The notes under the pieces: model-generated
Seen by the model: only the letters and a program-made list of their open reading frames with translations
What the model was told of the DNA's origin: nothing
Databases searched by the model: none
IMG/VR virus record: IMGVR_UViG_3300021373_002388
Span: 1 to 54,125 of that record
From: a virus
Taxonomy: Duplodnaviria > Caudoviricetes
Strand: one strand, 5' to 3'
DNA: 54,125 nt
Position numbers and translations under genes: made by a program
Shown: one piece after another, positions 1-54,125 of the stretch
How positions within the stretch are numbered: the stretch's first letter is position 1
Layout of the letters: the number at the start of each line of letters is the position of its first letter

Positions 1-2
1 TG

Positions 3-737
3 TTTCTCAATGGTTCTGATGAGGGTAGGCAGATCGACACTCTGCGAACCAAGATAGCACCCTTTGCTAGCTCTTTCAGCTTTGAGAACAAGCCGAAGAT
101 TGTGATCATGGATGAGGCTGACTACAGCAATCCAGAGAGTGTACAGCCAGCCCTGAGAGCGTTCACCGAGAAGTTTTCAGACAATTGTCGATTCATCTTT
201 ACCTGTAACTACAGAAACAAACTCAATAAGAATCTGCGTAGCCGGTTCACTGAGATTGATTTCAGAACCAAGGCAAAAGAGCGCCCTGAATTATGTGCTC
301 AATTCCTGAAGAGGATGAAAGAAATACTTGATGCGGAGGGTGTGGAGTATAAGGAGAAGGTGCTGGCAGAATTGCTGATGCAGAACTTCCCAGACTTCCG
401 AAAGACCTTAGAAGTACTTCAGGAGTATGCTAGAACCGGTCCTATTGATGAAGGTGTGTTGGGGCATATTGCTAAGGCAGATACCAACAAGCTTGTCAAG
501 TGCCTTAAGGAAAAGAACTTTACAATGATGCGACAGTGGGTGGCAAACAACTCAGATACAGACTCACAGGTAATCTTTAGGCAAATTTATGATGCCTTGG
601 TCAACATAGTTGATACCGTCCCTCAGTTGGGATTGATTATTGCAGACTACCAATTCAAGGCAGCATTCGTAGCTGATCAGGAGATTAATATGATTGCATG
701 TTTAACCGAAATTATGAAAGGCATGAAATTCAAATGA
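3..737 (+). CDS. gp44: Clamp loader large subunit (T4 gp44-like), 5'-truncated by window edge
   Basis: Frame open from base 3 (FLNGSDEGR...); Walker B IMDEAD, sensor TCN, SRF arginine finger; followed by gp62 and regA as in T4-like phages. Confidence 0.95.
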   Translation, partial: FLNGSDEGRQIDTLRTKIAPFASSFSFENKPKIVIMDEADYSNPESVQPALRAFTEKFSDNCRFIFTCNYRNKLNKNLRSRFTEIDFRTKAKERPELCAQFLKRMKEILDAEGVEYKEKVLAELLMQNFPDFRKTLEVLQEYARTGPIDEGVLGHIAKADTNKLVKCLKEKNFTMMRQWVANNSDTDSQVIFRQIYDALVNIVDTVPQLGLIIADYQFKAAFVADQEINMIACLTEIMKGMKFK

Positions 738-1183
738 GCCTGTTTGGGGAACCAGTAAAACAGGAAATTGACGAGGCAGATTACAGGGAAAAAGCAGCTA
801 AAATAAGCCCGTTCGATTTCCTGAATTCGATAAACGAAACTAAAGAAGATTTGATGGTGGACGATAAGGCAGAGTCTCAGTACTCTCCTTACATAGTAAA
901 CCGTGGACTTAGTTTTAGTAAAGATACTGTGATGCTTGCTAATGCTATGAATCAAATGCATCATCTGGACAAAAAAATCCAGTACGATTTCCTACGTACA
1001 GCGGTAAGGAAAGCCAGAAGACGCCACAAGTGGATGAAATCTGAGGTAGAGAATATCGACACCGTGAAAAAATACTACGGCTACAGTACAGAAAAGGCTA
1101 AGAATGCCCTGAAGGTACTGAGACCAGAAGACCTAGCCAGTATGCAGACTTGGCTGGACCGGTCAAAAGGTGGTTCTTTATAA
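734..1183 (+). CDS. gp62: Clamp loader small subunit (T4 gp62-like)
   Basis: ATGA overlap with gp44 stop; YSPYIVNRGLS, ANAMN, QYDF, VKKYYGYS motifs; synteny. Confidence 0.9.
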   Translation: MSLFGEPVKQEIDEADYREKAAKISPFDFLNSINETKEDLMVDDKAESQYSPYIVNRGLSFSKDTVMLANAMNQMHHLDKKIQYDFLRTAVRKARRRHKWMKSEVENIDTVKKYYGYSTEKAKNALKVLRPEDLASMQTWLDRSKGGSL

Positions 1184-1186
1184 ATA
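1179..1186 (+). promoter_or_regulatory. T4-type late promoter TATAAATA
   Basis: Exact TATAAATA upstream of regA. Confidence 0.65.
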
Positions 1187-1219
1187 TAGATTTAATGTCT
1201 ATAATAATAAGGAACTGAC

Positions 1220-1639
1220 ATGAATGAAAGTGAGAATTTTTTTGGAATAGATTATCCTGATTACCAACCACTAGAAATTGTATTGCGAGACCCAGAGAAC
1301 TTTTTGAAGATCAAGGAAACCCTATCACGAATTGGGGTGGCTTCAAAAAGGGACAATACTCTTTACCAATCTTGCCACATCCTACATAAGAAGGGTCGCT
1401 ATTTTGTGACTCACTTTAAGGAACTTTTCGCACTGGATGGTAAGGGAACTGACATAACAGAGAACGATTTGCAACGCAGGAACACTATTGCAAAGCTTCT
1501 GGAAGAGTGGGACTTGCTGGAGATACTGGAAGGGGACCAACTGGAGACATGTCCAGTCAGTCAGATCAAAATAATCTCATACAAAGAAAAAGACAACTGG
1601 AATTTAGTACCGAAGTATAATATTGGCGTTAAAAAATAG
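1220..1639 (+). CDS. regA: Translational repressor RegA
   Basis: FLKIKETLSRIGVAS, LYQSCHILHKKGRYF, HFKELF, RRNTIAKLL, KYNIG hallmark motifs. Confidence 0.97.
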   Translation: MNESENFFGIDYPDYQPLEIVLRDPENFLKIKETLSRIGVASKRDNTLYQSCHILHKKGRYFVTHFKELFALDGKGTDITENDLQRRNTIAKLLEEWDLLEILEGDQLETCPVSQIKIISYKEKDNWNLVPKYNIGVKK

Positions 1640-1653
1640 AGACAACCTATATT

Positions 1654-2376
1654 ATGGAAAATGAACTGCCGAGAAAACTAAAGGGAGCAATCTTAACTTT
1701 TGGGCAGTTGCTGGTGATACCCACCATCATCCTACTATTCTTTTACCCACCTTCAATCTTTTGGATTGTCGCTACCATCTTTTTCTCATATGCATTTGGC
1801 GTATTGGGATGGGTCATTGGGCAGCACAGATATTTCACACACAGACAATTTAAGACCAGCCCTAGGGTAGAGAAGGTCTTAATGTTTTTTGCCGTGATGG
1901 GTACGTGGCAGAGCCCTGTAGAGTGGGTCAACAGCCACTGGGCACACCACAAACACTCAGATACGGAACTAGATGTACACAGTTATAAACATCTGGGCTG
2001 GAGGAACCTGTTCTTTTACTTCCACCAGACAGATGAACTAGCACCCTCTTTTGCGGGGCTCCGAATGTTGAAGTCTAATGCACATAGGTTTTTGATGAAC
2101 TTCAAGTACGCAATCATTTTATCGTATGTAGGGCTGGTATATACCATATTTGGTATGCCCGGACTGCTCTATCTGTGGCTGGTGCCTACCTCGTATGCCA
2201 TGCTGTCACAGATATCAATTGTAATGAATCATGTGGATGGTGAACCTAGGGACTGTTGGGTGACGGACCTGTTCACACTGGGAGAAGGCAACCATAAATA
2301 CCACCACGATAACCCGAAGGACTATAGTCGGGATTTTTATCTCACCCCAATTATAAATGTTTTGGAACGATTGTAA
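1654..2376 (+). CDS. Membrane fatty-acid desaturase (delta-9/DesC-like), auxiliary metabolic gene
   Basis: His boxes HRYFTH, HWAHHKHSD, GEGNHKYHH and hydrophobic segments. Confidence 0.88.
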   Translation: MENELPRKLKGAILTFGQLLVIPTIILLFFYPPSIFWIVATIFFSYAFGVLGWVIGQHRYFTHRQFKTSPRVEKVLMFFAVMGTWQSPVEWVNSHWAHHKHSDTELDVHSYKHLGWRNLFFYFHQTDELAPSFAGLRMLKSNAHRFLMNFKYAIILSYVGLVYTIFGMPGLLYLWLVPTSYAMLSQISIVMNHVDGEPRDCWVTDLFTLGEGNHKYHHDNPKDYSRDFYLTPIINVLERL

Positions 2377-2391
2377 AAAAAGGAATAGATT

Positions 2392-2727
2392 ATGGCAGCA
2401 GTAAGAATACTAAAACTGGTCACTGGAGAAGATGTGATTGGTGTTATCGATGAGACAGAGGTTGATGAAGGTAAGAAGGTAATCTCTGTTAAGGCACCCC
2501 ATTATATAATGATGAGAGCAACCGGGGAAGATCAGAATGAATTTACACTGGGCCTTACACCGTATGCCCCTTACGCAAAGAATTCAGTTATTGGTCTAAT
2601 ACCACGCCACGTAATCTCAGTATGTGACCCGAACGATGATTTGATGAAGGCTTATAAAAAACGGTTTGATCAGGGTGTTGTGCGATCAGATGAACCCAGT
2701 GTGAAACAAGTCTTGAAGGAGGGCTAA
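2392..2727 (+). CDS. Conserved T4-like hypothetical protein (Sm/LSm-like fold likely)
   Basis: N-terminal ILKLVTGEDVIG pattern common upstream of gp43 in aquatic T4-like phages. Confidence 0.6.
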   Translation: MAAVRILKLVTGEDVIGVIDETEVDEGKKVISVKAPHYIMMRATGEDQNEFTLGLTPYAPYAKNSVIGLIPRHVISVCDPNDDLMKAYKKRFDQGVVRSDEPSVKQVLKEG

Positions 2728-2758
2728 CCACACTAACTATATTATTGATTGAGGCGAT

Positions 2759-5290
2759 ATGACGAAGTTTTATACTTATGCGAAACACTACGGAAACTCT
2801 ATACTATTACGAACATGCGAAGACGGTAAGCGGAAAACTGAATGGGTAGATTTTTCACCCACCCTTTATATCCCAGCTAAGGCTGGTGACAGTACGCCAT
2901 ACAGAGGTATTGGTGGTGAGAAAATCACTCCTATACAGTTTGGTGATAACAAGACCGCTAAAGAATTTGTTGAGCAGTACGATGGTGTAGAAAACTTCCC
3001 CATATTCGGACAGACTCACTGGGGATACCAGTATTTGTCTGATACCTTTAAGGGGGAGGTTCCTTGGGACATTACCCAGATAAAAATCTATTCGACGGAT
3101 ATTGAGACCAGTGTGGAAAATGGTTTCCCTGATGTATTCAATCCGATTGAGCAGGTTCTGCTTATCACACTACAGGATTACTCTTCTAAAAAGATCAGGA
3201 CTTTTGGTCTAGGTCCATATGAAGCCACTGAACACACTTCCCACATGGATGTGGAATATACTGAGTGTTCCGATGAAAAGGATTTATTCAGACAGTTTGT
3301 TAGATATTGGGCGAACGACTACCCTGATATACTCACTGGTTGGAACAGCAAATTCTTTGACGTTTCATACATCATATCAAGAATTGAGAGAATCTTTGAA
3401 GAAGAGGAAGCGAAGGCTCTCAAGAAACTCATGTCACCTTTCGGGCTTGTTAGGGCTTATGAAAAAGAAATGGGTGGACGTATGTATAAGTCTTATGACA
3501 TGCAGGGGGTGTCCCAGTTGGACTACCTTGATGTTTATAAGAAGTTCACCTATGTAACCCGTGAGAGTTACAAGCTAGATCATATTGCAGAGGTTGAGTT
3601 GGGGCATAAGAAGTTGGATAACCCATACCCAACTTTCCGAGAATTCTACACAAAGGACTGGAATCTTTTTGTGGAATACAACATTGTGGATACTGCATTG
3701 GTCGATGGTCTTGAGGAAAAGCTGAAGCTGATCGAACTCTGCATCACCATGACCTACGATGCCAAGATGAACTTCGAGGATGTGTTCAGCCCTGTAAAGA
3801 CTTGGGACTGTCTTGTGTACAATGACCTGAGAGAAATCGATGTTGTTATTGGACAGCCAAAGGACCGACCAGAGAGACGCATACAGGGAGCCTATGTACA
3901 GGAACCGGTACCCGGTGCGTATGAGTGGGTAGAATCTTTTGATGCTACCTCTCTGTATCCATCTATATTGATGCAGTACAACATGAGCCCAGAGACGCTT
4001 GTAGAGGGTGACTCTTTTGATGTGTCCGTGGACGGTCTGTTGGAGTCACAGTATCAATTCAACACCCAGCATGCGATAGCTGGTAACGGTCATCTGTTCA
4101 AGCGTGATAAGCAGGGTCACTTCCCAAAGATTGTGCAGAAGTTCTTCGATGACCGACAGCGGTACAAGAAGCTGATGCTCAAGGCAAAGCAGGAACTAGA
4201 AGACCTTGAGAACAACAATGGTACAGTCGAGCAGATGCGATTGAAGCGTAACGATATAGCGAAGTATGACAACTTCCAGATGGCACGTAAGATTCAGTTG
4301 AACTCACTCTATGGTGCCATGGCGAACAAGTACTTCAGGTACTACGACTCTCGCATAGCCGAGGCGATTACTCTTTCGGGCCAATATATCATCAGGAAAG
4401 CGGCCCAAGGTTTAGATATGTTTTTGAACGATGTTTTAAAAACAAATGGGGAAGTTTACAGCTTTTACACGGATACCGACTCCTGTTATGTGACTCTTAA
4501 TGCACTAGTAGATAAGTTCTACGGTGATAAGCCCAAGGACAAGGTTGTGGATATATTGGACAAGATTGGTTCTGATCAGATTGAGCCATGTATCGCCCGA
4601 GCCATGACACAGCTTGCAAACTACACTAATGCGTTTGAGGAAAAGATATTCTTCAAACGTGAAGCAATTGCTGATCGGGCATTGTGGGTATCTAAGAAGA
4701 GATATGCCATGAATGTGTATGATAATGAGGGGGTTCGATATAAAGAGCCTGTATTGAAAATCATGGGGTTGGAGATTGTACGGTCATCCACACCAGCACC
4801 GGTACGTGCCAGTTTGAAGGAAGCAGTAAAACTGTGTTTGACCGGCACTGAGGAAGAGCTACACAAATTTGTTGCCGAGACAAAAAGGAAGTTTTACCAG
4901 ATGAACCCTGAAGACATTGCATTCCCACGGGGCTGTAATAATCTGGCTAAGTATTCTAGTCATACTACTATATATGGAACAAGAACCCCGATTCATGTCA
5001 GAGCCAGTTTGTTGTATAACTTCTATTTAAAGAAGAAGTCGCTGACTCAGACATATGAGCTAATTCAGGAAGGTGACAAGGTTAAGTTCCTATACTTAAA
5101 AGTGCCTAATACCATACATGAGGATGTTATTGGGTTTACGGGTAAAATGCCCGAAGAGTTTGATTTACACAAATACATAGATTTTGAGAAAAACTTTGAA
5201 AAGGCTTTTTTAGAGCCACTGGTGAATATTCTCAATTCACTGGGTTGGCACACTGAGCCACAAGCTACCTTAGAGGGGTTATTTGTATGA
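2759..5290 (+). CDS. gp43: Family B DNA polymerase (T4 gp43-like)
   Basis: Exo motifs DIET, GWNSKFFD, YNIVD; pol motifs FDATSLYPS, KIQLNSLYG, YTDTDS, KKRY. Confidence 0.98.
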   Translation: MTKFYTYAKHYGNSILLRTCEDGKRKTEWVDFSPTLYIPAKAGDSTPYRGIGGEKITPIQFGDNKTAKEFVEQYDGVENFPIFGQTHWGYQYLSDTFKGEVPWDITQIKIYSTDIETSVENGFPDVFNPIEQVLLITLQDYSSKKIRTFGLGPYEATEHTSHMDVEYTECSDEKDLFRQFVRYWANDYPDILTGWNSKFFDVSYIISRIERIFEEEEAKALKKLMSPFGLVRAYEKEMGGRMYKSYDMQGVSQLDYLDVYKKFTYVTRESYKLDHIAEVELGHKKLDNPYPTFREFYTKDWNLFVEYNIVDTALVDGLEEKLKLIELCITMTYDAKMNFEDVFSPVKTWDCLVYNDLREIDVVIGQPKDRPERRIQGAYVQEPVPGAYEWVESFDATSLYPSILMQYNMSPETLVEGDSFDVSVDGLLESQYQFNTQHAIAGNGHLFKRDKQGHFPKIVQKFFDDRQRYKKLMLKAKQELEDLENNNGTVEQMRLKRNDIAKYDNFQMARKIQLNSLYGAMANKYFRYYDSRIAEAITLSGQYIIRKAAQGLDMFLNDVLKTNGEVYSFYTDTDSCYVTLNALVDKFYGDKPKDKVVDILDKIGSDQIEPCIARAMTQLANYTNAFEEKIFFKREAIADRALWVSKKRYAMNVYDNEGVRYKEPVLKIMGLEIVRSSTPAPVRASLKEAVKLCLTGTEEELHKFVAETKRKFYQMNPEDIAFPRGCNNLAKYSSHTTIYGTRTPIHVRASLLYNFYLKKKSLTQTYELIQEGDKVKFLYLKVPNTIHEDVIGFTGKMPEEFDLHKYIDFEKNFEKAFLEPLVNILNSLGWHTEPQATLEGLFV

Positions 5291-6018
5291 AAATTTTGAT
5301 AGTTGGATTTGGGTTTGTTGGTACTGCCACAGATTATCTGTTCAGCGTTTCAGGGGGTCTTGATGTTAGGATTCATGACCCAATGAAGGGATTTGTCGCA
5401 GAGAAGGAACAATACGACTACATCTTTCTCTGTGTCCCAACTGATTTGGTCCACGGTAGGTTGGATATGACCATTCTTCATGACGCATGTAACGAGTGGA
5501 AAGACTATGGTCAAATTGTTATTAGAAGTACAATAGGACCAGATCAGGTACCCGAGTTTCCGAATGCTATTATGATGCCAGAGTTTCTTCGAGAAAAACA
5601 TTGGCGTGAAGATGTGGACAATCCATACATTCCTATTATTGTGAGTGACTACGTTCTTCACGGGCATCTTGATAGGGCTCTTCCAAATAAAACAATTTTG
5701 TATTTACCACCACAAACGGCTGCGTTTTTTAAGCTAGCTAGAAACAGTGCATTGGCAATGAAGGTCGCAGTGGCAAATGAGTTGTATGATATTTGCACTC
5801 ATCATGGCATCATTTATGATGACATTAGAGATTTGTTGGTGACTGATGTTGCGGTTGGTGGTACCCACTGGGATGTTCCGGGTCCAGATGGACAGCCGGG
5901 GTTTGGTGGTAAGTGTCTACCTAAAGACTTGACGCATACCGAGAAATTGTGTTATAATACGGACAATGTTTTTGAAACTGCTCTTAGATGTAATAAGCGC
6001 AGGAGACCTTTCGAATGA
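5287..6018 (+). CDS. UDP-glucose/GDP-mannose 6-dehydrogenase-like protein (short, lacks C-terminal domain)
   Basis: Rossmann GFGFVG, CVPT, IRST, PEFLRE, catalytic GFGGKCLPKD. Confidence 0.85.
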   Translation: MKILIVGFGFVGTATDYLFSVSGGLDVRIHDPMKGFVAEKEQYDYIFLCVPTDLVHGRLDMTILHDACNEWKDYGQIVIRSTIGPDQVPEFPNAIMMPEFLREKHWREDVDNPYIPIIVSDYVLHGHLDRALPNKTILYLPPQTAAFFKLARNSALAMKVAVANELYDICTHHGIIYDDIRDLLVTDVAVGGTHWDVPGPDGQPGFGGKCLPKDLTHTEKLCYNTDNVFETALRCNKRRRPFE

Positions 6019-6599
6019 GAGCATTAGTCCTTGGAAACGGTATAAGTAGATTAAATCGCTTATTACCACAAAATTGTGATGCAGTATGGGCATGTAATCT
6101 AGCATTTAAACACAATGTCCATGCCGACTACATTGTATCAACAGATGCCCACCGTCAACATGAAATTTGGATGAGCGGGTATGCTCAAGAGAAAAACTGC
6201 TTTTTTCTAGACTGGACCCCAATTCCCGCAAACAGAGAACTGCCAGATACCCTGAGAGATAGTGGGTTTAAAGTAATAGCTAATGAATATCGTGAAGGTA
6301 TGATGGTCATGAGCGGTTGGCAAAATACAATGTACGTAACATTTTTGGGTGAACAGCAGGGCCTTATCACGAACGTAAACATGCGCGAACTTCCGAGACG
6401 ATTTAGTTCGGGGGGGCTTGCCATGTGGTTAGCTGCAAAGACGGGGAATGATGAAATTCTACTGGCAGGTTTCGGTGATAAGAAACATGTCTATAGAGAG
6501 TACATAAGGGGCCCTGATGAACCACATATAGACCATTGGCAAAAAGAAAGAGATTTTATAATCAATCATTTTAAAGAAATTGAATGGAGATACATATGA
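6015..6599 (+). CDS. Hypothetical protein, possibly glycosyltransferase-like (GT29/Maf-like GNGxS fold)
   Basis: LVLGNGIS...CN...SSG..A...ILLAGF pattern; ATGA-coupled to both neighbours. Confidence 0.5.
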   Translation: MRALVLGNGISRLNRLLPQNCDAVWACNLAFKHNVHADYIVSTDAHRQHEIWMSGYAQEKNCFFLDWTPIPANRELPDTLRDSGFKVIANEYREGMMVMSGWQNTMYVTFLGEQQGLITNVNMRELPRRFSSGGLAMWLAAKTGNDEILLAGFGDKKHVYREYIRGPDEPHIDHWQKERDFIINHFKEIEWRYI

Positions 6600-7684
6600 G
6601 TTTGATAGATAAACTAACAAAGAACAGCACCGTAAAAGACACATCAGTACTCACTGAGTCTAAATTTTTTAACGCCAAAGACCTTATTCAAACAAGTGTA
6701 CCAGCACTTAACGTTGCTCTGAGCGGTCGTTTGGATGGTGGGCTAACTCCGGGCCTTACGGTTTTCGCTGGACCCTCAAAGCACTTTAAGACAGCTTTTT
6801 CATTACTGATGGCAAAGTCTTATCTGGACAAGTATGAAGATGCTGTTGTCCTTTTCTACGATTCAGAGTTTGGCACCCCACAGGATTATTTCACAACGTT
6901 TGGTATTGACACTGACCGAGTAATTCATACGCCAGTTACAGACATTGAGCAATTGAAGTTTGATTGTACCAAACAGCTTAAGGAAATCACTCGGGATGAC
7001 CGGGTAATTGTCATCGTTGATTCTGTTGGCAACCTTGCGAGTAAAAAGGAAGTAGAAGACGCTGAGAACGAAAAGAGTGTTGCTGACATGAGTCGAGCAA
7101 AAGCAATGAAGTCATTGTTCCGCATTGTCACCCCACACCTTACTTTAAAAGATATTCCTATGGTCGTGGTTAACCACACCTATAAGGAAATCTCTATGTA
7201 CCCGAAAGACATTGTTTCTGGTGGTACTGGGGTTTATTACTCAGCAGACAATATTTTCATCATTGGTCGGCAGCAGGATAAACCTAAAGATGAGGTTATC
7301 GGTTGGCACTTTATTATCAATGTTGAAAAGTCACGGTTTGTCCGCGAAAAATCCAAGATTCCACTTGAGGTTTCTTTCGAGGGCGGCATTAGCACTTGGT
7401 CTGGACTTTTAGACATGGCTCTAGATTCTGGTCATGTTATTAAGCCGGCCAATGGCTGGTACCAGAAAGTTGACATGGAAACAGGTGAAGAGATTGAAGG
7501 AAAGTTTCGTGCGAAGGATACCAATACAAAAGAGTTTTGGATTCCAATTCTTCAAGACAAAACTTTTGCCGAGTATATTGATAAGAGATACTCAATTTCA
7601 AATGTAGAGGGTATTGTAAATGATGACTTTTCTGAAGACGATTTGGCAGAGGCTTACGACTTGGCTGAAGCCTCCGAAGCCTGA
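6596..7684 (+). CDS. uvsX: RecA-like recombinase UvsX
   Basis: LNVALSG, Walker A AGPSKHFKT, FYDSEFG, IVDSVGNLASKKE, VEKSRFV. Confidence 0.97.
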   Translation: MSLIDKLTKNSTVKDTSVLTESKFFNAKDLIQTSVPALNVALSGRLDGGLTPGLTVFAGPSKHFKTAFSLLMAKSYLDKYEDAVVLFYDSEFGTPQDYFTTFGIDTDRVIHTPVTDIEQLKFDCTKQLKEITRDDRVIVIVDSVGNLASKKEVEDAENEKSVADMSRAKAMKSLFRIVTPHLTLKDIPMVVVNHTYKEISMYPKDIVSGGTGVYYSADNIFIIGRQQDKPKDEVIGWHFIINVEKSRFVREKSKIPLEVSFEGGISTWSGLLDMALDSGHVIKPANGWYQKVDMETGEEIEGKFRAKDTNTKEFWIPILQDKTFAEYIDKRYSISNVEGIVNDDFSEDDLAEAYDLAEASEA

Positions 7685-7838
7685 TAGGGTAGTAGGTGTC
7701 TGTGATTGCTGTGAGTCAGACATTATAGAAAACACTCCAGCCTTATGTTTTCATGACGATGACAATTCAATGTATCTTTGTGAAGTGTGTGTAGAAGAAG
7801 TGAGAAAGGAATTCATTAGACAAGAATATGCAAACTGA
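7620..7838 (+). CDS. Small Cys-rich hypothetical protein (possible Zn finger)
   Basis: CDCC...CEVC; fills the uvsX-gp41 gap; start uncertain. Confidence 0.5.
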   Translation: MMTFLKTIWQRLTTWLKPPKPDRVVGVCDCCESDIIENTPALCFHDDDNSMYLCEVCVEEVRKEFIRQEYAN

Positions 7839-9210
7839 AAATGTAGTAGTAGCAAATCTTCTGACCAATGAAGATTATTTCAGGAAGGTAATCCCTTACT
7901 TGGAACCAGAATACTTTACTGGCCCATATGCAGAAATGGTCGGTAAGATCAGAGAGTATTCTGATAAGTATGGTTCAATGCCTTCGCAAAAAGCACTGTC
8001 TATAATGATAGATGAATCCTCTCACATACATGAGGATGATGCGGCATTCATTAGTCAGTTCCTAGAGAACCCCTTGGAAAAAGAAGGGAATCTAGATTGG
8101 TTGGTGGATGAAACTGAAAAACACTGCAAACAAAAAGCAGTATTCAATGCCATTAAACAAAGCATTCAGATTATTGATGGCAGGGATGAAAACTATACCC
8201 CAGAAGCATTACCGGATATTCTTTCTCAGGCACTGAAGGTTGGTTTTGATACCAATATAGGTCACAACTATTTGAAGGATGCTGAAGCCCGATACGATTT
8301 TTATCATATTGTGGAAGAGCGTATTGAAACCGATATTGATATGCTCAACAGAATAACTAAGGGCGGTTTTCCACCTAAGAGTTTGAATGTTGCATTGGCA
8401 CCAACTGGTGTTGGTAAGACTCTTTTCATGTGTCACTTGGCTGCATACTGTTTGAGTGCTGGTTATAACGTTCTCTACGTTACCATGGAAATGGCTGAAG
8501 AAAGGATTGCTGAAAGAATCGATGCCAATCTGATGAACATACCACTATCAGAGCTTCCAGAATGCTCAAAAAATATGTTCTTGGACCGGGTTGGACAAAT
8601 CCAGAAAAAAACACAGGGTGAGTTGATCATCCGAGAATATCCAACTGCATCTGCACATGCTGGTCATATCAAGGCATTGATTGAAGAGCTTGAACTGAAG
8701 CAAGAGTTCAGACCACAGATTGTGTTTGTGGACTACTTGAATATCTGCACCAGCAGCAGATACAAAGCCGGTGGTGGTGCTAATAGCTACACAATCATTA
8801 AGTCCATTGCTGAAGAAATGCGTGGGGTTGCTGTAGAAAAAGCCTTACCATTTATAACAGCCACCCAGACTAACCGTGGTGGTTTTGATAACAGTGATAT
8901 TGATCTGACCGATACTTCAGAGTCTATGGGTCTACCGGCCACTGCAGACTTTTTCTTTGCACTGATCAGCACAGAAGAACTTCAGGAGCAGGGAATGATT
9001 TTGTTGAAACAACTGAAGAATCGTTACACGGATGTATCACGGAATAAGAGATTCATGATAGGCGTGGACCGTTCCAGAATGAAACTTCTCAATGTGGATA
9101 ACGCTGAAGAGGGGTTGGAAAGAGTCGCTGCCCCGGAAACAAATTCTGGTGGATTTGATATGACTCCATCGGGAGAACGAACCGGCGATTTTGATGGGTT
9201 TACTTTTTAG
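7828..9210 (+). CDS. gp41: Replicative DnaB-like helicase (T4 gp41-like)
   Basis: Walker A APTGVGKT, YVTMEMAEE, EYPT, VDYLNIC, ATQTNR, QLKNRY. Confidence 0.97.
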   Translation: MQTENVVVANLLTNEDYFRKVIPYLEPEYFTGPYAEMVGKIREYSDKYGSMPSQKALSIMIDESSHIHEDDAAFISQFLENPLEKEGNLDWLVDETEKHCKQKAVFNAIKQSIQIIDGRDENYTPEALPDILSQALKVGFDTNIGHNYLKDAEARYDFYHIVEERIETDIDMLNRITKGGFPPKSLNVALAPTGVGKTLFMCHLAAYCLSAGYNVLYVTMEMAEERIAERIDANLMNIPLSELPECSKNMFLDRVGQIQKKTQGELIIREYPTASAHAGHIKALIEELELKQEFRPQIVFVDYLNICTSSRYKAGGGANSYTIIKSIAEEMRGVAVEKALPFITATQTNRGGFDNSDIDLTDTSESMGLPATADFFFALISTEELQEQGMILLKQLKNRYTDVSRNKRFMIGVDRSRMKLLNVDNAEEGLERVAAPETNSGGFDMTPSGERTGDFDGFTF

Positions 9211-9214
9211 TCAG

Positions 9215-9222
9215 TATAAATA
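9215..9222 (+). promoter_or_regulatory. T4-type late promoter TATAAATA
   Basis: Exact consensus just upstream of GGAGG RBS and ATG 9241. Confidence 0.7.
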
Positions 9223-9240
9223 GTGGGGGAGGACCACATT

Positions 9241-9591
9241 ATGACTGACGAAACAATAAAAACAAAAACAGTTGAAGTTGAAAAAGAGGTTCTGAACCAA
9301 GATTTAAATGGTGATGGGAAGATCACTAAAGAAGAATATAATCTTGATCTGGAATTTAAGCGAAAGCGTTTAGAAGACGCAGACGCTATGCGTGATGCAC
9401 AACGAAAGATGGCATGGTTTGCCCTAGGCGGTATGCTGCTGTATCCGTTTGCGGTGGTGCTGGCTTCTCTGGCAGGATTAGAGACTGCATCTACTACTCT
9501 TGGTGATATGGCTGCTACTTATTTTGTATCAGTGGCTGCGATTGTGGCTGCGTTTTATGGAAAGACTGCGTTCGAAAACAGTAAACAATAA
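9241..9591 (+). CDS. Two-TM membrane protein with EF-hand-like loop (holin-like candidate)
   Basis: DLNGDGKITKEE loop then two hydrophobic helices; late promoter. Confidence 0.55.
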   Translation: MTDETIKTKTVEVEKEVLNQDLNGDGKITKEEYNLDLEFKRKRLEDADAMRDAQRKMAWFALGGMLLYPFAVVLASLAGLETASTTLGDMAATYFVSVAAIVAAFYGKTAFENSKQ

Positions 9592-9593
9592 TT

Positions 9594-10307
9594 ATGACTC
9601 ATATTTTTAATCGAGCCCCGGAGAATGACCGATTCGGGTTTTATGAAGAACTTTTCGGTGATCTAGAAGGTAAAACGGTTATGGATTTCGGGGGCAACTC
9701 TGGGAATCTTTTGCACTTTTCTGATGGGAAGATCAGGGAAGAAGATTATACTTGTGTTGATGTCGATTTGGAAGTCATGGAACAATCCATGATGGAATAT
9801 CCAATGGCTGAGTGGCTACATTATAACACCCACCATCCAGTGTATAATCCAACTGGTATTCGTTTTGCACCATTACCCCAGAGTAGACGAGAAACCTTTG
9901 ATTACATATTCTCGTACAGTGTTTTTTCTCATACGGATTTTAAAGAGTTGCATTATACTTTAAATAGAATGCGAGCAGTGTACAGTCCAACGGTAATGGC
10001 ACATAGTATCCAACTCACTTCAGATCATAAAATGGTTGAGTGGTATTATGATCGAAGGGTTGAGGAATATGGGCGCTGTGCGGATTTTCAGGAAGCGTTC
10101 GATGATTGTAAGGAGAGTGTTACTCTTGTAGATAACGATACTGTTTACGTGGATACCATGCAACTACCACTAAATACTTGTAAACACTTGGTGACTTTTT
10201 ACAAAAAGGACTGGTTGCTTTCTATGTTAAAATTTTATGGCTTTGATGTACAGCTAGTAAAGCCAACTGGATGTTATCAGACATACATTTTGATAAAAAG
10301 TGCTTGA
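9594..10307 (+). CDS. Class I SAM-dependent methyltransferase
   Basis: VMDFGGNSG motif I, CVDVD, FDYIFSYSVFSH. Confidence 0.8.
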   Translation: MTHIFNRAPENDRFGFYEELFGDLEGKTVMDFGGNSGNLLHFSDGKIREEDYTCVDVDLEVMEQSMMEYPMAEWLHYNTHHPVYNPTGIRFAPLPQSRRETFDYIFSYSVFSHTDFKELHYTLNRMRAVYSPTVMAHSIQLTSDHKMVEWYYDRRVEEYGRCADFQEAFDDCKESVTLVDNDTVYVDTMQLPLNTCKHLVTFYKKDWLLSMLKFYGFDVQLVKPTGCYQTYILIKSA

Positions 10308-10332
10308 CAACAGAATTTACATGTGATAGTAT
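10304..10332 (+). promoter_or_regulatory. sigma70-type early promoter
   Basis: TTGACA-N17-TAGTAT. Confidence 0.7.
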
Positions 10333-10394
10333 GTGTAATGAATATGCTCTAATTGAGTATATTGTTTTAACTTTAATATGATAAGGAGAAGATT

Positions 10395-10592
10395 ATGACT
10401 AATCGACGATATAACCAAAACACCCGCATTCTAACATTCCTGAATTCAGGCCGAACCCTGTCAGCCCCGCAAGCGGCTCGATTATTCGGTGCTCAATCAC
10501 TGAGCAAGCGAATCAGCGAACTTCGTGCTGAAGGTGTTGCGATTGAAACTACTACCAATCGTAGCGGGTACACTGCTTACCGACTGTCTTAA
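10395..10592 (+). CDS. Small winged-helix/HTH DNA-binding protein
   Basis: TLSAPQAARLFG..SLSKRISELRAEG..I pattern; AAGGAG RBS. Confidence 0.7.
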   Translation: MTNRRYNQNTRILTFLNSGRTLSAPQAARLFGAQSLSKRISELRAEGVAIETTTNRSGYTAYRLS

Positions 10593-10602
10593 GCAGCATG
10601 GT

Positions 10603-10633
10603 ATGGGCTCCACCTACGGGCCCATTCTTTCTT
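10603..10633 (+). terminator. Probable intrinsic terminator
   Basis: ATGGGCTC/GGGCCCAT stem followed by TCTTTCTT. Confidence 0.5.
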
Positions 10634-10651
10634 CCCAAATAGGTATCAAAA

Positions 10652-11143
10652 ATGGCAAATGATGTTGTAACTACTATCCGTGTGATCGGCTCAGAAGAAG
10701 CCACGGACGAATTTCGATTCTGGTTTACTGCTTTTCATGACAATCAAGAGGGTGTTGAATGCATGGAGTTTATGCCTCCATGGGACGAAGAGGACTACCC
10801 CAGTAAAGAGTGGATGAAGGATTGTGTAGGTTCAGACAACACGTTGGTAACCTATGTTAGTACGGGAAATGTTGACAGTGCCATTACATATATCCGAAGT
10901 ACTTGGTCACATGTTGTCCCATTCGCAGGATTGCTTGGGCACCATCTAAGAAACTTTGATGAAAATGTCAGGTTGGAAGTGACCTATGTTGACGAAATGA
11001 TGAATTTTGCTGGTTCTGGTAATTGGCATAAAGGTAAATGGAGCCTCACAGAAAAGGATGCATTCTTTTGGAGTGACTTTAGTGAAGAAGAAATTGACCA
11101 CCTGTTGGAAGTTTGGTTGGTTAGGAAGAAAGTATGTCTTTAA
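10652..11143 (+). CDS. Hypothetical protein (YubB/Api92 ferredoxin-like fold possible)
   Basis: MAN...I, STWS, YVDE..NFAG pattern. Confidence 0.45.
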   Translation: MANDVVTTIRVIGSEEATDEFRFWFTAFHDNQEGVECMEFMPPWDEEDYPSKEWMKDCVGSDNTLVTYVSTGNVDSAITYIRSTWSHVVPFAGLLGHHLRNFDENVRLEVTYVDEMMNFAGSGNWHKGKWSLTEKDAFFWSDFSEEEIDHLLEVWLVRKKVCL

Positions 11144-11481
11144 AATTGGTGGCATCCACTAAAGTATTCCAAAATATTGGCAGTTTGGATATGCCAATGT
11201 GGAAATGTGTTGACGGAAAAGAGTACATTGTTGGCTATTTTGATGAAGAACCAACGTGGAAAGAGGCTGGTGAGGTTATAAATAAGTTCATTCACTACTT
11301 GGAGGGTAACTTATCTATTGACACCAAAGAAATTTACAGTGGTTTTGATCTTTACGAGAAAGGCAAAATGACACATTGTGAATTTTTCCAGTTGGACAGC
11401 AGTGGAGTAATTGACTTCCCAGCTAAAGACTTGACTGAGATAGACGTTACAGACGTACTTAATGGACTCCAAGGAATATAG
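11134..11481 (+). CDS. Hypothetical protein
   Basis: Overlapping ORF in operon. Confidence 0.6.
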   Translation: MSLKLVASTKVFQNIGSLDMPMWKCVDGKEYIVGYFDEEPTWKEAGEVINKFIHYLEGNLSIDTKEIYSGFDLYEKGKMTHCEFFQLDSSGVIDFPAKDLTEIDVTDVLNGLQGI

Positions 11482-12187
11482 ACTCACAATAGGCTACACC
11501 TACTACGACGAACCCGAATTACTGAAGAACCAGTTAGAACACTGGCTTCGATACCCACCTGAGATTCAGATCATACTCGTTGATGATGGGTCTCAAAAAT
11601 ACCCCGCATATGAATTTTTAAAAGACTTGGATATTACAAACCTTCAGCTATGGGAAGTAGATGAGGATTTGGGATTCAACAGCCACGGCTGTAGAAATCT
11701 TATAGCTAGAATAGCCCCCACAGATTTTGTCCTGTTCATGGACATAGACTGCCTCATTTCACCCGATCAGGTTGCGTATTTAAAACGCATCAGATTGAAC
11801 CGGGACAAAATGTATCGGTTTGCATTATTAAACACCACCAATGACAAATATGACCCGTGGCCCGGACACCCAAATGTATTCCTAGTAAACAGGGATAAAT
11901 ATTGGGAGGCTGGTGGCTATGATGAATCTTTCACCGGCTGGCATAAGGGAGACAGAGAGTTCCACAGGCGATTAGAGAAGGTTGTTTTACCATCTAAGCT
12001 AACCAATAGTTTAGGAATTACTGTTGTCAGGGGAGGTCGTAGGGCTGTTTTAGACGAATCCCTAGACCGGATTGTATATGACGATGATGCCATGTTGATC
12101 AGATTGCCTGCACCCCCACCAAGCGAAAAAGATTTGGTGGGTACCGTTAAGGAAAAGATTAATTTTTCCTACACTAGAAAGTTATAA
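11462..12187 (+). CDS. Glycosyltransferase family 2 (GT-A fold)
   Basis: IILVDDGS, CRN, DxD motif FMDID, GGYDESFTGW. Confidence 0.85.
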   Translation: MDSKEYRLTIGYTYYDEPELLKNQLEHWLRYPPEIQIILVDDGSQKYPAYEFLKDLDITNLQLWEVDEDLGFNSHGCRNLIARIAPTDFVLFMDIDCLISPDQVAYLKRIRLNRDKMYRFALLNTTNDKYDPWPGHPNVFLVNRDKYWEAGGYDESFTGWHKGDREFHRRLEKVVLPSKLTNSLGITVVRGGRRAVLDESLDRIVYDDDAMLIRLPAPPPSEKDLVGTVKEKINFSYTRKL

Positions 12188-12190
12188 ATA
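12183..12190 (+). promoter_or_regulatory. T4-type late promoter TATAAATA
   Basis: Exact consensus directly upstream of endolysin. Confidence 0.7.
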
Positions 12191-12195
12191 GGAAT

Positions 12196-12669
12196 ATGAC
12201 CATGAGATTAAGCGAAAATTTTACATTAGCCGAGTTTACAAAATCAGATACTGCGATTCGTTTGGTTTTGGATAATAACCCAACGGACGAACATCTAGAA
12301 AACATACAGCATCTGGTTGATACTATCTGCCAGCCGGTCAGAGACCATTATGGTAAGGCAGTTCGGGTGACTTCTGGTTATCGTTCAGGCCCCCTCAACC
12401 GAGCTATAGGTGGGTCGAAAAACTCACAGCACAGCAAGGGTGAGGCAGTTGATTTCGAGATATCAGGAATTGACAATAAAGAGCTTGCGAAGTGGATTGT
12501 GGAGAACTGTGAATTTGACCAGTTGATTCTGGAATTCTATGACCCGGAAGTTGGTGGTAATAGTGGTTGGGTCCACGTATCTGTTAAGAAGGGTGGTGGC
12601 AACCGTAAGTCTGTGCTACGAGCATTTAAGCGAAGTGGTAGAACTGTTTATGAAAAAATTGAACTATAG
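12196..12669 (+). CDS. Endolysin, peptidase M15A family
   Basis: LSENFTLAEF, TSGYRS, SQHSKGEAVD, FDQLILE, WVHVS. Confidence 0.9.
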   Translation: MTMRLSENFTLAEFTKSDTAIRLVLDNNPTDEHLENIQHLVDTICQPVRDHYGKAVRVTSGYRSGPLNRAIGGSKNSQHSKGEAVDFEISGIDNKELAKWIVENCEFDQLILEFYDPEVGGNSGWVHVSVKKGGGNRKSVLRAFKRSGRTVYEKIEL

Positions 12670-12678
12670 GAATTGGTG

Positions 12679-13092
12679 ATGGGTAAATTATCTTTTGTGC
12701 TTTTTTTGGTCACTGTTATGATGGGTGTTGCTGGTAGGATGTATTATACCAGTACACAGGAAACCATTATGGGATTGAACCAGAACATTGCAACATTGCA
12801 GGCCAACGTACTACAGGTTGAACAGGCACTGGAAACCAGTAATGAAACTATTCAGCGGCAACAAGAAGAGGCTGAACAGGTAGCTGAAGCAAACGCCCTT
12901 TTACGAGAGCGACTTGAGCAATCAGAGACCTATAAGAACGAGTTAGCCGGTAAACTATCTCGACACAATCTGACTCAGTTGACGTTACAGCGTCCGGGCA
13001 GAATCGAAACTATTGTCAACGAAGCGACAGAGAGTATATTTGATGAACTTGAGAATCTTACTGGCAAGCCTGCTGATATTAGTCCTGAGTAG
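12679..13092 (+). CDS. Inner-membrane spanin (Rz-like)
   Basis: N-terminal TM then long coiled coil; follows endolysin and overlaps a lipoprotein gene. Confidence 0.7.
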   Translation: MGKLSFVLFLVTVMMGVAGRMYYTSTQETIMGLNQNIATLQANVLQVEQALETSNETIQRQQEEAEQVAEANALLRERLEQSETYKNELAGKLSRHNLTQLTLQRPGRIETIVNEATESIFDELENLTGKPADISPE

Positions 13093-13405
13093 TTGTGCTA
13101 CTAGGGTACCACCAGAACCGGTGGTTATAACAGAAACGGAATACGTGTTCAGGGAAATCCCACTACAGGATAGACCACCACCCGTTAGTCTGTTGGATAT
13201 AAATTTTTACGCAGTCACCAGAGAAAATCTAGACGAGTTTCTAGAACGATTTGAAAACGAGAATGGAGTGGTTGCATTTTTTGCTTTGAGTGTACCAGAT
13301 TACGAAGACATATCTTTGAATGTGGCAGAACTGAAGCGATACATAGAATCACAGGAAGCGATCATCCTGTATTACGAAGAGAATATTAACAGCCCAGAAG
13401 AATAA
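13043..13405 (+). CDS. Outer-membrane lipoprotein spanin (Rz1-like)
   Basis: Signal MNLRILLASLLILVLSS-C lipobox, Pro-rich; overlaps 3' end of i-spanin. Confidence 0.75.
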   Translation: MNLRILLASLLILVLSSCATRVPPEPVVITETEYVFREIPLQDRPPPVSLLDINFYAVTRENLDEFLERFENENGVVAFFALSVPDYEDISLNVAELKRYIESQEAIILYYEENINSPEE

Positions 13406-13407
13406 AA

Positions 13408-14265
13408 ATGAAATCATTTAAAGAATACTTCGATGAGAGTCTTAAAGATTGGTTTGGTAAAGGTCCAAAGGGAGATTGGGTCAGAATGGACACCAAAGGA
13501 AAAATTAAAGGTCCATGTGCAAGAGAAGAAGGTGAGGGTAAGCCTAAATGCCTGCCACGATCAAAGGCTCAGTCTATGTCAAAGAAAGACAGAGCCTCAG
13601 CAGCTAGGAGAAAGCGTAGAGAAGACCCTGTAGCTGATAGATCAGGCAAGGGTGGAAAGCCCATAATGGTAAAAACCAAGAAAGAAGAAGTGGATAAAAC
13701 GGTTCTGAAGAAGCGTAAAAAAGCGAACGACGAGGCACAAAAATCACTCAAGGACCCAAGTCACAATCCTCCTTGGGCCAGTTCTAAATCAAGTGCAAGC
13801 TCTTTTCAGAGAGAAGAGGTCAAATATATTATGGAAAAGGCTAAGCCAACAAAGCCAGCACTGTGGAATAGGGCAAAGGCGGCTGCTCGTGCTAAATTCG
13901 ATGTTTACCCCTCAGCTTATGCGAACGGTTGGGCTGTTCGTTGGTACAAGAAGCGTGGTGGTGGTTGGAAGACTATTAAAGAAGAGAAAGACTCTCGACT
14001 TAAGTCTGCTGGTGTTTCCGGTTTCAACAAACCAAAAAGAACACCTAGTCACCCTAAAAAATCCCATGTTGTTGTAGCAAAGTCCGGTGGTAAAGTGAAG
14101 ACGATTCGTTTTGGGGAGCAGGGTGCTAGTACAGCAGGCAAACCCAAGAAAGGCGAATCTGCTCGCATGAAGGCAAAGCGTAAGTCATTTAAGGCCCGCC
14201 ACGGCAAGAACATTGCCAAGGGTAAGATGAGTGCGGCATACTGGGCAGATAAGGTTAAGTGGTGA
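13408..14265 (+). CDS. Basic modular head-internal protein candidate
   Basis: MKSFKEYFDE N-terminus like T4 capsid-targeting sequence; Lys/Arg-rich modules separated by E/EE. Confidence 0.6.
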   Translation: MKSFKEYFDESLKDWFGKGPKGDWVRMDTKGKIKGPCAREEGEGKPKCLPRSKAQSMSKKDRASAARRKRREDPVADRSGKGGKPIMVKTKKEEVDKTVLKKRKKANDEAQKSLKDPSHNPPWASSKSSASSFQREEVKYIMEKAKPTKPALWNRAKAAARAKFDVYPSAYANGWAVRWYKKRGGGWKTIKEEKDSRLKSAGVSGFNKPKRTPSHPKKSHVVVAKSGGKVKTIRFGEQGASTAGKPKKGESARMKAKRKSFKARHGKNIAKGKMSAAYWADKVKW

Positions 14266-14269
14266 TCCT

Positions 14270-14419
14270 ATGTCTGAAGAACATGATCCCAATAAAGTAA
14301 CTGTAGACACGGCATATAAAACCAGATGGATTTGGTATCATACAATACTTGCATTAGAACTTGCTATGACAAATGTTTTGATGATAGGTATATTAGTTGT
14401 TCTCTGCATAAAACTATAA
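14270..14419 (+). CDS. Small membrane protein
   Basis: MSEEHDP... with C-terminal hydrophobic helix. Confidence 0.5.
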   Translation: MSEEHDPNKVTVDTAYKTRWIWYHTILALELAMTNVLMIGILVVLCIKL

Positions 14420-14431
14420 AGAAGGCTAAAC

Positions 14432-15577
14432 ATGAAATCATTTAAAGAACACGCAGAGCTTGATGAAGGCGCACTAGCAGACAAGATACGAAAGGCTAAG
14501 GTTCTCAATAAGAGAAACTATAAGCTGGCGGCTAGTGAACTTCAGAAACGCATGAAGAAAGACCCTAGTAAAACTAGACAGTCCCACGCACATGATGTTG
14601 CTCAATATGTTAAAAATATTGATGCTAAGAAACTGGCTGCAGAAGAGGTGAGCCCCCCGAAAAACAATTTCGTAGCCAAGCATGCTAAAAAATACAACAA
14701 GGCTGCTGTTCACAAAGATCGAAAGAAAGATTCTAAGCGTGGTGCAATCAAGCACAAGAAACGCTTCTATGAGGGCATAGAGTACAATTCTGAAATGGGT
14801 ATAATGGATTGGGGAACTGCTGCAGGAACCCGATACATGAAGAGCAACACCCCCGGTGAATCAACACAACCAAATGCATGTCCAGAGTGTGGTTGTCGTT
14901 GTGGTCAAATTCCCTGTACGTCTTGTGGTACCAGCATCAGTAAAATGAAAGAATCTGCTGCTGAGACTCGCCCAGAATACAAAGACATGAATATGGACAT
15001 TGCACCAGAGGCTGGCATCATCCCTTTGACTGATACTGATGTTCGTGAACTAGAAAACCAAGCAGATCATTTTTCTTGGCAAACGGCATTAGACATGGAC
15101 CTGTATGACGAAGATGAGTTAGAGTCAGATTGGGATTCCACGGTTCCAGACGATGAGGTTCAGATCACAGAGGTTTTGTCTGTACAGGGTCGTTTGAAGC
15201 GTAGGTTTGCAGCCAGAAAAAATAAGCAGAAGCTTAGGGTTGCCCGTAATATCTCATTAAGGCGTGGGTCTACCCCAGATCGACTCAAGAAACGTGCTAC
15301 CCGTGGTGCCCGTGGGCTTGTATATAAGAGGCTTTTGAGAGGTCGCAATAAGTCCACAATGCCACCAGCAGAAAAGGCTCGTTTGGAGAGAATGCTTCAG
15401 CTTTACGCCCCTCTAGTAAGCAGACTGTCAGTCAGGCTACTTCCAAACATGCGTAAAATGGAAATCAGTCGCATGAAGAATCGGAGGGCTAAACCGGCAG
15501 CAAAGTCGAAGAAGTATAAGCCAGCGAGACCAGTTGGAAAGAAACAAACTTCTAAAAAGTTTAAAGTTAAGAAGTAA
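14432..15577 (+). CDS. Basic modular head-internal protein candidate
   Basis: MKSFKEHAELDE N-terminus; CPECGCRC..PCTSC motif; Arg/Lys-rich C-terminal module. Confidence 0.6.
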   Translation: MKSFKEHAELDEGALADKIRKAKVLNKRNYKLAASELQKRMKKDPSKTRQSHAHDVAQYVKNIDAKKLAAEEVSPPKNNFVAKHAKKYNKAAVHKDRKKDSKRGAIKHKKRFYEGIEYNSEMGIMDWGTAAGTRYMKSNTPGESTQPNACPECGCRCGQIPCTSCGTSISKMKESAAETRPEYKDMNMDIAPEAGIIPLTDTDVRELENQADHFSWQTALDMDLYDEDELESDWDSTVPDDEVQITEVLSVQGRLKRRFAARKNKQKLRVARNISLRRGSTPDRLKKRATRGARGLVYKRLLRGRNKSTMPPAEKARLERMLQLYAPLVSRLSVRLLPNMRKMEISRMKNRRAKPAAKSKKYKPARPVGKKQTSKKFKVKK

Positions 15578-15581
15578 AAGG

Positions 15582-15606
15582 AACCCGGTTAATACCGGGT
15601 TTTTTA
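15582..15606 (+). terminator. Intrinsic terminator
   Basis: AACCCGGT-TAAT-ACCGGGTT perfect stem plus T run. Confidence 0.85.
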
Positions 15607-15630
15607 TATCCCTCTGTAAAATTCCCCTAT

Positions 15631-15638
15631 TATAAATA
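15631..15638 (+). promoter_or_regulatory. T4-type late promoter TATAAATA
   Basis: Exact consensus 5 nt before ATG 15644. Confidence 0.7.
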
Positions 15639-15643
15639 CCTAT

Positions 15644-16969
15644 ATGAACAAAGCAGAACGGCAAAGATTAGACCAATTGGTTCGACAGGGCATTATTCCT
15701 GTTGAAAAACAGAACATTTTGATGAAAGCCATGGCTTCTCTCTATAACGGTTCTCAGCTAGCACCAGTGGAAAGGGATGTTCTTTCAAAGTACATGCATA
15801 ATATGACGGACATTATTTTGAAAGATACGACTGTGTTTAATCGAGCCAAATTACACACACAAAAAACTAGATATAGAACGGAGGAAAATACCGTGGAAGA
15901 TGTTGAAGAAAATGTAAAAGTTCTTGACGGTCCTGAAGAATTAGAGCGATTCAGAAAAGGTGAAGAGGAAAAGGCAAAGAAGAAGACTAAAGGTGCTCGT
16001 GTAAAATTCCGTAATTTGCCCCCTGAGTTGCGTAAAGAAAAGATGAAGGCTGGTTTGGGTGAGGATGTTGAGGATATTTTAGACTTCAACGAAGACTATT
16101 CACAACGAATCCAATTGGCATTGGAGTATTACGGCTTTGAAAGTATCCGTGATCTACCAGAAGAATTGAAGTCAGAATTTTTCCAAGTTGTTGATGAAGC
16201 TGCTCATATCACAGATCAGGATTTCGAAGACCTAGAAGAAAGTGAAAATGTTGATGAGGCAAGATTATCACCACATGTTGCTAGGCGCGTAGTCAAAAGC
16301 ACCCGTAACATGACACCGAAAAGTAAAAGAGTTGTTAAAGATTTTGTTGACGGGGTTCAACAATCAGGTCGTAAAAAGAAACTAAACATGCCAGAAGAAG
16401 TCGAGCAAACTGATGAAGCTTACGATAATGACGGTAAGCAGGTTCGTTCAATGGACCGACCCAACTATGTTAGCAAAGACCCTAGCCAAAGCAAACGTCG
16501 AGCACGATTTGCGGCTAAAGTAAAGGCGAAAGCACGTAAACAAATGTATCGAGAAGATGTCAAGCCTGCTGAAGACGTTGAAGAAGCCATGACTCCCGAA
16601 GCGAAAGCCAAGCGTCTTGAAGTTATTAAGAAGGCAGTGGCTAAGGTTCAAAACGGAAACAATGCTGCTTCAGCCGCTGCTCGAAAAGATGCCAAGCGAG
16701 ACATGAACAATGAAGAAATGTCTCCAGAGTTTAAGAAGAAGCGATTAGAAACAATTAAGAAGGCAGTAGACAAGGTTCAAAACGGCAACAATGCCGCAGC
16801 CACTGCCGCTCGAAAAGATGCCAAGCGAGATATTAAAAACGAAGAGAATGAAGCAGAGCGTCAAGCGCAACTACAAGAGCTTCGTACCATGATTAAAGAG
16901 GGTAATAACAAGCTGGGTGCATACAAACTTTTATCACAAATACTAAATAAAGAAACAGGAGAACAATAA
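15644..16969 (+). CDS. Charged modular head/scaffold-associated protein candidate
   Basis: Many xEE/xDE-delimited modules; internal 43-aa duplication; late promoter. Confidence 0.6.
   Translation: MNKAERQRLDQLVRQGIIPVEKQNILMKAMASLYNGSQLAPVERDVLSKYMHNMTDIILKDTTVFNRAKLHTQKTRYRTEENTVEDVEENVKVLDGPEELERFRKGEEEKAKKKTKGARVKFRNLPPELRKEKMKAGLGEDVEDILDFNEDYSQRIQLALEYYGFESIRDLPEELKSEFFQVVDEAAHITDQDFEDLEESENVDEARLSPHVARRVVKSTRNMTPKSKRVVKDFVDGVQQSGRKKKLNMPEEVEQTDEAYDNDGKQVRSMDRPNYVSKDPSQSKRRARFAAKVKAKARKQMYREDVKPAEDVEEAMTPEAKAKRLEVIKKAVAKVQNGNNAASAAARKDAKRDMNNEEMSPEFKKKRLETIKKAVDKVQNGNNAAATAARKDAKRDIKNEENEAERQAQLQELRTMIKEGNNKLGAYKLLSQILNKETGEQ
16589..16846 (+). repeat. Tandem 129-bp (43-aa) intragenic duplication
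   Basis: MTPEAKAKRLEVIKKAVAKVQNGNNAA... and MSPEFKKKRLETIKKAVDKVQNGNNAA...; identical DNA blocks 129 bp apart. Confidence 0.9.
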
Positions 16970-18522
16970 TGGCCGTATGGGGAAAGGCAGACGATAAAAC
17001 AGCAACCGGTACGGTAGCACTAACCGAACCGACAGCAACCTTTGATGGTGCTTCGGACGTAGATGCTAACACCATTACTATAACCGCTCACCCGTTTCGA
17101 GTTGGTGATAAGGTTAATTATGTAGATGGTGGTGGTACACAGGTTGTAGGATTGGTTGACACTAGCGATTACTACATCACTAATGTCACAACAAACACAG
17201 TACAGTTGGCAGCAACCGAACATGACGCTCGTCACAACGTAGCAAACGTTATTACACTAGCAGATGGTGTTGGTGCAGCCCACGCACTTACATTGGCTTT
17301 TGACGTTTCTACTCGCGGCATCCTAACCGGTGCTGGTGGTGCAGACTTTACAGCAGAAGCTGCTGTTGGTGATGTTGTTGATGTTTCTGGACAGTCAATG
17401 GTAATTCTTTCTATTGAAAGCGCAACTGGCGCAACTGTAGAGAATCTTGACCGAGAGACCGCACTTGTTGCATTTGGCGCAACCGCATACACACTGAGCG
17501 AAAAGCCAGTGTCCATCGGTGCAGATTCAAACATCAGCGCATCTGAAGTTTTCGGTGTTGATAACACTGAACTTTCTGCTGGTGACGATAATGTTGTATC
17601 TATCGGCGTACAAGAAGCGGGTACAGGTTATCTTGAAGTTCCTGCTGTTACTATTACTGGTGGTGGTGGCTCTAGTGCTGCTGCAACCGCTTCTATTGCC
17701 GGTGGTGTGGTAACTGGAATTACTGTTACTAATGTTGGTTCAGGATATACTTCTGACCCCACAGTAGCAATTGACCTTCCGTTCATCACAATTCCACAGG
17801 CGAACGTAACAATTGCAGATACTGACACTATTGCATATACTGGTCACGGTCTTTCAGTGGCTGACGAAGTTAAATACCAAGACGGTGGTGGTGCTGCCCT
17901 TGCTGGTCTGGTTGATGACACTTCTTATTTTGTTTCTGGTGTTGGTCTAACCACTGATGATTTTCGTTTGGCAACTTCTGCTGTTCTTGCAGCAGGTGAA
18001 GCTGTACCAACCGCAACAATTACTGACACCGCTGGTGCGTTTGGAATCGCAACCTCTGATGGCAATCTTGCTGTCGGTGATCGCGTAGTCATTACCGGTA
18101 CACTGACTGGAACTGCTACAATTACTGGATATGTTGATGGAAACATCTATGAAGTATCTGCAGTAACTGGTGCTGCTCCTGCCAATACAGCCTTTACTCT
18201 TACAGATGAGGACGGTACTGCTTTGGTAACTACTGCAGGAACCCTTGAGGGTCTTACTCTGACTGGATACACCATTATCGATCTAACTGGTACTGGTAAC
18301 GATGCTCAGATTTTTGAGAAAATCGGTGAGACTGCTGCTACAGCAATCGCCGGTCGTGGTGCTGGTGCAACTTCTGGTGGTCCCGCACACTCCGGTTGGG
18401 TTAAGAAGACCGAGGGTGTTGGACAACGAGCAGGCCGGGTCCAATATGAAGTACTAGTGGCTTTGTCTAAGAATGGTATCACTGGCGATGCTGCCGATGA
18501 TATTCCGTTCCCTGACGCCTAA
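16969..18522 (+). CDS. Virion structural protein (Gly/Thr/Ala-rich, fibre/decoration-like)
   Basis: MAVWG N-terminus and HSGWV...GRVQYEVLVA C-terminus typical of aquatic T4-like virion proteins; two internal beta-rich repeats. Confidence 0.7.
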   Translation: MAVWGKADDKTATGTVALTEPTATFDGASDVDANTITITAHPFRVGDKVNYVDGGGTQVVGLVDTSDYYITNVTTNTVQLAATEHDARHNVANVITLADGVGAAHALTLAFDVSTRGILTGAGGADFTAEAAVGDVVDVSGQSMVILSIESATGATVENLDRETALVAFGATAYTLSEKPVSIGADSNISASEVFGVDNTELSAGDDNVVSIGVQEAGTGYLEVPAVTITGGGGSSAAATASIAGGVVTGITVTNVGSGYTSDPTVAIDLPFITIPQANVTIADTDTIAYTGHGLSVADEVKYQDGGGAALAGLVDDTSYFVSGVGLTTDDFRLATSAVLAAGEAVPTATITDTAGAFGIATSDGNLAVGDRVVITGTLTGTATITGYVDGNIYEVSAVTGAAPANTAFTLTDEDGTALVTTAGTLEGLTLTGYTIIDLTGTGNDAQIFEKIGETAATAIAGRGAGATSGGPAHSGWVKKTEGVGQRAGRVQYEVLVALSKNGITGDAADDIPFPDA

Positions 18523-18552
18523 TAAATACTTTTAAATTATTAGGAGTATTTA

Positions 18553-18993
18553 ATGGCTGATTCAAAACTTTCAGAACTTACGGCTGCAACTTCTGCAGCC
18601 GTTTCTGATGTCCTTTATCTGGTCCAATCTGGCGTGAGCAAGAGAATCACTGCTGGCAATCTTTTTGCCAACATAGACTTTCCTGCTATTTTTAAAGATT
18701 TGGTACAGATTCAAGATGAAAATGAAATGACATCAATCGGCGCGATTGATATTACAACCAACATTACCAAAATCAATGACCCGGACCAAGCTGGTGCGCT
18801 AACAATTGCTTCTGGTGCTGATGGGCAGATGAAGTTTATAATCATGACCAGTAATACTGGTGCCCACACGTTAACACTCTCGGGCTCTGGTGTTGAAGGT
18901 AGTATTGCATTTGACTCAGCAGGTGACACTGCAACATTGATGTATACTGGTACTAAATGGTACATGGTTGGAGGTACTGCAACCATTACATAA
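18553..18993 (+). CDS. Virion structural protein (fibre-associated)
   Basis: MADSKLSELTAA N-terminus, beta-rich, ends LMYTGTKWY; AATAAATA upstream. Confidence 0.6.
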   Translation: MADSKLSELTAATSAAVSDVLYLVQSGVSKRITAGNLFANIDFPAIFKDLVQIQDENEMTSIGAIDITTNITKINDPDQAGALTIASGADGQMKFIIMTSNTGAHTLTLSGSGVEGSIAFDSAGDTATLMYTGTKWYMVGGTATIT

Positions 18994-19003
18994 GGATTAG
19001 TAT

Positions 19004-19381
19004 ATGATTGAGTTGAATGAAGAAAACTTTTACATTTATGCAGTAAAGCACTACTACAACCCCGGCTCCATGGGGGTAACAGATTTAGAAGAAGACCTGA
19101 ATCGTTTGAAGTACATAAAACGACTCCTGAATAGATATCACAAAACAGGAGAAGTGAACGAAAGGCTGGTTTTAAATCATCTTGTAGTTCTTTATAATGT
19201 ATTTGACGAAGCAGCCACTGATATGTTGTTTTATAAACTTGGTCAAGAGTATTGGTCAGACCTTAAAACCTATCTAGTGTTTTTACACAGAATGCCCTTA
19301 CAAACAATTGTGAGTGAGGGTATAAAACAAACTGATATACCTTTAAACGAAGAATTAATAGAGATACTGAGAAGCCTATAA
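19004..19381 (+). CDS. Conserved T4-like hypothetical protein
   Basis: ELNEENF..YA.KHY.NP, KYIKRLL, ERLVLNH..VLYNVF. Confidence 0.7.
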   Translation: MIELNEENFYIYAVKHYYNPGSMGVTDLEEDLNRLKYIKRLLNRYHKTGEVNERLVLNHLVVLYNVFDEAATDMLFYKLGQEYWSDLKTYLVFLHRMPLQTIVSEGIKQTDIPLNEELIEILRSL

Positions 19382-19914
19382 TGTCAAGATTAGCAGATGG
19401 ATATGTAACACTGAGAATTCTTAAGCTTCTCGCCACTCCTATTAAAAAAACCAAGGCGTATGAGCTTGGTATTGTTGATGCTGATGGAACAAAGATTAAG
19501 AACCCCATTACATCAACCGAGAAAGATGCCTACTCAATGCTACAGCGTTTCGTTTTTAAGGTACAAAAGGCACTGACAAAATCTCCAGATCGCAATGCAA
19601 AAAGGCTCTTGACAGTTGCTGCTGCATTGAGTATACTTAGAGAGAATGAGGACGTTTTGTCTTTGTCAGAAGAAGAATTCGATTCTCAACTGGCCTTGTT
19701 CGAAGGTTTTGATCAGGTAAAAACTCAAGCGAGTCTTCTGGAACTTGACATGTTGTCCTTCAAGACCTATTCAGAGGAAGTGGCTGCAAATGCTGTTGGT
19801 GGGGGTGGTATCGATGGGATTGGAATTGGTCCCAAAGGTGAGCCCGGTAGAGACCCAGTAATGATGCCCATGGTCCGAAGGCGCAAGAAAAAGAAGAAGA
19901 AAAATGTCCGATAA
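19381..19914 (+). CDS. Conserved T4-like hypothetical protein
   Basis: LLATP..KT.AY.LGIVD.DG motif; internal LSFKTYSEE and basic tail. Confidence 0.7.
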   Translation: MSRLADGYVTLRILKLLATPIKKTKAYELGIVDADGTKIKNPITSTEKDAYSMLQRFVFKVQKALTKSPDRNAKRLLTVAAALSILRENEDVLSLSEEEFDSQLALFEGFDQVKTQASLLELDMLSFKTYSEEVAANAVGGGGIDGIGIGPKGEPGRDPVMMPMVRRRKKKKKKNVR

Positions 19915-20380
19915 TTTAGAAACGGAAATCGCAATCGTCAAGAATGACGTAAACCAAATTGGGAGACTATTTAGTAAACTCGAAATTGCTCTGGATAAAA
20001 TTACTGACGTTAACGCTAGCATCGGTCAAATGTTGGCTGTCCACGAACAACGTCTTGTAGATTCGGAAAAGGAATTTGTTTACATAAAAAAGGAAATAGA
20101 TGCTGCAGATGAAAAAATGAACAATGAAATAAAAGAAATCCATTCACGACTAACCACCAATACAAGGGAAATTGAGCGGAAAATGTCAGACGAAATAGAT
20201 AAGGTATTAGCAGCAATTAAAGACCTGAAAAAATCTATAGATGATCACGAACAGGACGTAGAAGATCGTTTGGTTTCATTGGAGAAGTGGAGATGGATTA
20301 TCCTAGGTGCCTTTACTACTGGGGCTTTCCTGCTTGGCAACGGAGTGACATTTTCTAAAATATTGGGTATATTCGCTTGA
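19904..20380 (+). CDS. Coiled-coil protein with C-terminal TM helix
   Basis: LAVHEQRL...LEKWRW followed by hydrophobic segment. Confidence 0.65.
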   Translation: MSDNLETEIAIVKNDVNQIGRLFSKLEIALDKITDVNASIGQMLAVHEQRLVDSEKEFVYIKKEIDAADEKMNNEIKEIHSRLTTNTREIERKMSDEIDKVLAAIKDLKKSIDDHEQDVEDRLVSLEKWRWIILGAFTTGAFLLGNGVTFSKILGIFA

Positions 20381-20405
20381 CAGCCGCCTAAAAATTTAGT
20401 ATCAT
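20377..20405 (+). promoter_or_regulatory. sigma70-type promoter for primase (probably leaderless mRNA)
   Basis: TTGACA-N17-TATCAT, ATG 6 nt downstream. Confidence 0.6.
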
Positions 20406-20411
20406 TATATA

Positions 20412-21434
20412 ATGTCTTTATATATTGATCTAAAATACATAAATCAAATTTCCTTCAAACTAGACCGGTTTGCGAAAAAGCAGGATTACCTGTTCAATTT
20501 TCGCTGCCCGTATTGTGGGGATTCCCATACAAACAAGAATAAGGCTCGTGGATACATCTATCGTAAAAACAACGATATGTTCTACCGGTGCCATAATTGT
20601 CATGAGGGCACTACCTTTGGGAAGCTACTGGAACACGTAGACCCATTGCTGTATAAAGATTATGTGCTGGAGAAGTTCATCAAGAAAGATGACCCGAAAC
20701 CAGAGAAGAAGAACCCAGAGTTCGCATTTGATTTTAAACCGAAGTTTGATAAGCCTTTGTCTATCATTGATGGGCTCATGGACCGATTGGATATGTTACC
20801 CAGTGACCATGAGGCAGTTCGTTATGTGAAATCCCGCCAAATTCCAGAAGAACAGTTTTCTCGAATGTACTTTGTGGAAGACATTAGGAATCTCACAACA
20901 CTCAATCAAAAGTACAAGAAGCCCTTTGAAAAAATGGGAGCACAGCCACGGCTTGCATTACCATTCATCAGAGAAGACGGTCAGGTTGTCGGTTTGTGTT
21001 TGCGAGCCCTGCGTGGTGAAAAACTCAGATATATAAATCTTATTATCAAGGAAGAACTACAGGTCTACGGATTAGACACTGTAGATGTGGACAAGGAAGT
21101 TTTTGTTGTGGAGGGGCCTATTGACAGCCTCTTCCTCGACAACTCAATAGCATGTGTCGGTACTTCTTTTAATAAAGTTGACCACTTAAGACTGACACAT
21201 TTTACAATGATTTTTGATAACCAGCCTCGCAATAAAGAAGTGTGTGCTCTTATCAAAAAACAAATAGAGGCTGGGAATAAAATATGTCTTTGGCCTGATG
21301 TTGTTGAAGAAAAAGATATAAATGAAATGATTCTTTCTGGGCTATCTAAGGAAAACATAACTAAGATAATTCAGGATAATACATATCAAGGTCTTGAAGC
21401 AGAACTTGAGTTTGCAGAATGGAGGAAGTGTTGA
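20412..21434 (+). CDS. gp61: DNA primase (T4 gp61-like)
   Basis: Zn ribbon FRCPYCGDS...CHNC; TOPRIM VVEGPIDSLF, FDNQPRN, KDINEM. Confidence 0.96.
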   Translation: MSLYIDLKYINQISFKLDRFAKKQDYLFNFRCPYCGDSHTNKNKARGYIYRKNNDMFYRCHNCHEGTTFGKLLEHVDPLLYKDYVLEKFIKKDDPKPEKKNPEFAFDFKPKFDKPLSIIDGLMDRLDMLPSDHEAVRYVKSRQIPEEQFSRMYFVEDIRNLTTLNQKYKKPFEKMGAQPRLALPFIREDGQVVGLCLRALRGEKLRYINLIIKEELQVYGLDTVDVDKEVFVVEGPIDSLFLDNSIACVGTSFNKVDHLRLTHFTMIFDNQPRNKEVCALIKKQIEAGNKICLWPDVVEEKDINEMILSGLSKENITKIIQDNTYQGLEAELEFAEWRKC

Positions 21435-21577
21435 TGAGTGAATTTTTTGATTGGTTGATACTGGGTGGGAACGAAAGTATGAAGCCGCAGATCAGAAGCT
21501 GGACTATATGATCGAATTACTAGAAATGGAAGCAACAATCGCAGCCGCAGAGCTATCACAATAATAAGAGGAAGTAC

Positions 21578-23374
21578 ATGAAGAAAGAACATGTGGGGAT
21601 ACAAATAGATTTATCCCGTGACGAACTGTTTGACAAATTAGGCTTAAGTAGACTTAGAGAAAGCTACATGCAGGAAGACGAAGAGTCTCCTCAAGAAAGA
21701 TTTGCATATGTTAGTGCCAAGTTTGGTTCTAACCCAGAACACTCACAACGGCTGTATGAATACGCAAGTAAGCACTGGTTGTCATACTCGACACCAATTC
21801 TTTCTTTTGGTAAGACTAAGAAGGGACAACCAATTTCATGCTTCCTAAATTACATCGATGATACTGCACCCGGTCTTGTCGATAATCTTTCCGAGACCAA
21901 TTGGCTATCCATGTTGGGTGGTGGTGTAGGTATCGGTTTCGGTATCCGAGCCAGCGACGATAAGTCTGTTGGTGTGATGCCACACCTAAAAACTTACGAT
22001 GCATCTTCTCTGGCTTATCGGCAAGCAGGTCGGCGTGGTAGTATCGCAACGTATCTGGATATTTCTCACCCAGACATTTTAATGTATCTGGAAATGAGAA
22101 AGCCCACTGGTGACCAGAATGTTCGTGCATTAAATCTGCACCATGCGGTAAATATCCCTGACCGGTTTATGGAAATCGTTGAACGAGCCATGACTGACCC
22201 GGACGTTGATGACGGTTGGAACTTGGTGGACCCCCATTCAGGAGAAATTCGAGAGACCGTATCTGCCAAGAAACTTTGGCAAAAGCTTTTGGAATTGCGA
22301 ATGGAAACGGGTGAGCCGTACATCCATTTTATTGATGCCAGCAATCGTGCTCTACCAGAATTCCAGAAAAATTTGGGCTTGAAGATACACCAATCAAATT
22401 TGTGCAGTGAAATTCTTCTAGCCACAGACAAACTCCGAACCGCTGTTTGTTGTTTGTCATCATTGAACCTTGAGTACTATGACTCATGGTCTAAGAACAC
22501 ACAGTTTATCCGTGACGTAGCAGAAATGCTGGATAACGTTTTACAATATTTTATTGATCATGCTCCTGATTATGTGTCCCGAGCGGTTTACTCTGCAATG
22601 AGAGAACGTAGTATTGGTGTTGGCGAACTTGGCTGGCATGCGTATCTCCAGAGTAAGAACATTCCGTTCGAGAGTGCGATTGCTAAGGCTACTAATCTGA
22701 GGGTTGAGAAACATATCAGAGGAAAACTTGATGAAGCAAACTTGGAGCTTGGAAAAGAGCGCGGAGAGGCACCAGATGCAGAGGGCACTGGGCAACGATT
22801 TAGTCATGTACGGGCGATTGCACCGAACGCATCTAGTAGCATCATTATGGGCAACACTAGTCCATCAATTGAGCCGTTTCGGGCAAATGCTTACAGACAA
22901 GATACCATGTCTGGGGCTCATCTCAATAAAAATAAGTATCTGGTTAAGCTTATTCAAAGTAAGATTGAAGCTGGGGAAACTAAACAGGCAGAAGAAGAAA
23001 TCTGGTCTTCAATAATTTCAAACGATGGTTCAGTCCAGCACCTGAGATTTTTGGATGACTATGAAAAGGATGTATTTAAGACAGCCATGGAAATCGATCA
23101 GCGTTGGTTGGTTGAACATGCAGCTACCCGTCAAAAGTACATCGATCAGGGACAGTCCCTGAACCTGTTCTTCCGTCCAGATGTGAACATTAAATACCTG
23201 CATGCTGTTCATTACATGGCGTGGAAACAGGGACTCAAGACTTTGTACTACTGTCGTTCAGAGAAGGCAGCAAAGGCAGACCGAGTATCGAATCGAATTG
23301 AGAGACAAATTATCAAAGAGATTGATTTGAATGCAATGGTAGAAGAAGGAGAGTGCTTATCTTGTGAAGGATAG
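21578..23374 (+). CDS. nrdA: Class Ia ribonucleotide reductase alpha subunit (short, no ATP cone)
   Basis: STPIL, ISCFL, GGGVG, SNLCSEI, APNASSS, DQGQSLN, KTLYY, C-terminal CLSCEG. Confidence 0.97.
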   Translation: MKKEHVGIQIDLSRDELFDKLGLSRLRESYMQEDEESPQERFAYVSAKFGSNPEHSQRLYEYASKHWLSYSTPILSFGKTKKGQPISCFLNYIDDTAPGLVDNLSETNWLSMLGGGVGIGFGIRASDDKSVGVMPHLKTYDASSLAYRQAGRRGSIATYLDISHPDILMYLEMRKPTGDQNVRALNLHHAVNIPDRFMEIVERAMTDPDVDDGWNLVDPHSGEIRETVSAKKLWQKLLELRMETGEPYIHFIDASNRALPEFQKNLGLKIHQSNLCSEILLATDKLRTAVCCLSSLNLEYYDSWSKNTQFIRDVAEMLDNVLQYFIDHAPDYVSRAVYSAMRERSIGVGELGWHAYLQSKNIPFESAIAKATNLRVEKHIRGKLDEANLELGKERGEAPDAEGTGQRFSHVRAIAPNASSSIIMGNTSPSIEPFRANAYRQDTMSGAHLNKNKYLVKLIQSKIEAGETKQAEEEIWSSIISNDGSVQHLRFLDDYEKDVFKTAMEIDQRWLVEHAATRQKYIDQGQSLNLFFRPDVNIKYLHAVHYMAWKQGLKTLYYCRSEKAAKADRVSNRIERQIIKEIDLNAMVEEGECLSCEG

Positions 23375-23400
23375 CGAAGGTTAAGTTTTTATAATGAGAG

Positions 23401-24015
23401 GGTAGAACAATTAACGACATAACATTAGAGTACATAGACAGTTGTATCCCACCAGACCAGCCAATTGGTGTTATGGTTTCTGGTGGGATTGACAGTGCTA
23501 CGCTTTGGTATGCTGCGAAGAAGATTTGTCTTGAGCGTGGGCAGGAATGTCTGCCATACAGTATAGCCAAGCTTGATGGTGCCGAGTATCATGCCACTAG
23601 TGTTATGATTGTCACCTGTAAGCTCCTAGGAATCCCTCTGATAAAAACTAAGATGGTTGGTGAGGTAACCGATGACCACTGTGAAACGACTGTCTCAGGG
23701 ATTCGTGAGGTCGCTCAGATGGGTAAGTATGTGTTGGCAGGAGATACAGCATATTTCCCAGATTTGGACCCCGGATTTGATTTGCTACCAAGAAACAGAG
23801 CACCCGAAAACCACCCAGTTTTTCAACCTTATTTCGATTTAACTAAAGAAAAAACGATAAAATTTGCAAAAAACTTAGGTATTTTGGACGTTCTTATGTT
23901 AGTGACCCATTCATGCACCGAACGGAGCATATCACGCTGTAAAAAGTGTTATTGGTGTAGGGAGCGTGAACTGGCTTTCAATAAACTTGGTATTGTGGAT
24001 GGAGGTTCAGCATGA
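23401..24015 (+). CDS. QueC-like PP-loop ATPase (7-cyano-7-deazaguanine synthase-like); start uncertain
   Basis: SGGIDS PP-loop; THSC...C..C..C.ER Zn motif; frame open from 23398 but first ATG at 23473. Confidence 0.65.
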   Translation, partial: GRTINDITLEYIDSCIPPDQPIGVMVSGGIDSATLWYAAKKICLERGQECLPYSIAKLDGAEYHATSVMIVTCKLLGIPLIKTKMVGEVTDDHCETTVSGIREVAQMGKYVLAGDTAYFPDLDPGFDLLPRNRAPENHPVFQPYFDLTKEKTIKFAKNLGILDVLMLVTHSCTERSISRCKKCYWCRERELAFNKLGIVDGGSA

Positions 24016-24407
24016 ATGTCTGGAATTATTTAACGATGATGGTGGTTTGTCTTATGATTGTTGCACTATCATTTATTGGAAAAATGGATGTGTCAGAATC
24101 AGAGCCAGAACAGTCGCTAATAATGTCGGCGGTATCCTGTTCTGCAAATGAGGCTAAAAACCAATTGAAGATTTCTTGTGAGGCAACCAGTTGGGGTAGG
24201 TGGGAAATCTTTTACGTGTACGATAATGAAATAGTATTCAAAGAGGCTGACGTATATAATGATAGTGTGGGGGTAGTATTTTCCACGAACCCAGTAGAAC
24301 TATTTGTCGTTTACTTCGATGAGGGTGGGGAGAAAAATGAAGTCTGGTTGCAGATTGAAAGCACTCTAAAAAGTTGTGCCCCAGTTAATAGTTGTTATAT
24401 TCCATGA
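24012..24407 (+). CDS. Hypothetical protein with N-terminal signal/TM
   Basis: ATGA-coupled; hydrophobic N-terminus. Confidence 0.55.
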   Translation: MNVWNYLTMMVVCLMIVALSFIGKMDVSESEPEQSLIMSAVSCSANEAKNQLKISCEATSWGRWEIFYVYDNEIVFKEADVYNDSVGVVFSTNPVELFVVYFDEGGEKNEVWLQIESTLKSCAPVNSCYIP

Positions 24408-25033
24408 TTGTAAGAGTTAATAGTCATTATCCAATCGAAGACATGATTGAGTTTTGTAATGCTGCTATCGATATAAAGAAGCCAGCAACGATTAATTTGG
24501 AAACCGATGATTGGGAGAATAACCCGCACACTCTTCTCTATGCGTTATACATAGAGAGGCGATATGACGGTGATAGGTCAGGCTATCTGGTCTGTCGGGA
24601 AAATGATAAGGTTGTCGCTGGTGCTGGTTGGTCTCCTTGCGTGATAGACCCCCAGATGTACGTGCAGTCAAGATCGTTTGTGGTCAACTCTATGAACTTT
24701 CACAGACTATCATTCGCAATTTCAGACTATGCATTTTACAGCCAGTATAAAGGTGGGGTACTAACATTTGAACCTCATAACTATGAATTTATGATGCGTC
24801 TCGTGGACCTTCAGGCAGCACACGCTTTCGACCCTTATTATGAAAAAGATCGGGTATGTGGGAGAGTGTTCAGACACACTTATAAAAAACAAAAAACCCG
24901 GTGTCTACCACTAATGCTATATCCAGCCCCGGTGAATTATAGATACTGCAAACAATTTTTAGTTGCACATTTTTTTGATGAAAATTATCGAGAAACTTTT
25001 GTGAGGAAAGTTGCAATACATGAGACGGTTTAG
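24404..25033 (+). CDS. Hypothetical protein (GNAT-like fold possible)
   Basis: ATGA-coupled; YLVCRENDKVVAGAG beta pattern. Confidence 0.55.
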   Translation: MIVRVNSHYPIEDMIEFCNAAIDIKKPATINLETDDWENNPHTLLYALYIERRYDGDRSGYLVCRENDKVVAGAGWSPCVIDPQMYVQSRSFVVNSMNFHRLSFAISDYAFYSQYKGGVLTFEPHNYEFMMRLVDLQAAHAFDPYYEKDRVCGRVFRHTYKKQKTRCLPLMLYPAPVNYRYCKQFLVAHFFDENYRETFVRKVAIHETV

Positions 25034-25631
25034 ACGTTGGGATGAAGACCCTATTTATGAAATTGATTATGACGATTGGAATAACTCTATTGCTTTGTTT
25101 GGTGACTCCACGACATATGGAAGGGGGTTACCGGAGAGAGACCGATTACATAATAAACTAAACAGTGAAAGGCCGGTAAATAATTTTTCTTATCCCGGTC
25201 ACTCGAACGAACATATTTTTAAACGTATTGTTGATGTGGTAAGTGAGCATGGGTTTCCCCATGCAATAGTTGTTGGGTGGACTTCAAGTAAAAGAATGAC
25301 TGTCATTGATGAGGCTACAGATTGCATGGAGCCATTGGGCATTTGGACAGGCAAGCAAAATTCTGGTTATGATCTTTTCATTACTATGATGAGCGAGTTC
25401 CCAAAGACCTTAGTATCAAGGACAGAAGACATTGTTAAAGCTACTCGACTGATGTGCCAAGATAAGTGCATATTGAAAGAGTGGACTATATTTGAGATAC
25501 CATTCATGGTGGGAATCCCGAACGAAGAAACCGGGATACACTATCAAGAAAGAATTGATTTCGGATACGATGACATGCACCCCGGACCAAAAACCATAAC
25601 AGAAATTAGTAAATATATAGGAACGATATAA
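25020..25631 (+). CDS. SGNH/GDSL hydrolase-like protein
   Basis: FGDSTTYG, NFSYPGHSN, DDMHPG. Confidence 0.75.
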   Translation: MRRFRRWDEDPIYEIDYDDWNNSIALFGDSTTYGRGLPERDRLHNKLNSERPVNNFSYPGHSNEHIFKRIVDVVSEHGFPHAIVVGWTSSKRMTVIDEATDCMEPLGIWTGKQNSGYDLFITMMSEFPKTLVSRTEDIVKATRLMCQDKCILKEWTIFEIPFMVGIPNEETGIHYQERIDFGYDDMHPGPKTITEISKYIGTI

Positions 25632-26603
25632 ATGGCCCTAACACTCACAGACGAAAGACCCTATTTCAAACCATTCCAATATTCATGGGCATATGATGCT
25701 TGGTTGAAACACGAACAGTCCCACTGGCTGATGACTGAGGTACCAATGCAGGAAGACGTTAAGGATTGGCAGACCAGACTCACAGACGCTGAGAAAGCCT
25801 TCCTTACAAACATCTTTCGCTTCTTCACACAGGGTGACATTGACGTTGCCGGTGCTTATGTAAACAACTATCTACCACACTTCCCACAACCAGAAGTGCG
25901 TATGATGTTGCTTGGGTTTGCAGCACGAGAAGCACTGCACGTTGCGGCATATTCTCATTTGATCGAAACTTTGGGTATGCCAGAGTCTACGTATCAAGAA
26001 TTTCTTGAGTATGAATCAATGGCAGAGAAGCATGATTACTTCCAAGGGCTTTCCATGGAAACACAGGACAAACAACAGATTGCAGTGAACATTGCTGCGT
26101 TTTCGGCATTTACTGAAGGTATGCAGTTGTTCTCTTCGTTCATCATGTTGTTGAATTTCCCACGACACGGAAAGATGAAAGGCATGGGGCAAATCGTTAC
26201 ATGGTCTATTGTAGATGAGACCCAACACGCAGAGAACATGATCAAGTTGTTCCGAGAATATGTGAATGAAAATCTTGAAGTCTGGAATGACGAGACTAAA
26301 AGTAAGATATATACCATTGCAGAAAAAATGGTAGAACTGGAAGATAAGTTTATTGATCTGGCATTTGCCATGGGTGACATGGAAGAGTTGACTGCAGAGG
26401 ATGTTAAGAAGTACATCCGTTACATTGCAGATCGACGCTTGATCAGTCTTGGTCTCAAGGGAATCTTCCGTATTAAGAAGAATCCATTGCTGTGGGTGGA
26501 GGAAATGATTAACGCTCCTATTCACACAAACTTTTTTGAGAATCGTTCTACGGATTACGCTCGTGGGGCATTAACAGGAGATTGGGGAGACGTTTGGGCA
26601 TGA
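25632..26603 (+). CDS. nrdB: Class Ia ribonucleotide reductase beta subunit
   Basis: FKPFQY, FFTQGD, EALHVAAYS, FTEG, DETQH, NFFE. Confidence 0.97.
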   Translation: MALTLTDERPYFKPFQYSWAYDAWLKHEQSHWLMTEVPMQEDVKDWQTRLTDAEKAFLTNIFRFFTQGDIDVAGAYVNNYLPHFPQPEVRMMLLGFAAREALHVAAYSHLIETLGMPESTYQEFLEYESMAEKHDYFQGLSMETQDKQQIAVNIAAFSAFTEGMQLFSSFIMLLNFPRHGKMKGMGQIVTWSIVDETQHAENMIKLFREYVNENLEVWNDETKSKIYTIAEKMVELEDKFIDLAFAMGDMEELTAEDVKKYIRYIADRRLISLGLKGIFRIKKNPLLWVEEMINAPIHTNFFENRSTDYARGALTGDWGDVWA

Positions 26604-27046
26604 AGAAAGTTTGGATAGATTATTTTGCCAAAATTGCAAAAGAGACTGCGGCTATGTCTTATGCAAACAGGTTGAAAGTTGGTTGTGTAATCGTCAAGGA
26701 AAACGCACAAGGACATTATAATATCATATCAATCGGGTATAACGGTATGCCCAGTGGTTGGGAAAATGTTTGTGAAGACACTATTGACACAGGCACTAAC
26801 ATTTATTATCAGACCAAACCAGAAGTGATGCATGCAGAGCGGAATGCTTTGGATAAGGTTACAAGATCAACTGAGTCTAGTGAGGGTGCGGTTGCATTTA
26901 CTACAACTGAACCGTGTTTGGAATGTGCTAAGAGTCTTTTTGCTGCGGGGATTAAGGAAGTATATTATATCGATGCTTACGATAGGGTACCCAATGTCGG
27001 TATAAACTTTTTGGAAAAGTCAGGTGTTAAAGTATGTCAGATTTGA
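26600..27046 (+). CDS. cd: dCMP deaminase
   Basis: KVGCVIV, GYNG, HAERNA, PCLEC. Confidence 0.93.
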   Translation: MKKVWIDYFAKIAKETAAMSYANRLKVGCVIVKENAQGHYNIISIGYNGMPSGWENVCEDTIDTGTNIYYQTKPEVMHAERNALDKVTRSTESSEGAVAFTTTEPCLECAKSLFAAGIKEVYYIDAYDRVPNVGINFLEKSGVKVCQI

Positions 27047-27213
27047 AAGTAGAAAAAATAATTGAGTGTGAACATTGTAATACTGAGTTCACGGTAACCC
27101 ACAACATGTCAGAACATCACTATATGGTAGGTTTCTGCTGTTTCTGTGGGTATGAGTTGGAAGTTGAAGTGACCCTAGATGATTTCGTGGGTCTTGATGA
27201 AGAGAACTTCTAA
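27034..27213 (+). CDS. Small Zn-ribbon protein (59 aa, absent from ORF track)
   Basis: MSDLKVEKIIECEHC...FCCFCG...acidic tail; TAATG-coupled to next gene. Confidence 0.7.
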   Translation: MSDLKVEKIIECEHCNTEFTVTHNMSEHHYMVGFCCFCGYELEVEVTLDDFVGLDEENF

Positions 27214-27482
27214 TGCAAGGTCAGTGGCAGGGTGGAAAGGGTTCTGGAAAAAGAAAGAGCCAGATCAGTTACAAGGAAGAGTGTATTCGCTATGACTTGT
27301 CGTTTTGTGATATGCCAGACCCAGTAGATTGTAAGAAGTGTGGGTGGAAACCTTCAATAGTACAAAGTAAAGATGATTTGTTTAGAGTTCATTGTGCGAA
27401 TCTTCCATGCGAAATGAAAGTCGAAGAGACCAGCCACTCACTCAAAGAAGCCACCATTCGATGGAATTATGAAAATAAGTAA
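27213..27482 (+). CDS. Hypothetical Cys-containing protein (Lar-like Zn motif possible)
   Basis: CKKCG...VHC...C...EA..RWN. Confidence 0.55.
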   Translation: MQGQWQGGKGSGKRKSQISYKEECIRYDLSFCDMPDPVDCKKCGWKPSIVQSKDDLFRVHCANLPCEMKVEETSHSLKEATIRWNYENK

Positions 27483-27490
27483 TATAAATA
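27483..27490 (+). promoter_or_regulatory. T4-type late promoter TATAAATA
   Basis: Exact consensus before GGAGG RBS. Confidence 0.7.
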
Positions 27491-27515
27491 GTGTATTGGA
27501 GGGTTTCAATGCACT

Positions 27516-27863
27516 ATGGCTAAGAAAAAAACAAGAAAAAAGAAAGAGCCTCAGATACACAGAGTTTACGTTACAACGTTTCCAGACGGTACCTACTACA
27601 TAGGTTATTCTGGAAAACCTCAACATCTTTATGAGAAGTATTATGGTAGCTCCAAGTATGTTCTGGAGTATGAAGGTGAATTGGAAAAAGAAACCATCGC
27701 AGAATACTCCAAGAAATCTCATGCAAAATGTGTTGAGGCAATTTTACAATGGGAAAATAGGCATGACCCTAGAATGTTGAATGACATGTGGAATGTAAGG
27801 CTTAGGCTCTCGCATCTAAGCGATTTAGAAATACCTAACTGGAGACCAAAATGTTCTTTATAG
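27516..27863 (+). CDS. Small GIY-YIG-like nuclease domain protein
   Basis: RVY...YYIGYS, YYGSS, E and N catalytic positions; no DNA-binding tail. Confidence 0.65.
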   Translation: MAKKKTRKKKEPQIHRVYVTTFPDGTYYIGYSGKPQHLYEKYYGSSKYVLEYEGELEKETIAEYSKKSHAKCVEAILQWENRHDPRMLNDMWNVRLRLSHLSDLEIPNWRPKCSL

Positions 27864-28852
27864 CACTATTACTATTTTCAGCACTAGCAGTATCCTCAGT
27901 AGCAGGATACTTTTCTATTGTGGGATTAATGGCTATTTTCCCTGCAGCCTCGACAGAAATCTTGGCTATGGGTGTTGTGTTAGAAGTGGCAAAACTAGTA
28001 ACTGCCTCGTGGGTATATCGATACTGGCACGTAGGGTACAAGGGACTCAAATCTTATTTCATAGCAGCCGTTGTGGTGCTGTCAATCGTTACATCCATGG
28101 GCATCTTTGGATTTCTATCCAAGGCTCATTTAGAACACAGTGTGACCGTAGGGGACAATACATTACAGATCGAACGGCTGGACCGTCAGATTGCTTCTGA
28201 ACAGCGAAGAATAAATGATGCTCAGACGGTCCTAGATCAGCTAGATGAAACAGTACAGACCTTGATTGACTATGATCGTATTCGGGGAGAGGATGGCGCA
28301 GTGGCTACCAGAGAGCGCCAGTCGGAAGAGCGTCAAGAACTAAACGGGGCTATTGATTCTGCCCAGACCCAGATCGATGGGATTAATGAGCGGAAACTGG
28401 TACTGGAACAAGAACAGCTTGCAGTAGAGGTTGAGGTAGGCCCAATCCTGTACATTGCAGAACTTTTTTACGGAAATTCCGAAAAAGAAACTATTGACAA
28501 AGCAGTGCGTTTTATGATACTCTTGTTAATATGCGTATTTGACCCACTTGCAATTCTGTTGGTGATCGCCACCAATATAAGCTTGAAAGAGCGCAGGGGT
28601 GAGTCAATAACATTCGTCGATAATAATGTGGTTAAGAAGCCGGTTGACTTCGGTTTACCCGAGGCATCTGAACCACCACCAATGCCCGAGGTTCCTCCAG
28701 CAAAGGACTCGGAGGTTGAAATCGATGAAAATTCCCCAGAATTCAATCAGGCTGAGAAGGATTATGTCTTGAGGACGGTTGATAGACGATTGAGGAAAAA
28801 ACTAGGTTGGTTAATTGATCAAAAAGGAGAAAATAATGAGTCAGAAAGTTGA
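27851..28852 (+). CDS. Membrane protein with long coiled coil (conserved in T4-like phages)
   Basis: Three N-terminal TMs, LEVAKLV, TSMGIFGFLSKAH, EVGP, VFDPLA. Confidence 0.75.
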   Translation: MFFIALLLFSALAVSSVAGYFSIVGLMAIFPAASTEILAMGVVLEVAKLVTASWVYRYWHVGYKGLKSYFIAAVVVLSIVTSMGIFGFLSKAHLEHSVTVGDNTLQIERLDRQIASEQRRINDAQTVLDQLDETVQTLIDYDRIRGEDGAVATRERQSEERQELNGAIDSAQTQIDGINERKLVLEQEQLAVEVEVGPILYIAELFYGNSEKETIDKAVRFMILLLICVFDPLAILLVIATNISLKERRGESITFVDNNVVKKPVDFGLPEASEPPPMPEVPPAKDSEVEIDENSPEFNQAEKDYVLRTVDRRLRKKLGWLIDQKGENNESES

Positions 28853-29129
28853 GAAGGATGCCATTGTATCCATGATTACTACAGTCGGTGAGTTTGTTGG
28901 TCGGCTAAAGCAGGAAAGTGAGACAGAAATTGTCTTGACACGACCCCGTATTGTGATGCATAATAAGGATGGTATGGGTTTCGGTGCTGGAATCGCCATG
29001 ACAGGCGTTGAGGAACCAGAAGAAGCCATTTTTTATAAAACTAACGTGGTGTTCATGAACAAGACTAACGAAGCAATTGAGAAGGCTTGGACCACTTTTA
29101 CCAGTGGGATTGAAATCGCCACCCCTTAA
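28836..29129 (+). CDS. Hypothetical protein (Sm-like fold possible)
   Basis: AGGAG RBS; GEFVGRL...ends TSGI. Confidence 0.6.
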   Translation: MSQKVEKDAIVSMITTVGEFVGRLKQESETEIVLTRPRIVMHNKDGMGFGAGIAMTGVEEPEEAIFYKTNVVFMNKTNEAIEKAWTTFTSGIEIATP

Positions 29130-29141
29130 GGAGTGATTGTT

Positions 29142-29447
29142 ATGCCAAATGTGACTGAATTTCTAGATCGACGCAATGAAACTGAATGGCAGGGGGAAGC
29201 TAAAAATCTTCTGCGTATGTTCAATTGCATCATTGTTTTTCAGAAAGTAGATGGTTCTATCCGTGAACTGGTGGGGACGTTGCGTTCTGATGTTCTACCA
29301 GAGTTTTCTGATTCCGGTAGACCTAAACCCCCACCCCGCAATGACCAAATGAAGGTCTATGACGTTGAGAGTGAAGGCTGGCGAGCAGTGAAGTATGACA
29401 AGATCATCAGCTTCAAGGTTCTACCCAACGCTAAAAATGAGGGTTGA
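29142..29447 (+). CDS. SH3-like beta-barrel protein (DUF2693/WYL_2-like)
   Basis: FQKVDGSIRELVGTL, VYDVE..GWR. Confidence 0.7.
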   Translation: MPNVTEFLDRRNETEWQGEAKNLLRMFNCIIVFQKVDGSIRELVGTLRSDVLPEFSDSGRPKPPPRNDQMKVYDVESEGWRAVKYDKIISFKVLPNAKNEG

Positions 29448-29472
29448 CAGCCGTTTAATCATTTGATATAAT
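29444..29472 (+). promoter_or_regulatory. sigma70-type promoter, perfect consensus
   Basis: TTGACA-N17-TATAAT. Confidence 0.85.
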
Positions 29473-29497
29473 GGTGTTTTAATGATGGGGGTATATT

Positions 29498-29680
29498 ATG
29501 ACTAAGAAGACAGGTAATGCTTTCCTAGACAGAATTATCTATGAGGAAGAGGCTAAGACCAAACAGTGTGCTGTGATTGGTTGTACTGAACAAGCTACAC
29601 ACACATGGTCTGGGCATCCCACATGCGATAAGTGTGGTCTTCCGGGTCGTAAGAGTCTCCCCTTTCCGAGAGTGATATAA
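29498..29680 (+). CDS. Small Cys-rich hypothetical protein
   Basis: CAVIGC...CDKC. Confidence 0.55.
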   Translation: MTKKTGNAFLDRIIYEEEAKTKQCAVIGCTEQATHTWSGHPTCDKCGLPGRKSLPFPRVI

Positions 29681-29681
29681 T

Positions 29682-30761
29682 ATGGCAAAGCGAAAGAGAA
29701 GCCTACACGTTCTCCCAGAACCAGACTGGAGTAAGCTTAGTAAAGCTACTACTCAAGAGCAAAGGAAGGAAGCATTCAATTTCTGCCTTTACTTTGTTCA
29801 CTATGAGATTCAGGATAGGACCGGTGTGCCCCATGTGAAAAAATGGATGAGGCAAAACTGGGATGCTGAGAGTGTGAAGAAAATCTTGAAGCTACCAGAC
29901 CCAACTTTCTATTCGGCGGCTAAGTATGCTTACTGTTGGAATAAGTTGGGCTGGATGCCTGATGATGTTTCTACGTGGCTTAATGGTTGTAAAGAAGAGT
30001 GGCTTGAAAAGGCTACTAGGGTAGTCAAGGAAAAGAAAACAACCGGTCAAAAGGTTGTTTCAATCAGACCAAACCTAGCTAACTTTGCAAATGCTATTGA
30101 TGATTCTATTGATATTATTATTGATGGTAATGATGCCCCAGATACAAAAGCCCTCGTTGAAAACTTTAACCTGAATCGTGCGGAAATCACTGAAGCTGTG
30201 TCTATTGTTGAAGACATGTCTTCAGACTTCCGTGAGTTGAATGAGGGGACTGATGCACAATTGAAAGAGGCATACTCCCACATCAAAAAAGTGAAGCTGA
30301 GAAAGCTTCTGAAGTTCTTTGATGATATTACTGTTGGTCTGTCCGAAACAAAACAGGCAAATAGGATTACAAGAATTCGACGCAAGAGACCAGTAGACAA
30401 AAACAAGCTGGTTAAGAAACTTAGGTACACCGCTAAGTTTCCCGAGTTGAACTTAACCTCAGTGGACCCAGTAGAAATCATTGGTGCGTCTGAGGTTTGG
30501 ATTTACGACACGACACGTAAACGTCTTGGTGTGTATGCGTCAGAGTATGCTGGCACACTGAGTGTAAAGGGAACTGTTATAGATAATTATTCACTGAGCA
30601 AGTCTTATGAGAAGACTGTCAGGAAACCCGAGAAGGTCACTGAGTTCATGCAATGTAGAAAGAATGGATTGCACAAGTTCATGACCAGCATCCGGGGGAA
30701 ACAGTTTCCAGTAAAGACCAGATCGCAACCGTCGATGGTCATACTGAAAGTAATAAAGTAA
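29682..30761 (+). CDS. Conserved T4-like hypothetical protein
   Basis: SVDPVEIIGA..VW.Y....RL, LSVKGT, KTVRKP motifs. Confidence 0.75.
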   Translation: MAKRKRSLHVLPEPDWSKLSKATTQEQRKEAFNFCLYFVHYEIQDRTGVPHVKKWMRQNWDAESVKKILKLPDPTFYSAAKYAYCWNKLGWMPDDVSTWLNGCKEEWLEKATRVVKEKKTTGQKVVSIRPNLANFANAIDDSIDIIIDGNDAPDTKALVENFNLNRAEITEAVSIVEDMSSDFRELNEGTDAQLKEAYSHIKKVKLRKLLKFFDDITVGLSETKQANRITRIRRKRPVDKNKLVKKLRYTAKFPELNLTSVDPVEIIGASEVWIYDTTRKRLGVYASEYAGTLSVKGTVIDNYSLSKSYEKTVRKPEKVTEFMQCRKNGLHKFMTSIRGKQFPVKTRSQPSMVILKVIK

Positions 30762-30910
30762 TACCGTCTGCTGCGAACTTCTTCCAGTCTCGTCTGAGGG
30801 AGGCATTCAGGTAGTCTGGACCAGTAGCGGAGTAACGATAAGTCCCGATGACATGTGTGGCTTACGTGGAAGATCAGATAGTGCGGTGACGTTCTGATCA
30901 TTCGGGCACG
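30762..30910 (+). ncRNA. Candidate structured non-coding RNA upstream of rnh
   Basis: Intergenic; stems TCTGCTGC/GTAGCGGA, TCCAG/CTGGA, GTCTGA/TCAGGT, CCCGA/TCGGG, CATGT/ACGTG, GATCAGA/TCTGATC with several G-U pairs. Confidence 0.5.
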
Positions 30911-30936
30911 TAGAATATAATTTAATGGAGAATGAA

Positions 30937-31824
30937 ATGATTGTTGTCGATTTTTCACAGGTGGTTATCGCCACATATTGCGGAGAGCTTGGGTACGATG
31001 GTATTCAAGACTCTAAGGTTGAGATTGACTATCTCCGTCATATGGTGATGAACACTTTACGATCATACCGTCGAAAGTTTGGTGGTGAGTATGGTGAAAT
31101 GGTTATTGCTTGTGACAACAAAAAGTACTGGCGAAGAGATAAGTTTCCCGAGTACAAAGCACACCGAAAAAAGGACCGGGAAAAATCCAGTGTTGATTGG
31201 GATGGGCTTTTCTTAGGTATTGAAACACTCAAGAGTGAGTTAGATGAGTACTTCCCCTACCCAGTGATTGATATTGGAGGCGCTGAAGCTGACGATGTTA
31301 TTGGTGCGTTGGCTGAATACAGTCAGACTGCTGGTGACGGTGGATTGTTTGATGGTTCTCCAATCCCATATCTCATTCTCTCTGGTGACCACGACTTCAA
31401 TCAACTGCAGAAGTATGCAAACGTAAAGCAGTATTCTCCAATTGAGAAGAAGTGGATTAAGATTAAGGAACCAGCAGAGCATGTTTTGATGCAACACATT
31501 ATCATCGGTGACAAGGGTGACGGGGTTCCCAACATTCTCTCTGAGGACCGATCATTTGTAGACGGAATACGTCAGAAGTCTATCTTCCAAAAAAAGCTTG
31601 ATGTCTGGAAGAAGTCTCCCCCTGAAGAATGGGTTACTGAAGCAATGTCCCAGAACTATAATCGCAATCGTTTAATGGTTGATCTTTCTAAGACTCCGCA
31701 AGAAATCAAAGATGCTATTATTACCGCATATGAAGAAAATACTGGTGGTGACCGTAGCAAGATTCTGGGATATTTTATCAAGAACCGCATGCGTGGATTT
31801 TTTGATTCAGTAAGTGAATTTTGA
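30937..31824 (+). CDS. rnh: T4 RNase H (5'-3' exonuclease)
   Basis: IVVDFSQ, YWRR..FPEYKAHR, EADD, SGDHDF.QL, GDKGDGVPN. Confidence 0.93.
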   Translation: MIVVDFSQVVIATYCGELGYDGIQDSKVEIDYLRHMVMNTLRSYRRKFGGEYGEMVIACDNKKYWRRDKFPEYKAHRKKDREKSSVDWDGLFLGIETLKSELDEYFPYPVIDIGGAEADDVIGALAEYSQTAGDGGLFDGSPIPYLILSGDHDFNQLQKYANVKQYSPIEKKWIKIKEPAEHVLMQHIIIGDKGDGVPNILSEDRSFVDGIRQKSIFQKKLDVWKKSPPEEWVTEAMSQNYNRNRLMVDLSKTPQEIKDAIITAYEENTGGDRSKILGYFIKNRMRGFFDSVSEF

Positions 31825-31825
31825 T

Positions 31826-31833
31826 TATAAATA
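31826..31833 (+). promoter_or_regulatory. T4-type late promoter TATAAATA
   Basis: Exact consensus in intergenic gap. Confidence 0.65.
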
Positions 31834-31865
31834 ACATTGCAATAATTGAATGATGAGGTAAAAAA

Positions 31866-32357
31866 ATGCAACGACAAGTAGATGAATGCCTTGAAGAAAT
31901 TTTTAAGGCTGAAGGAATTGAAGCACAAGTATTAGCGATGAAAGCATGGGCTAAGAAGTCACAATTTGCTGTTCAGTTAGTTCGTATTGGTGTTGGTGCT
32001 GATAAGGTAGAGTGGAATCTTCCAGAGGGTATGCCTGAGACTGTTAAGCTTGAAGAAGATATTCCAGTTGGTATGGGTGAAACTACCATTGGAATGGAAT
32101 GGCGAAGGATTAAACACTTCTTCACACCAGACAGTAACATGAATAAGCTTGTAGATTGGAAACGTGAACAACAGTGGATTAATATGTTGGAAGGCTTGCA
32201 TCACATTGAAGCCAAGATCATGACTGCAGTGAAAGATGGTAAACTCCTTGAGCTTTATCCCGAAATGGAAAAACTGCTTCCTGAAATCGGTATTAAAGAG
32301 TGGAATAAACCAGAGCCACCTAAGAAGAAGCGTGGTCGGCCTAAGAAAAAGAAGTAA
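31866..32357 (+). CDS. Conserved T4-like hypothetical protein
   Basis: WNLPEG, KRE..WINMLEGLH..EA, KD.KL; C-terminal KKRGRPKK AT-hook-like. Confidence 0.7.
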   Translation: MQRQVDECLEEIFKAEGIEAQVLAMKAWAKKSQFAVQLVRIGVGADKVEWNLPEGMPETVKLEEDIPVGMGETTIGMEWRRIKHFFTPDSNMNKLVDWKREQQWINMLEGLHHIEAKIMTAVKDGKLLELYPEMEKLLPEIGIKEWNKPEPPKKKRGRPKKKK

Positions 32358-32893
32358 TGATTACATTATTAACTGAACCTGAAGTAGAAATACTTTGCAA
32401 GGATGACCCAGTACGTCCCCACTTGGAGGCTGAGTTCCGAGTCACGGACGGTAGGGAAGTCTTTGCATTGTATGAAGATGGCATAGTCACAGCGGTTTGT
32501 TGTGTGGCGTACTTGTATGATGTTCCCAAAGAAGAAAAGGACTTGGTTTCGTTATCAATGCATGGAACACCGGACCCCTTTGATGCTGACTGTCCTGAAG
32601 GATACGTCATAGTACCATACACGATTTGGTCCTATTCCCGCCGAGCAGGGACTAGATTATTAAACGAATTGCTTGAAACCATTCGTGTTAGTTGTCAACT
32701 GGTGAAGCCAAGAGTAGTAACACTTTCACCAATCACAGACCTAGCAAAGAAATTTCATGAAGGCAATGGGGCTTTGATGATCAAACAAAATGCAAAGAAT
32801 CTAAACTTTGAATATTTCATATTCAATAAACCAGAAACAGCAACTGTTTATGACTTGGATTATTTTCGAGAAAAAAATGTTCAAAATAACTGA
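32357..32893 (+). CDS. Hypothetical protein (GNAT-like)
   Basis: DDPVRPH, YTIWSY...AG, VTLSP.T..A.KFH..NGA. Confidence 0.6.
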   Translation: MITLLTEPEVEILCKDDPVRPHLEAEFRVTDGREVFALYEDGIVTAVCCVAYLYDVPKEEKDLVSLSMHGTPDPFDADCPEGYVIVPYTIWSYSRRAGTRLLNELLETIRVSCQLVKPRVVTLSPITDLAKKFHEGNGALMIKQNAKNLNFEYFIFNKPETATVYDLDYFREKNVQNN

Positions 32894-33092
32894 TGTTTGG
32901 GAGGCATTGTTTCAAGAGGAATACGAGATAGTTGTATACCTTAACAAAAAGCTTACCAAGAAAAACACATATGCGGCAAAGAAGGTTATTAAGTCATCCC
33001 CAAAACATTTCGTTTGGGTTGGCACTGATGGTAAGAAACACGAGTTGAAATTTGTTAACCCGGTAAATTACCACATAACCAAATTAATCTAG
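32877..33092 (+). CDS. Hypothetical protein
   Basis: ORF from ATG 32877 overlapping the previous gene. Confidence 0.55.
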   Translation: MFKITDVWEALFQEEYEIVVYLNKKLTKKNTYAAKKVIKSSPKHFVWVGTDGKKHELKFVNPVNYHITKLI

Positions 33093-33581
33093 GGGCTTGT
33101 ACGGGTCATAATAGCGCCCCGGCTGATATCCTTCTGGGATAGAGTCGTTCTCGGGTATGAGAGTCGTGTGCTGTGCGTTGCAGATGTATTTGTACTTACC
33201 ACGCGCCCGTCTCTTTTCGGACATTTTTAATTTGGTTTCGTACTTGTGTTTTCTGCCATACATGTTATTATTCTCACCACGAAACTTGCCAGTCTTGGCT
33301 TTTATTATTTTTTGACGGTGCTCTTCGGAGATACCATTTTGATGTGGAGGATTTTTCTTAACGCCAGCACTGATTTTGTCTTTGGTCTCTTGAGTATGTT
33401 TGGTGCGTTTTCTTGCCTTATCTACCGCAAACTCAATACCCTGCTTCTCTGCGTATTCCCGCAGAACTTCAACAGCGTTGGCTTTACGTACTAATTCCCG
33501 TGGCTTGGGTACCTTATCGACACCCTTGTTATCCACGAGATAATACCCTTCATTTGTATGGAATATAAAGTAAGATTTCAT
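33084..33581 (-). CDS. NUMOD3-motif DNA-binding protein (homing-endonuclease-related)
   Basis: HTQETKDKIS, SEEHRQKI, GENNNMYGRKHKYETKLKMS, IPEGY..GR; only convincing minus-strand gene. Confidence 0.75.
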   Translation of the reverse strand: MKSYFIFHTNEGYYLVDNKGVDKVPKPRELVRKANAVEVLREYAEKQGIEFAVDKARKRTKHTQETKDKISAGVKKNPPHQNGISEEHRQKIIKAKTGKFRGENNNMYGRKHKYETKLKMSEKRRARGKYKYICNAQHTTLIPENDSIPEGYQPGRYYDPYKPLD

Positions 33582-33587
33582 AATAAT

Positions 33588-33595
33588 TATTTATA
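33588..33595 (-). promoter_or_regulatory. T4-type late promoter TATAAATA (minus strand)
   Basis: TATTTATA on + strand, 6 nt from the start of the NUMOD3 gene. Confidence 0.7.
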
Positions 33596-33602
33596 AAAGT
33601 GC

Positions 33603-33630
33603 TTGACAACTGATAAAATATGTGTATAAT
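33603..33630 (+). promoter_or_regulatory. sigma70-type early promoter
   Basis: TTGACA-N16-TATAAT, ACGAGG RBS downstream. Confidence 0.8.
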
Positions 33631-33662
33631 GGACACATAATCAATTGAACGAGGTATTTATT

Positions 33663-33827
33663 ATGGAAAACGAATTTGACTTGGAAGAATACGCATATCA
33701 ACAAGAAGCTGCTGAGTTGTACGAGCAGGAAGACAAGTATGTTGATGTTTGTGGTGAAGGCTACACTTGCCTTAACTGTGGTGCCACTACTCCAGATCAT
33801 TCTTGTGCAGATGTGTGGGGTGACTAA
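33663..33827 (+). CDS. Small acidic hypothetical protein
   Basis: GAGG RBS; C...CLNC...H.C. Confidence 0.55.
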   Translation: MENEFDLEEYAYQQEAAELYEQEDKYVDVCGEGYTCLNCGATTPDHSCADVWGD

Positions 33828-33829
33828 AA

Positions 33830-34066
33830 ATGATCGAACAAGACATTAATGTGAACATCACGATTTCAGCCGAAACAGCAAATGCTTTTGCCGACTACCT
33901 AGAAACGTTCTATGGTGCTGGGCAACTTTATGATTTGGGGGTGACTCGTGAAGAGATTGAAAGTGCTGCTGTGAGATACATTCGGAAATACGCCCCAACT
34001 TTTGAGGGTGACTCGATTGACCGAGAACGCACCCGCGATCAATTTCTTTTAAAGGAGTGTGTTTAA
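33830..34066 (+). CDS. Hypothetical protein
   Basis: FY G..G.Y...FEGDSIDRE.R motif seen in phage early genes. Confidence 0.6.
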   Translation: MIEQDINVNITISAETANAFADYLETFYGAGQLYDLGVTREEIESAAVRYIRKYAPTFEGDSIDRERTRDQFLLKECV

Positions 34067-34067
34067 T

Positions 34068-34391
34068 ATGAGTTTGTCTAAAATCCCATGGAATGTTTCT
34101 CGCTGGTCCGAGACCGGTGGCGATCAACCAGAAAATACTGGCGATTGTTACATAAACAATGGTGTATGTGATATTGCCTATCTAGCAACACACAGAGTCG
34201 CTGATGTTGATATGACAGAAGACGATGCCCACCTGCTAGCATCAGCACCGGTTCTTCAAAAGGCTCTAGAGGACATGGTTGATATGTATGTCGGTCTGGT
34301 TGACTCTGGTGACTGTGGTTGTTGGAATCCTGAAGAGGTTTCTGAGGTTATAGTAGCCCGCAATGCAATTGCAGTGTCAAAGGGGCGATAA
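34068..34391 (+). CDS. Hypothetical protein
   Basis: PW...DAHLLASAP.L..AL pattern; AAGGAG RBS. Confidence 0.6.
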   Translation: MSLSKIPWNVSRWSETGGDQPENTGDCYINNGVCDIAYLATHRVADVDMTEDDAHLLASAPVLQKALEDMVDMYVGLVDSGDCGCWNPEEVSEVIVARNAIAVSKGR

Positions 34392-34393
34392 TA

Positions 34394-34600
34394 ATGATTG
34401 AACAAATAGTATTTGTATTAACCGCACTGATGGTAATTTATGGTGCATTCTTCCCCCTAATTGCCGCTGTTTTGGGTAACGATGTTAATGTTCCGGTTCC
34501 ATTCTTACATCTGCTTAATCTAGATTTTGCGAACGCATATTTCAACATGCCAGCATCTGCATATCAAATCTATTATTGGTCGCAGCCACTTTTTGTATAG
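34394..34600 (+). CDS. Small membrane protein
   Basis: Hydrophobic ORF in tightly packed operon. Confidence 0.55.
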   Translation: MIEQIVFVLTALMVIYGAFFPLIAAVLGNDVNVPVPFLHLLNLDFANAYFNMPASAYQIYYWSQPLFV

Positions 34601-34608
34601 GTGATCGC

Positions 34609-34923
34609 ATGGGATTCTATGAAACAATCAAGACAGCATTGAAAGACCCTAGGAACTTTGGTCGGGGTCGTGATATGCTTGTTAACTCTCGCGCACTAGA
34701 AGAGTTATTAGCACACTATGAGCACTTAGAGGCTCGTTATCGCATGGAAAACAACACTGAAGCCCCAACATGGGAACGTGCCATGGATAATTTACGTTTC
34801 ATTTATTATGAAGATAGGGATTTGAAAATGCTTTTTCAAGCAGTTGCGAATATCAATGAATTGGTCAGGGAAGATCAAGAAAGAACCATGGGAAACATCT
34901 ATAGGAGAAAAAAGGAATCATGA
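34609..34923 (+). CDS. Hypothetical protein
   Basis: AGGT RBS; coupled to next gene. Confidence 0.6.
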   Translation: MGFYETIKTALKDPRNFGRGRDMLVNSRALEELLAHYEHLEARYRMENNTEAPTWERAMDNLRFIYYEDRDLKMLFQAVANINELVREDQERTMGNIYRRKKES

Positions 34924-35264
34924 GCAATACTGTGAACGCGACTACATCATGCACTGGTAGTCAATTATCTCTTTCTGAGCAAGCACTGGGACTTGACCGA
35001 AACGATCTTAAGTCTGACGGTAAGCTAGTGTCTTTGCACACAGAATTTGAGGTAACAAAATTCAAACCTGCTATACTTGGTGACATACTTACAAGTGATA
35101 AGTTTATCAGGTTTGATCTGCTAGCCCGAAATGTAATTAAAGAAGGATTCGCACATAACACTAAGGTACAGGTGGGTTCATCAGGACGCGCCCAAGAAAT
35201 CAAAACTCCAGATGGACGTAGGTTTCGACAGATCGGTACCAGTTATTACGGAGACATAGGATGA
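34920..35264 (+). CDS. Hypothetical protein
   Basis: ATGA overlaps on both sides. Confidence 0.6.
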   Translation: MSNTVNATTSCTGSQLSLSEQALGLDRNDLKSDGKLVSLHTEFEVTKFKPAILGDILTSDKFIRFDLLARNVIKEGFAHNTKVQVGSSGRAQEIKTPDGRRFRQIGTSYYGDIG

Positions 35265-35473
35265 GCGATTTAAAGTACAAAACAGTAGAAGAACTTGAAG
35301 GTGAAATTGCATACCTTGAGAAAAAGATTAGTGAGCACAAACAAAAGGCTCACAATCTAGACCAGAGACTGAGCTGGGCTAGGAAGTATCTATTTCAAAA
35401 AACCCCCCAAGAATTGACCATGAGCCAAATTGAATATGCTCTTGGACATGCTGTCATTATTAAATACGATTAG
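35261..35473 (+). CDS. Hypothetical coiled-coil protein
   Basis: ATGA overlap. Confidence 0.6.
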   Translation: MSDLKYKTVEELEGEIAYLEKKISEHKQKAHNLDQRLSWARKYLFQKTPQELTMSQIEYALGHAVIIKYD

Positions 35474-35484
35474 GAGAATATATT

Positions 35485-35925
35485 ATGGCAAAGCTATCTA
35501 AGGCGCAACAAGATTACTCAATGAGTCGAGTGCGTGACATTGTTGCAAGTAAATACCCAATCCCAACACAACCAACCCCACCAAATGTTAAGGCGCATGT
35601 TCAAAAACTTCTAGGTAGGAAGCTGCCAGACGAAGCTTTTAATTCTGGATATCGACACTATTGGTCGGACGTTGAAAATTTTTTACTTGAGTATGACCCA
35701 GCATTTGATGATTACCGGAAAGAATGTGCTTTTGTGGAAGAGGAACAGTCTCGTATTAAAGATGAGCGAGAACGCGCTGTCAAGGCCGCTGAAGATCAGA
35801 TCATGCTTGGTGAGGCTGAAGAGGTAATGCAGTATCTTCGGGTGCTGGAAGAAATGCCAGTGGTGGAAGTTAAGAAGGTTGCCAAGAAGAAGGTTGCCAA
35901 GAAAAAAACTCAAAAAAAGGCTTGA
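35485..35925 (+). CDS. Hypothetical protein with KKVAK-repeat tail
   Basis: AGGAG RBS; KKVAKKKVAKKK C-terminus. Confidence 0.65.
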   Translation: MAKLSKAQQDYSMSRVRDIVASKYPIPTQPTPPNVKAHVQKLLGRKLPDEAFNSGYRHYWSDVENFLLEYDPAFDDYRKECAFVEEEQSRIKDERERAVKAAEDQIMLGEAEEVMQYLRVLEEMPVVEVKKVAKKKVAKKKTQKKA

Positions 35926-35949
35926 CACCTGAAATAACTGTGGTATAGT
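35922..35949 (+). promoter_or_regulatory. sigma70-type early promoter
   Basis: TTGACA-N16-TATAGT then CAACGAAACGAGG leader. Confidence 0.8.
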
Positions 35950-35981
35950 AGGCACATATTCAACGAAACGAGGATAAGAAT

Positions 35982-36533
35982 ATGACCAACTATACCGCAG
36001 ATCAGCTAGCTCTTAAGGCCCACATCGAAGCTTCAAATGCTGAGTGGGTAGCTCAGTGTGAGGCCCGTGGTGCCACTTTCTACACCACAACTACTACTGA
36101 CCTAGACCACTGGGCAGAAAGTGGTGTGTTCAGTGTGGAAGACTATGAGCGCCATAGTCTTATCTGTGAAATCAGTGATGCTTCTAAGGAGGCATATGGT
36201 TTCCGTCTTCGTATGGACTGGGATTCTATGTCCATGGAAGAGCTTCGTGAAGAAGCTTCCCGTGTGTGGCAGTATGCTGTTGCAGAAGCAGAGCTTGAGC
36301 AGGAGCGCGAAAAGCTGGACTTGGAGGAATTCAAGGCAATGCTGCAGCAGACCATCGATATGGGTGCTGGTGATGAGGAAACCGCATTGCGCTGGTTGAC
36401 TCAGGGCGAAACTTTCTACCACGGTCAGTGTGTAGAGAGTTGGGTGCATGAGCAAGGCATTTTGTTCACTGACTATGGTCGTGAACTTGTTAAGAGGTTA
36501 AAAGACCTCGTGGATTATGTGGAGTGTGCATGA
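35982..36533 (+). CDS. Hypothetical early protein
   Basis: ISDASKEAYGFR, MGAGDEETALRW motifs; strong codon bias. Confidence 0.7.
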   Translation: MTNYTADQLALKAHIEASNAEWVAQCEARGATFYTTTTTDLDHWAESGVFSVEDYERHSLICEISDASKEAYGFRLRMDWDSMSMEELREEASRVWQYAVAEAELEQEREKLDLEEFKAMLQQTIDMGAGDEETALRWLTQGETFYHGQCVESWVHEQGILFTDYGRELVKRLKDLVDYVECA

Positions 36534-37009
36534 TAGAAACAAAACCTTTCAATCACATGACTATACTGCCTGATGGAAGCGGTCAGATCACTGGTCTGAT
36601 CGCTGAAGTTGGTTTTGCAAAAAGTCTGATTGAACACAGCATATCATTTTCATGGGTGGGTAGTAAGAAAGGCCCCTATGATTTTGTGTGTGACATGAAT
36701 GGTACAGATATTAAGATTGATGTAAAGTGTAAGAAGAGAACTGTGCCACCAAAGCCCTTCTATTCTTCTCACGTAACACAAGATCAGAAACAATATGATT
36801 GCAACGTCTACGTGTTTGCATCATTAAACGATCAGGAACTGGATTTCATGGGGTGGTATCCTAAACCACATTACTGGCGAGACGCTAAGATTGTGATGAA
36901 GGGTGACCCAGATGGTAGAGGTTATAAAGAGCGAGCCAATGCTGCCAAGATGGATTATAAAGACTTGAAGTCTATGGATGCTCTATTTAGGTACTTGAAA
37001 AATGAGTGA
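36530..37009 (+). CDS. PD-(D/E)XK nuclease-like protein
   Basis: G..AE, YDF, KIDVKCK. Confidence 0.55.
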   Translation: MIETKPFNHMTILPDGSGQITGLIAEVGFAKSLIEHSISFSWVGSKKGPYDFVCDMNGTDIKIDVKCKKRTVPPKPFYSSHVTQDQKQYDCNVYVFASLNDQELDFMGWYPKPHYWRDAKIVMKGDPDGRGYKERANAAKMDYKDLKSMDALFRYLKNE

Positions 37010-37610
37010 AGAAAAAATCATTCTGACAGATTGTGATGGTGTTCTTCTCAGTTGGGACTATGCATTTCACCAGTGGATGGAAGTGCGTGGTTACCAGTTA
37101 CAGCGAAAGAATGAATACAGTATTGCCAAGTCTTATGGGCTGGAAAGTTCTGAAGGGAGTAATCTTGTTCAAATCTTTAATGAGTCGGCGGCAATGGGGT
37201 TCTTACCATCCTTGCGCGATTCACAACATATTCTATTGAAACTCAGAGCAGTTCTCGGTTATCGTTTTGTTGCGATTACTAGCATGAGTGATGACAGATA
37301 CGCAAAAATTCTTCGGGAGCGAAACCTAGCAAAACTGTTTGGCCCGACAGCATTCAAGGAAGTACACTGCTTACCTTGTGGTGCAGATAAAACTGAAGCC
37401 CTTGAGGAAGCTGCTGAGAAATATCCCGGTGCTTATTGGGTAGAGGACAATACCAGAAACGCAGAGATTGGAGCTAGTCTTGGTTTGAATGCACGAATCA
37501 TGGAACATGGTTATAACATGGATTATGATGGTGAAGTCAAGATAGTCAAAAACTGGAAAGAAATTTATGATGAAATCGTGGAGCTAGAAAATGAATCAAA
37601 TAACAGGTAG
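37002..37610 (+). CDS. HAD-superfamily phosphatase/5'(3')-deoxyribonucleotidase-like (T4 gp30.2-like)
   Basis: ILTDCDGVL, AITS, K, WVEDN, HGYN. Confidence 0.8.
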   Translation: MSEEKIILTDCDGVLLSWDYAFHQWMEVRGYQLQRKNEYSIAKSYGLESSEGSNLVQIFNESAAMGFLPSLRDSQHILLKLRAVLGYRFVAITSMSDDRYAKILRERNLAKLFGPTAFKEVHCLPCGADKTEALEEAAEKYPGAYWVEDNTRNAEIGASLGLNARIMEHGYNMDYDGEVKIVKNWKEIYDEIVELENESNNR

Positions 37611-38109
37611 AAGATTGGCACAAAGATTATTGTCTTTGAAAAAGATAGACTTGAGGGTGGTAGAAGAGCTTGTAAAACTTAGGGTTCCCTTAGCCAAAAT
37701 ACATGGGAAGATTGGTAGTGAAGTTCCATATCACGCCTTTCGTGAATATGCTGATGGTGCTATACAGAGAGGACGTTCTAAAAAACCTCCAGTCATTCCA
37801 ATAGTGAGACCTGTTCTTACAGTTATAACTGATAAGAAAAGTAAAAAACACCATTCTTATATTGGTCAGCCAAGAAAGAAAAACTCGACATACGTGGGTG
37901 AGAAGAAATGTGGTGGTTGTGGTAACAATGAATGGTATAAAAGCACTGATACGTGTGTAAATTGTGTCCGTCATTATGCAGCAAAATATAGTAGAAAAAT
38001 TAATAGTGGGAAACATCTTGAGAAGAGAGAACATGTTGTAGAGTATGAAAGAATTCCCCCTGTTGTTAAACCAAGTTTGAAAAAAATATATAAAGAGCTA
38101 GAGGCATAA
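37591..38109 (+). CDS. Basic hypothetical protein with CxxC..CxxC
   Basis: Y.GEKKCGGCG...Y....CVNC. Confidence 0.55.
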   Translation: MNQITGRRLAQRLLSLKKIDLRVVEELVKLRVPLAKIHGKIGSEVPYHAFREYADGAIQRGRSKKPPVIPIVRPVLTVITDKKSKKHHSYIGQPRKKNSTYVGEKKCGGCGNNEWYKSTDTCVNCVRHYAAKYSRKINSGKHLEKREHVVEYERIPPVVKPSLKKIYKELEA

Positions 38110-38110
38110 C

Positions 38111-38500
38111 ATGACAAGGACCACTAAGAAAAGACTAATGGAAAGGCGTGATCTTATACATCTTGATAAATACGGATTGCTTGATATTGTCAACATTGAA
38201 AAAACCATTGAAGAACTTCAAAAGCTTCGCGATAAATATTATGAAATGTATGGTCCCACAACTAGAGTTGAGTTGGAAATCGATACGTATTATGAATGTT
38301 ATAATGATTCAGAATACTGGAGATTGATTGCTAAGGTGGAAAGCCTTGAGTCTGATGAAGAGTATGCAAAGCGCATGGAAACTACCAAGAAGAAACGAGC
38401 AGCAGCTAGGAAAGCAGCCGAAACACGTAGAAAGTCTACCGAAGAGAAGGAACGGGCGCAACTGAAAAAACTTCTGGAAAAATATTCAGAAACTGCTTGA
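38111..38500 (+). CDS. Hypothetical protein
   Basis: ESDEEY.KR...ERAQL.KL..KY. Confidence 0.6.
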   Translation: MTRTTKKRLMERRDLIHLDKYGLLDIVNIEKTIEELQKLRDKYYEMYGPTTRVELEIDTYYECYNDSEYWRLIAKVESLESDEEYAKRMETTKKKRAAARKAAETRRKSTEEKERAQLKKLLEKYSETA

Positions 38501-38524
38501 CAATTTTGAGAACTGTGGTATAGT
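38497..38524 (+). promoter_or_regulatory. sigma70-type early promoter
   Basis: TTGACA-N16-TATAGT. Confidence 0.75.
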
Positions 38525-38554
38525 TCACTTACTTTAACCATTTGGAGACCTTTT

Positions 38555-38857
38555 ATGTCTTTCGCCCCAAGCACAACATATTTCGACGTAGGTGACGGTA
38601 CAATCCGTGGCTCTTTTGTAGAGAAGTCTGTTGGAAACTTTTTTGAGTTTAGCCTGAACACCGAGGAAAACAATTTCGGTGAGGACTATCCCCACAAGGT
38701 TTGGGTGAGCAGCAATCCAGTGAATGATTCTGGTTGGCGCTATGCCCGTGTGATGAAGACCGTTGCATATGTGGTGGTTGATGAGGACGCAGAAGGCAAT
38801 CCAGTAGTTGAGAAGTGGGATATCAAGGAACACAATTCTTATAAGGAGCTAAACTAA
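38555..38857 (+). CDS. Hypothetical protein
   Basis: GGAG RBS; RYARVMKTVAYVVVDED..G.PVVEKW. Confidence 0.7.
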   Translation: MSFAPSTTYFDVGDGTIRGSFVEKSVGNFFEFSLNTEENNFGEDYPHKVWVSSNPVNDSGWRYARVMKTVAYVVVDEDAEGNPVVEKWDIKEHNSYKELN

Positions 38858-38946
38858 AGGGAATAACGTGCCCTACACTTAACGTAGTCCTGCCAGCCCT
38901 AAAACGTATGGGAAGGATGTGGCAGGCACTAATTTTAGGGGTGACT

Positions 38947-39354
38947 ATGATTTTATGTCATTGTAATAATGTAAGAACTGGTGATACTGATGAGTATCAT
39001 TTAATTGGAACTAAATGTGGAAGGTGTAAAATGAATGATAATGACGATAACGTAACATTTACTATTGGTGATACCATGGCTGGTCTTGATGTTAACTTTT
39101 CTGATGGACTGACTGTGGTCAATGTACCAGAGGCTGAAGCCGGTTCAACCCTAGAAGGGCTGACATTTACAGTCACTGCTACAGACCCACTACCAGAAGA
39201 CCCTGTACTCCAGTTTCTGAAGCGTTTACTGGACCCTGAAGGTTTTGGTCATGCTGTCAGTGCCGAGGTCCGTGATGAAGCCCGTGTGCTTCTAGGCATG
39301 CCTCGTGTCGAGACTCTTACCGATCAACAGCTTGAAGATCACGGTGTCGCATAA
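38947..39354 (+). CDS. Hypothetical protein with N-terminal BFD-like CxC...CxxC motif
   Basis: MILCHCNNV...GTKCGRC; AGGGG RBS. Confidence 0.5.
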   Translation: MILCHCNNVRTGDTDEYHLIGTKCGRCKMNDNDDNVTFTIGDTMAGLDVNFSDGLTVVNVPEAEAGSTLEGLTFTVTATDPLPEDPVLQFLKRLLDPEGFGHAVSAEVRDEARVLLGMPRVETLTDQQLEDHGVA

Positions 39355-39575
39355 TGCCTGAATGGTTGCAATATGGAATGCTGTTCGGTTGTATTGTTTT
39401 GTGTGGTCTTACAGCATACAGGCAGGGTAAGAACCAAGGGATTCTAGACCTCGTTGCATATCTGGGTAGACGCTCAGATGAGCATAACATCGTTGTCATG
39501 CGGATAAACGAGGAAAAGGATGATATTCAAATTTTGGAAAAAGGTCCAGATGGAATGTGGCATGAAAAAGAATAG
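39354..39575 (+). CDS. Small membrane-anchored protein
   Basis: TAATG coupling; N-terminal TM. Confidence 0.55.
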   Translation: MPEWLQYGMLFGCIVLCGLTAYRQGKNQGILDLVAYLGRRSDEHNIVVMRINEEKDDIQILEKGPDGMWHEKE

Positions 39576-39888
39576 ACTTCTTAAAATCATACTATTGTGC
39601 TTTACTGCAGTGTCCTGTACTGAACAGACAGAAGAGAAGCAGGACTTTGATCGTACTGGGAAAGACATGACGATTAAAGTCTTCTTCTATGATACTCAGG
39701 GACAACTGGACAAAGAGTTTCAGAACTGGGGTGATGGTGCTAATCCTGATAGAGAGGGATTTGCTGTTTGGCGAGACCCAGACACAGAACCATTTCGTTG
39801 TGAGATTCATACATTAGAGCCCAGTGCTGACGATCTTGAAGTGCTTGGGCATGAACTTTATCATTGTTTAAGGGGGAATTTCCATTAA
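39562..39888 (+). CDS. Lipoprotein with HExxH metallopeptidase motif
   Basis: MKKNRLLKIILLCFTAVS-C lipobox; LGHELYHC. Confidence 0.65.
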   Translation: MKKNRLLKIILLCFTAVSCTEQTEEKQDFDRTGKDMTIKVFFYDTQGQLDKEFQNWGDGANPDREGFAVWRDPDTEPFRCEIHTLEPSADDLEVLGHELYHCLRGNFH

Positions 39889-40448
39889 TGTTCGATTACT
39901 GGATTGAAAATACCATTGTCCCTGATCTTGATCGGTCAGAGAAAGAATGGTTGGTTGAAAAGTTTGACGGTAGGTTAGACCCAAATTTCAATCTGGTTAT
40001 TACTTGGGAAAATGAGTTGCCCCTGAGTCTCTCAAAGAAGTTTGCACAAGTTGGTAGGCAGTTGGGTTTACGACTAGCAGAGACTAGTGTGTTTACAGGT
40101 ACTCCGGGTAAAAGGATACTGCCCCACGTAGATCAGGTAGAGGGACATGATACACTGCCATGGAGACTCAGTTATTTTGTACAGGGTGGTTGTCCATTCC
40201 ACTGGTGGGAACCGGGAGAAATCATTCGCAGGGGTCCATACGCACAGATACAGGATGAAACAGTCTTGCTAGATACTTTGGATACCAGTGAGGTAAGGTC
40301 AGCCTTCCTACGTACAGATGTACCTCACAGCGTGGACATGACAGACAATCCAGATACACGGATTGTAGTCACTGCGACATACACAGAAGAGGGTGCCGGT
40401 GTCCCATCTTGGAATTATCTAACTAACAGGTTGGTTACAGTATGGTAG
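39888..40448 (+). CDS. Cupin/2OG-Fe(II) oxygenase-like protein
   Basis: PHVD...VPHSV...R metal-ligand pattern. Confidence 0.55.
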   Translation: MFDYWIENTIVPDLDRSEKEWLVEKFDGRLDPNFNLVITWENELPLSLSKKFAQVGRQLGLRLAETSVFTGTPGKRILPHVDQVEGHDTLPWRLSYFVQGGCPFHWWEPGEIIRRGPYAQIQDETVLLDTLDTSEVRSAFLRTDVPHSVDMTDNPDTRIVVTATYTEEGAGVPSWNYLTNRLVTVW

Positions 40449-40702
40449 ATATTATTTGTCAAACAATTATAGTGTTTACTGGTTTTACTTCCATGTATTT
40501 GTTATCATCCCAAGATGCCAGAACAAGAATGTGGGCTGGTTTGATTGGATTGTTTGGTGAGCCGTTTTGGTTGATCACTGCAGTTATCAATGGACAATGG
40601 GGTGTGATCATATTGGTTGTTATCTATGGAGTCAACTGGTTCCGTATATTTTGGTTCAACTATAATGCGAAGTTTGTGCCCACTGGAGAAGATAATGGCT
40701 GA
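40442..40702 (+). CDS. Small 3-TM membrane protein
   Basis: Three hydrophobic segments. Confidence 0.6.
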   Translation: MVDIICQTIIVFTGFTSMYLLSSQDARTRMWAGLIGLFGEPFWLITAVINGQWGVIILVVIYGVNWFRIFWFNYNAKFVPTGEDNG

Positions 40703-40934
40703 TTTTTGTAAGCAGTGTTCTATTGATATGTTCGGTGAGGACTTTGGTGATCTTAAGCTTGGTCCACTAGAACCAGAATACTACTGGCCTGTACTTTGTG
40801 AGGGGTGTGGTCCTACATTGGTTAATGAAGAGGGTGAGTGTGTTCACGCCCACTGTGACCTAAAACATGGAGCTAAAGATGAAACTGAAACTAGGAAGAG
40901 AACTTTGAGTAAAAAGAAGGAGTTGAAGAAATGA
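40695..40934 (+). CDS. Small Cys-rich hypothetical protein
   Basis: MADFCKQCS, LCEGCG, G.C. Confidence 0.65.
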   Translation: MADFCKQCSIDMFGEDFGDLKLGPLEPEYYWPVLCEGCGPTLVNEEGECVHAHCDLKHGAKDETETRKRTLSKKKELKK

Positions 40935-41323
40935 GTTTTGAAGGCGCAGTTGTTATAGATGTTTCAGAAGAAGATCGCGTAGCTTTGGATAAATTCTTAG
41001 AAGAAGTAGATGGTTGGATGAATGATATTCAAGGACAGTTTATTGAGGGTAACCTGATTACAACCACCTATCATTGGGGTTTCTGGAAGGAGTATGGCTA
41101 CGAAAAGGAACGGATAGAAGAACAGTATCCAGACTTCTTCGAGTGGCTTCATGTTTCTCATAGCAGGACTGATAAAACTTGCTTCTCGGTTGGCTCATAT
41201 GGTAAGATACCAAGACTTACGGAAATTCAGGTACTGCTGTCGGTTGGTAGTGAATTGTTTCTTACCCCATCACAAGCACACGTATGGGCAATATTTAAAA
41301 ACTTAAAGGAGCCAGTAGAATGA
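40931..41323 (+). CDS. Hypothetical protein
   Basis: ATGA overlaps; AAGGAG RBS. Confidence 0.6.
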   Translation: MSFEGAVVIDVSEEDRVALDKFLEEVDGWMNDIQGQFIEGNLITTTYHWGFWKEYGYEKERIEEQYPDFFEWLHVSHSRTDKTCFSVGSYGKIPRLTEIQVLLSVGSELFLTPSQAHVWAIFKNLKEPVE

Positions 41324-41910
41324 AGTATTATTACATAGTATTCCAAGAAGCAGAAGACGCTGAAAACAGTTTTCAATGGGAGGTCATGAACAGCCTGTTT
41401 GCCTTTACTGAAGAGCATCCTGCAGCCTACATCCACACAATAGCAGAAATTACTGAAGAAGATTACAACAAATTCTTCATGCGAGTGGCGGGTGAGATTG
41501 AAGGGGAAGAACCGAGTGAAATGTTTGGCAGTGAATACTTTCGGGAGTTCGTTGACTATAGTGTTCCTATGATTTCTTTTACGATGGACAAACGATATAA
41601 TACTTTCTATGTGAATTTTGAAAATGGGCAGAACCAAGACCTTTTGAATTATCTGAATGCATTTTCAAGTCGAAAATATATTGCAGAAGAAAGCTTGACT
41701 CCATGTACTTCATATAAAATAGATGATATTGATATCTCTTCGTATGAAGAGGCAGAGTCGGATGCAGCAAAACACGAAGTTTTGCTTACATTAGCAAACC
41801 ATCAGTCACTGCCTAGAATTTTCCATATCAATCGAATTGTGTTTGATGTTGAACGAGACGATGCTACGTTTGAAGAAAAAACTGTAATGTATGTAAGGGG
41901 GCATGGATAA
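41320..41910 (+). CDS. Hypothetical acidic protein
   Basis: ATGA overlap; AAGGAG RBS. Confidence 0.6.
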   Translation: MKYYYIVFQEAEDAENSFQWEVMNSLFAFTEEHPAAYIHTIAEITEEDYNKFFMRVAGEIEGEEPSEMFGSEYFREFVDYSVPMISFTMDKRYNTFYVNFENGQNQDLLNYLNAFSSRKYIAEESLTPCTSYKIDDIDISSYEEAESDAAKHEVLLTLANHQSLPRIFHINRIVFDVERDDATFEEKTVMYVRGHG

Positions 41911-42164
41911 TGACAAAGAAAGGTTATGAATCTATGGAGCTAGAACTTGATTATGAAGTTATGGTGAAACTGGTGCGCTATATGATAAAGGAGTATTCTG
42001 ATTCATCGCTGGGTGTGTTTGATGAATTTGTTTCTCTCGAATCAACAACATCATATCCACGAATGGAAATTATTAAGGATGCACTTTTTAATGCGGTGAT
42101 GAATCAAGCAATAACTATATCATTAATTGAAAAACTGGAGGAAGATGAGAATGGACAAGAGTGA
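41910..42164 (+). CDS. Hypothetical protein
   Basis: TAATG coupling. Confidence 0.55.
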   Translation: MTKKGYESMELELDYEVMVKLVRYMIKEYSDSSLGVFDEFVSLESTTSYPRMEIIKDALFNAVMNQAITISLIEKLEEDENGQE

Positions 42165-42402
42165 TATTGGTGCTGCCTTACTGGTAGCAGTTGGAGCAGC
42201 AGTTGTATTTTTCTTTCTGTGTTTGTTAATTACCTTTTTTGGTGGTCTTGTTGGCATGGCAGTTGGATTTGTATTCCCTGTTGTTACAGACACTATTCGA
42301 GAACTAGCCGGTACCCCAGAGCTTACTAACTTTCAGGTTGGTGCGACTCTAGGTTTCTTTGGCTCTTTCTTCAAGTCTAGTAGCACATCTAAGAGTAGCT
42401 AA
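42151..42402 (+). CDS. Small membrane protein
   Basis: Hydrophobic helices, GATLGFFGSFF. Confidence 0.6.
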   Translation: MDKSDIGAALLVAVGAAVVFFFLCLLITFFGGLVGMAVGFVFPVVTDTIRELAGTPELTNFQVGATLGFFGSFFKSSSTSKSS

Positions 42403-42404
42403 GA

Positions 42405-42923
42405 ATGAGCGAGATTGATTGGTCAAAACAGCATTGCGGTGTGCATCAGGGTTCTATTCATGAAACCCGGCAACTCATGCCCGATCTTAATGAACTACTA
42501 GACTCATTTGAACCTGAGACTGGTTGGAGCCCAGAAGACTTTATCTGGGATGTTAAGGTTCACATGCTTATGCCCAATCAATTCCCATGCATCCCTAACT
42601 GGCACTACGACAATGTACCACGGGATGTTAATAATAAACAGGATTTTGACAAACTCCGTCCAGACCTGCCAATGTTCCTATGGCTATCTGGTCCACCGTT
42701 AACTGAATTCCGCAATGGTATGACGGTAACCAAAATCCCACCAAAAACTTGGATACACTTTACTCAAGAAGATGAGCATAGAGGGAGACATAGCACAAAA
42801 TTTTGTTGGCGTGGATTCATTCGTGCAACTCATAAAGATATCCTGAAAAACTACGACCCAGATCGTGACAAGCTTCGAAGGCACTGTCAAGTATATCTGG
42901 ACCCAGCCAAATTTATGTGGTGA
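42405..42923 (+). CDS. 2OG-Fe(II) oxygenase-like protein
   Basis: VHMLMP..FPCIPNWHYD.VPR, distal H, R.FIR. Confidence 0.55.
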   Translation: MSEIDWSKQHCGVHQGSIHETRQLMPDLNELLDSFEPETGWSPEDFIWDVKVHMLMPNQFPCIPNWHYDNVPRDVNNKQDFDKLRPDLPMFLWLSGPPLTEFRNGMTVTKIPPKTWIHFTQEDEHRGRHSTKFCWRGFIRATHKDILKNYDPDRDKLRRHCQVYLDPAKFMW

Positions 42924-42927
42924 TTAC

Positions 42928-43338
42928 ATGAAAACATTTTTAATATGCCCTATTGCTGGGTACGATCAGACACCCACAGAAGAGATTGTAGCGAATTTGG
43001 AGGCAAATGGTTGGGATGTACATTACCCAGCCAGAGACACCAATCAAGACTCTGACACTGGCTTAGAGTGCTGTGAAGACAACCGTAAAGCAATCGTTAA
43101 TGCTGATGTGGTCCATGTGGTATTCGATGGGAAATCCCGTGGGTGCCTGTTTGACATGGGTATGGCGTTTGCCCTACAAAAACCCATTATTGTCATAGAT
43201 ATGCCTGAAATTGAATCTGGCAAGTGTTTTGAGCGAGCAATACGTAAATACTCCCTAAAGAGCAGCATACCATTTTTTGAGCGAATGATGACCGGTTTGG
43301 ACGAAAAATTGGACGAAATTAAAGAAAAAATGACATAA
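42928..43338 (+). CDS. Nucleoside 2-deoxyribosyltransferase-like protein
   Basis: FLICP, VHYP.RD, N..AI..AD, S.G..FDMGMAFAL.KPI. Confidence 0.7.
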   Translation: MKTFLICPIAGYDQTPTEEIVANLEANGWDVHYPARDTNQDSDTGLECCEDNRKAIVNADVVHVVFDGKSRGCLFDMGMAFALQKPIIVIDMPEIESGKCFERAIRKYSLKSSIPFFERMMTGLDEKLDEIKEKMT

Positions 43339-43352
43339 ATGGACCAAAAAGC

Positions 43353-43381
43353 TTGACATTAGTTCTCCACTCCCCTATAGT
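43353..43381 (+). promoter_or_regulatory. sigma70-type early promoter
   Basis: TTGACA-N17-TATAGT then ACAACGCAAACGGAGG leader. Confidence 0.8.
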
Positions 43382-43415
43382 CACATCATCGACAACGCAA
43401 ACGGAGGAACTACCA

Positions 43416-43625
43416 ATGAAAAAGTACATGACTCAAGAAATTATAGACGCTCAAGAAACACTGCGACTTGAGAAGCTGACCCTAGATGCTATGATTTCTA
43501 AAGTTGCAGGTCAAGCAAATACAGTAGCTGATACTGCAGATAAGCTGAATCGTATCCTTCAGGTTGAATTGGACATTATGTCTGAAGAGAAGGATGAGTT
43601 GCAGAAGAAATTGGAGTCACGATAA
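43416..43625 (+). CDS. Hypothetical coiled-coil protein
   Basis: GGAGG RBS before ATG 43416. Confidence 0.6.
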   Translation: MKKYMTQEIIDAQETLRLEKLTLDAMISKVAGQANTVADTADKLNRILQVELDIMSEEKDELQKKLESR

Positions 43626-43834
43626 TGAAATGTCAAAGCTGCGGTAAAGACAAGAGCATTTGGGAATTCATAGGCCCAGTACGATTAAAAACTGTTGGTG
43701 CTGGTAACAAGATTTGCAGCAGAAAAACTCATTGCTGTGAGGATTGCTTTGAGACATTTGCCGAGCATGATGCAGATGTTATAGCATTCATGGAGCGTAA
43801 GAATATCCCAGTTTCGGAGATTGTTTATGTCTGA
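43625..43834 (+). CDS. Small Zn-finger-like protein
   Basis: CQSC...CEDC. Confidence 0.55.
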   Translation: MKCQSCGKDKSIWEFIGPVRLKTVGAGNKICSRKTHCCEDCFETFAEHDADVIAFMERKNIPVSEIVYV

Positions 43835-44159
43835 TGGATTTGAGATACAGACTCGTGGTGTAACTGCCAACGAATTTCTAATTTACTATGTTGGTAAAAA
43901 TGAATCCTTGGCTGAGTCTGTTGAAGAACTGGCTAATGAGTTGTTCTTCAAGAATCTTGATGTTGCCATGATGAATATGACCGGAGAGACTGATAAAGAG
44001 ATTCGGGAAAAATCAGAGGCTCAAGCAAAATCTCAGTGGACCAGACCACAATCCAAATACAAGCGTGTTACGGTGACTAGAGAAAACCGTGATCGGATAC
44101 GTAAAGATATAGAGCAATTGCCAGATTTCATTGAGTGGTATGCGCCTTTTAGGGGGTAG
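43827..44159 (+). CDS. Hypothetical protein
   Basis: GGAG RBS; overlapping operon. Confidence 0.6.
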   Translation: MSDGFEIQTRGVTANEFLIYYVGKNESLAESVEELANELFFKNLDVAMMNMTGETDKEIREKSEAQAKSQWTRPQSKYKRVTVTRENRDRIRKDIEQLPDFIEWYAPFRG

Positions 44160-44160
44160 T

Positions 44161-44469
44161 GTGAACGAACTTAAAGAATTCAAAATCAAGGTCGCTGAAG
44201 AAAAAAACAACAATGACTGGATTAACAACGGTCATGATATGTGTCGTTGCAATGCCTGTGGTTGGCAGGGACCGATTGCAGTTTGCGACAATTATGAAGA
44301 CTATGAATCATGGGAAATGTCACACATACACTGGACAGTGATATGCTGCCCAGTTTGTGCTATGTGGAAATCCGATGGTTTGATTGAAGAAACGTGGTCA
44401 TCCATATTAGAGTGTATGGATAACGCAGAGATTGAAGTACGAAGCTTAATGAAGGAGTTGGAATTATGA
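44161..44469 (+). CDS. Cys-containing hypothetical protein
   Basis: GTG start; CNACGW.G...CPVC. Confidence 0.55.
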   Translation: MNELKEFKIKVAEEKNNNDWINNGHDMCRCNACGWQGPIAVCDNYEDYESWEMSHIHWTVICCPVCAMWKSDGLIEETWSSILECMDNAEIEVRSLMKELEL

Positions 44470-44675
44470 CATACTTGGATTTTGAGACGTTCGTCACTCG
44501 TTTTAAAATAGATGAACTGGGGGCCGCAGCCCCAAATGATGGTCCACTGATACATAGCTTGAAAAAAGAGATAAATGAAATGCGCGTCCAGTGCCGTGAT
44601 TTGTGGTTGCGTGGTGGTCATGACCCAAAAGAACTGGAGAGGTTTAATTTTGAAGGAGAATATTTTTATGAGTAA
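44466..44675 (+). CDS. Hypothetical protein
   Basis: ATGA overlap; AAGGAG RBS. Confidence 0.55.
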   Translation: MTYLDFETFVTRFKIDELGAAAPNDGPLIHSLKKEINEMRVQCRDLWLRGGHDPKELERFNFEGEYFYE

Positions 44676-44704
44676 AAAAGGTCGAATTTGACAGAGGACT
44701 AAAA

Positions 44705-45244
44705 ATGACTAAGATAGTATTTGCCCGTCATGGCGAGACCATAGGAAACGTGGACCCTGATTTCGGTTGTAACGAGACTGGGTTTTTGACGTTGAAGGGA
44801 ATGAAGCAGGCTGAGTTGGGTGCCATTTCGTTACTTCGGGAAAAACTGGATATTAAGCATTTTTACACTTCCAAGATGATTCGTGCAATTCAGACTTGTA
44901 CAATTTTCATGCAGGTACTTGGTGAATTCAATTTCCGTGGTATTCATCGTGAAGAGTTATTAAATGAGTGGCATCAGCCAAAAGGACCGTTTGAGCAAAA
45001 GGTAGATGAGGTAAAGATGATTTTACCGGAGATTTTATCATCGGATGGTAATGTTTTGGTAGTTTCTCATTATTTCACTATGCAGGCGATATTTGATGTA
45101 TTGGAGTTGGATAAGCCCAGAGAGCAATATTGGTCACATTTAAAGACTGTTTCGCATGCTAGACCTTTTATCTATGACACTGAGGAAAAGACTTTGGATA
45201 TTTTTAATGAGCATAGAAAGGATAATGGTGTTGCCCATGGTTAA
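44705..45244 (+). CDS. Histidine phosphatase (phosphoglycerate mutase family)
   Basis: ARHGET, LT.KG..QA, S...RA.QT, L.E, VLVVSH. Confidence 0.88.
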   Translation: MTKIVFARHGETIGNVDPDFGCNETGFLTLKGMKQAELGAISLLREKLDIKHFYTSKMIRAIQTCTIFMQVLGEFNFRGIHREELLNEWHQPKGPFEQKVDEVKMILPEILSSDGNVLVVSHYFTMQAIFDVLELDKPREQYWSHLKTVSHARPFIYDTEEKTLDIFNEHRKDNGVAHG

Positions 45245-45446
45245 ATACAGAATTTTCAGATTTAAGCGTTGTGTTCCTCATTTACAGTATTTGTGGTTTT
45301 ATGCTGGGAAGAGGCGTGGACGATTAAAATTTTACTTGGGGTTTAAGTGGAGGACACTGGTTCACAGGACTAGTGTTCTTCCTTTCATGATAACCCAAGA
45401 GGCTTTGGATGATTTACAAGAGGCTTTGGAGGATTTAGATGTTTGA
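45237..45446 (+). CDS. Hypothetical protein
   Basis: Fills gap between overlapping genes. Confidence 0.45.
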   Translation: MVKYRIFRFKRCVPHLQYLWFYAGKRRGRLKFYLGFKWRTLVHRTSVLPFMITQEALDDLQEALEDLDV

Positions 45447-45834
45447 TGTAAACTACTCGCATGTTGAGCAGGTGACTAGGGATGTTGAGAAGCACGTACA
45501 CGAGCATCGGGCACCTACTGATGAATCTGTGGCTCTTTTGAAGGAAATGGAAGAGAAGGCACAGGAGAAGCTTTTACGGTCATATAAATTGGACACGAAT
45601 GATTTCAATGCTGTTTGGCATGTTATGCAGGATAATTTGCATATGGTTCATCGTGTTTTAATCCAGTTTGAGTTAAATGGCAAGACGCATGATATTGAGT
45701 ACAGTATTGGCATGCTTGCCAGTGAGGAAGAGATTTTGGACAAATCCCGAGAAAAAATACTGGAGTATTTACAGGAGAGTATTCTCAGGAGTGTTAAGCC
45801 AGAACAGTATAAAGTATTCCGGGGGAAAATGTGA
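45439..45834 (+). CDS. Hypothetical protein
   Basis: GGAGG RBS; HEHRAPTDESV.LLKEME. Confidence 0.65.
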   Translation: MFDVNYSHVEQVTRDVEKHVHEHRAPTDESVALLKEMEEKAQEKLLRSYKLDTNDFNAVWHVMQDNLHMVHRVLIQFELNGKTHDIEYSIGMLASEEEILDKSREKILEYLQESILRSVKPEQYKVFRGKM

Positions 45835-45835
45835 A

Positions 45836-46117
45836 ATGAACCAATTAGAAATTAGGTTTCCCGAGCCGCCCACGGGAATACTGAAACAGCTTGATTTGCC
45901 ATTTCCGACTGTTACTCTTGCTAAAGATGATGTGAGGGTATACGGTCCTATTTGGGATGGTATGGAAGGAGAAGACGTATATATCTATAGTAATAGGCAT
46001 TTCGATTTAAGTTATAGGCTATATTCTATTATGGCTGAAGAGCTAAAGGACCATCATCAATTTATAGTAGATTGTTTCAATGAAGAACTGGCATATAGGA
46101 AGGAGTTGGCAAGATGA
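45836..46117 (+). CDS. Hypothetical protein
   Basis: ATG 45836 just after previous stop. Confidence 0.55.
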   Translation: MNQLEIRFPEPPTGILKQLDLPFPTVTLAKDDVRVYGPIWDGMEGEDVYIYSNRHFDLSYRLYSIMAEELKDHHQFIVDCFNEELAYRKELAR

Positions 46118-46359
46118 ATCACATTGAGCGTAATTACATACCTCAAGTTGATGACAAGGTAGAAGTCCAGAATTTTTCCCACGAACACAATGGGAAACAA
46201 GGATGGGTAGTTAGTATTGATGGTGGTTATGTTTACGTCAAATTGCGTTGGCAGAGGCACCCATGGGATTTGGCATTACTTCAAAATGAGATAAGACCCT
46301 TGAAGAAAAATGGTAGAAATATCAAGAAACGCATTTTCCCAAAGCAACTAATAAAATGA
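46114..46359 (+). CDS. Hypothetical protein (KOW/SH3-like)
   Basis: DDKVEV....HNGKQGWVV.IDG. Confidence 0.55.
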   Translation: MNHIERNYIPQVDDKVEVQNFSHEHNGKQGWVVSIDGGYVYVKLRWQRHPWDLALLQNEIRPLKKNGRNIKKRIFPKQLIK

Positions 46360-46556
46360 AAGACCGTGATTATGAAAATGAGGCAGTAGTTGATTATTGG
46401 GCGGAGCATTATCTTACTCAGCATTGTGTGTTGTGTGGAAATACTGGCTTCATAGATACCAGAGGCAGGGCTGTTACTCCAGCGGGACTGGATGTTGGGG
46501 CTAGGGTTCATTGTATTTGCCCTAATGGACAGTGCATAAGGAATATTGAAAAATGA
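46356..46556 (+). CDS. Small Cys-rich hypothetical protein
   Basis: CVLCGNTG.IDT...CICPNG. Confidence 0.6.
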   Translation: MKDRDYENEAVVDYWAEHYLTQHCVLCGNTGFIDTRGRAVTPAGLDVGARVHCICPNGQCIRNIEK

Positions 46557-46595
46557 AGAATATATACGACCCAAATTCGAAAAGGAACTAATAAA

Positions 46596-46862
46596 ATGAA
46601 AAAGTTTTATGTATCAGGTATCCCCCAGAAGAGAGGAAGACATAGAATAAAGTCTATAGAACCTATAGGACGATACGAAGACGAAATACTCAATACACAT
46701 ACAGTATACAGAGTATGGATAAACTGTGGTTATGTAGATTACTATAAGGGATGTGAACTGAAACTAAAAGACCATCAAGGTAAACCATGTACAGGGTATG
46801 AAGTAGATAGTACCATGAACTCATTACTAGAGGCATTAAAGATACTAGAAGAAGAGGATTAA
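46596..46862 (+). CDS. Hypothetical protein
   Basis: AAGGA RBS; last gene before the non-coding block. Confidence 0.55.
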   Translation: MKKFYVSGIPQKRGRHRIKSIEPIGRYEDEILNTHTVYRVWINCGYVDYYKGCELKLKDHQGKPCTGYEVDSTMNSLLEALKILEEED

Positions 46863-47096
46863 GTGTCCCTGAGAAACACTGAGCGAAGCCCTCTCAAGCC
46901 CTCTCCGTAAAACCTACCAGTAAATAATACTGTACCATTCGAGACCCACCAGTAAAATCAACTGGAACCACTGGGTAAAACAGTAAGATTTACTGCTTAA
47001 ACTTTAGTTGAATTATGTGAAAAGCTTCTGGGAAAAACGTATAGACCTTATCTGGCTCATTATTTGTTTTACTCAGAAACACTCCAATTCTTTCTC

Positions 47097-47125
47097 ATTA
47101 TACTCTATTTTTTCCTAAAAGTCAA
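47097..47125 (-). promoter_or_regulatory. sigma70 promoter (minus)
   Basis: TTGACT-N17-TATAAT. Confidence 0.75.
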
Positions 47126-47170
47126 TGAAAAACCTCCAAAAACTCTCAGAAAAAACCGAAGTGTAAAAAC

Positions 47171-47199
47171 TTGACATTTGAATCAAAATTTGGTAAAAT
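47171..47199 (+). promoter_or_regulatory. sigma70 promoter
   Basis: TTGACA-N17-TAAAAT. Confidence 0.75.
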
Positions 47200-47248
47200 G
47201 TAAGGTTTTTGAGAGTTTTACTTGGAGAATCTCTGAGTAAAACCTTCC

Positions 47249-47277
47249 AGTATATCACAGTAAAATTTGCTTGTCAA
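47249..47277 (-). promoter_or_regulatory. sigma70 promoter (minus)
   Basis: TTGACA-N17-TATACT. Confidence 0.75.
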
Positions 47278-47280
47278 GTC

Positions 47281-47310
47281 TTGACATTTAGTAAGTTTTA
47301 CTGGTATACT
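47281..47310 (+). promoter_or_regulatory. sigma70 promoter
   Basis: TTGACA-N18-TATACT; back-to-back with the minus promoter via TGTCAAGTCTTGACA palindrome. Confidence 0.7.
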
Positions 47311-47359
47311 GGGAGTAGCGACTTGAGAAAACGTGGAGAATCTCTGAGTAAAACCTTCC

Positions 47360-47388
47360 AGTATACTATAGAAAAACCTTTTTGTCAA
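47360..47388 (-). promoter_or_regulatory. sigma70 promoter (minus)
   Basis: TTGACA-N17-TATACT. Confidence 0.75.
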
Positions 47389-47411
47389 GAGAAACTTTAA
47401 GAAAAAAATGC

Positions 47412-47440
47412 TTGACATTGGGGTTGTCTTTTAGTACTAT
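47412..47440 (+). promoter_or_regulatory. sigma70 promoter
   Basis: TTGACA-N17-TACTAT. Confidence 0.75.
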
Positions 47441-47446
47441 AATCTG

Positions 47447-47475
47447 GCGGGAACGGAGACACCGGAGTACAAGAC
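47447..47475 (+). repeat. GCGGGAAC..ACCGG motif copy A (candidate small RNA 5' end)
   Basis: GCGGGAAC-GGAGAC-ACCGGAGTACAAGAC, 6 nt after a -10 box. Confidence 0.8.
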
Positions 47476-47527
47476 ACGGTGCTCGCCTAGAAAAAACATG
47501 GCATCCATATGTCAGGCAGGGTTCATC

Positions 47528-47555
47528 CTTGGACTCCGGTCTCTAATGTTCCCGC
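47528..47555 (-). repeat. GCGGGAAC..ACCGG motif copy B
   Basis: GCGGGAAC-ATTAGAG-ACCGGAGTCCAAG on minus strand, 6 nt after a -10 box. Confidence 0.8.
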
Positions 47556-47561
47556 ATTATT

Positions 47562-47590
47562 AAGATACTATATGCAAGCCTTTTTGTCAA
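47562..47590 (-). promoter_or_regulatory. sigma70 promoter (minus)
   Basis: TTGACA-N17-TATCTT. Confidence 0.65.
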
Positions 47591-47593
47591 GTG

Positions 47594-47734
47594 TTTTGCA
47601 ACCTTATTTGCAACTAATATGCGAGTTTTATTTGCAACCTTTTTGCAGATTTTATTTGCAACCTTTTTGCAGATTTTATTTGCAAGTCAGATGCAGATTT
47701 TATTTGCAACCTTTTTGCAGATTTTATTTGCAGA
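47594..47734. repeat. 24-bp tandem repeat TTTTATTTGCAACCTTTTTGCAGA
   Basis: Exact units at 47626, 47650 and 47698; variant at 47674; degenerate/partial units at both ends. Confidence 0.92.
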
Positions 47735-47990
47735 TCATTCGAGGGTCGAGATGCAAAAACTTGGGTGTACCGGGCGAAACTGGGTGGGCCACAAGGGGGT
47801 AGCCTAGGAGACATACAGAGAAAAATCGGCAAAAACATCTGAGAAAAATTCGCAAAAAAACTGGGAGAACCCGGCGAAAAACTCAGCGGAGCCTCTGGGG
47901 AACTCGCGAAAAAAAGTCCAAGGCAATCGCGGGAAAAAAACGCATTGAACCGAAATCTGGGAGCACGTATGAGCTTACGGAAAAAACTGC

Positions 47991-48019
47991 TTGACACAAA
48001 GGGTCAAATATGGTACGAT
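47991..48019 (+). promoter_or_regulatory. sigma70 promoter
   Basis: TTGACA-N17-TACGAT. Confidence 0.7.
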
Positions 48020-48074
48020 GTATGGGGTCTAGGTAAAATGGGAGTCATTACGTAAATGACGCCCACACTCCCCC

Positions 48075-48102
48075 CTTGGACTCCGGTTTCCTAAGTTCCC
48101 GC
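48075..48102 (-). repeat. GCGGGAAC..ACCGG motif copy C
   Basis: GCGGGAAC-TTAGGAA-ACCGGAGTCCAAG on minus strand. Confidence 0.8.
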
Positions 48103-48131
48103 TCGGTGTGTATCTCTTTATGTTGTAACCC

Positions 48132-48159
48132 ATTATAATGATCTAAACCGAAATTGCAA
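48132..48159 (-). promoter_or_regulatory. sigma70 promoter (minus)
   Basis: TTGCAA-N16-TATAAT with upstream A-tracts. Confidence 0.65.
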
Positions 48160-48192
48160 GCTTTTTTTTAACTTTTTTTAACTTTTTTTCTA

Positions 48193-48222
48193 TTGACTTT
48201 CAGGTTTTTTTCGTGTTATAAT
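48193..48222 (+). promoter_or_regulatory. sigma70 promoter
   Basis: TTGACT-N18-TATAAT with extended -10 TG. Confidence 0.7.
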
Positions 48223-48268
48223 AAAGTAGCGTCTTGACGCCGGGGAAAAACACTCGGGCACCCTCCCC

Positions 48269-48298
48269 GTTTTGTACCCCGGTTTCCTAAGTTCCCGC
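48269..48298 (-). repeat. GCGGGAAC..ACCGG motif copy D
   Basis: GCGGGAAC-TTAGGAA-ACCGGGGTACAAAAC on minus strand. Confidence 0.8.
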
Positions 48299-48324
48299 AC
48301 GATTTCCCCTATGTCTTGAAAATC

Positions 48325-48352
48325 ATTATAATGATCTAGAAAAAAATTGCAA
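48325..48352 (-). promoter_or_regulatory. sigma70 promoter (minus)
   Basis: TTGCAA-N16-TATAAT. Confidence 0.65.
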
Positions 48353-48361
48353 GCATTATTT

Positions 48362-48381
48362 TACTGTTATTTTATACAGTA
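48362..48381. promoter_or_regulatory. LexA (SOS) box
   Basis: TACTGTTATTTTATACAGTA matches TACTGT-N8-ACAGTA. Confidence 0.7.
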
Positions 48382-48411
48382 GAAAATTTTTCTGTAGAAG
48401 AGTAAAAAAGC

Positions 48412-48440
48412 TTGACATGGTTCTTTTATTTCCCTATAGT
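48412..48440 (+). promoter_or_regulatory. sigma70 early promoter
   Basis: TTGACA-N17-TATAGT then AACAACACGAGG leader. Confidence 0.8.
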
Positions 48441-48469
48441 AGAACCATAAAACAACACGAGGTAACACT

Positions 48470-49303
48470 ATGAAACGCCAACAAGCCAAACAAATCACGA
48501 AAGCAGTATCAGAGAGAGACTATAGCAAGGTTATTTCCCTGATTGATATCGCACTAGCTACCGGGGAAGAAGGGCCTAGTTGGGTCCGCGATCTTACTAA
48601 GATCAAGGAATTTATTCAAGACGGAAAGCCCCGGTTTTCTATATTTGCCAAAGATGGAAACGGTAAGCTTCCATTCTTGGCGTTTTCCAGCATACCCGGC
48701 GAAGGTTTTTGTGGTGGTGCTGGTGAATGCCTGAATTTCTGTTATAGCTTTCGAGCATGGCGATACCCTGCAGCATTTTGTCGACAAGTACAGAATTCAA
48801 TCCTGTTACAGTCTAAATCCGGGCAAGATTCTATCTTGGCTGCGCTGGATAAGTTTAAGACAGATTCAATTGATTTCCGACTATATGTTGACGGGGATTT
48901 TACTGGGATTGAGGATATAGAATTCTGGTTTTCTGCTTTGATTGCCCGACCATGGTTAAAAACTTATGGTTATAGTAAATCATGGCAATCCCTGCTTGAT
49001 TACTCTGGGGAATACCCGGAAAACTACCAACTAAACCTTTCTAGCGGTTCAATATACGGGGACGATATAAAAGCCCGCGTATCTCAATTGCCTATTACTA
49101 GGGGTGAGTTTATAGCCGTTTCAGTAGGCCACAAGGTAAAATCCAGCGACCATGGGAACCGGGACCACCAAAAACTTCTGCGGGAAGTCTACGGGAAAAA
49201 AGCTTTTACTTGTCCGGGGCTCTGTGGTGATTGTACCAATAAGGGGCATGCATGTGGCTCTGATCGATTCAAGGGGCTAGATATCATTATAGCGGTTCAC
49301 TAA
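48470..49303 (+). CDS. Phage gp88-like protein (radical-SAM-like Cys motif)
   Basis: GNGKL..FS.IPG..CGGAGECLNFCY, FRLYVDGDF, YGYSK, C-terminal CPG.CGDC...HAC. Confidence 0.65.
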   Translation: MKRQQAKQITKAVSERDYSKVISLIDIALATGEEGPSWVRDLTKIKEFIQDGKPRFSIFAKDGNGKLPFLAFSSIPGEGFCGGAGECLNFCYSFRAWRYPAAFCRQVQNSILLQSKSGQDSILAALDKFKTDSIDFRLYVDGDFTGIEDIEFWFSALIARPWLKTYGYSKSWQSLLDYSGEYPENYQLNLSSGSIYGDDIKARVSQLPITRGEFIAVSVGHKVKSSDHGNRDHQKLLREVYGKKAFTCPGLCGDCTNKGHACGSDRFKGLDIIIAVH

Positions 49304-49318
49304 AAAGGGGGGATTGTC

Positions 49319-49345
49319 AAGGGGCTCTATATGGGCCCCTTTTTT
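49319..49345 (+). terminator. Intrinsic terminator
   Basis: AAGGGGCTC-TATAT-GGGCCCCTT plus T run. Confidence 0.8.
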
Positions 49346-49362
49346 GACCCTGAAAAAAAAAT

Positions 49363-49391
49363 TTGACTTTTAGTTTTTTTCGTGTTATAAT
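49363..49391 (+). promoter_or_regulatory. sigma70 promoter
   Basis: TTGACT-N17-TATAAT; paralog of the 48193 promoter. Confidence 0.75.
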
Positions 49392-49436
49392 GAAAGTAGC
49401 GACCTTTCGCCCCAGCTTCAATCGCCCACTCTCCCC

Positions 49437-49464
49437 GTCTTGTACTCCGGTTTCGTGTTCCCGC
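49437..49464 (-). repeat. GCGGGAAC..ACCGG motif copy E
   Basis: GCGGGAAC-ACGAA-ACCGGAGTACAAGAC on minus strand. Confidence 0.8.
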
Positions 49465-49487
49465 TCGTTTCCTCTATGTTGTAACCC

Positions 49488-49515
49488 ATTATAATGATCT
49501 AGAAAAAAATTGCAA
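49488..49515 (-). promoter_or_regulatory. sigma70 promoter (minus)
   Basis: TTGCAA-N16-TATAAT, same sequence as the 48325 promoter. Confidence 0.65.
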
Positions 49516-49524
49516 GCATTATTT

Positions 49525-49544
49525 TACTGTTTTTTTATACAGTA
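49525..49544. promoter_or_regulatory. LexA (SOS) box
   Basis: TACTGTTTTTTTATACAGTA directly abutting a -35 box. Confidence 0.7.
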
Positions 49545-49572
49545 TTGACTTTTCCTGAGATATCCCTATAAT
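49545..49572 (+). promoter_or_regulatory. sigma70 early promoter
   Basis: TTGACT-N16-TATAAT. Confidence 0.75.
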
Positions 49573-49607
49573 GGTTTCAACATCAACAAAACGAGGGAAC
49601 AACAGAG

Positions 49608-49808
49608 ATGGATAAAATCGATCACGAAGCAATCACCATAGCCATTTTAGATGAGCATATCGCTCTTTTGAAACAAGCTTTTAAAGAAGCTGGGGGTGAG
49701 TTTCCCACGTTTAGCCCTGACCCTGTAAAGGAGCGTAGAAAGGTTTTGAAGCTTATCCGGGCAATGAAGCGAACTAGAGCGTGGTTTGTTTCCCCAGAGG
49801 AAGCCTAG
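49608..49808 (+). CDS. Hypothetical early protein
   Basis: Own promoter and ACGAGG leader. Confidence 0.6.
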   Translation: MDKIDHEAITIAILDEHIALLKQAFKEAGGEFPTFSPDPVKERRKVLKLIRAMKRTRAWFVSPEEA

Positions 49809-49857
49809 TACACAGATAAAAAACCCTATCGAATCCGTGAAATTTCTTAAAAACCCC

Positions 49858-49885
49858 TTGACAAAATCTAGAAATAGGGTATTAT
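49858..49885 (+). promoter_or_regulatory. sigma70 early promoter
   Basis: TTGACA-N16-TATTAT. Confidence 0.7.
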
Positions 49886-49920
49886 TAAGACACTACCAAC
49901 AACCAACGAGGAACAACAAC

Positions 49921-50292
49921 ATGGCTTACATGAACCAAGAAACAAAGAAGAAACTGGCTCCCGGTATCAAAGCCGTTCTAGCTGAATACGGTATGAAGGG
50001 AACCTTGTCTGTTCGAAACCACATGGTCCTAGAAGTTAACATTAGGAAAGGGGCTCTAGACGTTGCTCAAGACGTAAAAGAGTCCCATGGTCGGGATTAC
50101 TTCCAAGTCAACCCTTACTGGTTTGACGAGCATTACACGGGTAAGACAAGGGAGTTTCTGGGTAAGCTTATGGCCGCAATCAAGGGCGATCAGTGGTACG
50201 ATAACAGTGACGCTATGACCGACTATTTCGACACTGCTTATTACTTCGATATCAATATCGGGGAATATGGAAGACCCTACGAAAAAATTTAA
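49921..50292 (+). CDS. Hypothetical early protein (LPD29-like motif)
   Basis: GAGG RBS; LSVRNH, YDNSDAMTDYFD. Confidence 0.65.
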   Translation: MAYMNQETKKKLAPGIKAVLAEYGMKGTLSVRNHMVLEVNIRKGALDVAQDVKESHGRDYFQVNPYWFDEHYTGKTREFLGKLMAAIKGDQWYDNSDAMTDYFDTAYYFDINIGEYGRPYEKI

Positions 50293-50311
50293 ATTAATTG
50301 CTCTAGGGGTA

Positions 50312-50340
50312 TTGACAAGGGGCTATAGGTTCGATACTAT
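50312..50340 (+). promoter_or_regulatory. sigma70 early promoter embedded in inverted repeat
   Basis: TTGACA-N17-TACTAT. Confidence 0.75.
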
Positions 50341-50372
50341 AGCTCCAACATCAACGAAACGAGGAAAACAAA

Positions 50373-50666
50373 ATGAACTCAGCGAAAAATCTTTTAGACT
50401 ACGCTCGAAAGCAAGGTTACAAAGTAGCCGTAACATGTGCCAGTGAGGGGGACGTATTACAAAAGTCTACCACTAGCTGGCCCAAGATCAAGGAAGCTAT
50501 CGAATCAACTGGATACGTTCACATGGTAGTCCGGGACACTATAAACAAAATCTCAGTTGCCACGGCACTGGTAATCGATCACGACGATACTGAGGAATGG
50601 GTTAGTGATTACGGGGTCAACGCTTTTATGGATGGATGGGAAAAACAAGTTTACGCACGGAATTAA
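50373..50666 (+). CDS. Hypothetical early protein
   Basis: ACGAGG RBS; EEWVSDY. Confidence 0.65.
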   Translation: MNSAKNLLDYARKQGYKVAVTCASEGDVLQKSTTSWPKIKEAIESTGYVHMVVRDTINKISVATALVIDHDDTEEWVSDYGVNAFMDGWEKQVYARN

Positions 50667-50683
50667 GTTGTTGTTGGTGCTTT

Positions 50684-50711
50684 GGGGGGTCTATATGGCC
50701 CCCTTTTTTTT
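50684..50711 (+). terminator. Intrinsic terminator
   Basis: GGGGGTC-TATAT-GGCCCCC plus T8; same design as the 49319 terminator. Confidence 0.8.
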
Positions 50712-50746
50712 GGATTCCAACCACGTAAAAGACACGCAGGGGTGGT

Positions 50747-50774
50747 GTTTTGTACTCCGGTTTCGTGTTCCCGC
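50747..50774 (-). repeat. GCGGGAAC..ACCGG motif copy F
   Basis: GCGGGAAC-ACGAA-ACCGGAGTACAAAAC on minus strand. Confidence 0.8.
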
Positions 50775-50785
50775 TTTATGGTTTA

Positions 50786-50813
50786 ACTATACCAAACTCA
50801 CAAGAAAAGTCAA
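50786..50813 (-). promoter_or_regulatory. sigma70 promoter (minus)
   Basis: TTGACT-N16-TATAGT. Confidence 0.7.
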
Positions 50814-50846
50814 GGGTTTTTTCTGAAAAAAACTTAAAAAAAACTA

Positions 50847-50874
50847 TTGACTTTTCCTTTTATCTGGGTATACT
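50847..50874 (+). promoter_or_regulatory. sigma70 early promoter
   Basis: TTGACT-N16-TATACT. Confidence 0.7.
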
Positions 50875-50881
50875 ACTAATC

Positions 50882-51009
50882 ATAGAGTGATCGGATGGGA
50901 CGGGTAAATATCCGACTTGATGAAGGTGTTCCCCGCCTGACGCTACCCCGTAAAGGTAGGCCCTGAAGTGAACCGAGTGATCTTCGGAGAGCTTTAGGGG
51001 TCACTCTAT
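50882..51009 (+). ncRNA. Candidate structured RNA (about 128 nt) at transcript start
   Basis: Closing stem ATAGAGTGA/TCACTCTAT; inner stems TCGGAT/ATCCGA, CTACC/GGTAG, CCCTGAAG/CTTTAGGG, CCGA/TCGG. Confidence 0.6.
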
Positions 51010-51039
51010 AACACCAACTTACAACGAGAGGATTATATT

Positions 51040-51255
51040 ATGAGAGAATTTTTTACCCGTAGACCTTTAGACAATGCCCCCATCGTAGTCAAAGAGGGTG
51101 TTGAGGGATTTTTCCCGATGCAGGATAAGACTGTTTCAGACGCTACTCTGAAGGCTTTGAATGAGGCCCACGGTAACACAGAGAAAGACGTTCTACACGC
51201 TGTTTCCTGCTCTATGTTTGGTTGGGATATCCCGGCTGCTGATTTGATTTCATAA
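51040..51255 (+). CDS. Hypothetical early protein
   Basis: GAGG RBS; SMFGWD.PAA motif. Confidence 0.65.
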   Translation: MREFFTRRPLDNAPIVVKEGVEGFFPMQDKTVSDATLKALNEAHGNTEKDVLHAVSCSMFGWDIPAADLIS

Positions 51256-51261
51256 GGGGGG

Positions 51262-51290
51262 TTGACAAGGGGTCATAGGTTCGATACTAT
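51262..51290 (+). promoter_or_regulatory. sigma70 early promoter embedded in inverted repeat
   Basis: TTGACA-N17-TACTAT. Confidence 0.75.
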
Positions 51291-51324
51291 GACCCCAACA
51301 TCAACAACCAACAAGGACAACAAA

Positions 51325-51549
51325 ATGAGCGGTAACTTTATGACAATCAGATTCCCGGTTGAGGTCACCATGGAAGCGGATAGTCTATACGGTATGGACA
51401 AGGAAGAAGCCAAGAAAAAAATAATCGAGGCTTGTCTAAAACACTTTTTACTTGGCTTCACCAATGTCCACGATGACACTTACAGTGATCTATGCTCTGT
51501 TGAGATGGTCGATATCGATAACGCCACAATGGAAAACTGGAGTTTATAA
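51325..51549 (+). CDS. Hypothetical early protein
   Basis: AAGGA RBS before ATG 51325. Confidence 0.6.
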   Translation: MSGNFMTIRFPVEVTMEADSLYGMDKEEAKKKIIEACLKHFLLGFTNVHDDTYSDLCSVEMVDIDNATMENWSL

Positions 51550-51917
51550 TGGGAACTTACGTATTCAAAATCACAGGGAAAAAGACCACCCTAAAAAACG
51601 GTCAGAAGGCTAACATAGCAGTCTATGCCTACAAGCCTTATGGATTCTTCTCGTCCAATGAAGCGACTGTCCGGGCGAATAATCAAATGCACCGAGAGAG
51701 CGGCTGCTATACGGCTGACCGGTATGTGAAGGACAGCCAAGGGTTCACTGGGTTAGTTGTGTTAGGTCATTATGATAAAGGGAAATTGTCCCCGGACTCC
51801 AGAGACCCAGAGAGCGCCCTGCCGTGGCCCAGAGAATGGGAGGGGTCATTCTATGACGATTCTTTTAACGGGATGTTGTACAGACACCATAACCAACAGG
51901 AGGGAACTACTGTATAA
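51549..51917 (+). CDS. Hypothetical early protein
   Basis: TAATG coupling. Confidence 0.6.
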   Translation: MGTYVFKITGKKTTLKNGQKANIAVYAYKPYGFFSSNEATVRANNQMHRESGCYTADRYVKDSQGFTGLVVLGHYDKGKLSPDSRDPESALPWPREWEGSFYDDSFNGMLYRHHNQQEGTTV

Positions 51918-51927
51918 ATGAACAGTT
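51908..51927. promoter_or_regulatory. LexA (SOS) box overlapping a -35 box
   Basis: TACTGTATAAATGAACAGTT; TTGACA starts at 51926 (TTGACA-N16-TACGAT). Confidence 0.72.
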
Positions 51928-51986
51928 GACACGGGGGCCCATTGTGGTACGATGGGCTCTCAATTCAACAACACGAGGAAACGAAA

Positions 51987-52331
51987 ATGTGTAGCAAAAA
52001 AGATTTACAGGATTACTTAAACAAGCCCTGCACGGATTCGGACTTGGTGCCGGGTACGGTTCGACCAATTCGGCTTTATGATGACATGTCATTATCGGTT
52101 CAGGCATCAGCGCACCACTACTGTACCCCCAAGAAAGACGGGGCTCAGTATACCTCTGTAGAGGTTGGAATCTCTCATGATGATTATTTCATTTTACAGG
52201 ATGATCTGAAGGATTGGGATTTCCGATTGGTCGCTAAGGACTACTGGATAGCTGGCTGGGTATCAATCGACAAGGTAGCTGATTTTATATCCGAGTATGG
52301 AAACGGCGATGCCCAGTGTGGGAGGTTCTAA
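51987..52331 (+). CDS. Hypothetical early protein
   Basis: ACGAGG RBS; LSVQAS..HYCTP...YTSVEVG motif. Confidence 0.65.
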   Translation: MCSKKDLQDYLNKPCTDSDLVPGTVRPIRLYDDMSLSVQASAHHYCTPKKDGAQYTSVEVGISHDDYFILQDDLKDWDFRLVAKDYWIAGWVSIDKVADFISEYGNGDAQCGRF

Positions 52332-52338
52332 AAAAAGC

Positions 52339-52367
52339 TTGACAAGGGGGGGTAGATCGACTAATAT
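52339..52367 (+). promoter_or_regulatory. sigma70 early promoter
   Basis: TTGACA-N17-TAATAT. Confidence 0.7.
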
Positions 52368-52404
52368 CCCCCTGAGTTCAACGAAAACTAACGAGGAAAA
52401 ACTT

Positions 52405-52605
52405 ATGAGTATGTCACTTGAAATCTGGAGACCGAGAAACCAAGAGTTCTATGCCCGATCATTGGGTACTGGTACGGTATACCTTACCATCAACTATCGG
52501 GACAATGACAGTTCCCCGGAGAACTCAGTAACGATTTACTTTGAGAATGAGGCTGAATTAGAAGCCTTTAAAAAGGGAATCAATAGCTGTGAAATAGAAA
52601 CTTAA
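52405..52605 (+). CDS. Hypothetical early protein
   Basis: ACGAGG RBS before ATG 52405. Confidence 0.6.
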   Translation: MSMSLEIWRPRNQEFYARSLGTGTVYLTINYRDNDSSPENSVTIYFENEAELEAFKKGINSCEIET

Positions 52606-52622
52606 TTCGTTGGTGAAGCAGA

Positions 52623-52653
52623 GGGGGGTAAGGAAACCCCCCCGAGCTTTTTT
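52623..52653 (+). terminator. Possible terminator hairpin
   Basis: G6/C6 stem followed by GAGCTTTTTT. Confidence 0.45.
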
Positions 52654-52665
52654 CAGGAGGTAGCG

Positions 52666-52899
52666 ATGAGAATTCCCAAAATCCAATGGGTAAAAGATGA
52701 GGACGATCATTTCTCACTTGAGGGTCGTTTCGAAATCGATGCGGCATACTGTGGTCGCACTCGACCAACGCACTATTATTTGGACGATAATGTAACCAAT
52801 ACCCGTGAAAGGTTTGAGGATTTGAACAGTGCTAAGGATAAGGCTAATCGAATTATTGCCGGGGTGTGGATGAAACGAATGCCCGAAAAATTCAAATAG
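52666..52899 (+). CDS. Hypothetical protein
   Basis: AGGAGG RBS. Confidence 0.6.
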   Translation: MRIPKIQWVKDEDDHFSLEGRFEIDAAYCGRTRPTHYYLDDNVTNTRERFEDLNSAKDKANRIIAGVWMKRMPEKFK

Positions 52900-52903
52900 G
52901 GGG

Positions 52904-52932
52904 TTGACACGTAACCCCTAATCGATTAAGGT
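52904..52932 (+). promoter_or_regulatory. sigma70 early promoter
   Basis: TTGACA-N17-TAAGGT, ACACGAGG leader. Confidence 0.6.
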
Positions 52933-52963
52933 AAGACCACACTAACAACACGAGGAAACATCA

Positions 52964-53236
52964 ATGAAACAAGCACAACTTATTAATCACCTTAACAAAC
53001 TGTTCCCAGAAGCCCGCGCCGTGGCAAGAGAAGAGTTCGACGGTAGCAATGTTGGCGTTTGGTTTAGAGGCAGCGAAGACTTTTTAGCTAATGGTGAACG
53101 AGTATTTGACCATTATGAAGTAAGCTGGAACTTTGGAATGAACCCTGCTATTGAGGTAGTACTAGAGAAAGCTGGCTGGTACAGTGAACCATACGATGCT
53201 GGTACGGCAATGGCATACCCGAAAAATTCAAATTAA
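52964..53236 (+). CDS. Hypothetical early protein
   Basis: ACGAGG RBS; GWY.EPYDAGT motif. Confidence 0.65.
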   Translation: MKQAQLINHLNKLFPEARAVAREEFDGSNVGVWFRGSEDFLANGERVFDHYEVSWNFGMNPAIEVVLEKAGWYSEPYDAGTAMAYPKNSN

Positions 53237-53239
53237 GAG

Positions 53240-53268
53240 TTGACAAGGGGTCATAGGTTCTATACTAT
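53240..53268 (+). promoter_or_regulatory. sigma70 early promoter embedded in inverted repeat
   Basis: TTGACA-N17-TACTAT; near-identical to the 51262 promoter. Confidence 0.75.
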
Positions 53269-53302
53269 GACCCCATCATCAACAACCAACGAGGAAACAT
53301 CA

Positions 53303-53440
53303 ATGAAACAACTTACTATTCTAATGCCAGATCATGAATTGGACATGATCATCAAGTTGATTGAGGCAGCCGAGGAAGCGGGCCTTATAGGTGAAGATGG
53401 TTTCACTGTACAAGTTGAAGATTCGGCGGGGGTACACTAA
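53303..53440 (+). CDS. Small hypothetical early protein
   Basis: ACGAGG RBS before ATG 53303. Confidence 0.55.
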   Translation: MKQLTILMPDHELDMIIKLIEAAEEAGLIGEDGFTVQVEDSAGVH

Positions 53441-53880
53441 TGAAAAACTCAGAAATCATTAAAAACATGGTTAAAATAGCCGAACAAATTCAGACCCAGC
53501 TTGAATCTTTGGAAGAGCTTAACGAGGATTTTGGGGGTAACCTGAATTCAGAGACAGAGCAGGAACTACATGAAGAGCTTTATAGAAGCATTAACGCCAT
53601 CAACCAATGGAATGAAACAACTATTTATAGCATGAATAGTCACATTCAAAAGGGTAAGCGCAGAACCACAGAGAGGCGTTACAGGAGCCTAGACAGGCAT
53701 TGTGACATGGAACTAAGCTATGAGCAGGCTCTATATGAAGAATTCGCTTCACAGGCTCTCTCACAGGGTGTAAGCCCCGACCAAATCCGTGATGCATACA
53801 TGAGAGACTTACCGGGAAAAACCGAAAGCCTCACATGGGATATTGAGGAAAATGTGGAATCTCGGAGGATTGATGCTTGA
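53440..53880 (+). CDS. Hypothetical protein
   Basis: TAATG coupling. Confidence 0.55.
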   Translation: MKNSEIIKNMVKIAEQIQTQLESLEELNEDFGGNLNSETEQELHEELYRSINAINQWNETTIYSMNSHIQKGKRRTTERRYRSLDRHCDMELSYEQALYEEFASQALSQGVSPDQIRDAYMRDLPGKTESLTWDIEENVESRRIDA

Positions 53881-53905
53881 CATTTGGTAATTCCTCCCGT
53901 ATAGT
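53877..53905 (+). promoter_or_regulatory. sigma70 early promoter
   Basis: TTGACA-N17-TATAGT. Confidence 0.75.
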
Positions 53906-53939
53906 CTAGACACCATCAACGGAAACGAGGAAATACATT

Positions 53940-54125
53940 ATGAAAAACCCATTAGGCAAAGAACAAACAAGGTTCGCAACACCTGAGAGCGCAGACGCTC
54001 TGCAGGCTTACGTTGGAAGATTTTCAGGTGGTGAGGCAGTAGCCGCCAATGTCATCATGATGATGACTTGGAACTACGCTGTATCACTGATCGACGAGGC
54101 CCTTAAGGATGGTCGATTAATTTCA
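53940..54125 (+). CDS. Hypothetical early protein, 3'-truncated by window edge
   Basis: ACGAGG RBS; MKNPLGKEQTRFATPES... open to window end. Confidence 0.6.
   Translation, partial: MKNPLGKEQTRFATPESADALQAYVGRFSGGEAVAANVIMMMTWNYAVSLIDEALKDGRLIS

Follow-up and report, generated by a model that had tools for sequence, protein, structure and literature searches.

A promoter-dense block of a divergent T4-like phage with a predicted cluster of early small RNA genes and a possible role in replication control

A predicted small RNA gene cluster in a T4-like phage

By its sequence, the ORF-free block analyzed here is a predicted cluster of genes for small non-coding RNAs, located in the early region of a T4-like phage. 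We consider it plausible, and propose tentatively, that this early small RNA cluster works as a replication origin or as a replication-control hub.

The block lies in a stretch of 54,125 nt (hereafter, the window), which is a 54-kb part of a divergent T4-like phage genome with a contig completeness rated at approximately 33%. The protein genes of the record are on the + strand throughout. When its DNA polymerase was compared with proteins of the "phages" database, identity to any phage was 47% or lower, and a search of the same database for close DNA relatives of the record gave no match. Further, the GP88 gene used as a query against viral_contigs retrieved no related locus, and no tRNA or tmRNA genes were found in the window or in L015. 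ORFs inside the block reach 127 aa, and in a syntenic metagenome contig (L097/L098; hereafter, the relative) they are crossed by gaps of 47 and other lengths that are not multiples of three. The first protein gene after the block is located at 48470-49303 on the + strand and encodes a protein of 277 aa with a match to Pfam GP88 (E 2e-12).

Promoters of the block alternate in orientation

All twelve near-consensus sigma70 promoters of the original prediction were found in 47090-48445, at the coordinates given there, as sites with at least 10 of 12 matches to the hexamers TTGACA and TATAAT; each had 10-11 matches and a spacer of 16-18 nt. In 1000 dinucleotide-preserving shuffles of this interval, such sites averaged 0.35 (sd 0.60) and never exceeded 4. 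At least 11 matches were found in seven sites, compared with a shuffle mean of 0.02. The median 1356-bp interval of the record contained one site with at least 10 matches, and the block possesses the highest promoter density of the record. By their hexamers and spacing, the predicted promoters belong to the sigma70-type (T4 early-mode) class.

The strict alternation that had been described was confirmed (-,+,-,+,-,+,-,+,-,+,-,+), an arrangement found in 2 of the 924 possible orders of six + and six - sites. The promoters form five face-to-face pairs, as claimed, with -10 boxes 50, 50, 122, 113, and 103 bp apart, and the sixth pair at +49363/-49515 likewise exists, with 97 bp between the -10 boxes. 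Orientations alternate because leftward promoters of the RNA elements sit back-to-back with rightward early promoters, and because of this pairing each element lies between convergent promoters. The spacers between the divergent promoters are A+T-rich (25-30% G+C).

The leftmost promoter, P-47125 (47097..47125, - strand; TTGACT N17 TATAAT, 11/12), is 76% identical in the relative, and is followed by P+47171 (47171..47199, + strand; TTGACA N17 TAAAAT with TG, 11/12). P-47277 and P+47281 (47249..47310; each 11/12) are back-to-back and divergent, and their -35 boxes, both retained in the relative, constitute the palindrome that had been noted, TGTCAAGTCTTGACA at 47271-47285. A second divergent pair consists of P-47388 (11/12) and P+47412 (10/12) at 47360..47440. 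P-47590 (47562..47590, - strand; 10/12) is predicted to drive the element copy designated M1 A- below. A strongly conserved 50-nt block followed by P+47991 (10/12) occupies 47941..48019 on the + strand and is 87% identical in the relative. P+48193 (48193..48222, + strand; 11/12 with TG), which faces element copy M1 c, is deleted in the relative. Finally, P+48412, a predicted promoter, and the first protein gene (Pfam GP88) span 48412..49303 on the + strand. The statement that only this last promoter feeds a protein gene proved correct, in that 48470-49303 is the sole supported gene after the listed promoters.

An assembly artefact had been named as a possible refutation of the block. The block is not such an artefact, because a syntenic block with elements of these kinds is also present in an independent contig of metagenome DNA (L097/L098).

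Leftward promoters precede copies of a conserved element

The elements between the promoters are of two kinds. We coined the name M1 for a conserved element of approximately 50 nt, and built an nhmmer profile from 46 M1 sequences of other phages. When the window was searched with this profile, exactly six copies were detected (E 6e-11 to 1.2e-8; the next match had E = 3), five on the minus strand and one inverted on the + strand. In all six copies, the gap between the -10 box and M1 is 6-29 nt.

Copies A+ and A- are inverted with respect to each other (from 47447 on the + strand and from 47555 on the - strand; E 1.2e-8 and 6.3e-9) and each begins 6 nt past a -10 box. Together, they form a perfect-ended hairpin of 110 nt at 47447..47556 (-49.9 kcal/mol, z -5.4), and none of 200 shuffles folded as well. 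M1 b and P-48159, which has an A-rich upstream tract, are located at 48030..48159 on the - strand (E 9e-9). The predicted RNA is approximately 95 nt long, and its 3' end is a hairpin followed by AUUUUA. M1 c and P-48352 (48228..48352, - strand; E 3e-9; repeat families D2 and D20) are accompanied by a terminator-like hairpin at 48228-48241. Two cassettes lie outside the block. The first, at 49363..49572, comprises P+49363, M1 d (49417-49466, - strand; E 1.4e-9), P-49515, and P+49545, has a hairpin at 49398-49411, and is 86% identical to the cassette of copy c (family D2). The second, at 50724..50874, comprises M1 e (50724-50776, - strand; E 6e-11), P-50813, and P+50847; M1 e has no facing + promoter, and the terminator of the gene upstream lies opposite it instead. 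Among the M1 cassettes, b, c, and d are mutual duplicates (families D2, D15, and D20), and the three copies resemble discrete genes of approximately 90-100 nt that end in a hairpin and a U-rich tail.

The second element, M2, is present in two copies that are 85% identical to each other (family D6). Copy 1, TGGAGAATCTCTGAGTAAAACCTTCCAGTATA, is located at 47222..47254 between the convergent P+47171 and P-47277 and forms a small hairpin (-10.2 kcal/mol, z -2.0). Copy 2 is located at 47334..47365 between the convergent P+47281 and P-47388.

The two elements are better conserved in the relative than are their flanks. The core of M1 b was 94% identical and M2 copy 2 was 91% identical, compared with 54% for the whole block. 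The promoter stretches ranged from 0 to 79% identity, and from 54 to 79% in the 10 of 12 that aligned with few gaps. The promoter of M1 b has a counterpart in this position in the relative, but one of different sequence. The M1 A+ copy is missing from the relative.

The face-to-face pairs each enclose M1 or M2, and the predicted convergent transcripts would overlap by approximately 36-110 nt. The suggestion that the block is a source of complementary sense and antisense RNAs thus holds as a prediction. Facing promoters are dispensable in the relative, which lacks P+48193, and copy e has no such promoter; antisense control can therefore not be obligatory.

M1 is distributed among distantly related phages

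M1 was found behind promoters in rV5-, phi92-, and PVP-SE1-like phages, as well as in Pseudomonas KIL/PPSC2-type, Vibrio, and Aeromonas phages and in many marine contigs. The carriers include Vequintavirinae and Stephanstirmvirinae, and three M1-bearing records gave no match to the DNA polymerase of the window phage. Where a host was named, it was always a member of the Gammaproteobacteria. A promoter with at least 9 of 12 matches was present within 110 nt upstream of 66 of the 76 distinct M1 instances, compared with 10% of 287 control places. In most instances M1 starts 6-40 nt past the -10 box, and the core lay a median of 33 nt from the -10 box (66 instances). The invariant core, …GAGUACAA… or …GAGACAAWCACC…, is retained across very different phage families and hosts, and in type B M1 it reads GAGACAAWCACC-N5-UGCSYG. 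Such near-invariance among distant phages points to an interaction with a conserved host component.

We searched Rfam for known RNA families. No family reached the gathering score in the whole window; in 46500-51300, with E up to 5, there were only three chance-level matches, to eukaryotic or viral families; and ten related loci gave no match with E up to 0.1. Rfam RF03044 (Proteo-phage-1; threshold 42 bits) was not detected in the window, and its best scores were 11.9 and 11.7 bits, elsewhere in two rV5-type genomes. Thirteen papers contained one or other of six strings derived from M1, none of them a phage paper, and the 15 papers listed for rV5, non-coding RNA, promoter, and Fur included no description of M1. 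A paper on the ICP1 origin provided no usable link. As judged from sequence comparison, M1 is a widespread phage family without an Rfam entry.

Two other identities were considered for M1 and rejected. The M1 locus is annotated as tRNA genes in OY978796.1, and ARAGORN does not reproduce them. For mimicry of a host sequence, all 39 pattern matches in genome_contigs lacked the promoter as well as the extended motif, and their number was estimated to be close to that expected by chance.

No common fold was obtained for the M1 RNAs. A helix of at least 4 bp abuts the invariant core in 19 of 24 type-B M1 sequences, with 14 different helix sequences that include G-U pairs; the corresponding values were 40% for shuffles and 5-8 of 24 for slid positions. 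Two mutually exclusive helices can be drawn, each only moderately above the controls. RNAalifold predicted no pairs in a MAFFT alignment of 23 type-B M1 sequences, and a column-pair screen of the same alignment yielded noise. Further, single-copy M1 RNAs folded no better than shuffles (z -0.7 to -1.5), and the folds of single sequences differed among themselves.

The DNA that follows M1 is often rich in repeats. Two or more DnaA boxes were present within 300 nt downstream of M1 in 10 of 41 loci and within the same distance upstream in none of the 41. For Fur-box-like boxes, the counts were 10 of 41 downstream and 1 of 41 upstream. Up to nine DnaA boxes follow a single M1 (L099, L131, and L166), and in L064 (46 nt x 5) and L139 (12 nt x 6) the DNA after M1 is a tandem array. 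Neither DnaA boxes nor Fur-like boxes were found downstream of the six M1 copies of the window.

In rV5-like phages (Vequintavirinae and Stephanstirmvirinae), the non-coding control regions resemble the window in that a type B M1 immediately follows a conserved promoter, within DNA devoid of genes, and is directed against the neighboring genes. They differ in possessing one or two M1 copies per genome (two in tandem in rV5-type phages; CR3 also has two), followed by Fur-box-like boxes and GATCGAGACCC-type repeats, neither of which occurs in the window. These M1 control regions are unannotated in the sequence records. The injection-stop region (iss) in the terminal repeat of T5 contains DnaA boxes and AAATGAGAATCATTATCATT-type boxes like those after M1 in rV5-like, Vibrio, and marine phages, whereas the window has none of these boxes; M1 was not found in positions 1-11500 of T5.

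A possible replication origin or replication-control hub

An iteron-like array is located at 47593..47735 on the + strand and, relative to P-47590, begins 14 nt upstream of the -35 box. It consists of 5.4 copies of the 24-nt unit TTATTTGCAACCTTTTTGCAGATT, itself made of 12-nt half units, and TRF reported a period of 24 x 5.4 as well as a period of 11. TGCA recurs 11 times in 47597-47729, every 11-13 nt. The relative has fewer array units and retains the TGCA phasing. The 24-nt array matched no Rfam family, RNA antitoxin families included. A ToxI-like or pseudo-ToxI antitoxin array was rejected as an identity for this repeat on that ground, and the M1 locus of phiTE has no such repeat.

In T4, oriF and oriG consist of a MotA-dependent middle promoter with a downstream A+T-rich unwinding element. 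A further T4 origin, oriE, is among the closest known counterparts of the window. The array at 47593-47735 is evenly spaced, as in the definition of an oriE-type repeat array (PMC3016281). The T4 record (L192) has a promoter on the minus strand at 7378 and an array with a 24-nt period just upstream, at 7427-7558, and according to its annotation the primer RNA of oriE is complementary to the transcript of gene 5. The window shares the placement of the array, which lies immediately upstream of P-47590, a promoter of early type that is predicted to fire leftward, against the coding strand, in a phage that is itself T4-like. However, the T4 array lies inside the gene 5 coding sequence, and for this reason the resemblance could be coincidental. 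According to a review of T4 (PMC3016281), the oriE iterons have no established link to origin activity. Further, oriE has one promoter, whereas the window has seven divergent promoter pairs and six M1 copies, and M1 was absent when T4 was searched.

The basic module of the block is a strong sigma70-type promoter that points leftward, with a conserved RNA element 6-29 nt past it; besides the M1 modules, two more contain the shorter element M2. These features may be combined as follows. Host RNA polymerase would fire all promoters of the block immediately after infection, and A+T-rich DNA would be unwound between the promoters of each divergent pair. M1 transcripts, which run leftward and are antisense to genes like the T4 oriE primer RNA, would activate or prime DNA synthesis beside the 12/24-nt array. 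The convergent rightward transcripts would limit the M1 RNAs as antisense RNAs, as in RNA I/RNA II control. As in ColE1, convergent promoters approximately 100 bp apart would yield fully overlapping sense and antisense RNAs, with the overlap at the 5' end of the transcript that heads to origin-like DNA. However, the window has no sequence relationship to ColE1, and the facing promoter is missing for copy e of the window and for copy c of the relative.

Among the four functions offered with the original prediction, a T4-like transcription-primed origin appears to be the best supported, although indirectly, by the array upstream of P-47590 and by the M1-headed arrays of other phages. However, six M1 copies exceed the need of an origin, and no iterons adjoin copies c, d, and e, which are located between early genes. 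A broader reading, which we regard as doubtful though possible, is that M1 is a hitherto unrecognized and widely shared "origin RNA", short and promoter-proximal, of virulent phages that infect Gammaproteobacteria or marine bacteria. Its invariant loop-like core would recruit, or be read by, a conserved host factor, and together with arrays of host protein sites (DnaA boxes, Fur-like boxes, and iterons) it would constitute an early replication and takeover hub of T4-like, rV5-like, phi92-like, and jumbo marine phages.

To our knowledge, almost no T4-like phage except T4 has had its replication origins mapped, and the same applies to rV5-, phi92-, and PVP-SE1-like phages, which are widely used in phage therapy work. 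If the "origin RNA" reading is true, M1 would mark the still unmapped origins of these groups. The succession of promoter, M1, and repeat arrays, found at origin-like regions in many families, would be a sequence marker with which those origins become directly testable. The window is an extreme form of the M1 arrangement, with six copies and convergent partners, and is a good case in which to test for sense/antisense RNA control of early phage replication or host takeover.

Alternative explanations for the block

M1 (and M2) could be trans-acting sponge or mimic small RNAs, produced in large amounts directly after infection, that capture a conserved host protein or RNA in takeover or counter-defence; the copies would have been amplified for dose, and the neighboring DNA repeats in other phages would be a separate matter. 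The near-consensus promoter of its own for each of the six copies, the gene-like appearance of copies b, c, and d (approximately 90-100 nt, with a hairpin and U-rich ends), and the paired copies in rV5-type phages and CR3 are as such a sponge would have them, and the invariant core fits recognition by a conserved host factor. There is also a precedent in pseudo-ToxI, a phage RNA decoy that works through copy-number expansion (PMC3475682). However, when 5,426 E. coli genomes were searched with a 121-nt rV5-type M1 query, they contained neither a similar nor a complementary stretch, the 24-nt array resembles no RNA antitoxin or other family of Rfam, and a sponge leaves the directional link of M1 to DnaA-box and repeat arrays unaccounted for. 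We consider a sponge rather unlikely.

It is improbable that M1 instead acts in cis as a nascent RNA element on RNA polymerase, as does put of phage HK022, and makes the enzyme resist pausing, termination, and roadblocks so as to read through the bound arrays. RNA polymerase is highly conserved among Gammaproteobacteria, to which all named hosts of M1 carriers belong. The position of M1, in most instances 6-40 nt past the -10 box, is comparable to that of putL, just downstream of PL, and in both cases an RNA element of approximately 50-70 nt follows a strong early promoter in a phage of Gammaproteobacteria. Further, DnaA-site and Fur-like-box arrays lie in the path of the transcript. The put RNAs are approximately 70 nt long and require no protein factor (PMC9378689). 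On the other hand, the M1 transcripts of the window are on the non-coding strand, and three of them would reach terminator-like hairpins within approximately 100 nt. M1 has no match in E. coli genomes, and a two-stem-loop fold is unsupported, given that there is no consensus fold and that single-sequence folds differ.

A functionless origin by recombination is highly improbable. Here the block would be debris, in which mobile promoter-terminator cassettes of the PeSL kind piled up after the loss of intervening genes. PeSL cassettes, which shuffle early genes, are reported for T4-type genomes (PMC2839356 and PMC4122927). Units of this type, with a terminator stem-loop directly followed by an early promoter, flank small early genes at 49321-49391 and 50684-50874, and the M1 cassettes b, c, and d duplicate each other. 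The PeSL-type units account for those rightward promoters that adjoin genes, whereas M1, M2, and the promoters that point leftward are left unexplained. Against debris, M1 is conserved far beyond T4-like phages at a constant position relative to its promoter, and the relative keeps M1 and M2 much better than the flanks.

T4-type phages package DNA by the headful and have no fixed ends. The two remaining original suggestions, a promoter sink that acts as an RNA polymerase/sigma70 decoy and a T7-like device for polymerase-driven DNA entry, have in their favor the densest promoters of the record (12 in 1.36 kb, compared with a median of 1) and are nevertheless extremely improbable: a decoy is not favored because M1 and M2 (91-94%) are more conserved than the promoters (0-79%) and the facing P+48193 is absent in the relative, and an entry device is unsupported because the promoters alternate and point both ways instead of all inward, the contig around the block is T4-like and approximately 33% complete, with the block in its interior, and nothing marks a genome end.

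Additional repeats in and beside the block

An A-tract-rich stretch with runs of 5-7 A is located at 47800..47945 on the + strand and contains the 23-nt repeat GAGAAAAATCGGCAAAAA. At 46900..47370, AGTAAAAY/RTTTTACT motifs form a cluster in both orientations (repeat families D7, I3, and I5). Eight of the 16 AGTAAAA[CT] sites of the record fall in 46863-48469, compared with 0.5 expected from its length. An inverted partial copy of M2 is present within this motif cluster, at 47066-47087.

A dense promoter cluster in an ORF-free gap

The block consists of densely packed, conserved promoters close to consensus, and between them lie two families of conserved transcribed elements, M1 and M2. It is located within a 1.6-kb gap without ORFs (46863-48469), which has a series of small genes on one side and, on the other, a further series of small early genes, each with its own promoter. 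The record is one contig, covered in its entirety by the 54,125 bases analyzed (CheckV completeness, approximately 33%), and because this contig is a fragment, further origins or M1 copies may exist beyond it. The protein matches form a T4 replication and nucleotide-metabolism set, including clamp loader gp44/62, RegA, DNA polymerase, UvsX, gp41 helicase, gp61 primase, NrdA/B, dCMP deaminase, and an exonuclease. Against the "phages" collection, identity of the DNA polymerase did not exceed 47%, cyanophages being closest, and the DNA of the block had no match there. The plus strand carries every supported protein gene except one, the record's only sizeable minus-strand ORF (33084-33581; 165 aa), which possesses a NUMOD3 motif (E = 1.7e-9) and therefore probably encodes a homing endonuclease. 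This ORF occupies a 750-bp gap, and three DnaA-box-like 9-mers, each with one mismatch, are present at 33514, 33529, and 33629.

The original prediction of twelve sigma70-type promoters in alternating orientation (-47125, +47171, -47277, +47281, -47388, +47412, -47590, +47991, -48159, +48193, -48352, and +48412) was borne out; each matched 10-11 of 12 consensus positions and the strand order was exceptionless. Facing -10 boxes were 50, 50, 122, 113, and 103 bp apart, a sixth facing pair was present at +49363/-49515, and one divergent pair had a palindrome in common, all as claimed. When 47090-48445 was compared with 1000 dinucleotide-preserving shuffles, 12 sites matched at least 10/12 positions (shuffle mean, 0.35; maximum, 4) and seven matched at least 11/12 (shuffle mean, 0.02). 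The strands alternate because every leftward promoter has a rightward partner placed back-to-back with it at a distance of 4-60 bp; seven such divergent pairs occur within 3.8 kb. Protein genes are served by three rightward promoters (48412, 49545, and 50847), and six others (47171, 47281, 47412, 47991, 48193, and 49363) are aimed directly into M1 or M2 from the opposite side. The divergent spacer of P-48159/P+48193 (promoters are named by strand and coordinate) is occupied by a perfect 10-nt tandem repeat, TTTTTTTAAC, in 2.7 copies (48163-48189; 29% G+C), possibly a UP element or a spacer prone to melting.

Repeated elements between the promoters

The sequence between facing promoters was not random spacer. 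Six copies of M1, an element of approximately 50 nt, were found in the window, each beginning 6 to 29 nt past a -10 box: A+ at 47447 on the plus strand, and A-, b, c, d, and e at 47555, 48102, 48298, 49464, and 50774, respectively, on the minus strand. Each comprises GCGGGAAC, 6-8 nt, CCGG(A/G)GU(A/C)CAA, and then a variable G- or C-rich tract. A profile HMM trained on 46 M1 sequences, all from other phages, detected exactly these six copies in the record (E = 6e-11 to 1.2e-8; next E = 3). The position and strand of M1 are fixed relative to the promoters, which argues for a transcript. The inverted pair A+/A- (47447-47556) is predicted to fold into a hairpin of 110 nt (-49.9 kcal/mol; z = -5.4). 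Further, a duplicated cassette is common to copies b, c, and d (repeat families D2, D15, and D20); it is composed of promoter, leader, M1, short G+C hairpin, and U-rich tail, and ends in a terminator-like site. The shorter element M2 is present at 47222-47254 and 47334-47365, each copy enclosed by one of the two leftmost pairs of convergent promoters, and a partial copy lies inverted at 47066-47087.

Directly upstream of P-47590, the promoter of M1 A-, is a 24-nt tandem array of 5.4 copies. Its unit comprises two 12-nt halves, and TGCA recurs eleven times, every 11-13 nt, at 47597-47729. The array is followed by an A-tract-rich stretch and then by a strongly conserved 50-nt block preceding P+47991. 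To the left of the array, AGTAAAAY occurs, with eight occurrences in the gap versus 0.5 expected from its length.

M1 in other phages

M1 represents a wide family, unlisted in databases, that is tied to promoters. Exact-pattern scans detected it once per genome in Vequintavirinae of Klebsiella, Proteus, Raoultella, Cronobacter, Salmonella, and Escherichia. Three contigs unrelated to these (95, 147, and 262 kb), which had no match to the polymerase of the window phage, also carried it. Type B, a second form in which a variable hairpin precedes GAGACAAWCACC-N5-UGCSYG, was present in rV5-, phi92-, PVP-SE1-, CR3-, and phiTE-like phages and further contigs. Some genomes possess two copies, in tandem in rV5 and ten kb apart in CR3. 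BLAST with a window copy matched Pseudomonas phages PPSC2, PHB09, and KIL4, Vibrio phages 1.101.O and 11895-B1, and others. One metagenome scan yielded 95 loci, approximately half of which were low in G+C and phage-like with the full motif downstream of a promoter; the remainder were high-G+C chance matches. M1 matched no Rfam family; RF03044 was considered and did not match. Only chance-like matches were found in cellular genomes, none in E. coli genomes, and none in T4, and a literature search with six M1-derived strings found no phage paper.

After collapsing to <93% identity and removing five doubtful and three coding matches, 76 distinct instances were retained, six from the window, among which divergent members are under-sampled owing to collection by exact patterns. 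A promoter matching at least 9/12 positions was present within 110 nt upstream of 66 of the 76, versus 10% of 287 control sites taken from these loci, where, as in the helix controls below, relatedness of the sequences was ignored. In annotated records, M1 occupies a gene-free gap in the orientation opposite to the adjacent genes. At one locus (OY978796.1, 1746-1899), two tRNA genes (Ile and Met) are annotated across M1; ARAGORN finds neither, and the annotation looks misplaced. In Raoultella phage Ro1 (H6/H7), the locus matches as two pieces approximately 740 bp wider apart than in relatives; an HNH endonuclease is annotated there in RefSeq, which makes insertion of a homing endonuclease beside M1 probable. 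Approximately 130 nt upstream of M1, Vequintavirinae carry another conserved non-coding element, which is driven by a promoter and begins CCACCCCACGGCGAAAAGGCGGGG (L061 300-400, L060 310-400, and L065 1205-1290; L-numbers denote loci of other phages or contigs). It matched no Rfam family, and its leader (…agaggaaacg) is similar to that of window copy d.

M1 as a probable RNA

Of 24 type-B sequences, 19 had a helix of at least 4 bp adjoining the invariant core, with fourteen different helix sequences, several including G-U pairs; the frequency was 40% in mononucleotide shuffles and 5-8/24 when the test was slid 3-10 nt upstream. A competing helix of at least 3 bp with the core as its loop was found in 44/76 instances versus 30% of controls. 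RNAalifold predicted no structure from a MAFFT alignment, and single M1 RNAs folded no better than shuffles. These patterns suggest some covariation, among sequences related to one another, and M1 likely functions at the RNA level.

Surroundings of M1 and the T4 oriE parallel

We scored 41 instances with 300 nt on either side, using DnaA-box and Fur-box consensus motifs. At least two DnaA boxes (one mismatch allowed) were present downstream of M1 in 10/41 and upstream in 0/41, and Fur-box-like sites (≤6/19 mismatches) in 10/41 and 1/41, respectively. M1 is followed by DnaA-box clusters (up to nine boxes) and A+T-rich palindromes in L099, L131, L105, and L166, by five copies of a 46-nt repeat in L064, by six GTTTGGCACCTC repeats in L139, and by Fur-like boxes and GATCGAGACCC repeats in phiTE and BIS47. 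No such DnaA-box or Fur-like-box arrays were found beside the window copies. Such arrays are to be expected at an origin but could equally be host-protein docking or titration sites. M1 of rV5-like, Vibrio, and marine phages also has Fur-box-like boxes of the AAATGAGAATCATTATCATT type, often with DnaA boxes, on its downstream side (L065 1410-1530, L189 1550-1625, L166, and L112). The annotated injection-stop region of T5 (L195 9480-9800) is filled with DnaA boxes and AAATGAGAATCATTATCATT, and M1 was not found within the 11.5 kb of T5 searched. This combination looks like a host-protein docking module common to virulent phages.

The closest known arrangement is T4 oriE, where a 24-nt-period array of 4.8 copies (L192 7427-7558) lies just upstream of a minus-strand promoter-like site (7378), and the primer RNA of oriE is given in the T4 record as complementary to the transcript of gene 5. 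Similarly, in the window a period-24 array of 5.4 copies precedes a leftward early-type promoter whose predicted transcript is antisense to the genes. The T4 array is also coding sequence. The resemblance is one of layout and is not proof of function. According to a review of how T4 replication is initiated (PMC3016281), R-loop transcripts prime leading-strand synthesis at T4 oriF and oriG, and no link between the T4 repeats and origin activity has been established.

We infer, at somewhat less than even probability, that the block is an early hub, acting as an origin of replication or in the control of replication. In this model, melting of the A+T-rich spacers (25-30% G+C) would result from strong divergent transcription, synthesis next to the iteron array would be activated or primed by the leftward M1 transcripts, in line with the proposal for T4 oriE, and convergent transcripts would serve as antisense regulators. 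The main rival, in which M1 and M2 would act in trans as decoy or regulatory RNAs and were amplified to raise the dose, is a less probable but serious candidate; six copies and sRNA-like terminators fit it better than they fit an origin. A put-like action of M1 on RNA polymerase seems improbable.

Conservation in a syntenic relative

The metagenome contig CENS01070025.1 (3669 bases; L097/L098) is syntenic, in reverse orientation, with 47.2-50.9 kb of the window and carries the block, which is therefore genuine rather than an assembly artefact. Overall identity to the block was 54% with gaps counted, compared with 94% for the M1 b core, 91% for M2 copy 2, 87% for the sequence preceding P+47991, and 79-80% for M1 A- and c. 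The relative retains back-to-back -35 pairs; its M1 b promoter has been substituted by a different sequence that still matches 10/12 positions, and its array is shorter with the TGCA phasing retained. In its 2.7 kb, 14 promoter-like sites were present versus 6.1 expected. The relative does not possess M1 A+ or P+48193, and thus neither the long hairpin nor a facing promoter is essential. The block is accordingly real and under selection, and constraint is strongest on the transcribed elements; a reading as cassette debris is quite unlikely. That it acts as a promoter sink or entry device is very improbable.

The first gene beyond the M1 block (48470-49303, plus strand) encodes a cysteine-rich GP88-family protein, and by eye a cysteine-rich ORF following M1 in an unrelated marine contig (L129, from approximately 1790) resembles it. 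Two G+C hairpin terminators (49321-49345 and 50685-50709) are 92% identical, each is followed by an early promoter, and they flank small early genes. These units correspond to the PeSL promoter-terminator cassettes known from T4-type phages.

Follow-up and report, generated by a model that had tools for sequence, protein, structure and literature searches.

A two-box, promoter-proximal motif of large Gammaproteobacteria phages is best explained as a non-coding RNA leader

Why should a phage carry the same short two-box motif six times, each time behind a sigma70-like promoter and, in five of the six cases, on the strand opposite to all of its genes? The stretch analysed here (the window) is a 54,125-nucleotide record of a Caudoviricetes virus, and a pattern search over its whole length found six exact matches to GCGGGAAC-N5-7-ACCGGRGTMCAA and no further copies, against none in 100 dinucleotide-preserving shuffles. 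The six-copy motif of the original prediction is thereby confirmed, and it is not a random occurrence. Every copy has a same-strand promoter site upstream that agrees with the consensus at 10-11 of 12 positions, and by the coordinates the motif begins 6, 6, 29, 26, 23 and 11 nt after the -10 hexamer in copies A to F, the same 6-29 nt range that had been described. As the gap is 6 nt for copies A and B, these two begin near the expected +1, again as predicted, and inspection of the sequence bore out that the leaders of copies C to E are akin to early-gene leaders (repeat family D7) and are followed by no ATG. In the list below the motif copies are pattern matches. The convergent promoter-like sites, which are consensus matches only (10-11 of 12 positions), lie opposite A/B, C, D and E, with none at F.

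47412-47472, plus strand: unit A, promoter (47412-47440) and motif copy A (47447-47472), reading rightward to the iteron block 132 nt off
47491-47590, minus strand: unit B, promoter (47590-47562), motif copy B (47529-47555), and a short hairpin with a U6 run (about 47511-47491)
47604-47732, no strand: iteron-like array, 5.4 copies of the 24-nt TTATTTGCAACCTTTTTGCAGATT (repeat family D1)
47818-47869, no strand: A-rich 23-nt repeat, 2.2 copies, between the iterons and unit C
47991-48159, minus strand: unit C, promoter (48159-48132), 29-nt leader, motif copy C (48076-48102) and a long 3' hairpin; convergent promoter-like site on the plus strand at 47991-48019
48193-48352, minus strand: unit D, promoter (48352-48325), motif copy D (48272-48298) and a terminator-like hairpin (48241-48228); convergent promoter-like site on the plus strand at 48193-48222
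49363-49515, minus strand: unit E, promoter (49515-49488), motif copy E (49440-49464) and a terminator-like hairpin (49411-49398); convergent promoter-like site on the plus strand at 49363-49391
50750-50813, minus strand: unit F, promoter (50813-50786) and motif copy F (50750-50774)

Five of the six copies are aimed at the 24-nt iteron block. The exception, unit B, converges on unit A, to which it is complementary, and its predicted RNA of about 64 nt forms a hairpin near the 3' end with UUUUUU after it. Plus-strand genes separate copies E and F from the iterons, at distances of 1.7 and 3.0 kb, and unit F reads into the terminator hairpin (50684-50704) of the upstream plus-strand gene. Because units B, D and E have terminator-like ends, that is, hairpins with U-rich tracts, some units of this phage may be discrete small RNAs; the 3' tails vary from copy to copy. 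The window has no tRNA or tmRNA, and its repeat families D2, D9 and D10 are cassettes of an early promoter and a terminator. Short open reading frames overlap motif copies.

A covariance model of 68 family members, run with filters off, found just these six copies in the window (E from 1e-21 to 7e-16, the latter being copy A). The next-best match (E = 0.26) lies elsewhere than 47897-47923, where a degenerate seventh copy had been proposed, and that copy is not supported. In the family core a purine-rich linker joins box 1 (GCGGGAAC) to box 2 (ACCGGAGUNCAA), after which comes a semi-conserved tail, RAC-N8-GUGCCUGUCAUUC. Linkers of 6, 7, 5, 8 and 4 nt occur in 48, 14, 7, 5 and 3 of 77 members, respectively, and since these lengths lack a three-base pattern, the motif copies are unlikely to be coding.

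The family extends well beyond the window, and conservation in other phages, which had been named as a check, was borne out by the 74 non-redundant members collected. Both boxes also lie downstream of a promoter in Mydovirus (Klebsiella phage KNP2), in Vibrio phage 1.101.O, in a 262-kb phage lineage and in many metagenomic contigs, and Otagovirus (Pseudomonas phage PPSC2) has a promoter-linked variant of both. Across the family the motif sits 6-49 nt from its promoter, and a promoter-like site within 80 nt upstream is found on the same strand in 46/68 members and on the opposite strand in 3/68. Motif-bearing phages have almost no proteins in common with the window: ribonucleotide reductase is the only one that it shares with both of the whole genomes compared (G002 and G004), the ORF at 49921-50292 is the only window ORF with a relative near the KNP2 copy, the window's GP88-family gene has no homologue at the other motif loci, and megablast found no close DNA relative of the window among named phages. 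In all five other phage records searched whole, the pattern occurs once. A looser pattern added a single new member among viral contigs (L090); its remaining viral matches were nearly all chance occurrences in GC-rich coding DNA and were rejected. Two phages count against a link to replication origins: T4, in which origins have been studied, lacks the motif, and in ICP1, which has a mapped origin, the model gave only a match with E = 0.14 at 48.8 kb, whereas the early coverage peak is placed near 60 kb (PMC7145576).

The original prediction did not recognise the motif as a described one, and our searches agree. Rfam 15 gave no match in the window at the gathering score (RF03044, Proteo-phage-1, included), just three unrelated matches with E of at least 1.2 at 47000-51100, and one unrelated match (E = 0.84) at the loci of eight relatives. 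Among the papers listed for PeSLs, put and the origins and small RNAs of phages, no title or abstract opening describes it, and a literature search with the box 2 12-mer in four forms returned only one unrelated paper. The PAK_P3 small RNAs (PMC4933390) were considered as the same element and rejected, as the covariance model finds nothing in PAK_P3. Among 185,579 species genomes no bacterial chromosomal counterpart was seen: the 25 matches are single, lie in GC-rich, coding-like DNA with no promoter and look like chance, for which a rough expectation is about 20-40. The CRISPR-like or guide reading that had been offered gains no support from these chance-like matches, nor from the E. coli K-12 chromosome, where neither strand contains box 2 in exact form. 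Three blocks of the motif RNA are complementary to E. coli 16S rRNA (at 1379, 1389 and 1402). They are in the wrong order for a duplex, however, and by our estimate, from about 16 expected 6-7-mer matches, chance alone would produce about 0.6 clusters of this kind; rRNA pairing or mimicry was rejected.

Several features bear on the level at which the element acts. In one clade the linker grows to 18-25 nt and holds an inserted hairpin with four covarying stem versions (GCC/GGC, CGC/GCG, GCGC/GCGU and AGCC/GGCU), so that linkers span 4-25 nt family-wide. A G:C to A:U double change connects box 1 and box 2 in the Otagovirus clade: box 1 GCAGG occurs exclusively together with box 2 ACUGG (5/5 true members), the combination of GCGGG with ACU has no matches, and that of GCAGG with ACC is absent from all true members. 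This covariation may reflect a single evolutionary event. The RNAalifold consensus is one helix of 3 bp, and thermodynamic folding predicts this box 1:box 2 helix in 12/74 members. Box 1 can also pair with the tail CCUGU (71% canonical; all pairs formed in 23/74) and box 2 GGAGU with the tail AUUCN (69%; 21/74), both above the 33-57% of shifted controls, but as a family-wide feature these long-range helices were rejected, being confined to some lineages. Because the rV5 locus keeps the tail strand and preserves pairing while the 5' strand has changed, the box-tail helix may be real in Vequintavirinae only. GGA is present in both boxes of all 74 members, variant clade included, although its display in the loops of predicted hairpins is inconsistent between members. 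The sense strand has more G than C in 62/74 members; in the 20-nt tail G exceeds C in 43 and C exceeds G in 22. The comparative evidence supports an element that acts at the RNA or single-strand level. A double-stranded DNA operator, one of the options first put forward, is unlikely given the 4-25 nt linker, the covarying inserted hairpin and the paired G:C to A:U change.

In the 54 members with 450 nt on each side, a 10-mer repeated at least three times is found downstream in 24 and upstream in one, the single upstream case being window copy B, which is oriented the other way. DnaA boxes (at most one mismatch) average 1.28 downstream versus 0.13 upstream, and at least five occur downstream at 9/54 loci, with never more than one upstream. 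Six members of the 262-kb lineage have dif-like sites 54-193 nt past the motif. Lineage-specific direct repeats, DnaA-box arrays and dif-like sites thus lie downstream of the element and almost never upstream. A terminator-like site within 170 nt downstream is present in 5/68 members, compared with 11/68 when the opposite strand of that stretch is scored. The cumulative GC skew of two complete genomes follows gene orientation and is uninformative on the origin.

We suggest that the six copies are best explained as promoter-proximal non-coding RNA leaders, belonging to a family that is widespread in large Gammaproteobacteria phages and so far uncatalogued. Because the motif recurs in unrelated large phages and is usually aimed at origin-like repeats, we regard it as a probable new RNA element associated with the start of phage DNA replication. 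The specific reading that we prefer, with a probability of roughly 40%, is that the motif heads a non-coding transcript which runs into a replication origin. The distance of copies E and F from the iterons, the terminator-like ends of units B, D and E, the shortness of the box 1:box 2 helix and a G-richness that is not universal tell against it. A host-type promoter would start an RNA of the origin region with the motif as its leader, and either transcription through the repeats would activate the origin or an RNA:DNA hybrid would provide the primer. As the handle is near-invariant in phages without common replication proteins, it would most likely engage a conserved host component, a hypothetical partner; alternatively, the handle may govern how it folds, the CCG of box 2 forming pairs with a CGG located either in box 1 or in the tail. 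In the window lineage the unit would have multiplied, and the convergent promoter-like sites at A/B, C, D and E would yield fully complementary counter-transcripts. More speculatively, and in our judgement rather improbably, the element could be a horizontally shared module, of RNA or of displaced-strand single-stranded DNA, that recruits one conserved host factor to an RNA-started origin. Such an 'origin-licensing RNA' would be a common module placed ahead of lineage-specific initiator sites in unrelated large Gammaproteobacteria phages, and a switch of box 2 between box 1 and tail pairing would set whether the transcript stays on the DNA.

Parts of this arrangement have precedents. ColE1-type replicons use a primer, RNA II, and RNA I, an antisense transcript made from a convergent promoter and overlapping RNA II in its 5' region. 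The proposed transcript would likewise be a host-promoter-driven non-coding RNA aimed at an origin, and the putative convergent layout of the window, with predicted counter-transcripts of about 100 nt, resembles ColE1-type antisense copy control; the motif differs in having no sequence or Rfam match to RNA II/RNA I and no conserved multi-stem fold. At the T4 R-loop origins oriF and oriG the proposed primer of DNA synthesis is a transcript that remains hybridised. The combination of promoter and transcript, here with the G-rich sense strand, is similar, but T4 lacks the motif, and the DNA just past the promoter is GC-rich here and not easily unwound. As in iteron/DnaA-box origins of the lambda ori type, at least three direct repeats or a DnaA-box cluster adjoin the element and its promoter in many members, and the predicted transcript crosses them; one study concerns transcription that supports lambda origin function (PMC3017604). 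Here, however, a near-invariant RNA motif is common to phages with wholly different repeats, and the loci are candidate origins. PeSL cassettes of T4-like phages flank ORFs and are discussed as sites of shuffling (PMC2839356, PMC4122927). They are similar as repeated early-promoter/terminator cassettes, which is what window families D2, D9 and D10 are, but the bipartite motif is gene-less, is also present in non-T4 phages and, for five of the six window copies, lies on the strand that carries none of the genes.

Other explanations account for part of these observations. The units could be trans-acting small RNAs whose constant handle titrates a host RNA-binding protein (CsrA/RsmA, Hfq, ProQ or another) or scaffolds the variable tails. 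GGA in both boxes of all members, the hairpins and U-rich ends of units B, D and E, the varying tails of the window copies and a handle that stays invariant across unrelated proteomes, as a host protein partner would explain, all fit this reading, and much of the small-RNA family originally predicted stands, namely non-coding units, each driven by a promoter, in which a constant 5' element precedes variable 3' parts. Across the family, however, most members do not look like terminator-bounded small RNAs, as only 5/68 have a terminator-like site within 170 nt. Known CsrA-type sponges (CsrB/RsmZ) carry many more GGA motifs, in hairpin loops of one RNA, whereas the element has two GGA triplets per copy and one copy in each of the five whole records. 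Box 2 lacks an exact match in the E. coli K-12 chromosome, and the link to downstream repeats and DnaA boxes would be left unexplained. We consider a trans-acting role doubtful.

A cis-acting leader that modifies host RNA polymerase or shields the untranslated RNA from Rho, put- or nut/boxA-like though outside those families, would let transcription pass protein-bound repeats and terminators. This would suit an element 6-49 nt from its promoter, non-coding transcripts that enter presumably protein-bound repeat arrays, and the scarcity of downstream terminators. The put element of HK022 is also a promoter-proximal nascent phage RNA; put RNAs lie downstream of early promoters, are about 70 nt long with two long stem-loops, and need no protein factors (PMC9378689). 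The motif, by contrast, has a conserved helix of at most 3 bp plus an optional small hairpin, it matches no Rfam family, and the window units meet convergent promoters with nothing coding past them; antitermination therefore seems unlikely. Still less probable is a site that acts at the DNA level (as an operator, in packaging or injection, or for single-strand initiation on a displaced strand) with incidental transcription, although the displaced-strand form is tenable. The almost invariant boxes, the scant demonstrable RNA structure and surroundings rich in repeats of the protein-binding type would be expected of one, but the variable linker with its covarying hairpin is hard to fit to duplex DNA, and both the kept orientation to the promoter (46/68 versus 3/68) and the paired double change tell against it.

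The preferred reading, a leader of an origin-directed transcript, has consequences for phage biology. The element is usually single-copy per phage and reads into iteron or DnaA-box regions, and to our knowledge most large virulent phages (rV5-like, Otagovirus-like and many marine myoviruses) have no mapped origin of replication. A short, searchable motif that marks a candidate origin region in unrelated phages would make the question of where they begin replication directly testable. At minimum, Rfam-type catalogues gain a new conserved RNA motif, carried by three named phage genera or isolates, and it accounts for the puzzling strong promoters on the strand opposite to the window genes. Beyond this, the motif would point to a host factor common to phages that share nothing else.

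The bipartite motif, two boxes joined by a short linker and followed by a semi-conserved tail, occurs in the window exactly six times and in none of 100 shuffles. As the original prediction held, each copy has its own same-strand promoter-like element, a sigma70-like site with 10–11 of 12 consensus matches upstream. A degenerate seventh copy, proposed at 47897–47923, is unsupported because the family covariance model finds only these six in the window.

47447–47472 (+): copy A
47529–47555 (−): copy B
48076–48102 (−): copy C
48272–48298 (−): copy D
49440–49464 (−): copy E
50750–50774 (−): copy F

Copies A, C, D, E and F are directed towards the iterons, an array of 24-nt units, and copy B away from them. 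A and B are mutually convergent, and C, D and E are each opposed by a convergent plus-strand promoter-like site about 100 nt off. A consensus scan found 24 promoter-like sites at 46800–51200, versus 8.1 ± 2.8 in shuffles; the window genes read in the plus direction (42 of the 44 ORFs of at least 150 aa). Two further convergent promoter pairs lacking the motif, 47171(+)/47277(−) and 47281(+)/47388(−), flank a repeated segment of about 59 nt (family D5). With these pairs and units A–F, the stretch 47.1–50.9 kb has 11 promoter-like sites on the minus strand. The nearly constant start AGTAGCG(A/T)C, at 47314, 48228 and 49398 (+), follows three plus-strand promoter-like sites, the two opposing D and E and the one at 47281–47310, and is kept opposite motif copies on a relative contig (L123); judged from this repetition, the counter-transcripts may begin with a constant sequence too.

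The window, an IMG/VR virus record of 54,125 bases, is rated 33% complete by CheckV. Its DNA polymerase has 47% identity with T4-like cyanomyovirus polymerases, and it also encodes a UvsX-like recombinase, a DnaB-like helicase, a primase and a ribonucleotide reductase. The stretch 48470–49303 (+), which separates copies D and E, encodes a Cys-rich 277-aa protein matching Pfam GP88 (PF17338, E = 2e-12), with no PHROG match and no homologue at the other motif loci. The 123-aa ORF at 49921–50292 (+) is phrog_10415, of unknown function, and has a relative, 33% identical, in Klebsiella phage KNP2, at a distance of about 3 kb from the motif there; this ORF and one in common with a 262-kb lineage are the only protein links seen to other motif loci. 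The leader at 50881–51010 (+), ahead of the ORF at 51040–51255, folds, with an MFE of −50.1 kcal/mol (z = −2.24; equalled by 6 of 200 shuffles), into a three-way junction that a stem of about 12 bp closes; Rfam gave no match for this possible cis-regulatory RNA.

The motif recurs in other phages. Both boxes are present in Mydovirus genomes, among them KNP2 with its copy inside an 857-nt gene-free gap, in a 262-kb contig, and in complete records of 147 and 95 kb, among others. BLAST and the covariance model, the latter run on retrieved sequences, added Pseudomonas phage PPSC2 with other Otagovirus records and Vibrio phage 1.101.O, as well as a diverged second copy in KNP2 and weak relatives in PAK_P1 and rV5. 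After enlargement by a metagenome scan and removal of GC-rich coding hits and near-duplicates, the set comprised 74 non-redundant members, in which box conservation is in part a product of the search patterns used. By the covariance model the motif is absent from T4 and PAK_P3, and the best match in ICP1 has only E = 0.14. Five other records searched whole have one pattern copy each; the motif is multiplied in the window's lineage only, with four copies on L123, a 3.7-kb contig. In a scan of prokaryotes that took a single genome per species (185,579 species), all 25 matches lie in GC-rich coding-like DNA without promoters. The motif is thus common to otherwise unrelated phages, since hardly any window protein has a counterpart in the two complete carriers compared, ribonucleotide reductase being the only one found in both. 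The rV5 locus (108174–108206, minus strand) is, by its sequence, a diverged relative without the two boxes: the promoter is retained, as is GGUGCCUGUC, the tail strand, and its differing 5′ strand, GGCAGGCACC, pairs perfectly with that tail over 10 bp. At three Pseudomonas-phage loci (PAK_P1 at about 55.6 kb, L240 and L241), TTGGCAC-N5-TTGC, which we take to be the shape of a sigma54 promoter, stands some 10–20 nt past the motif tail.

The surroundings of the motif are measurably directional. Among 68 members with enough flanking sequence, the 80 nt upstream contain a same-strand promoter-like site in 46, versus 3 on the opposite strand, with 6–49 nt between −10 hexamer and motif across the family. 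Downstream the sequence is repetitive and lineage-specific:

95-kb phage: five 63-nt tandem repeats
147-kb phage: 'ctatcgagac' repeats
KNP2: three modules of about 75 nt
262-kb lineage: two dif-like sites, then nine or ten DnaA boxes
window: array of a 24-nt unit, 5.4 copies (47604–47732)

A 10-mer occurring at least three times within 450 nt was found downstream of 24 of 54 members and upstream of one, copy B of the window, which is oriented away from its repeats; DnaA boxes average 1.28 per member downstream versus 0.13 upstream. The dif-like pattern, built from phage loci, matches in large phage genomes at L124 (4638–4662), L139, L156, L205, L222 and L009 (262-kb lineage), and also in KNP2, L018 and L250, about 10–11 kb from the motif. 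Its one match on the E. coli K-12 chromosome adjoins hipA, a place that is presumably dif, the record itself carrying no such annotation. The position of the sites in the 262-kb lineage, between motif and DnaA array, suggests plasmid-like maintenance or Xer-dependent resolution.

At the RNA level the motif is uncatalogued, as predicted, with no Rfam 15 match in the window or at eight relatives' loci. The linker measures 4–8 nt in 77 members; in an Otagovirus-type clade it is 18–25 nt with a small hairpin (four different stems, loops mostly GNRA-type). All five distinct true members of this clade have GCAGGAAC as box 1 and ACUGGAGU as box 2, the sole further match to the combination being a chance hit in coding DNA, and other variants gave no true member (GCGGG with ACU, 0 hits; GCGAG, 0; GUGGG, one chance hit). 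These results support a base pair between position 3 of box 1 and position 3 of box 2. The CGG/CCG stem is the only RNAalifold consensus helix and can form in 74 of 74 members; longer helices occur in some lineages only. Evidence for the box 1–box 2 helix is nevertheless thin: the stem is only 3 bp long, the paired change may be one evolutionary event, and in thermodynamic folding it is preferred in no more than 12 of 74 members versus box 2–tail pairing in 43. CAG in place of CGG in the tails of two clade members would fit competition of box 1 and tail for box 2, an argument weakened because the canonical L126, L191 and L205 have tail CAG too.

Several readings must be weighed. The proposed small-RNA units hold in part: B, D and E in the window look like discrete small RNAs, and across the family a terminator-like site lies within 170 nt downstream in only 5 of 68 members. 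The handle may be a sponge for a host protein, as originally suggested, or a leader that modifies RNA polymerase, or it may be a site in DNA or on a single strand; least probable of all is an operator in duplex DNA. The simplest account is that the motif is the leader of a non-coding transcript into a replication-origin-like region. We keep its probability at about 0.4 because the analysis gives no sign of a replication start at these loci; It is further limited by the GC skew, which was uninformative about origin position, by the lack of the motif in T4 and of a convincing copy in ICP1, and by the small-RNA appearance of copies B, D and E. On this origin-leader account, host RNA polymerase would drive the leader transcript into the origin-like region, with either the RNA or the displaced DNA strand as the level at which the handle acts, and the convergent promoters of the window would yield counter-transcripts.
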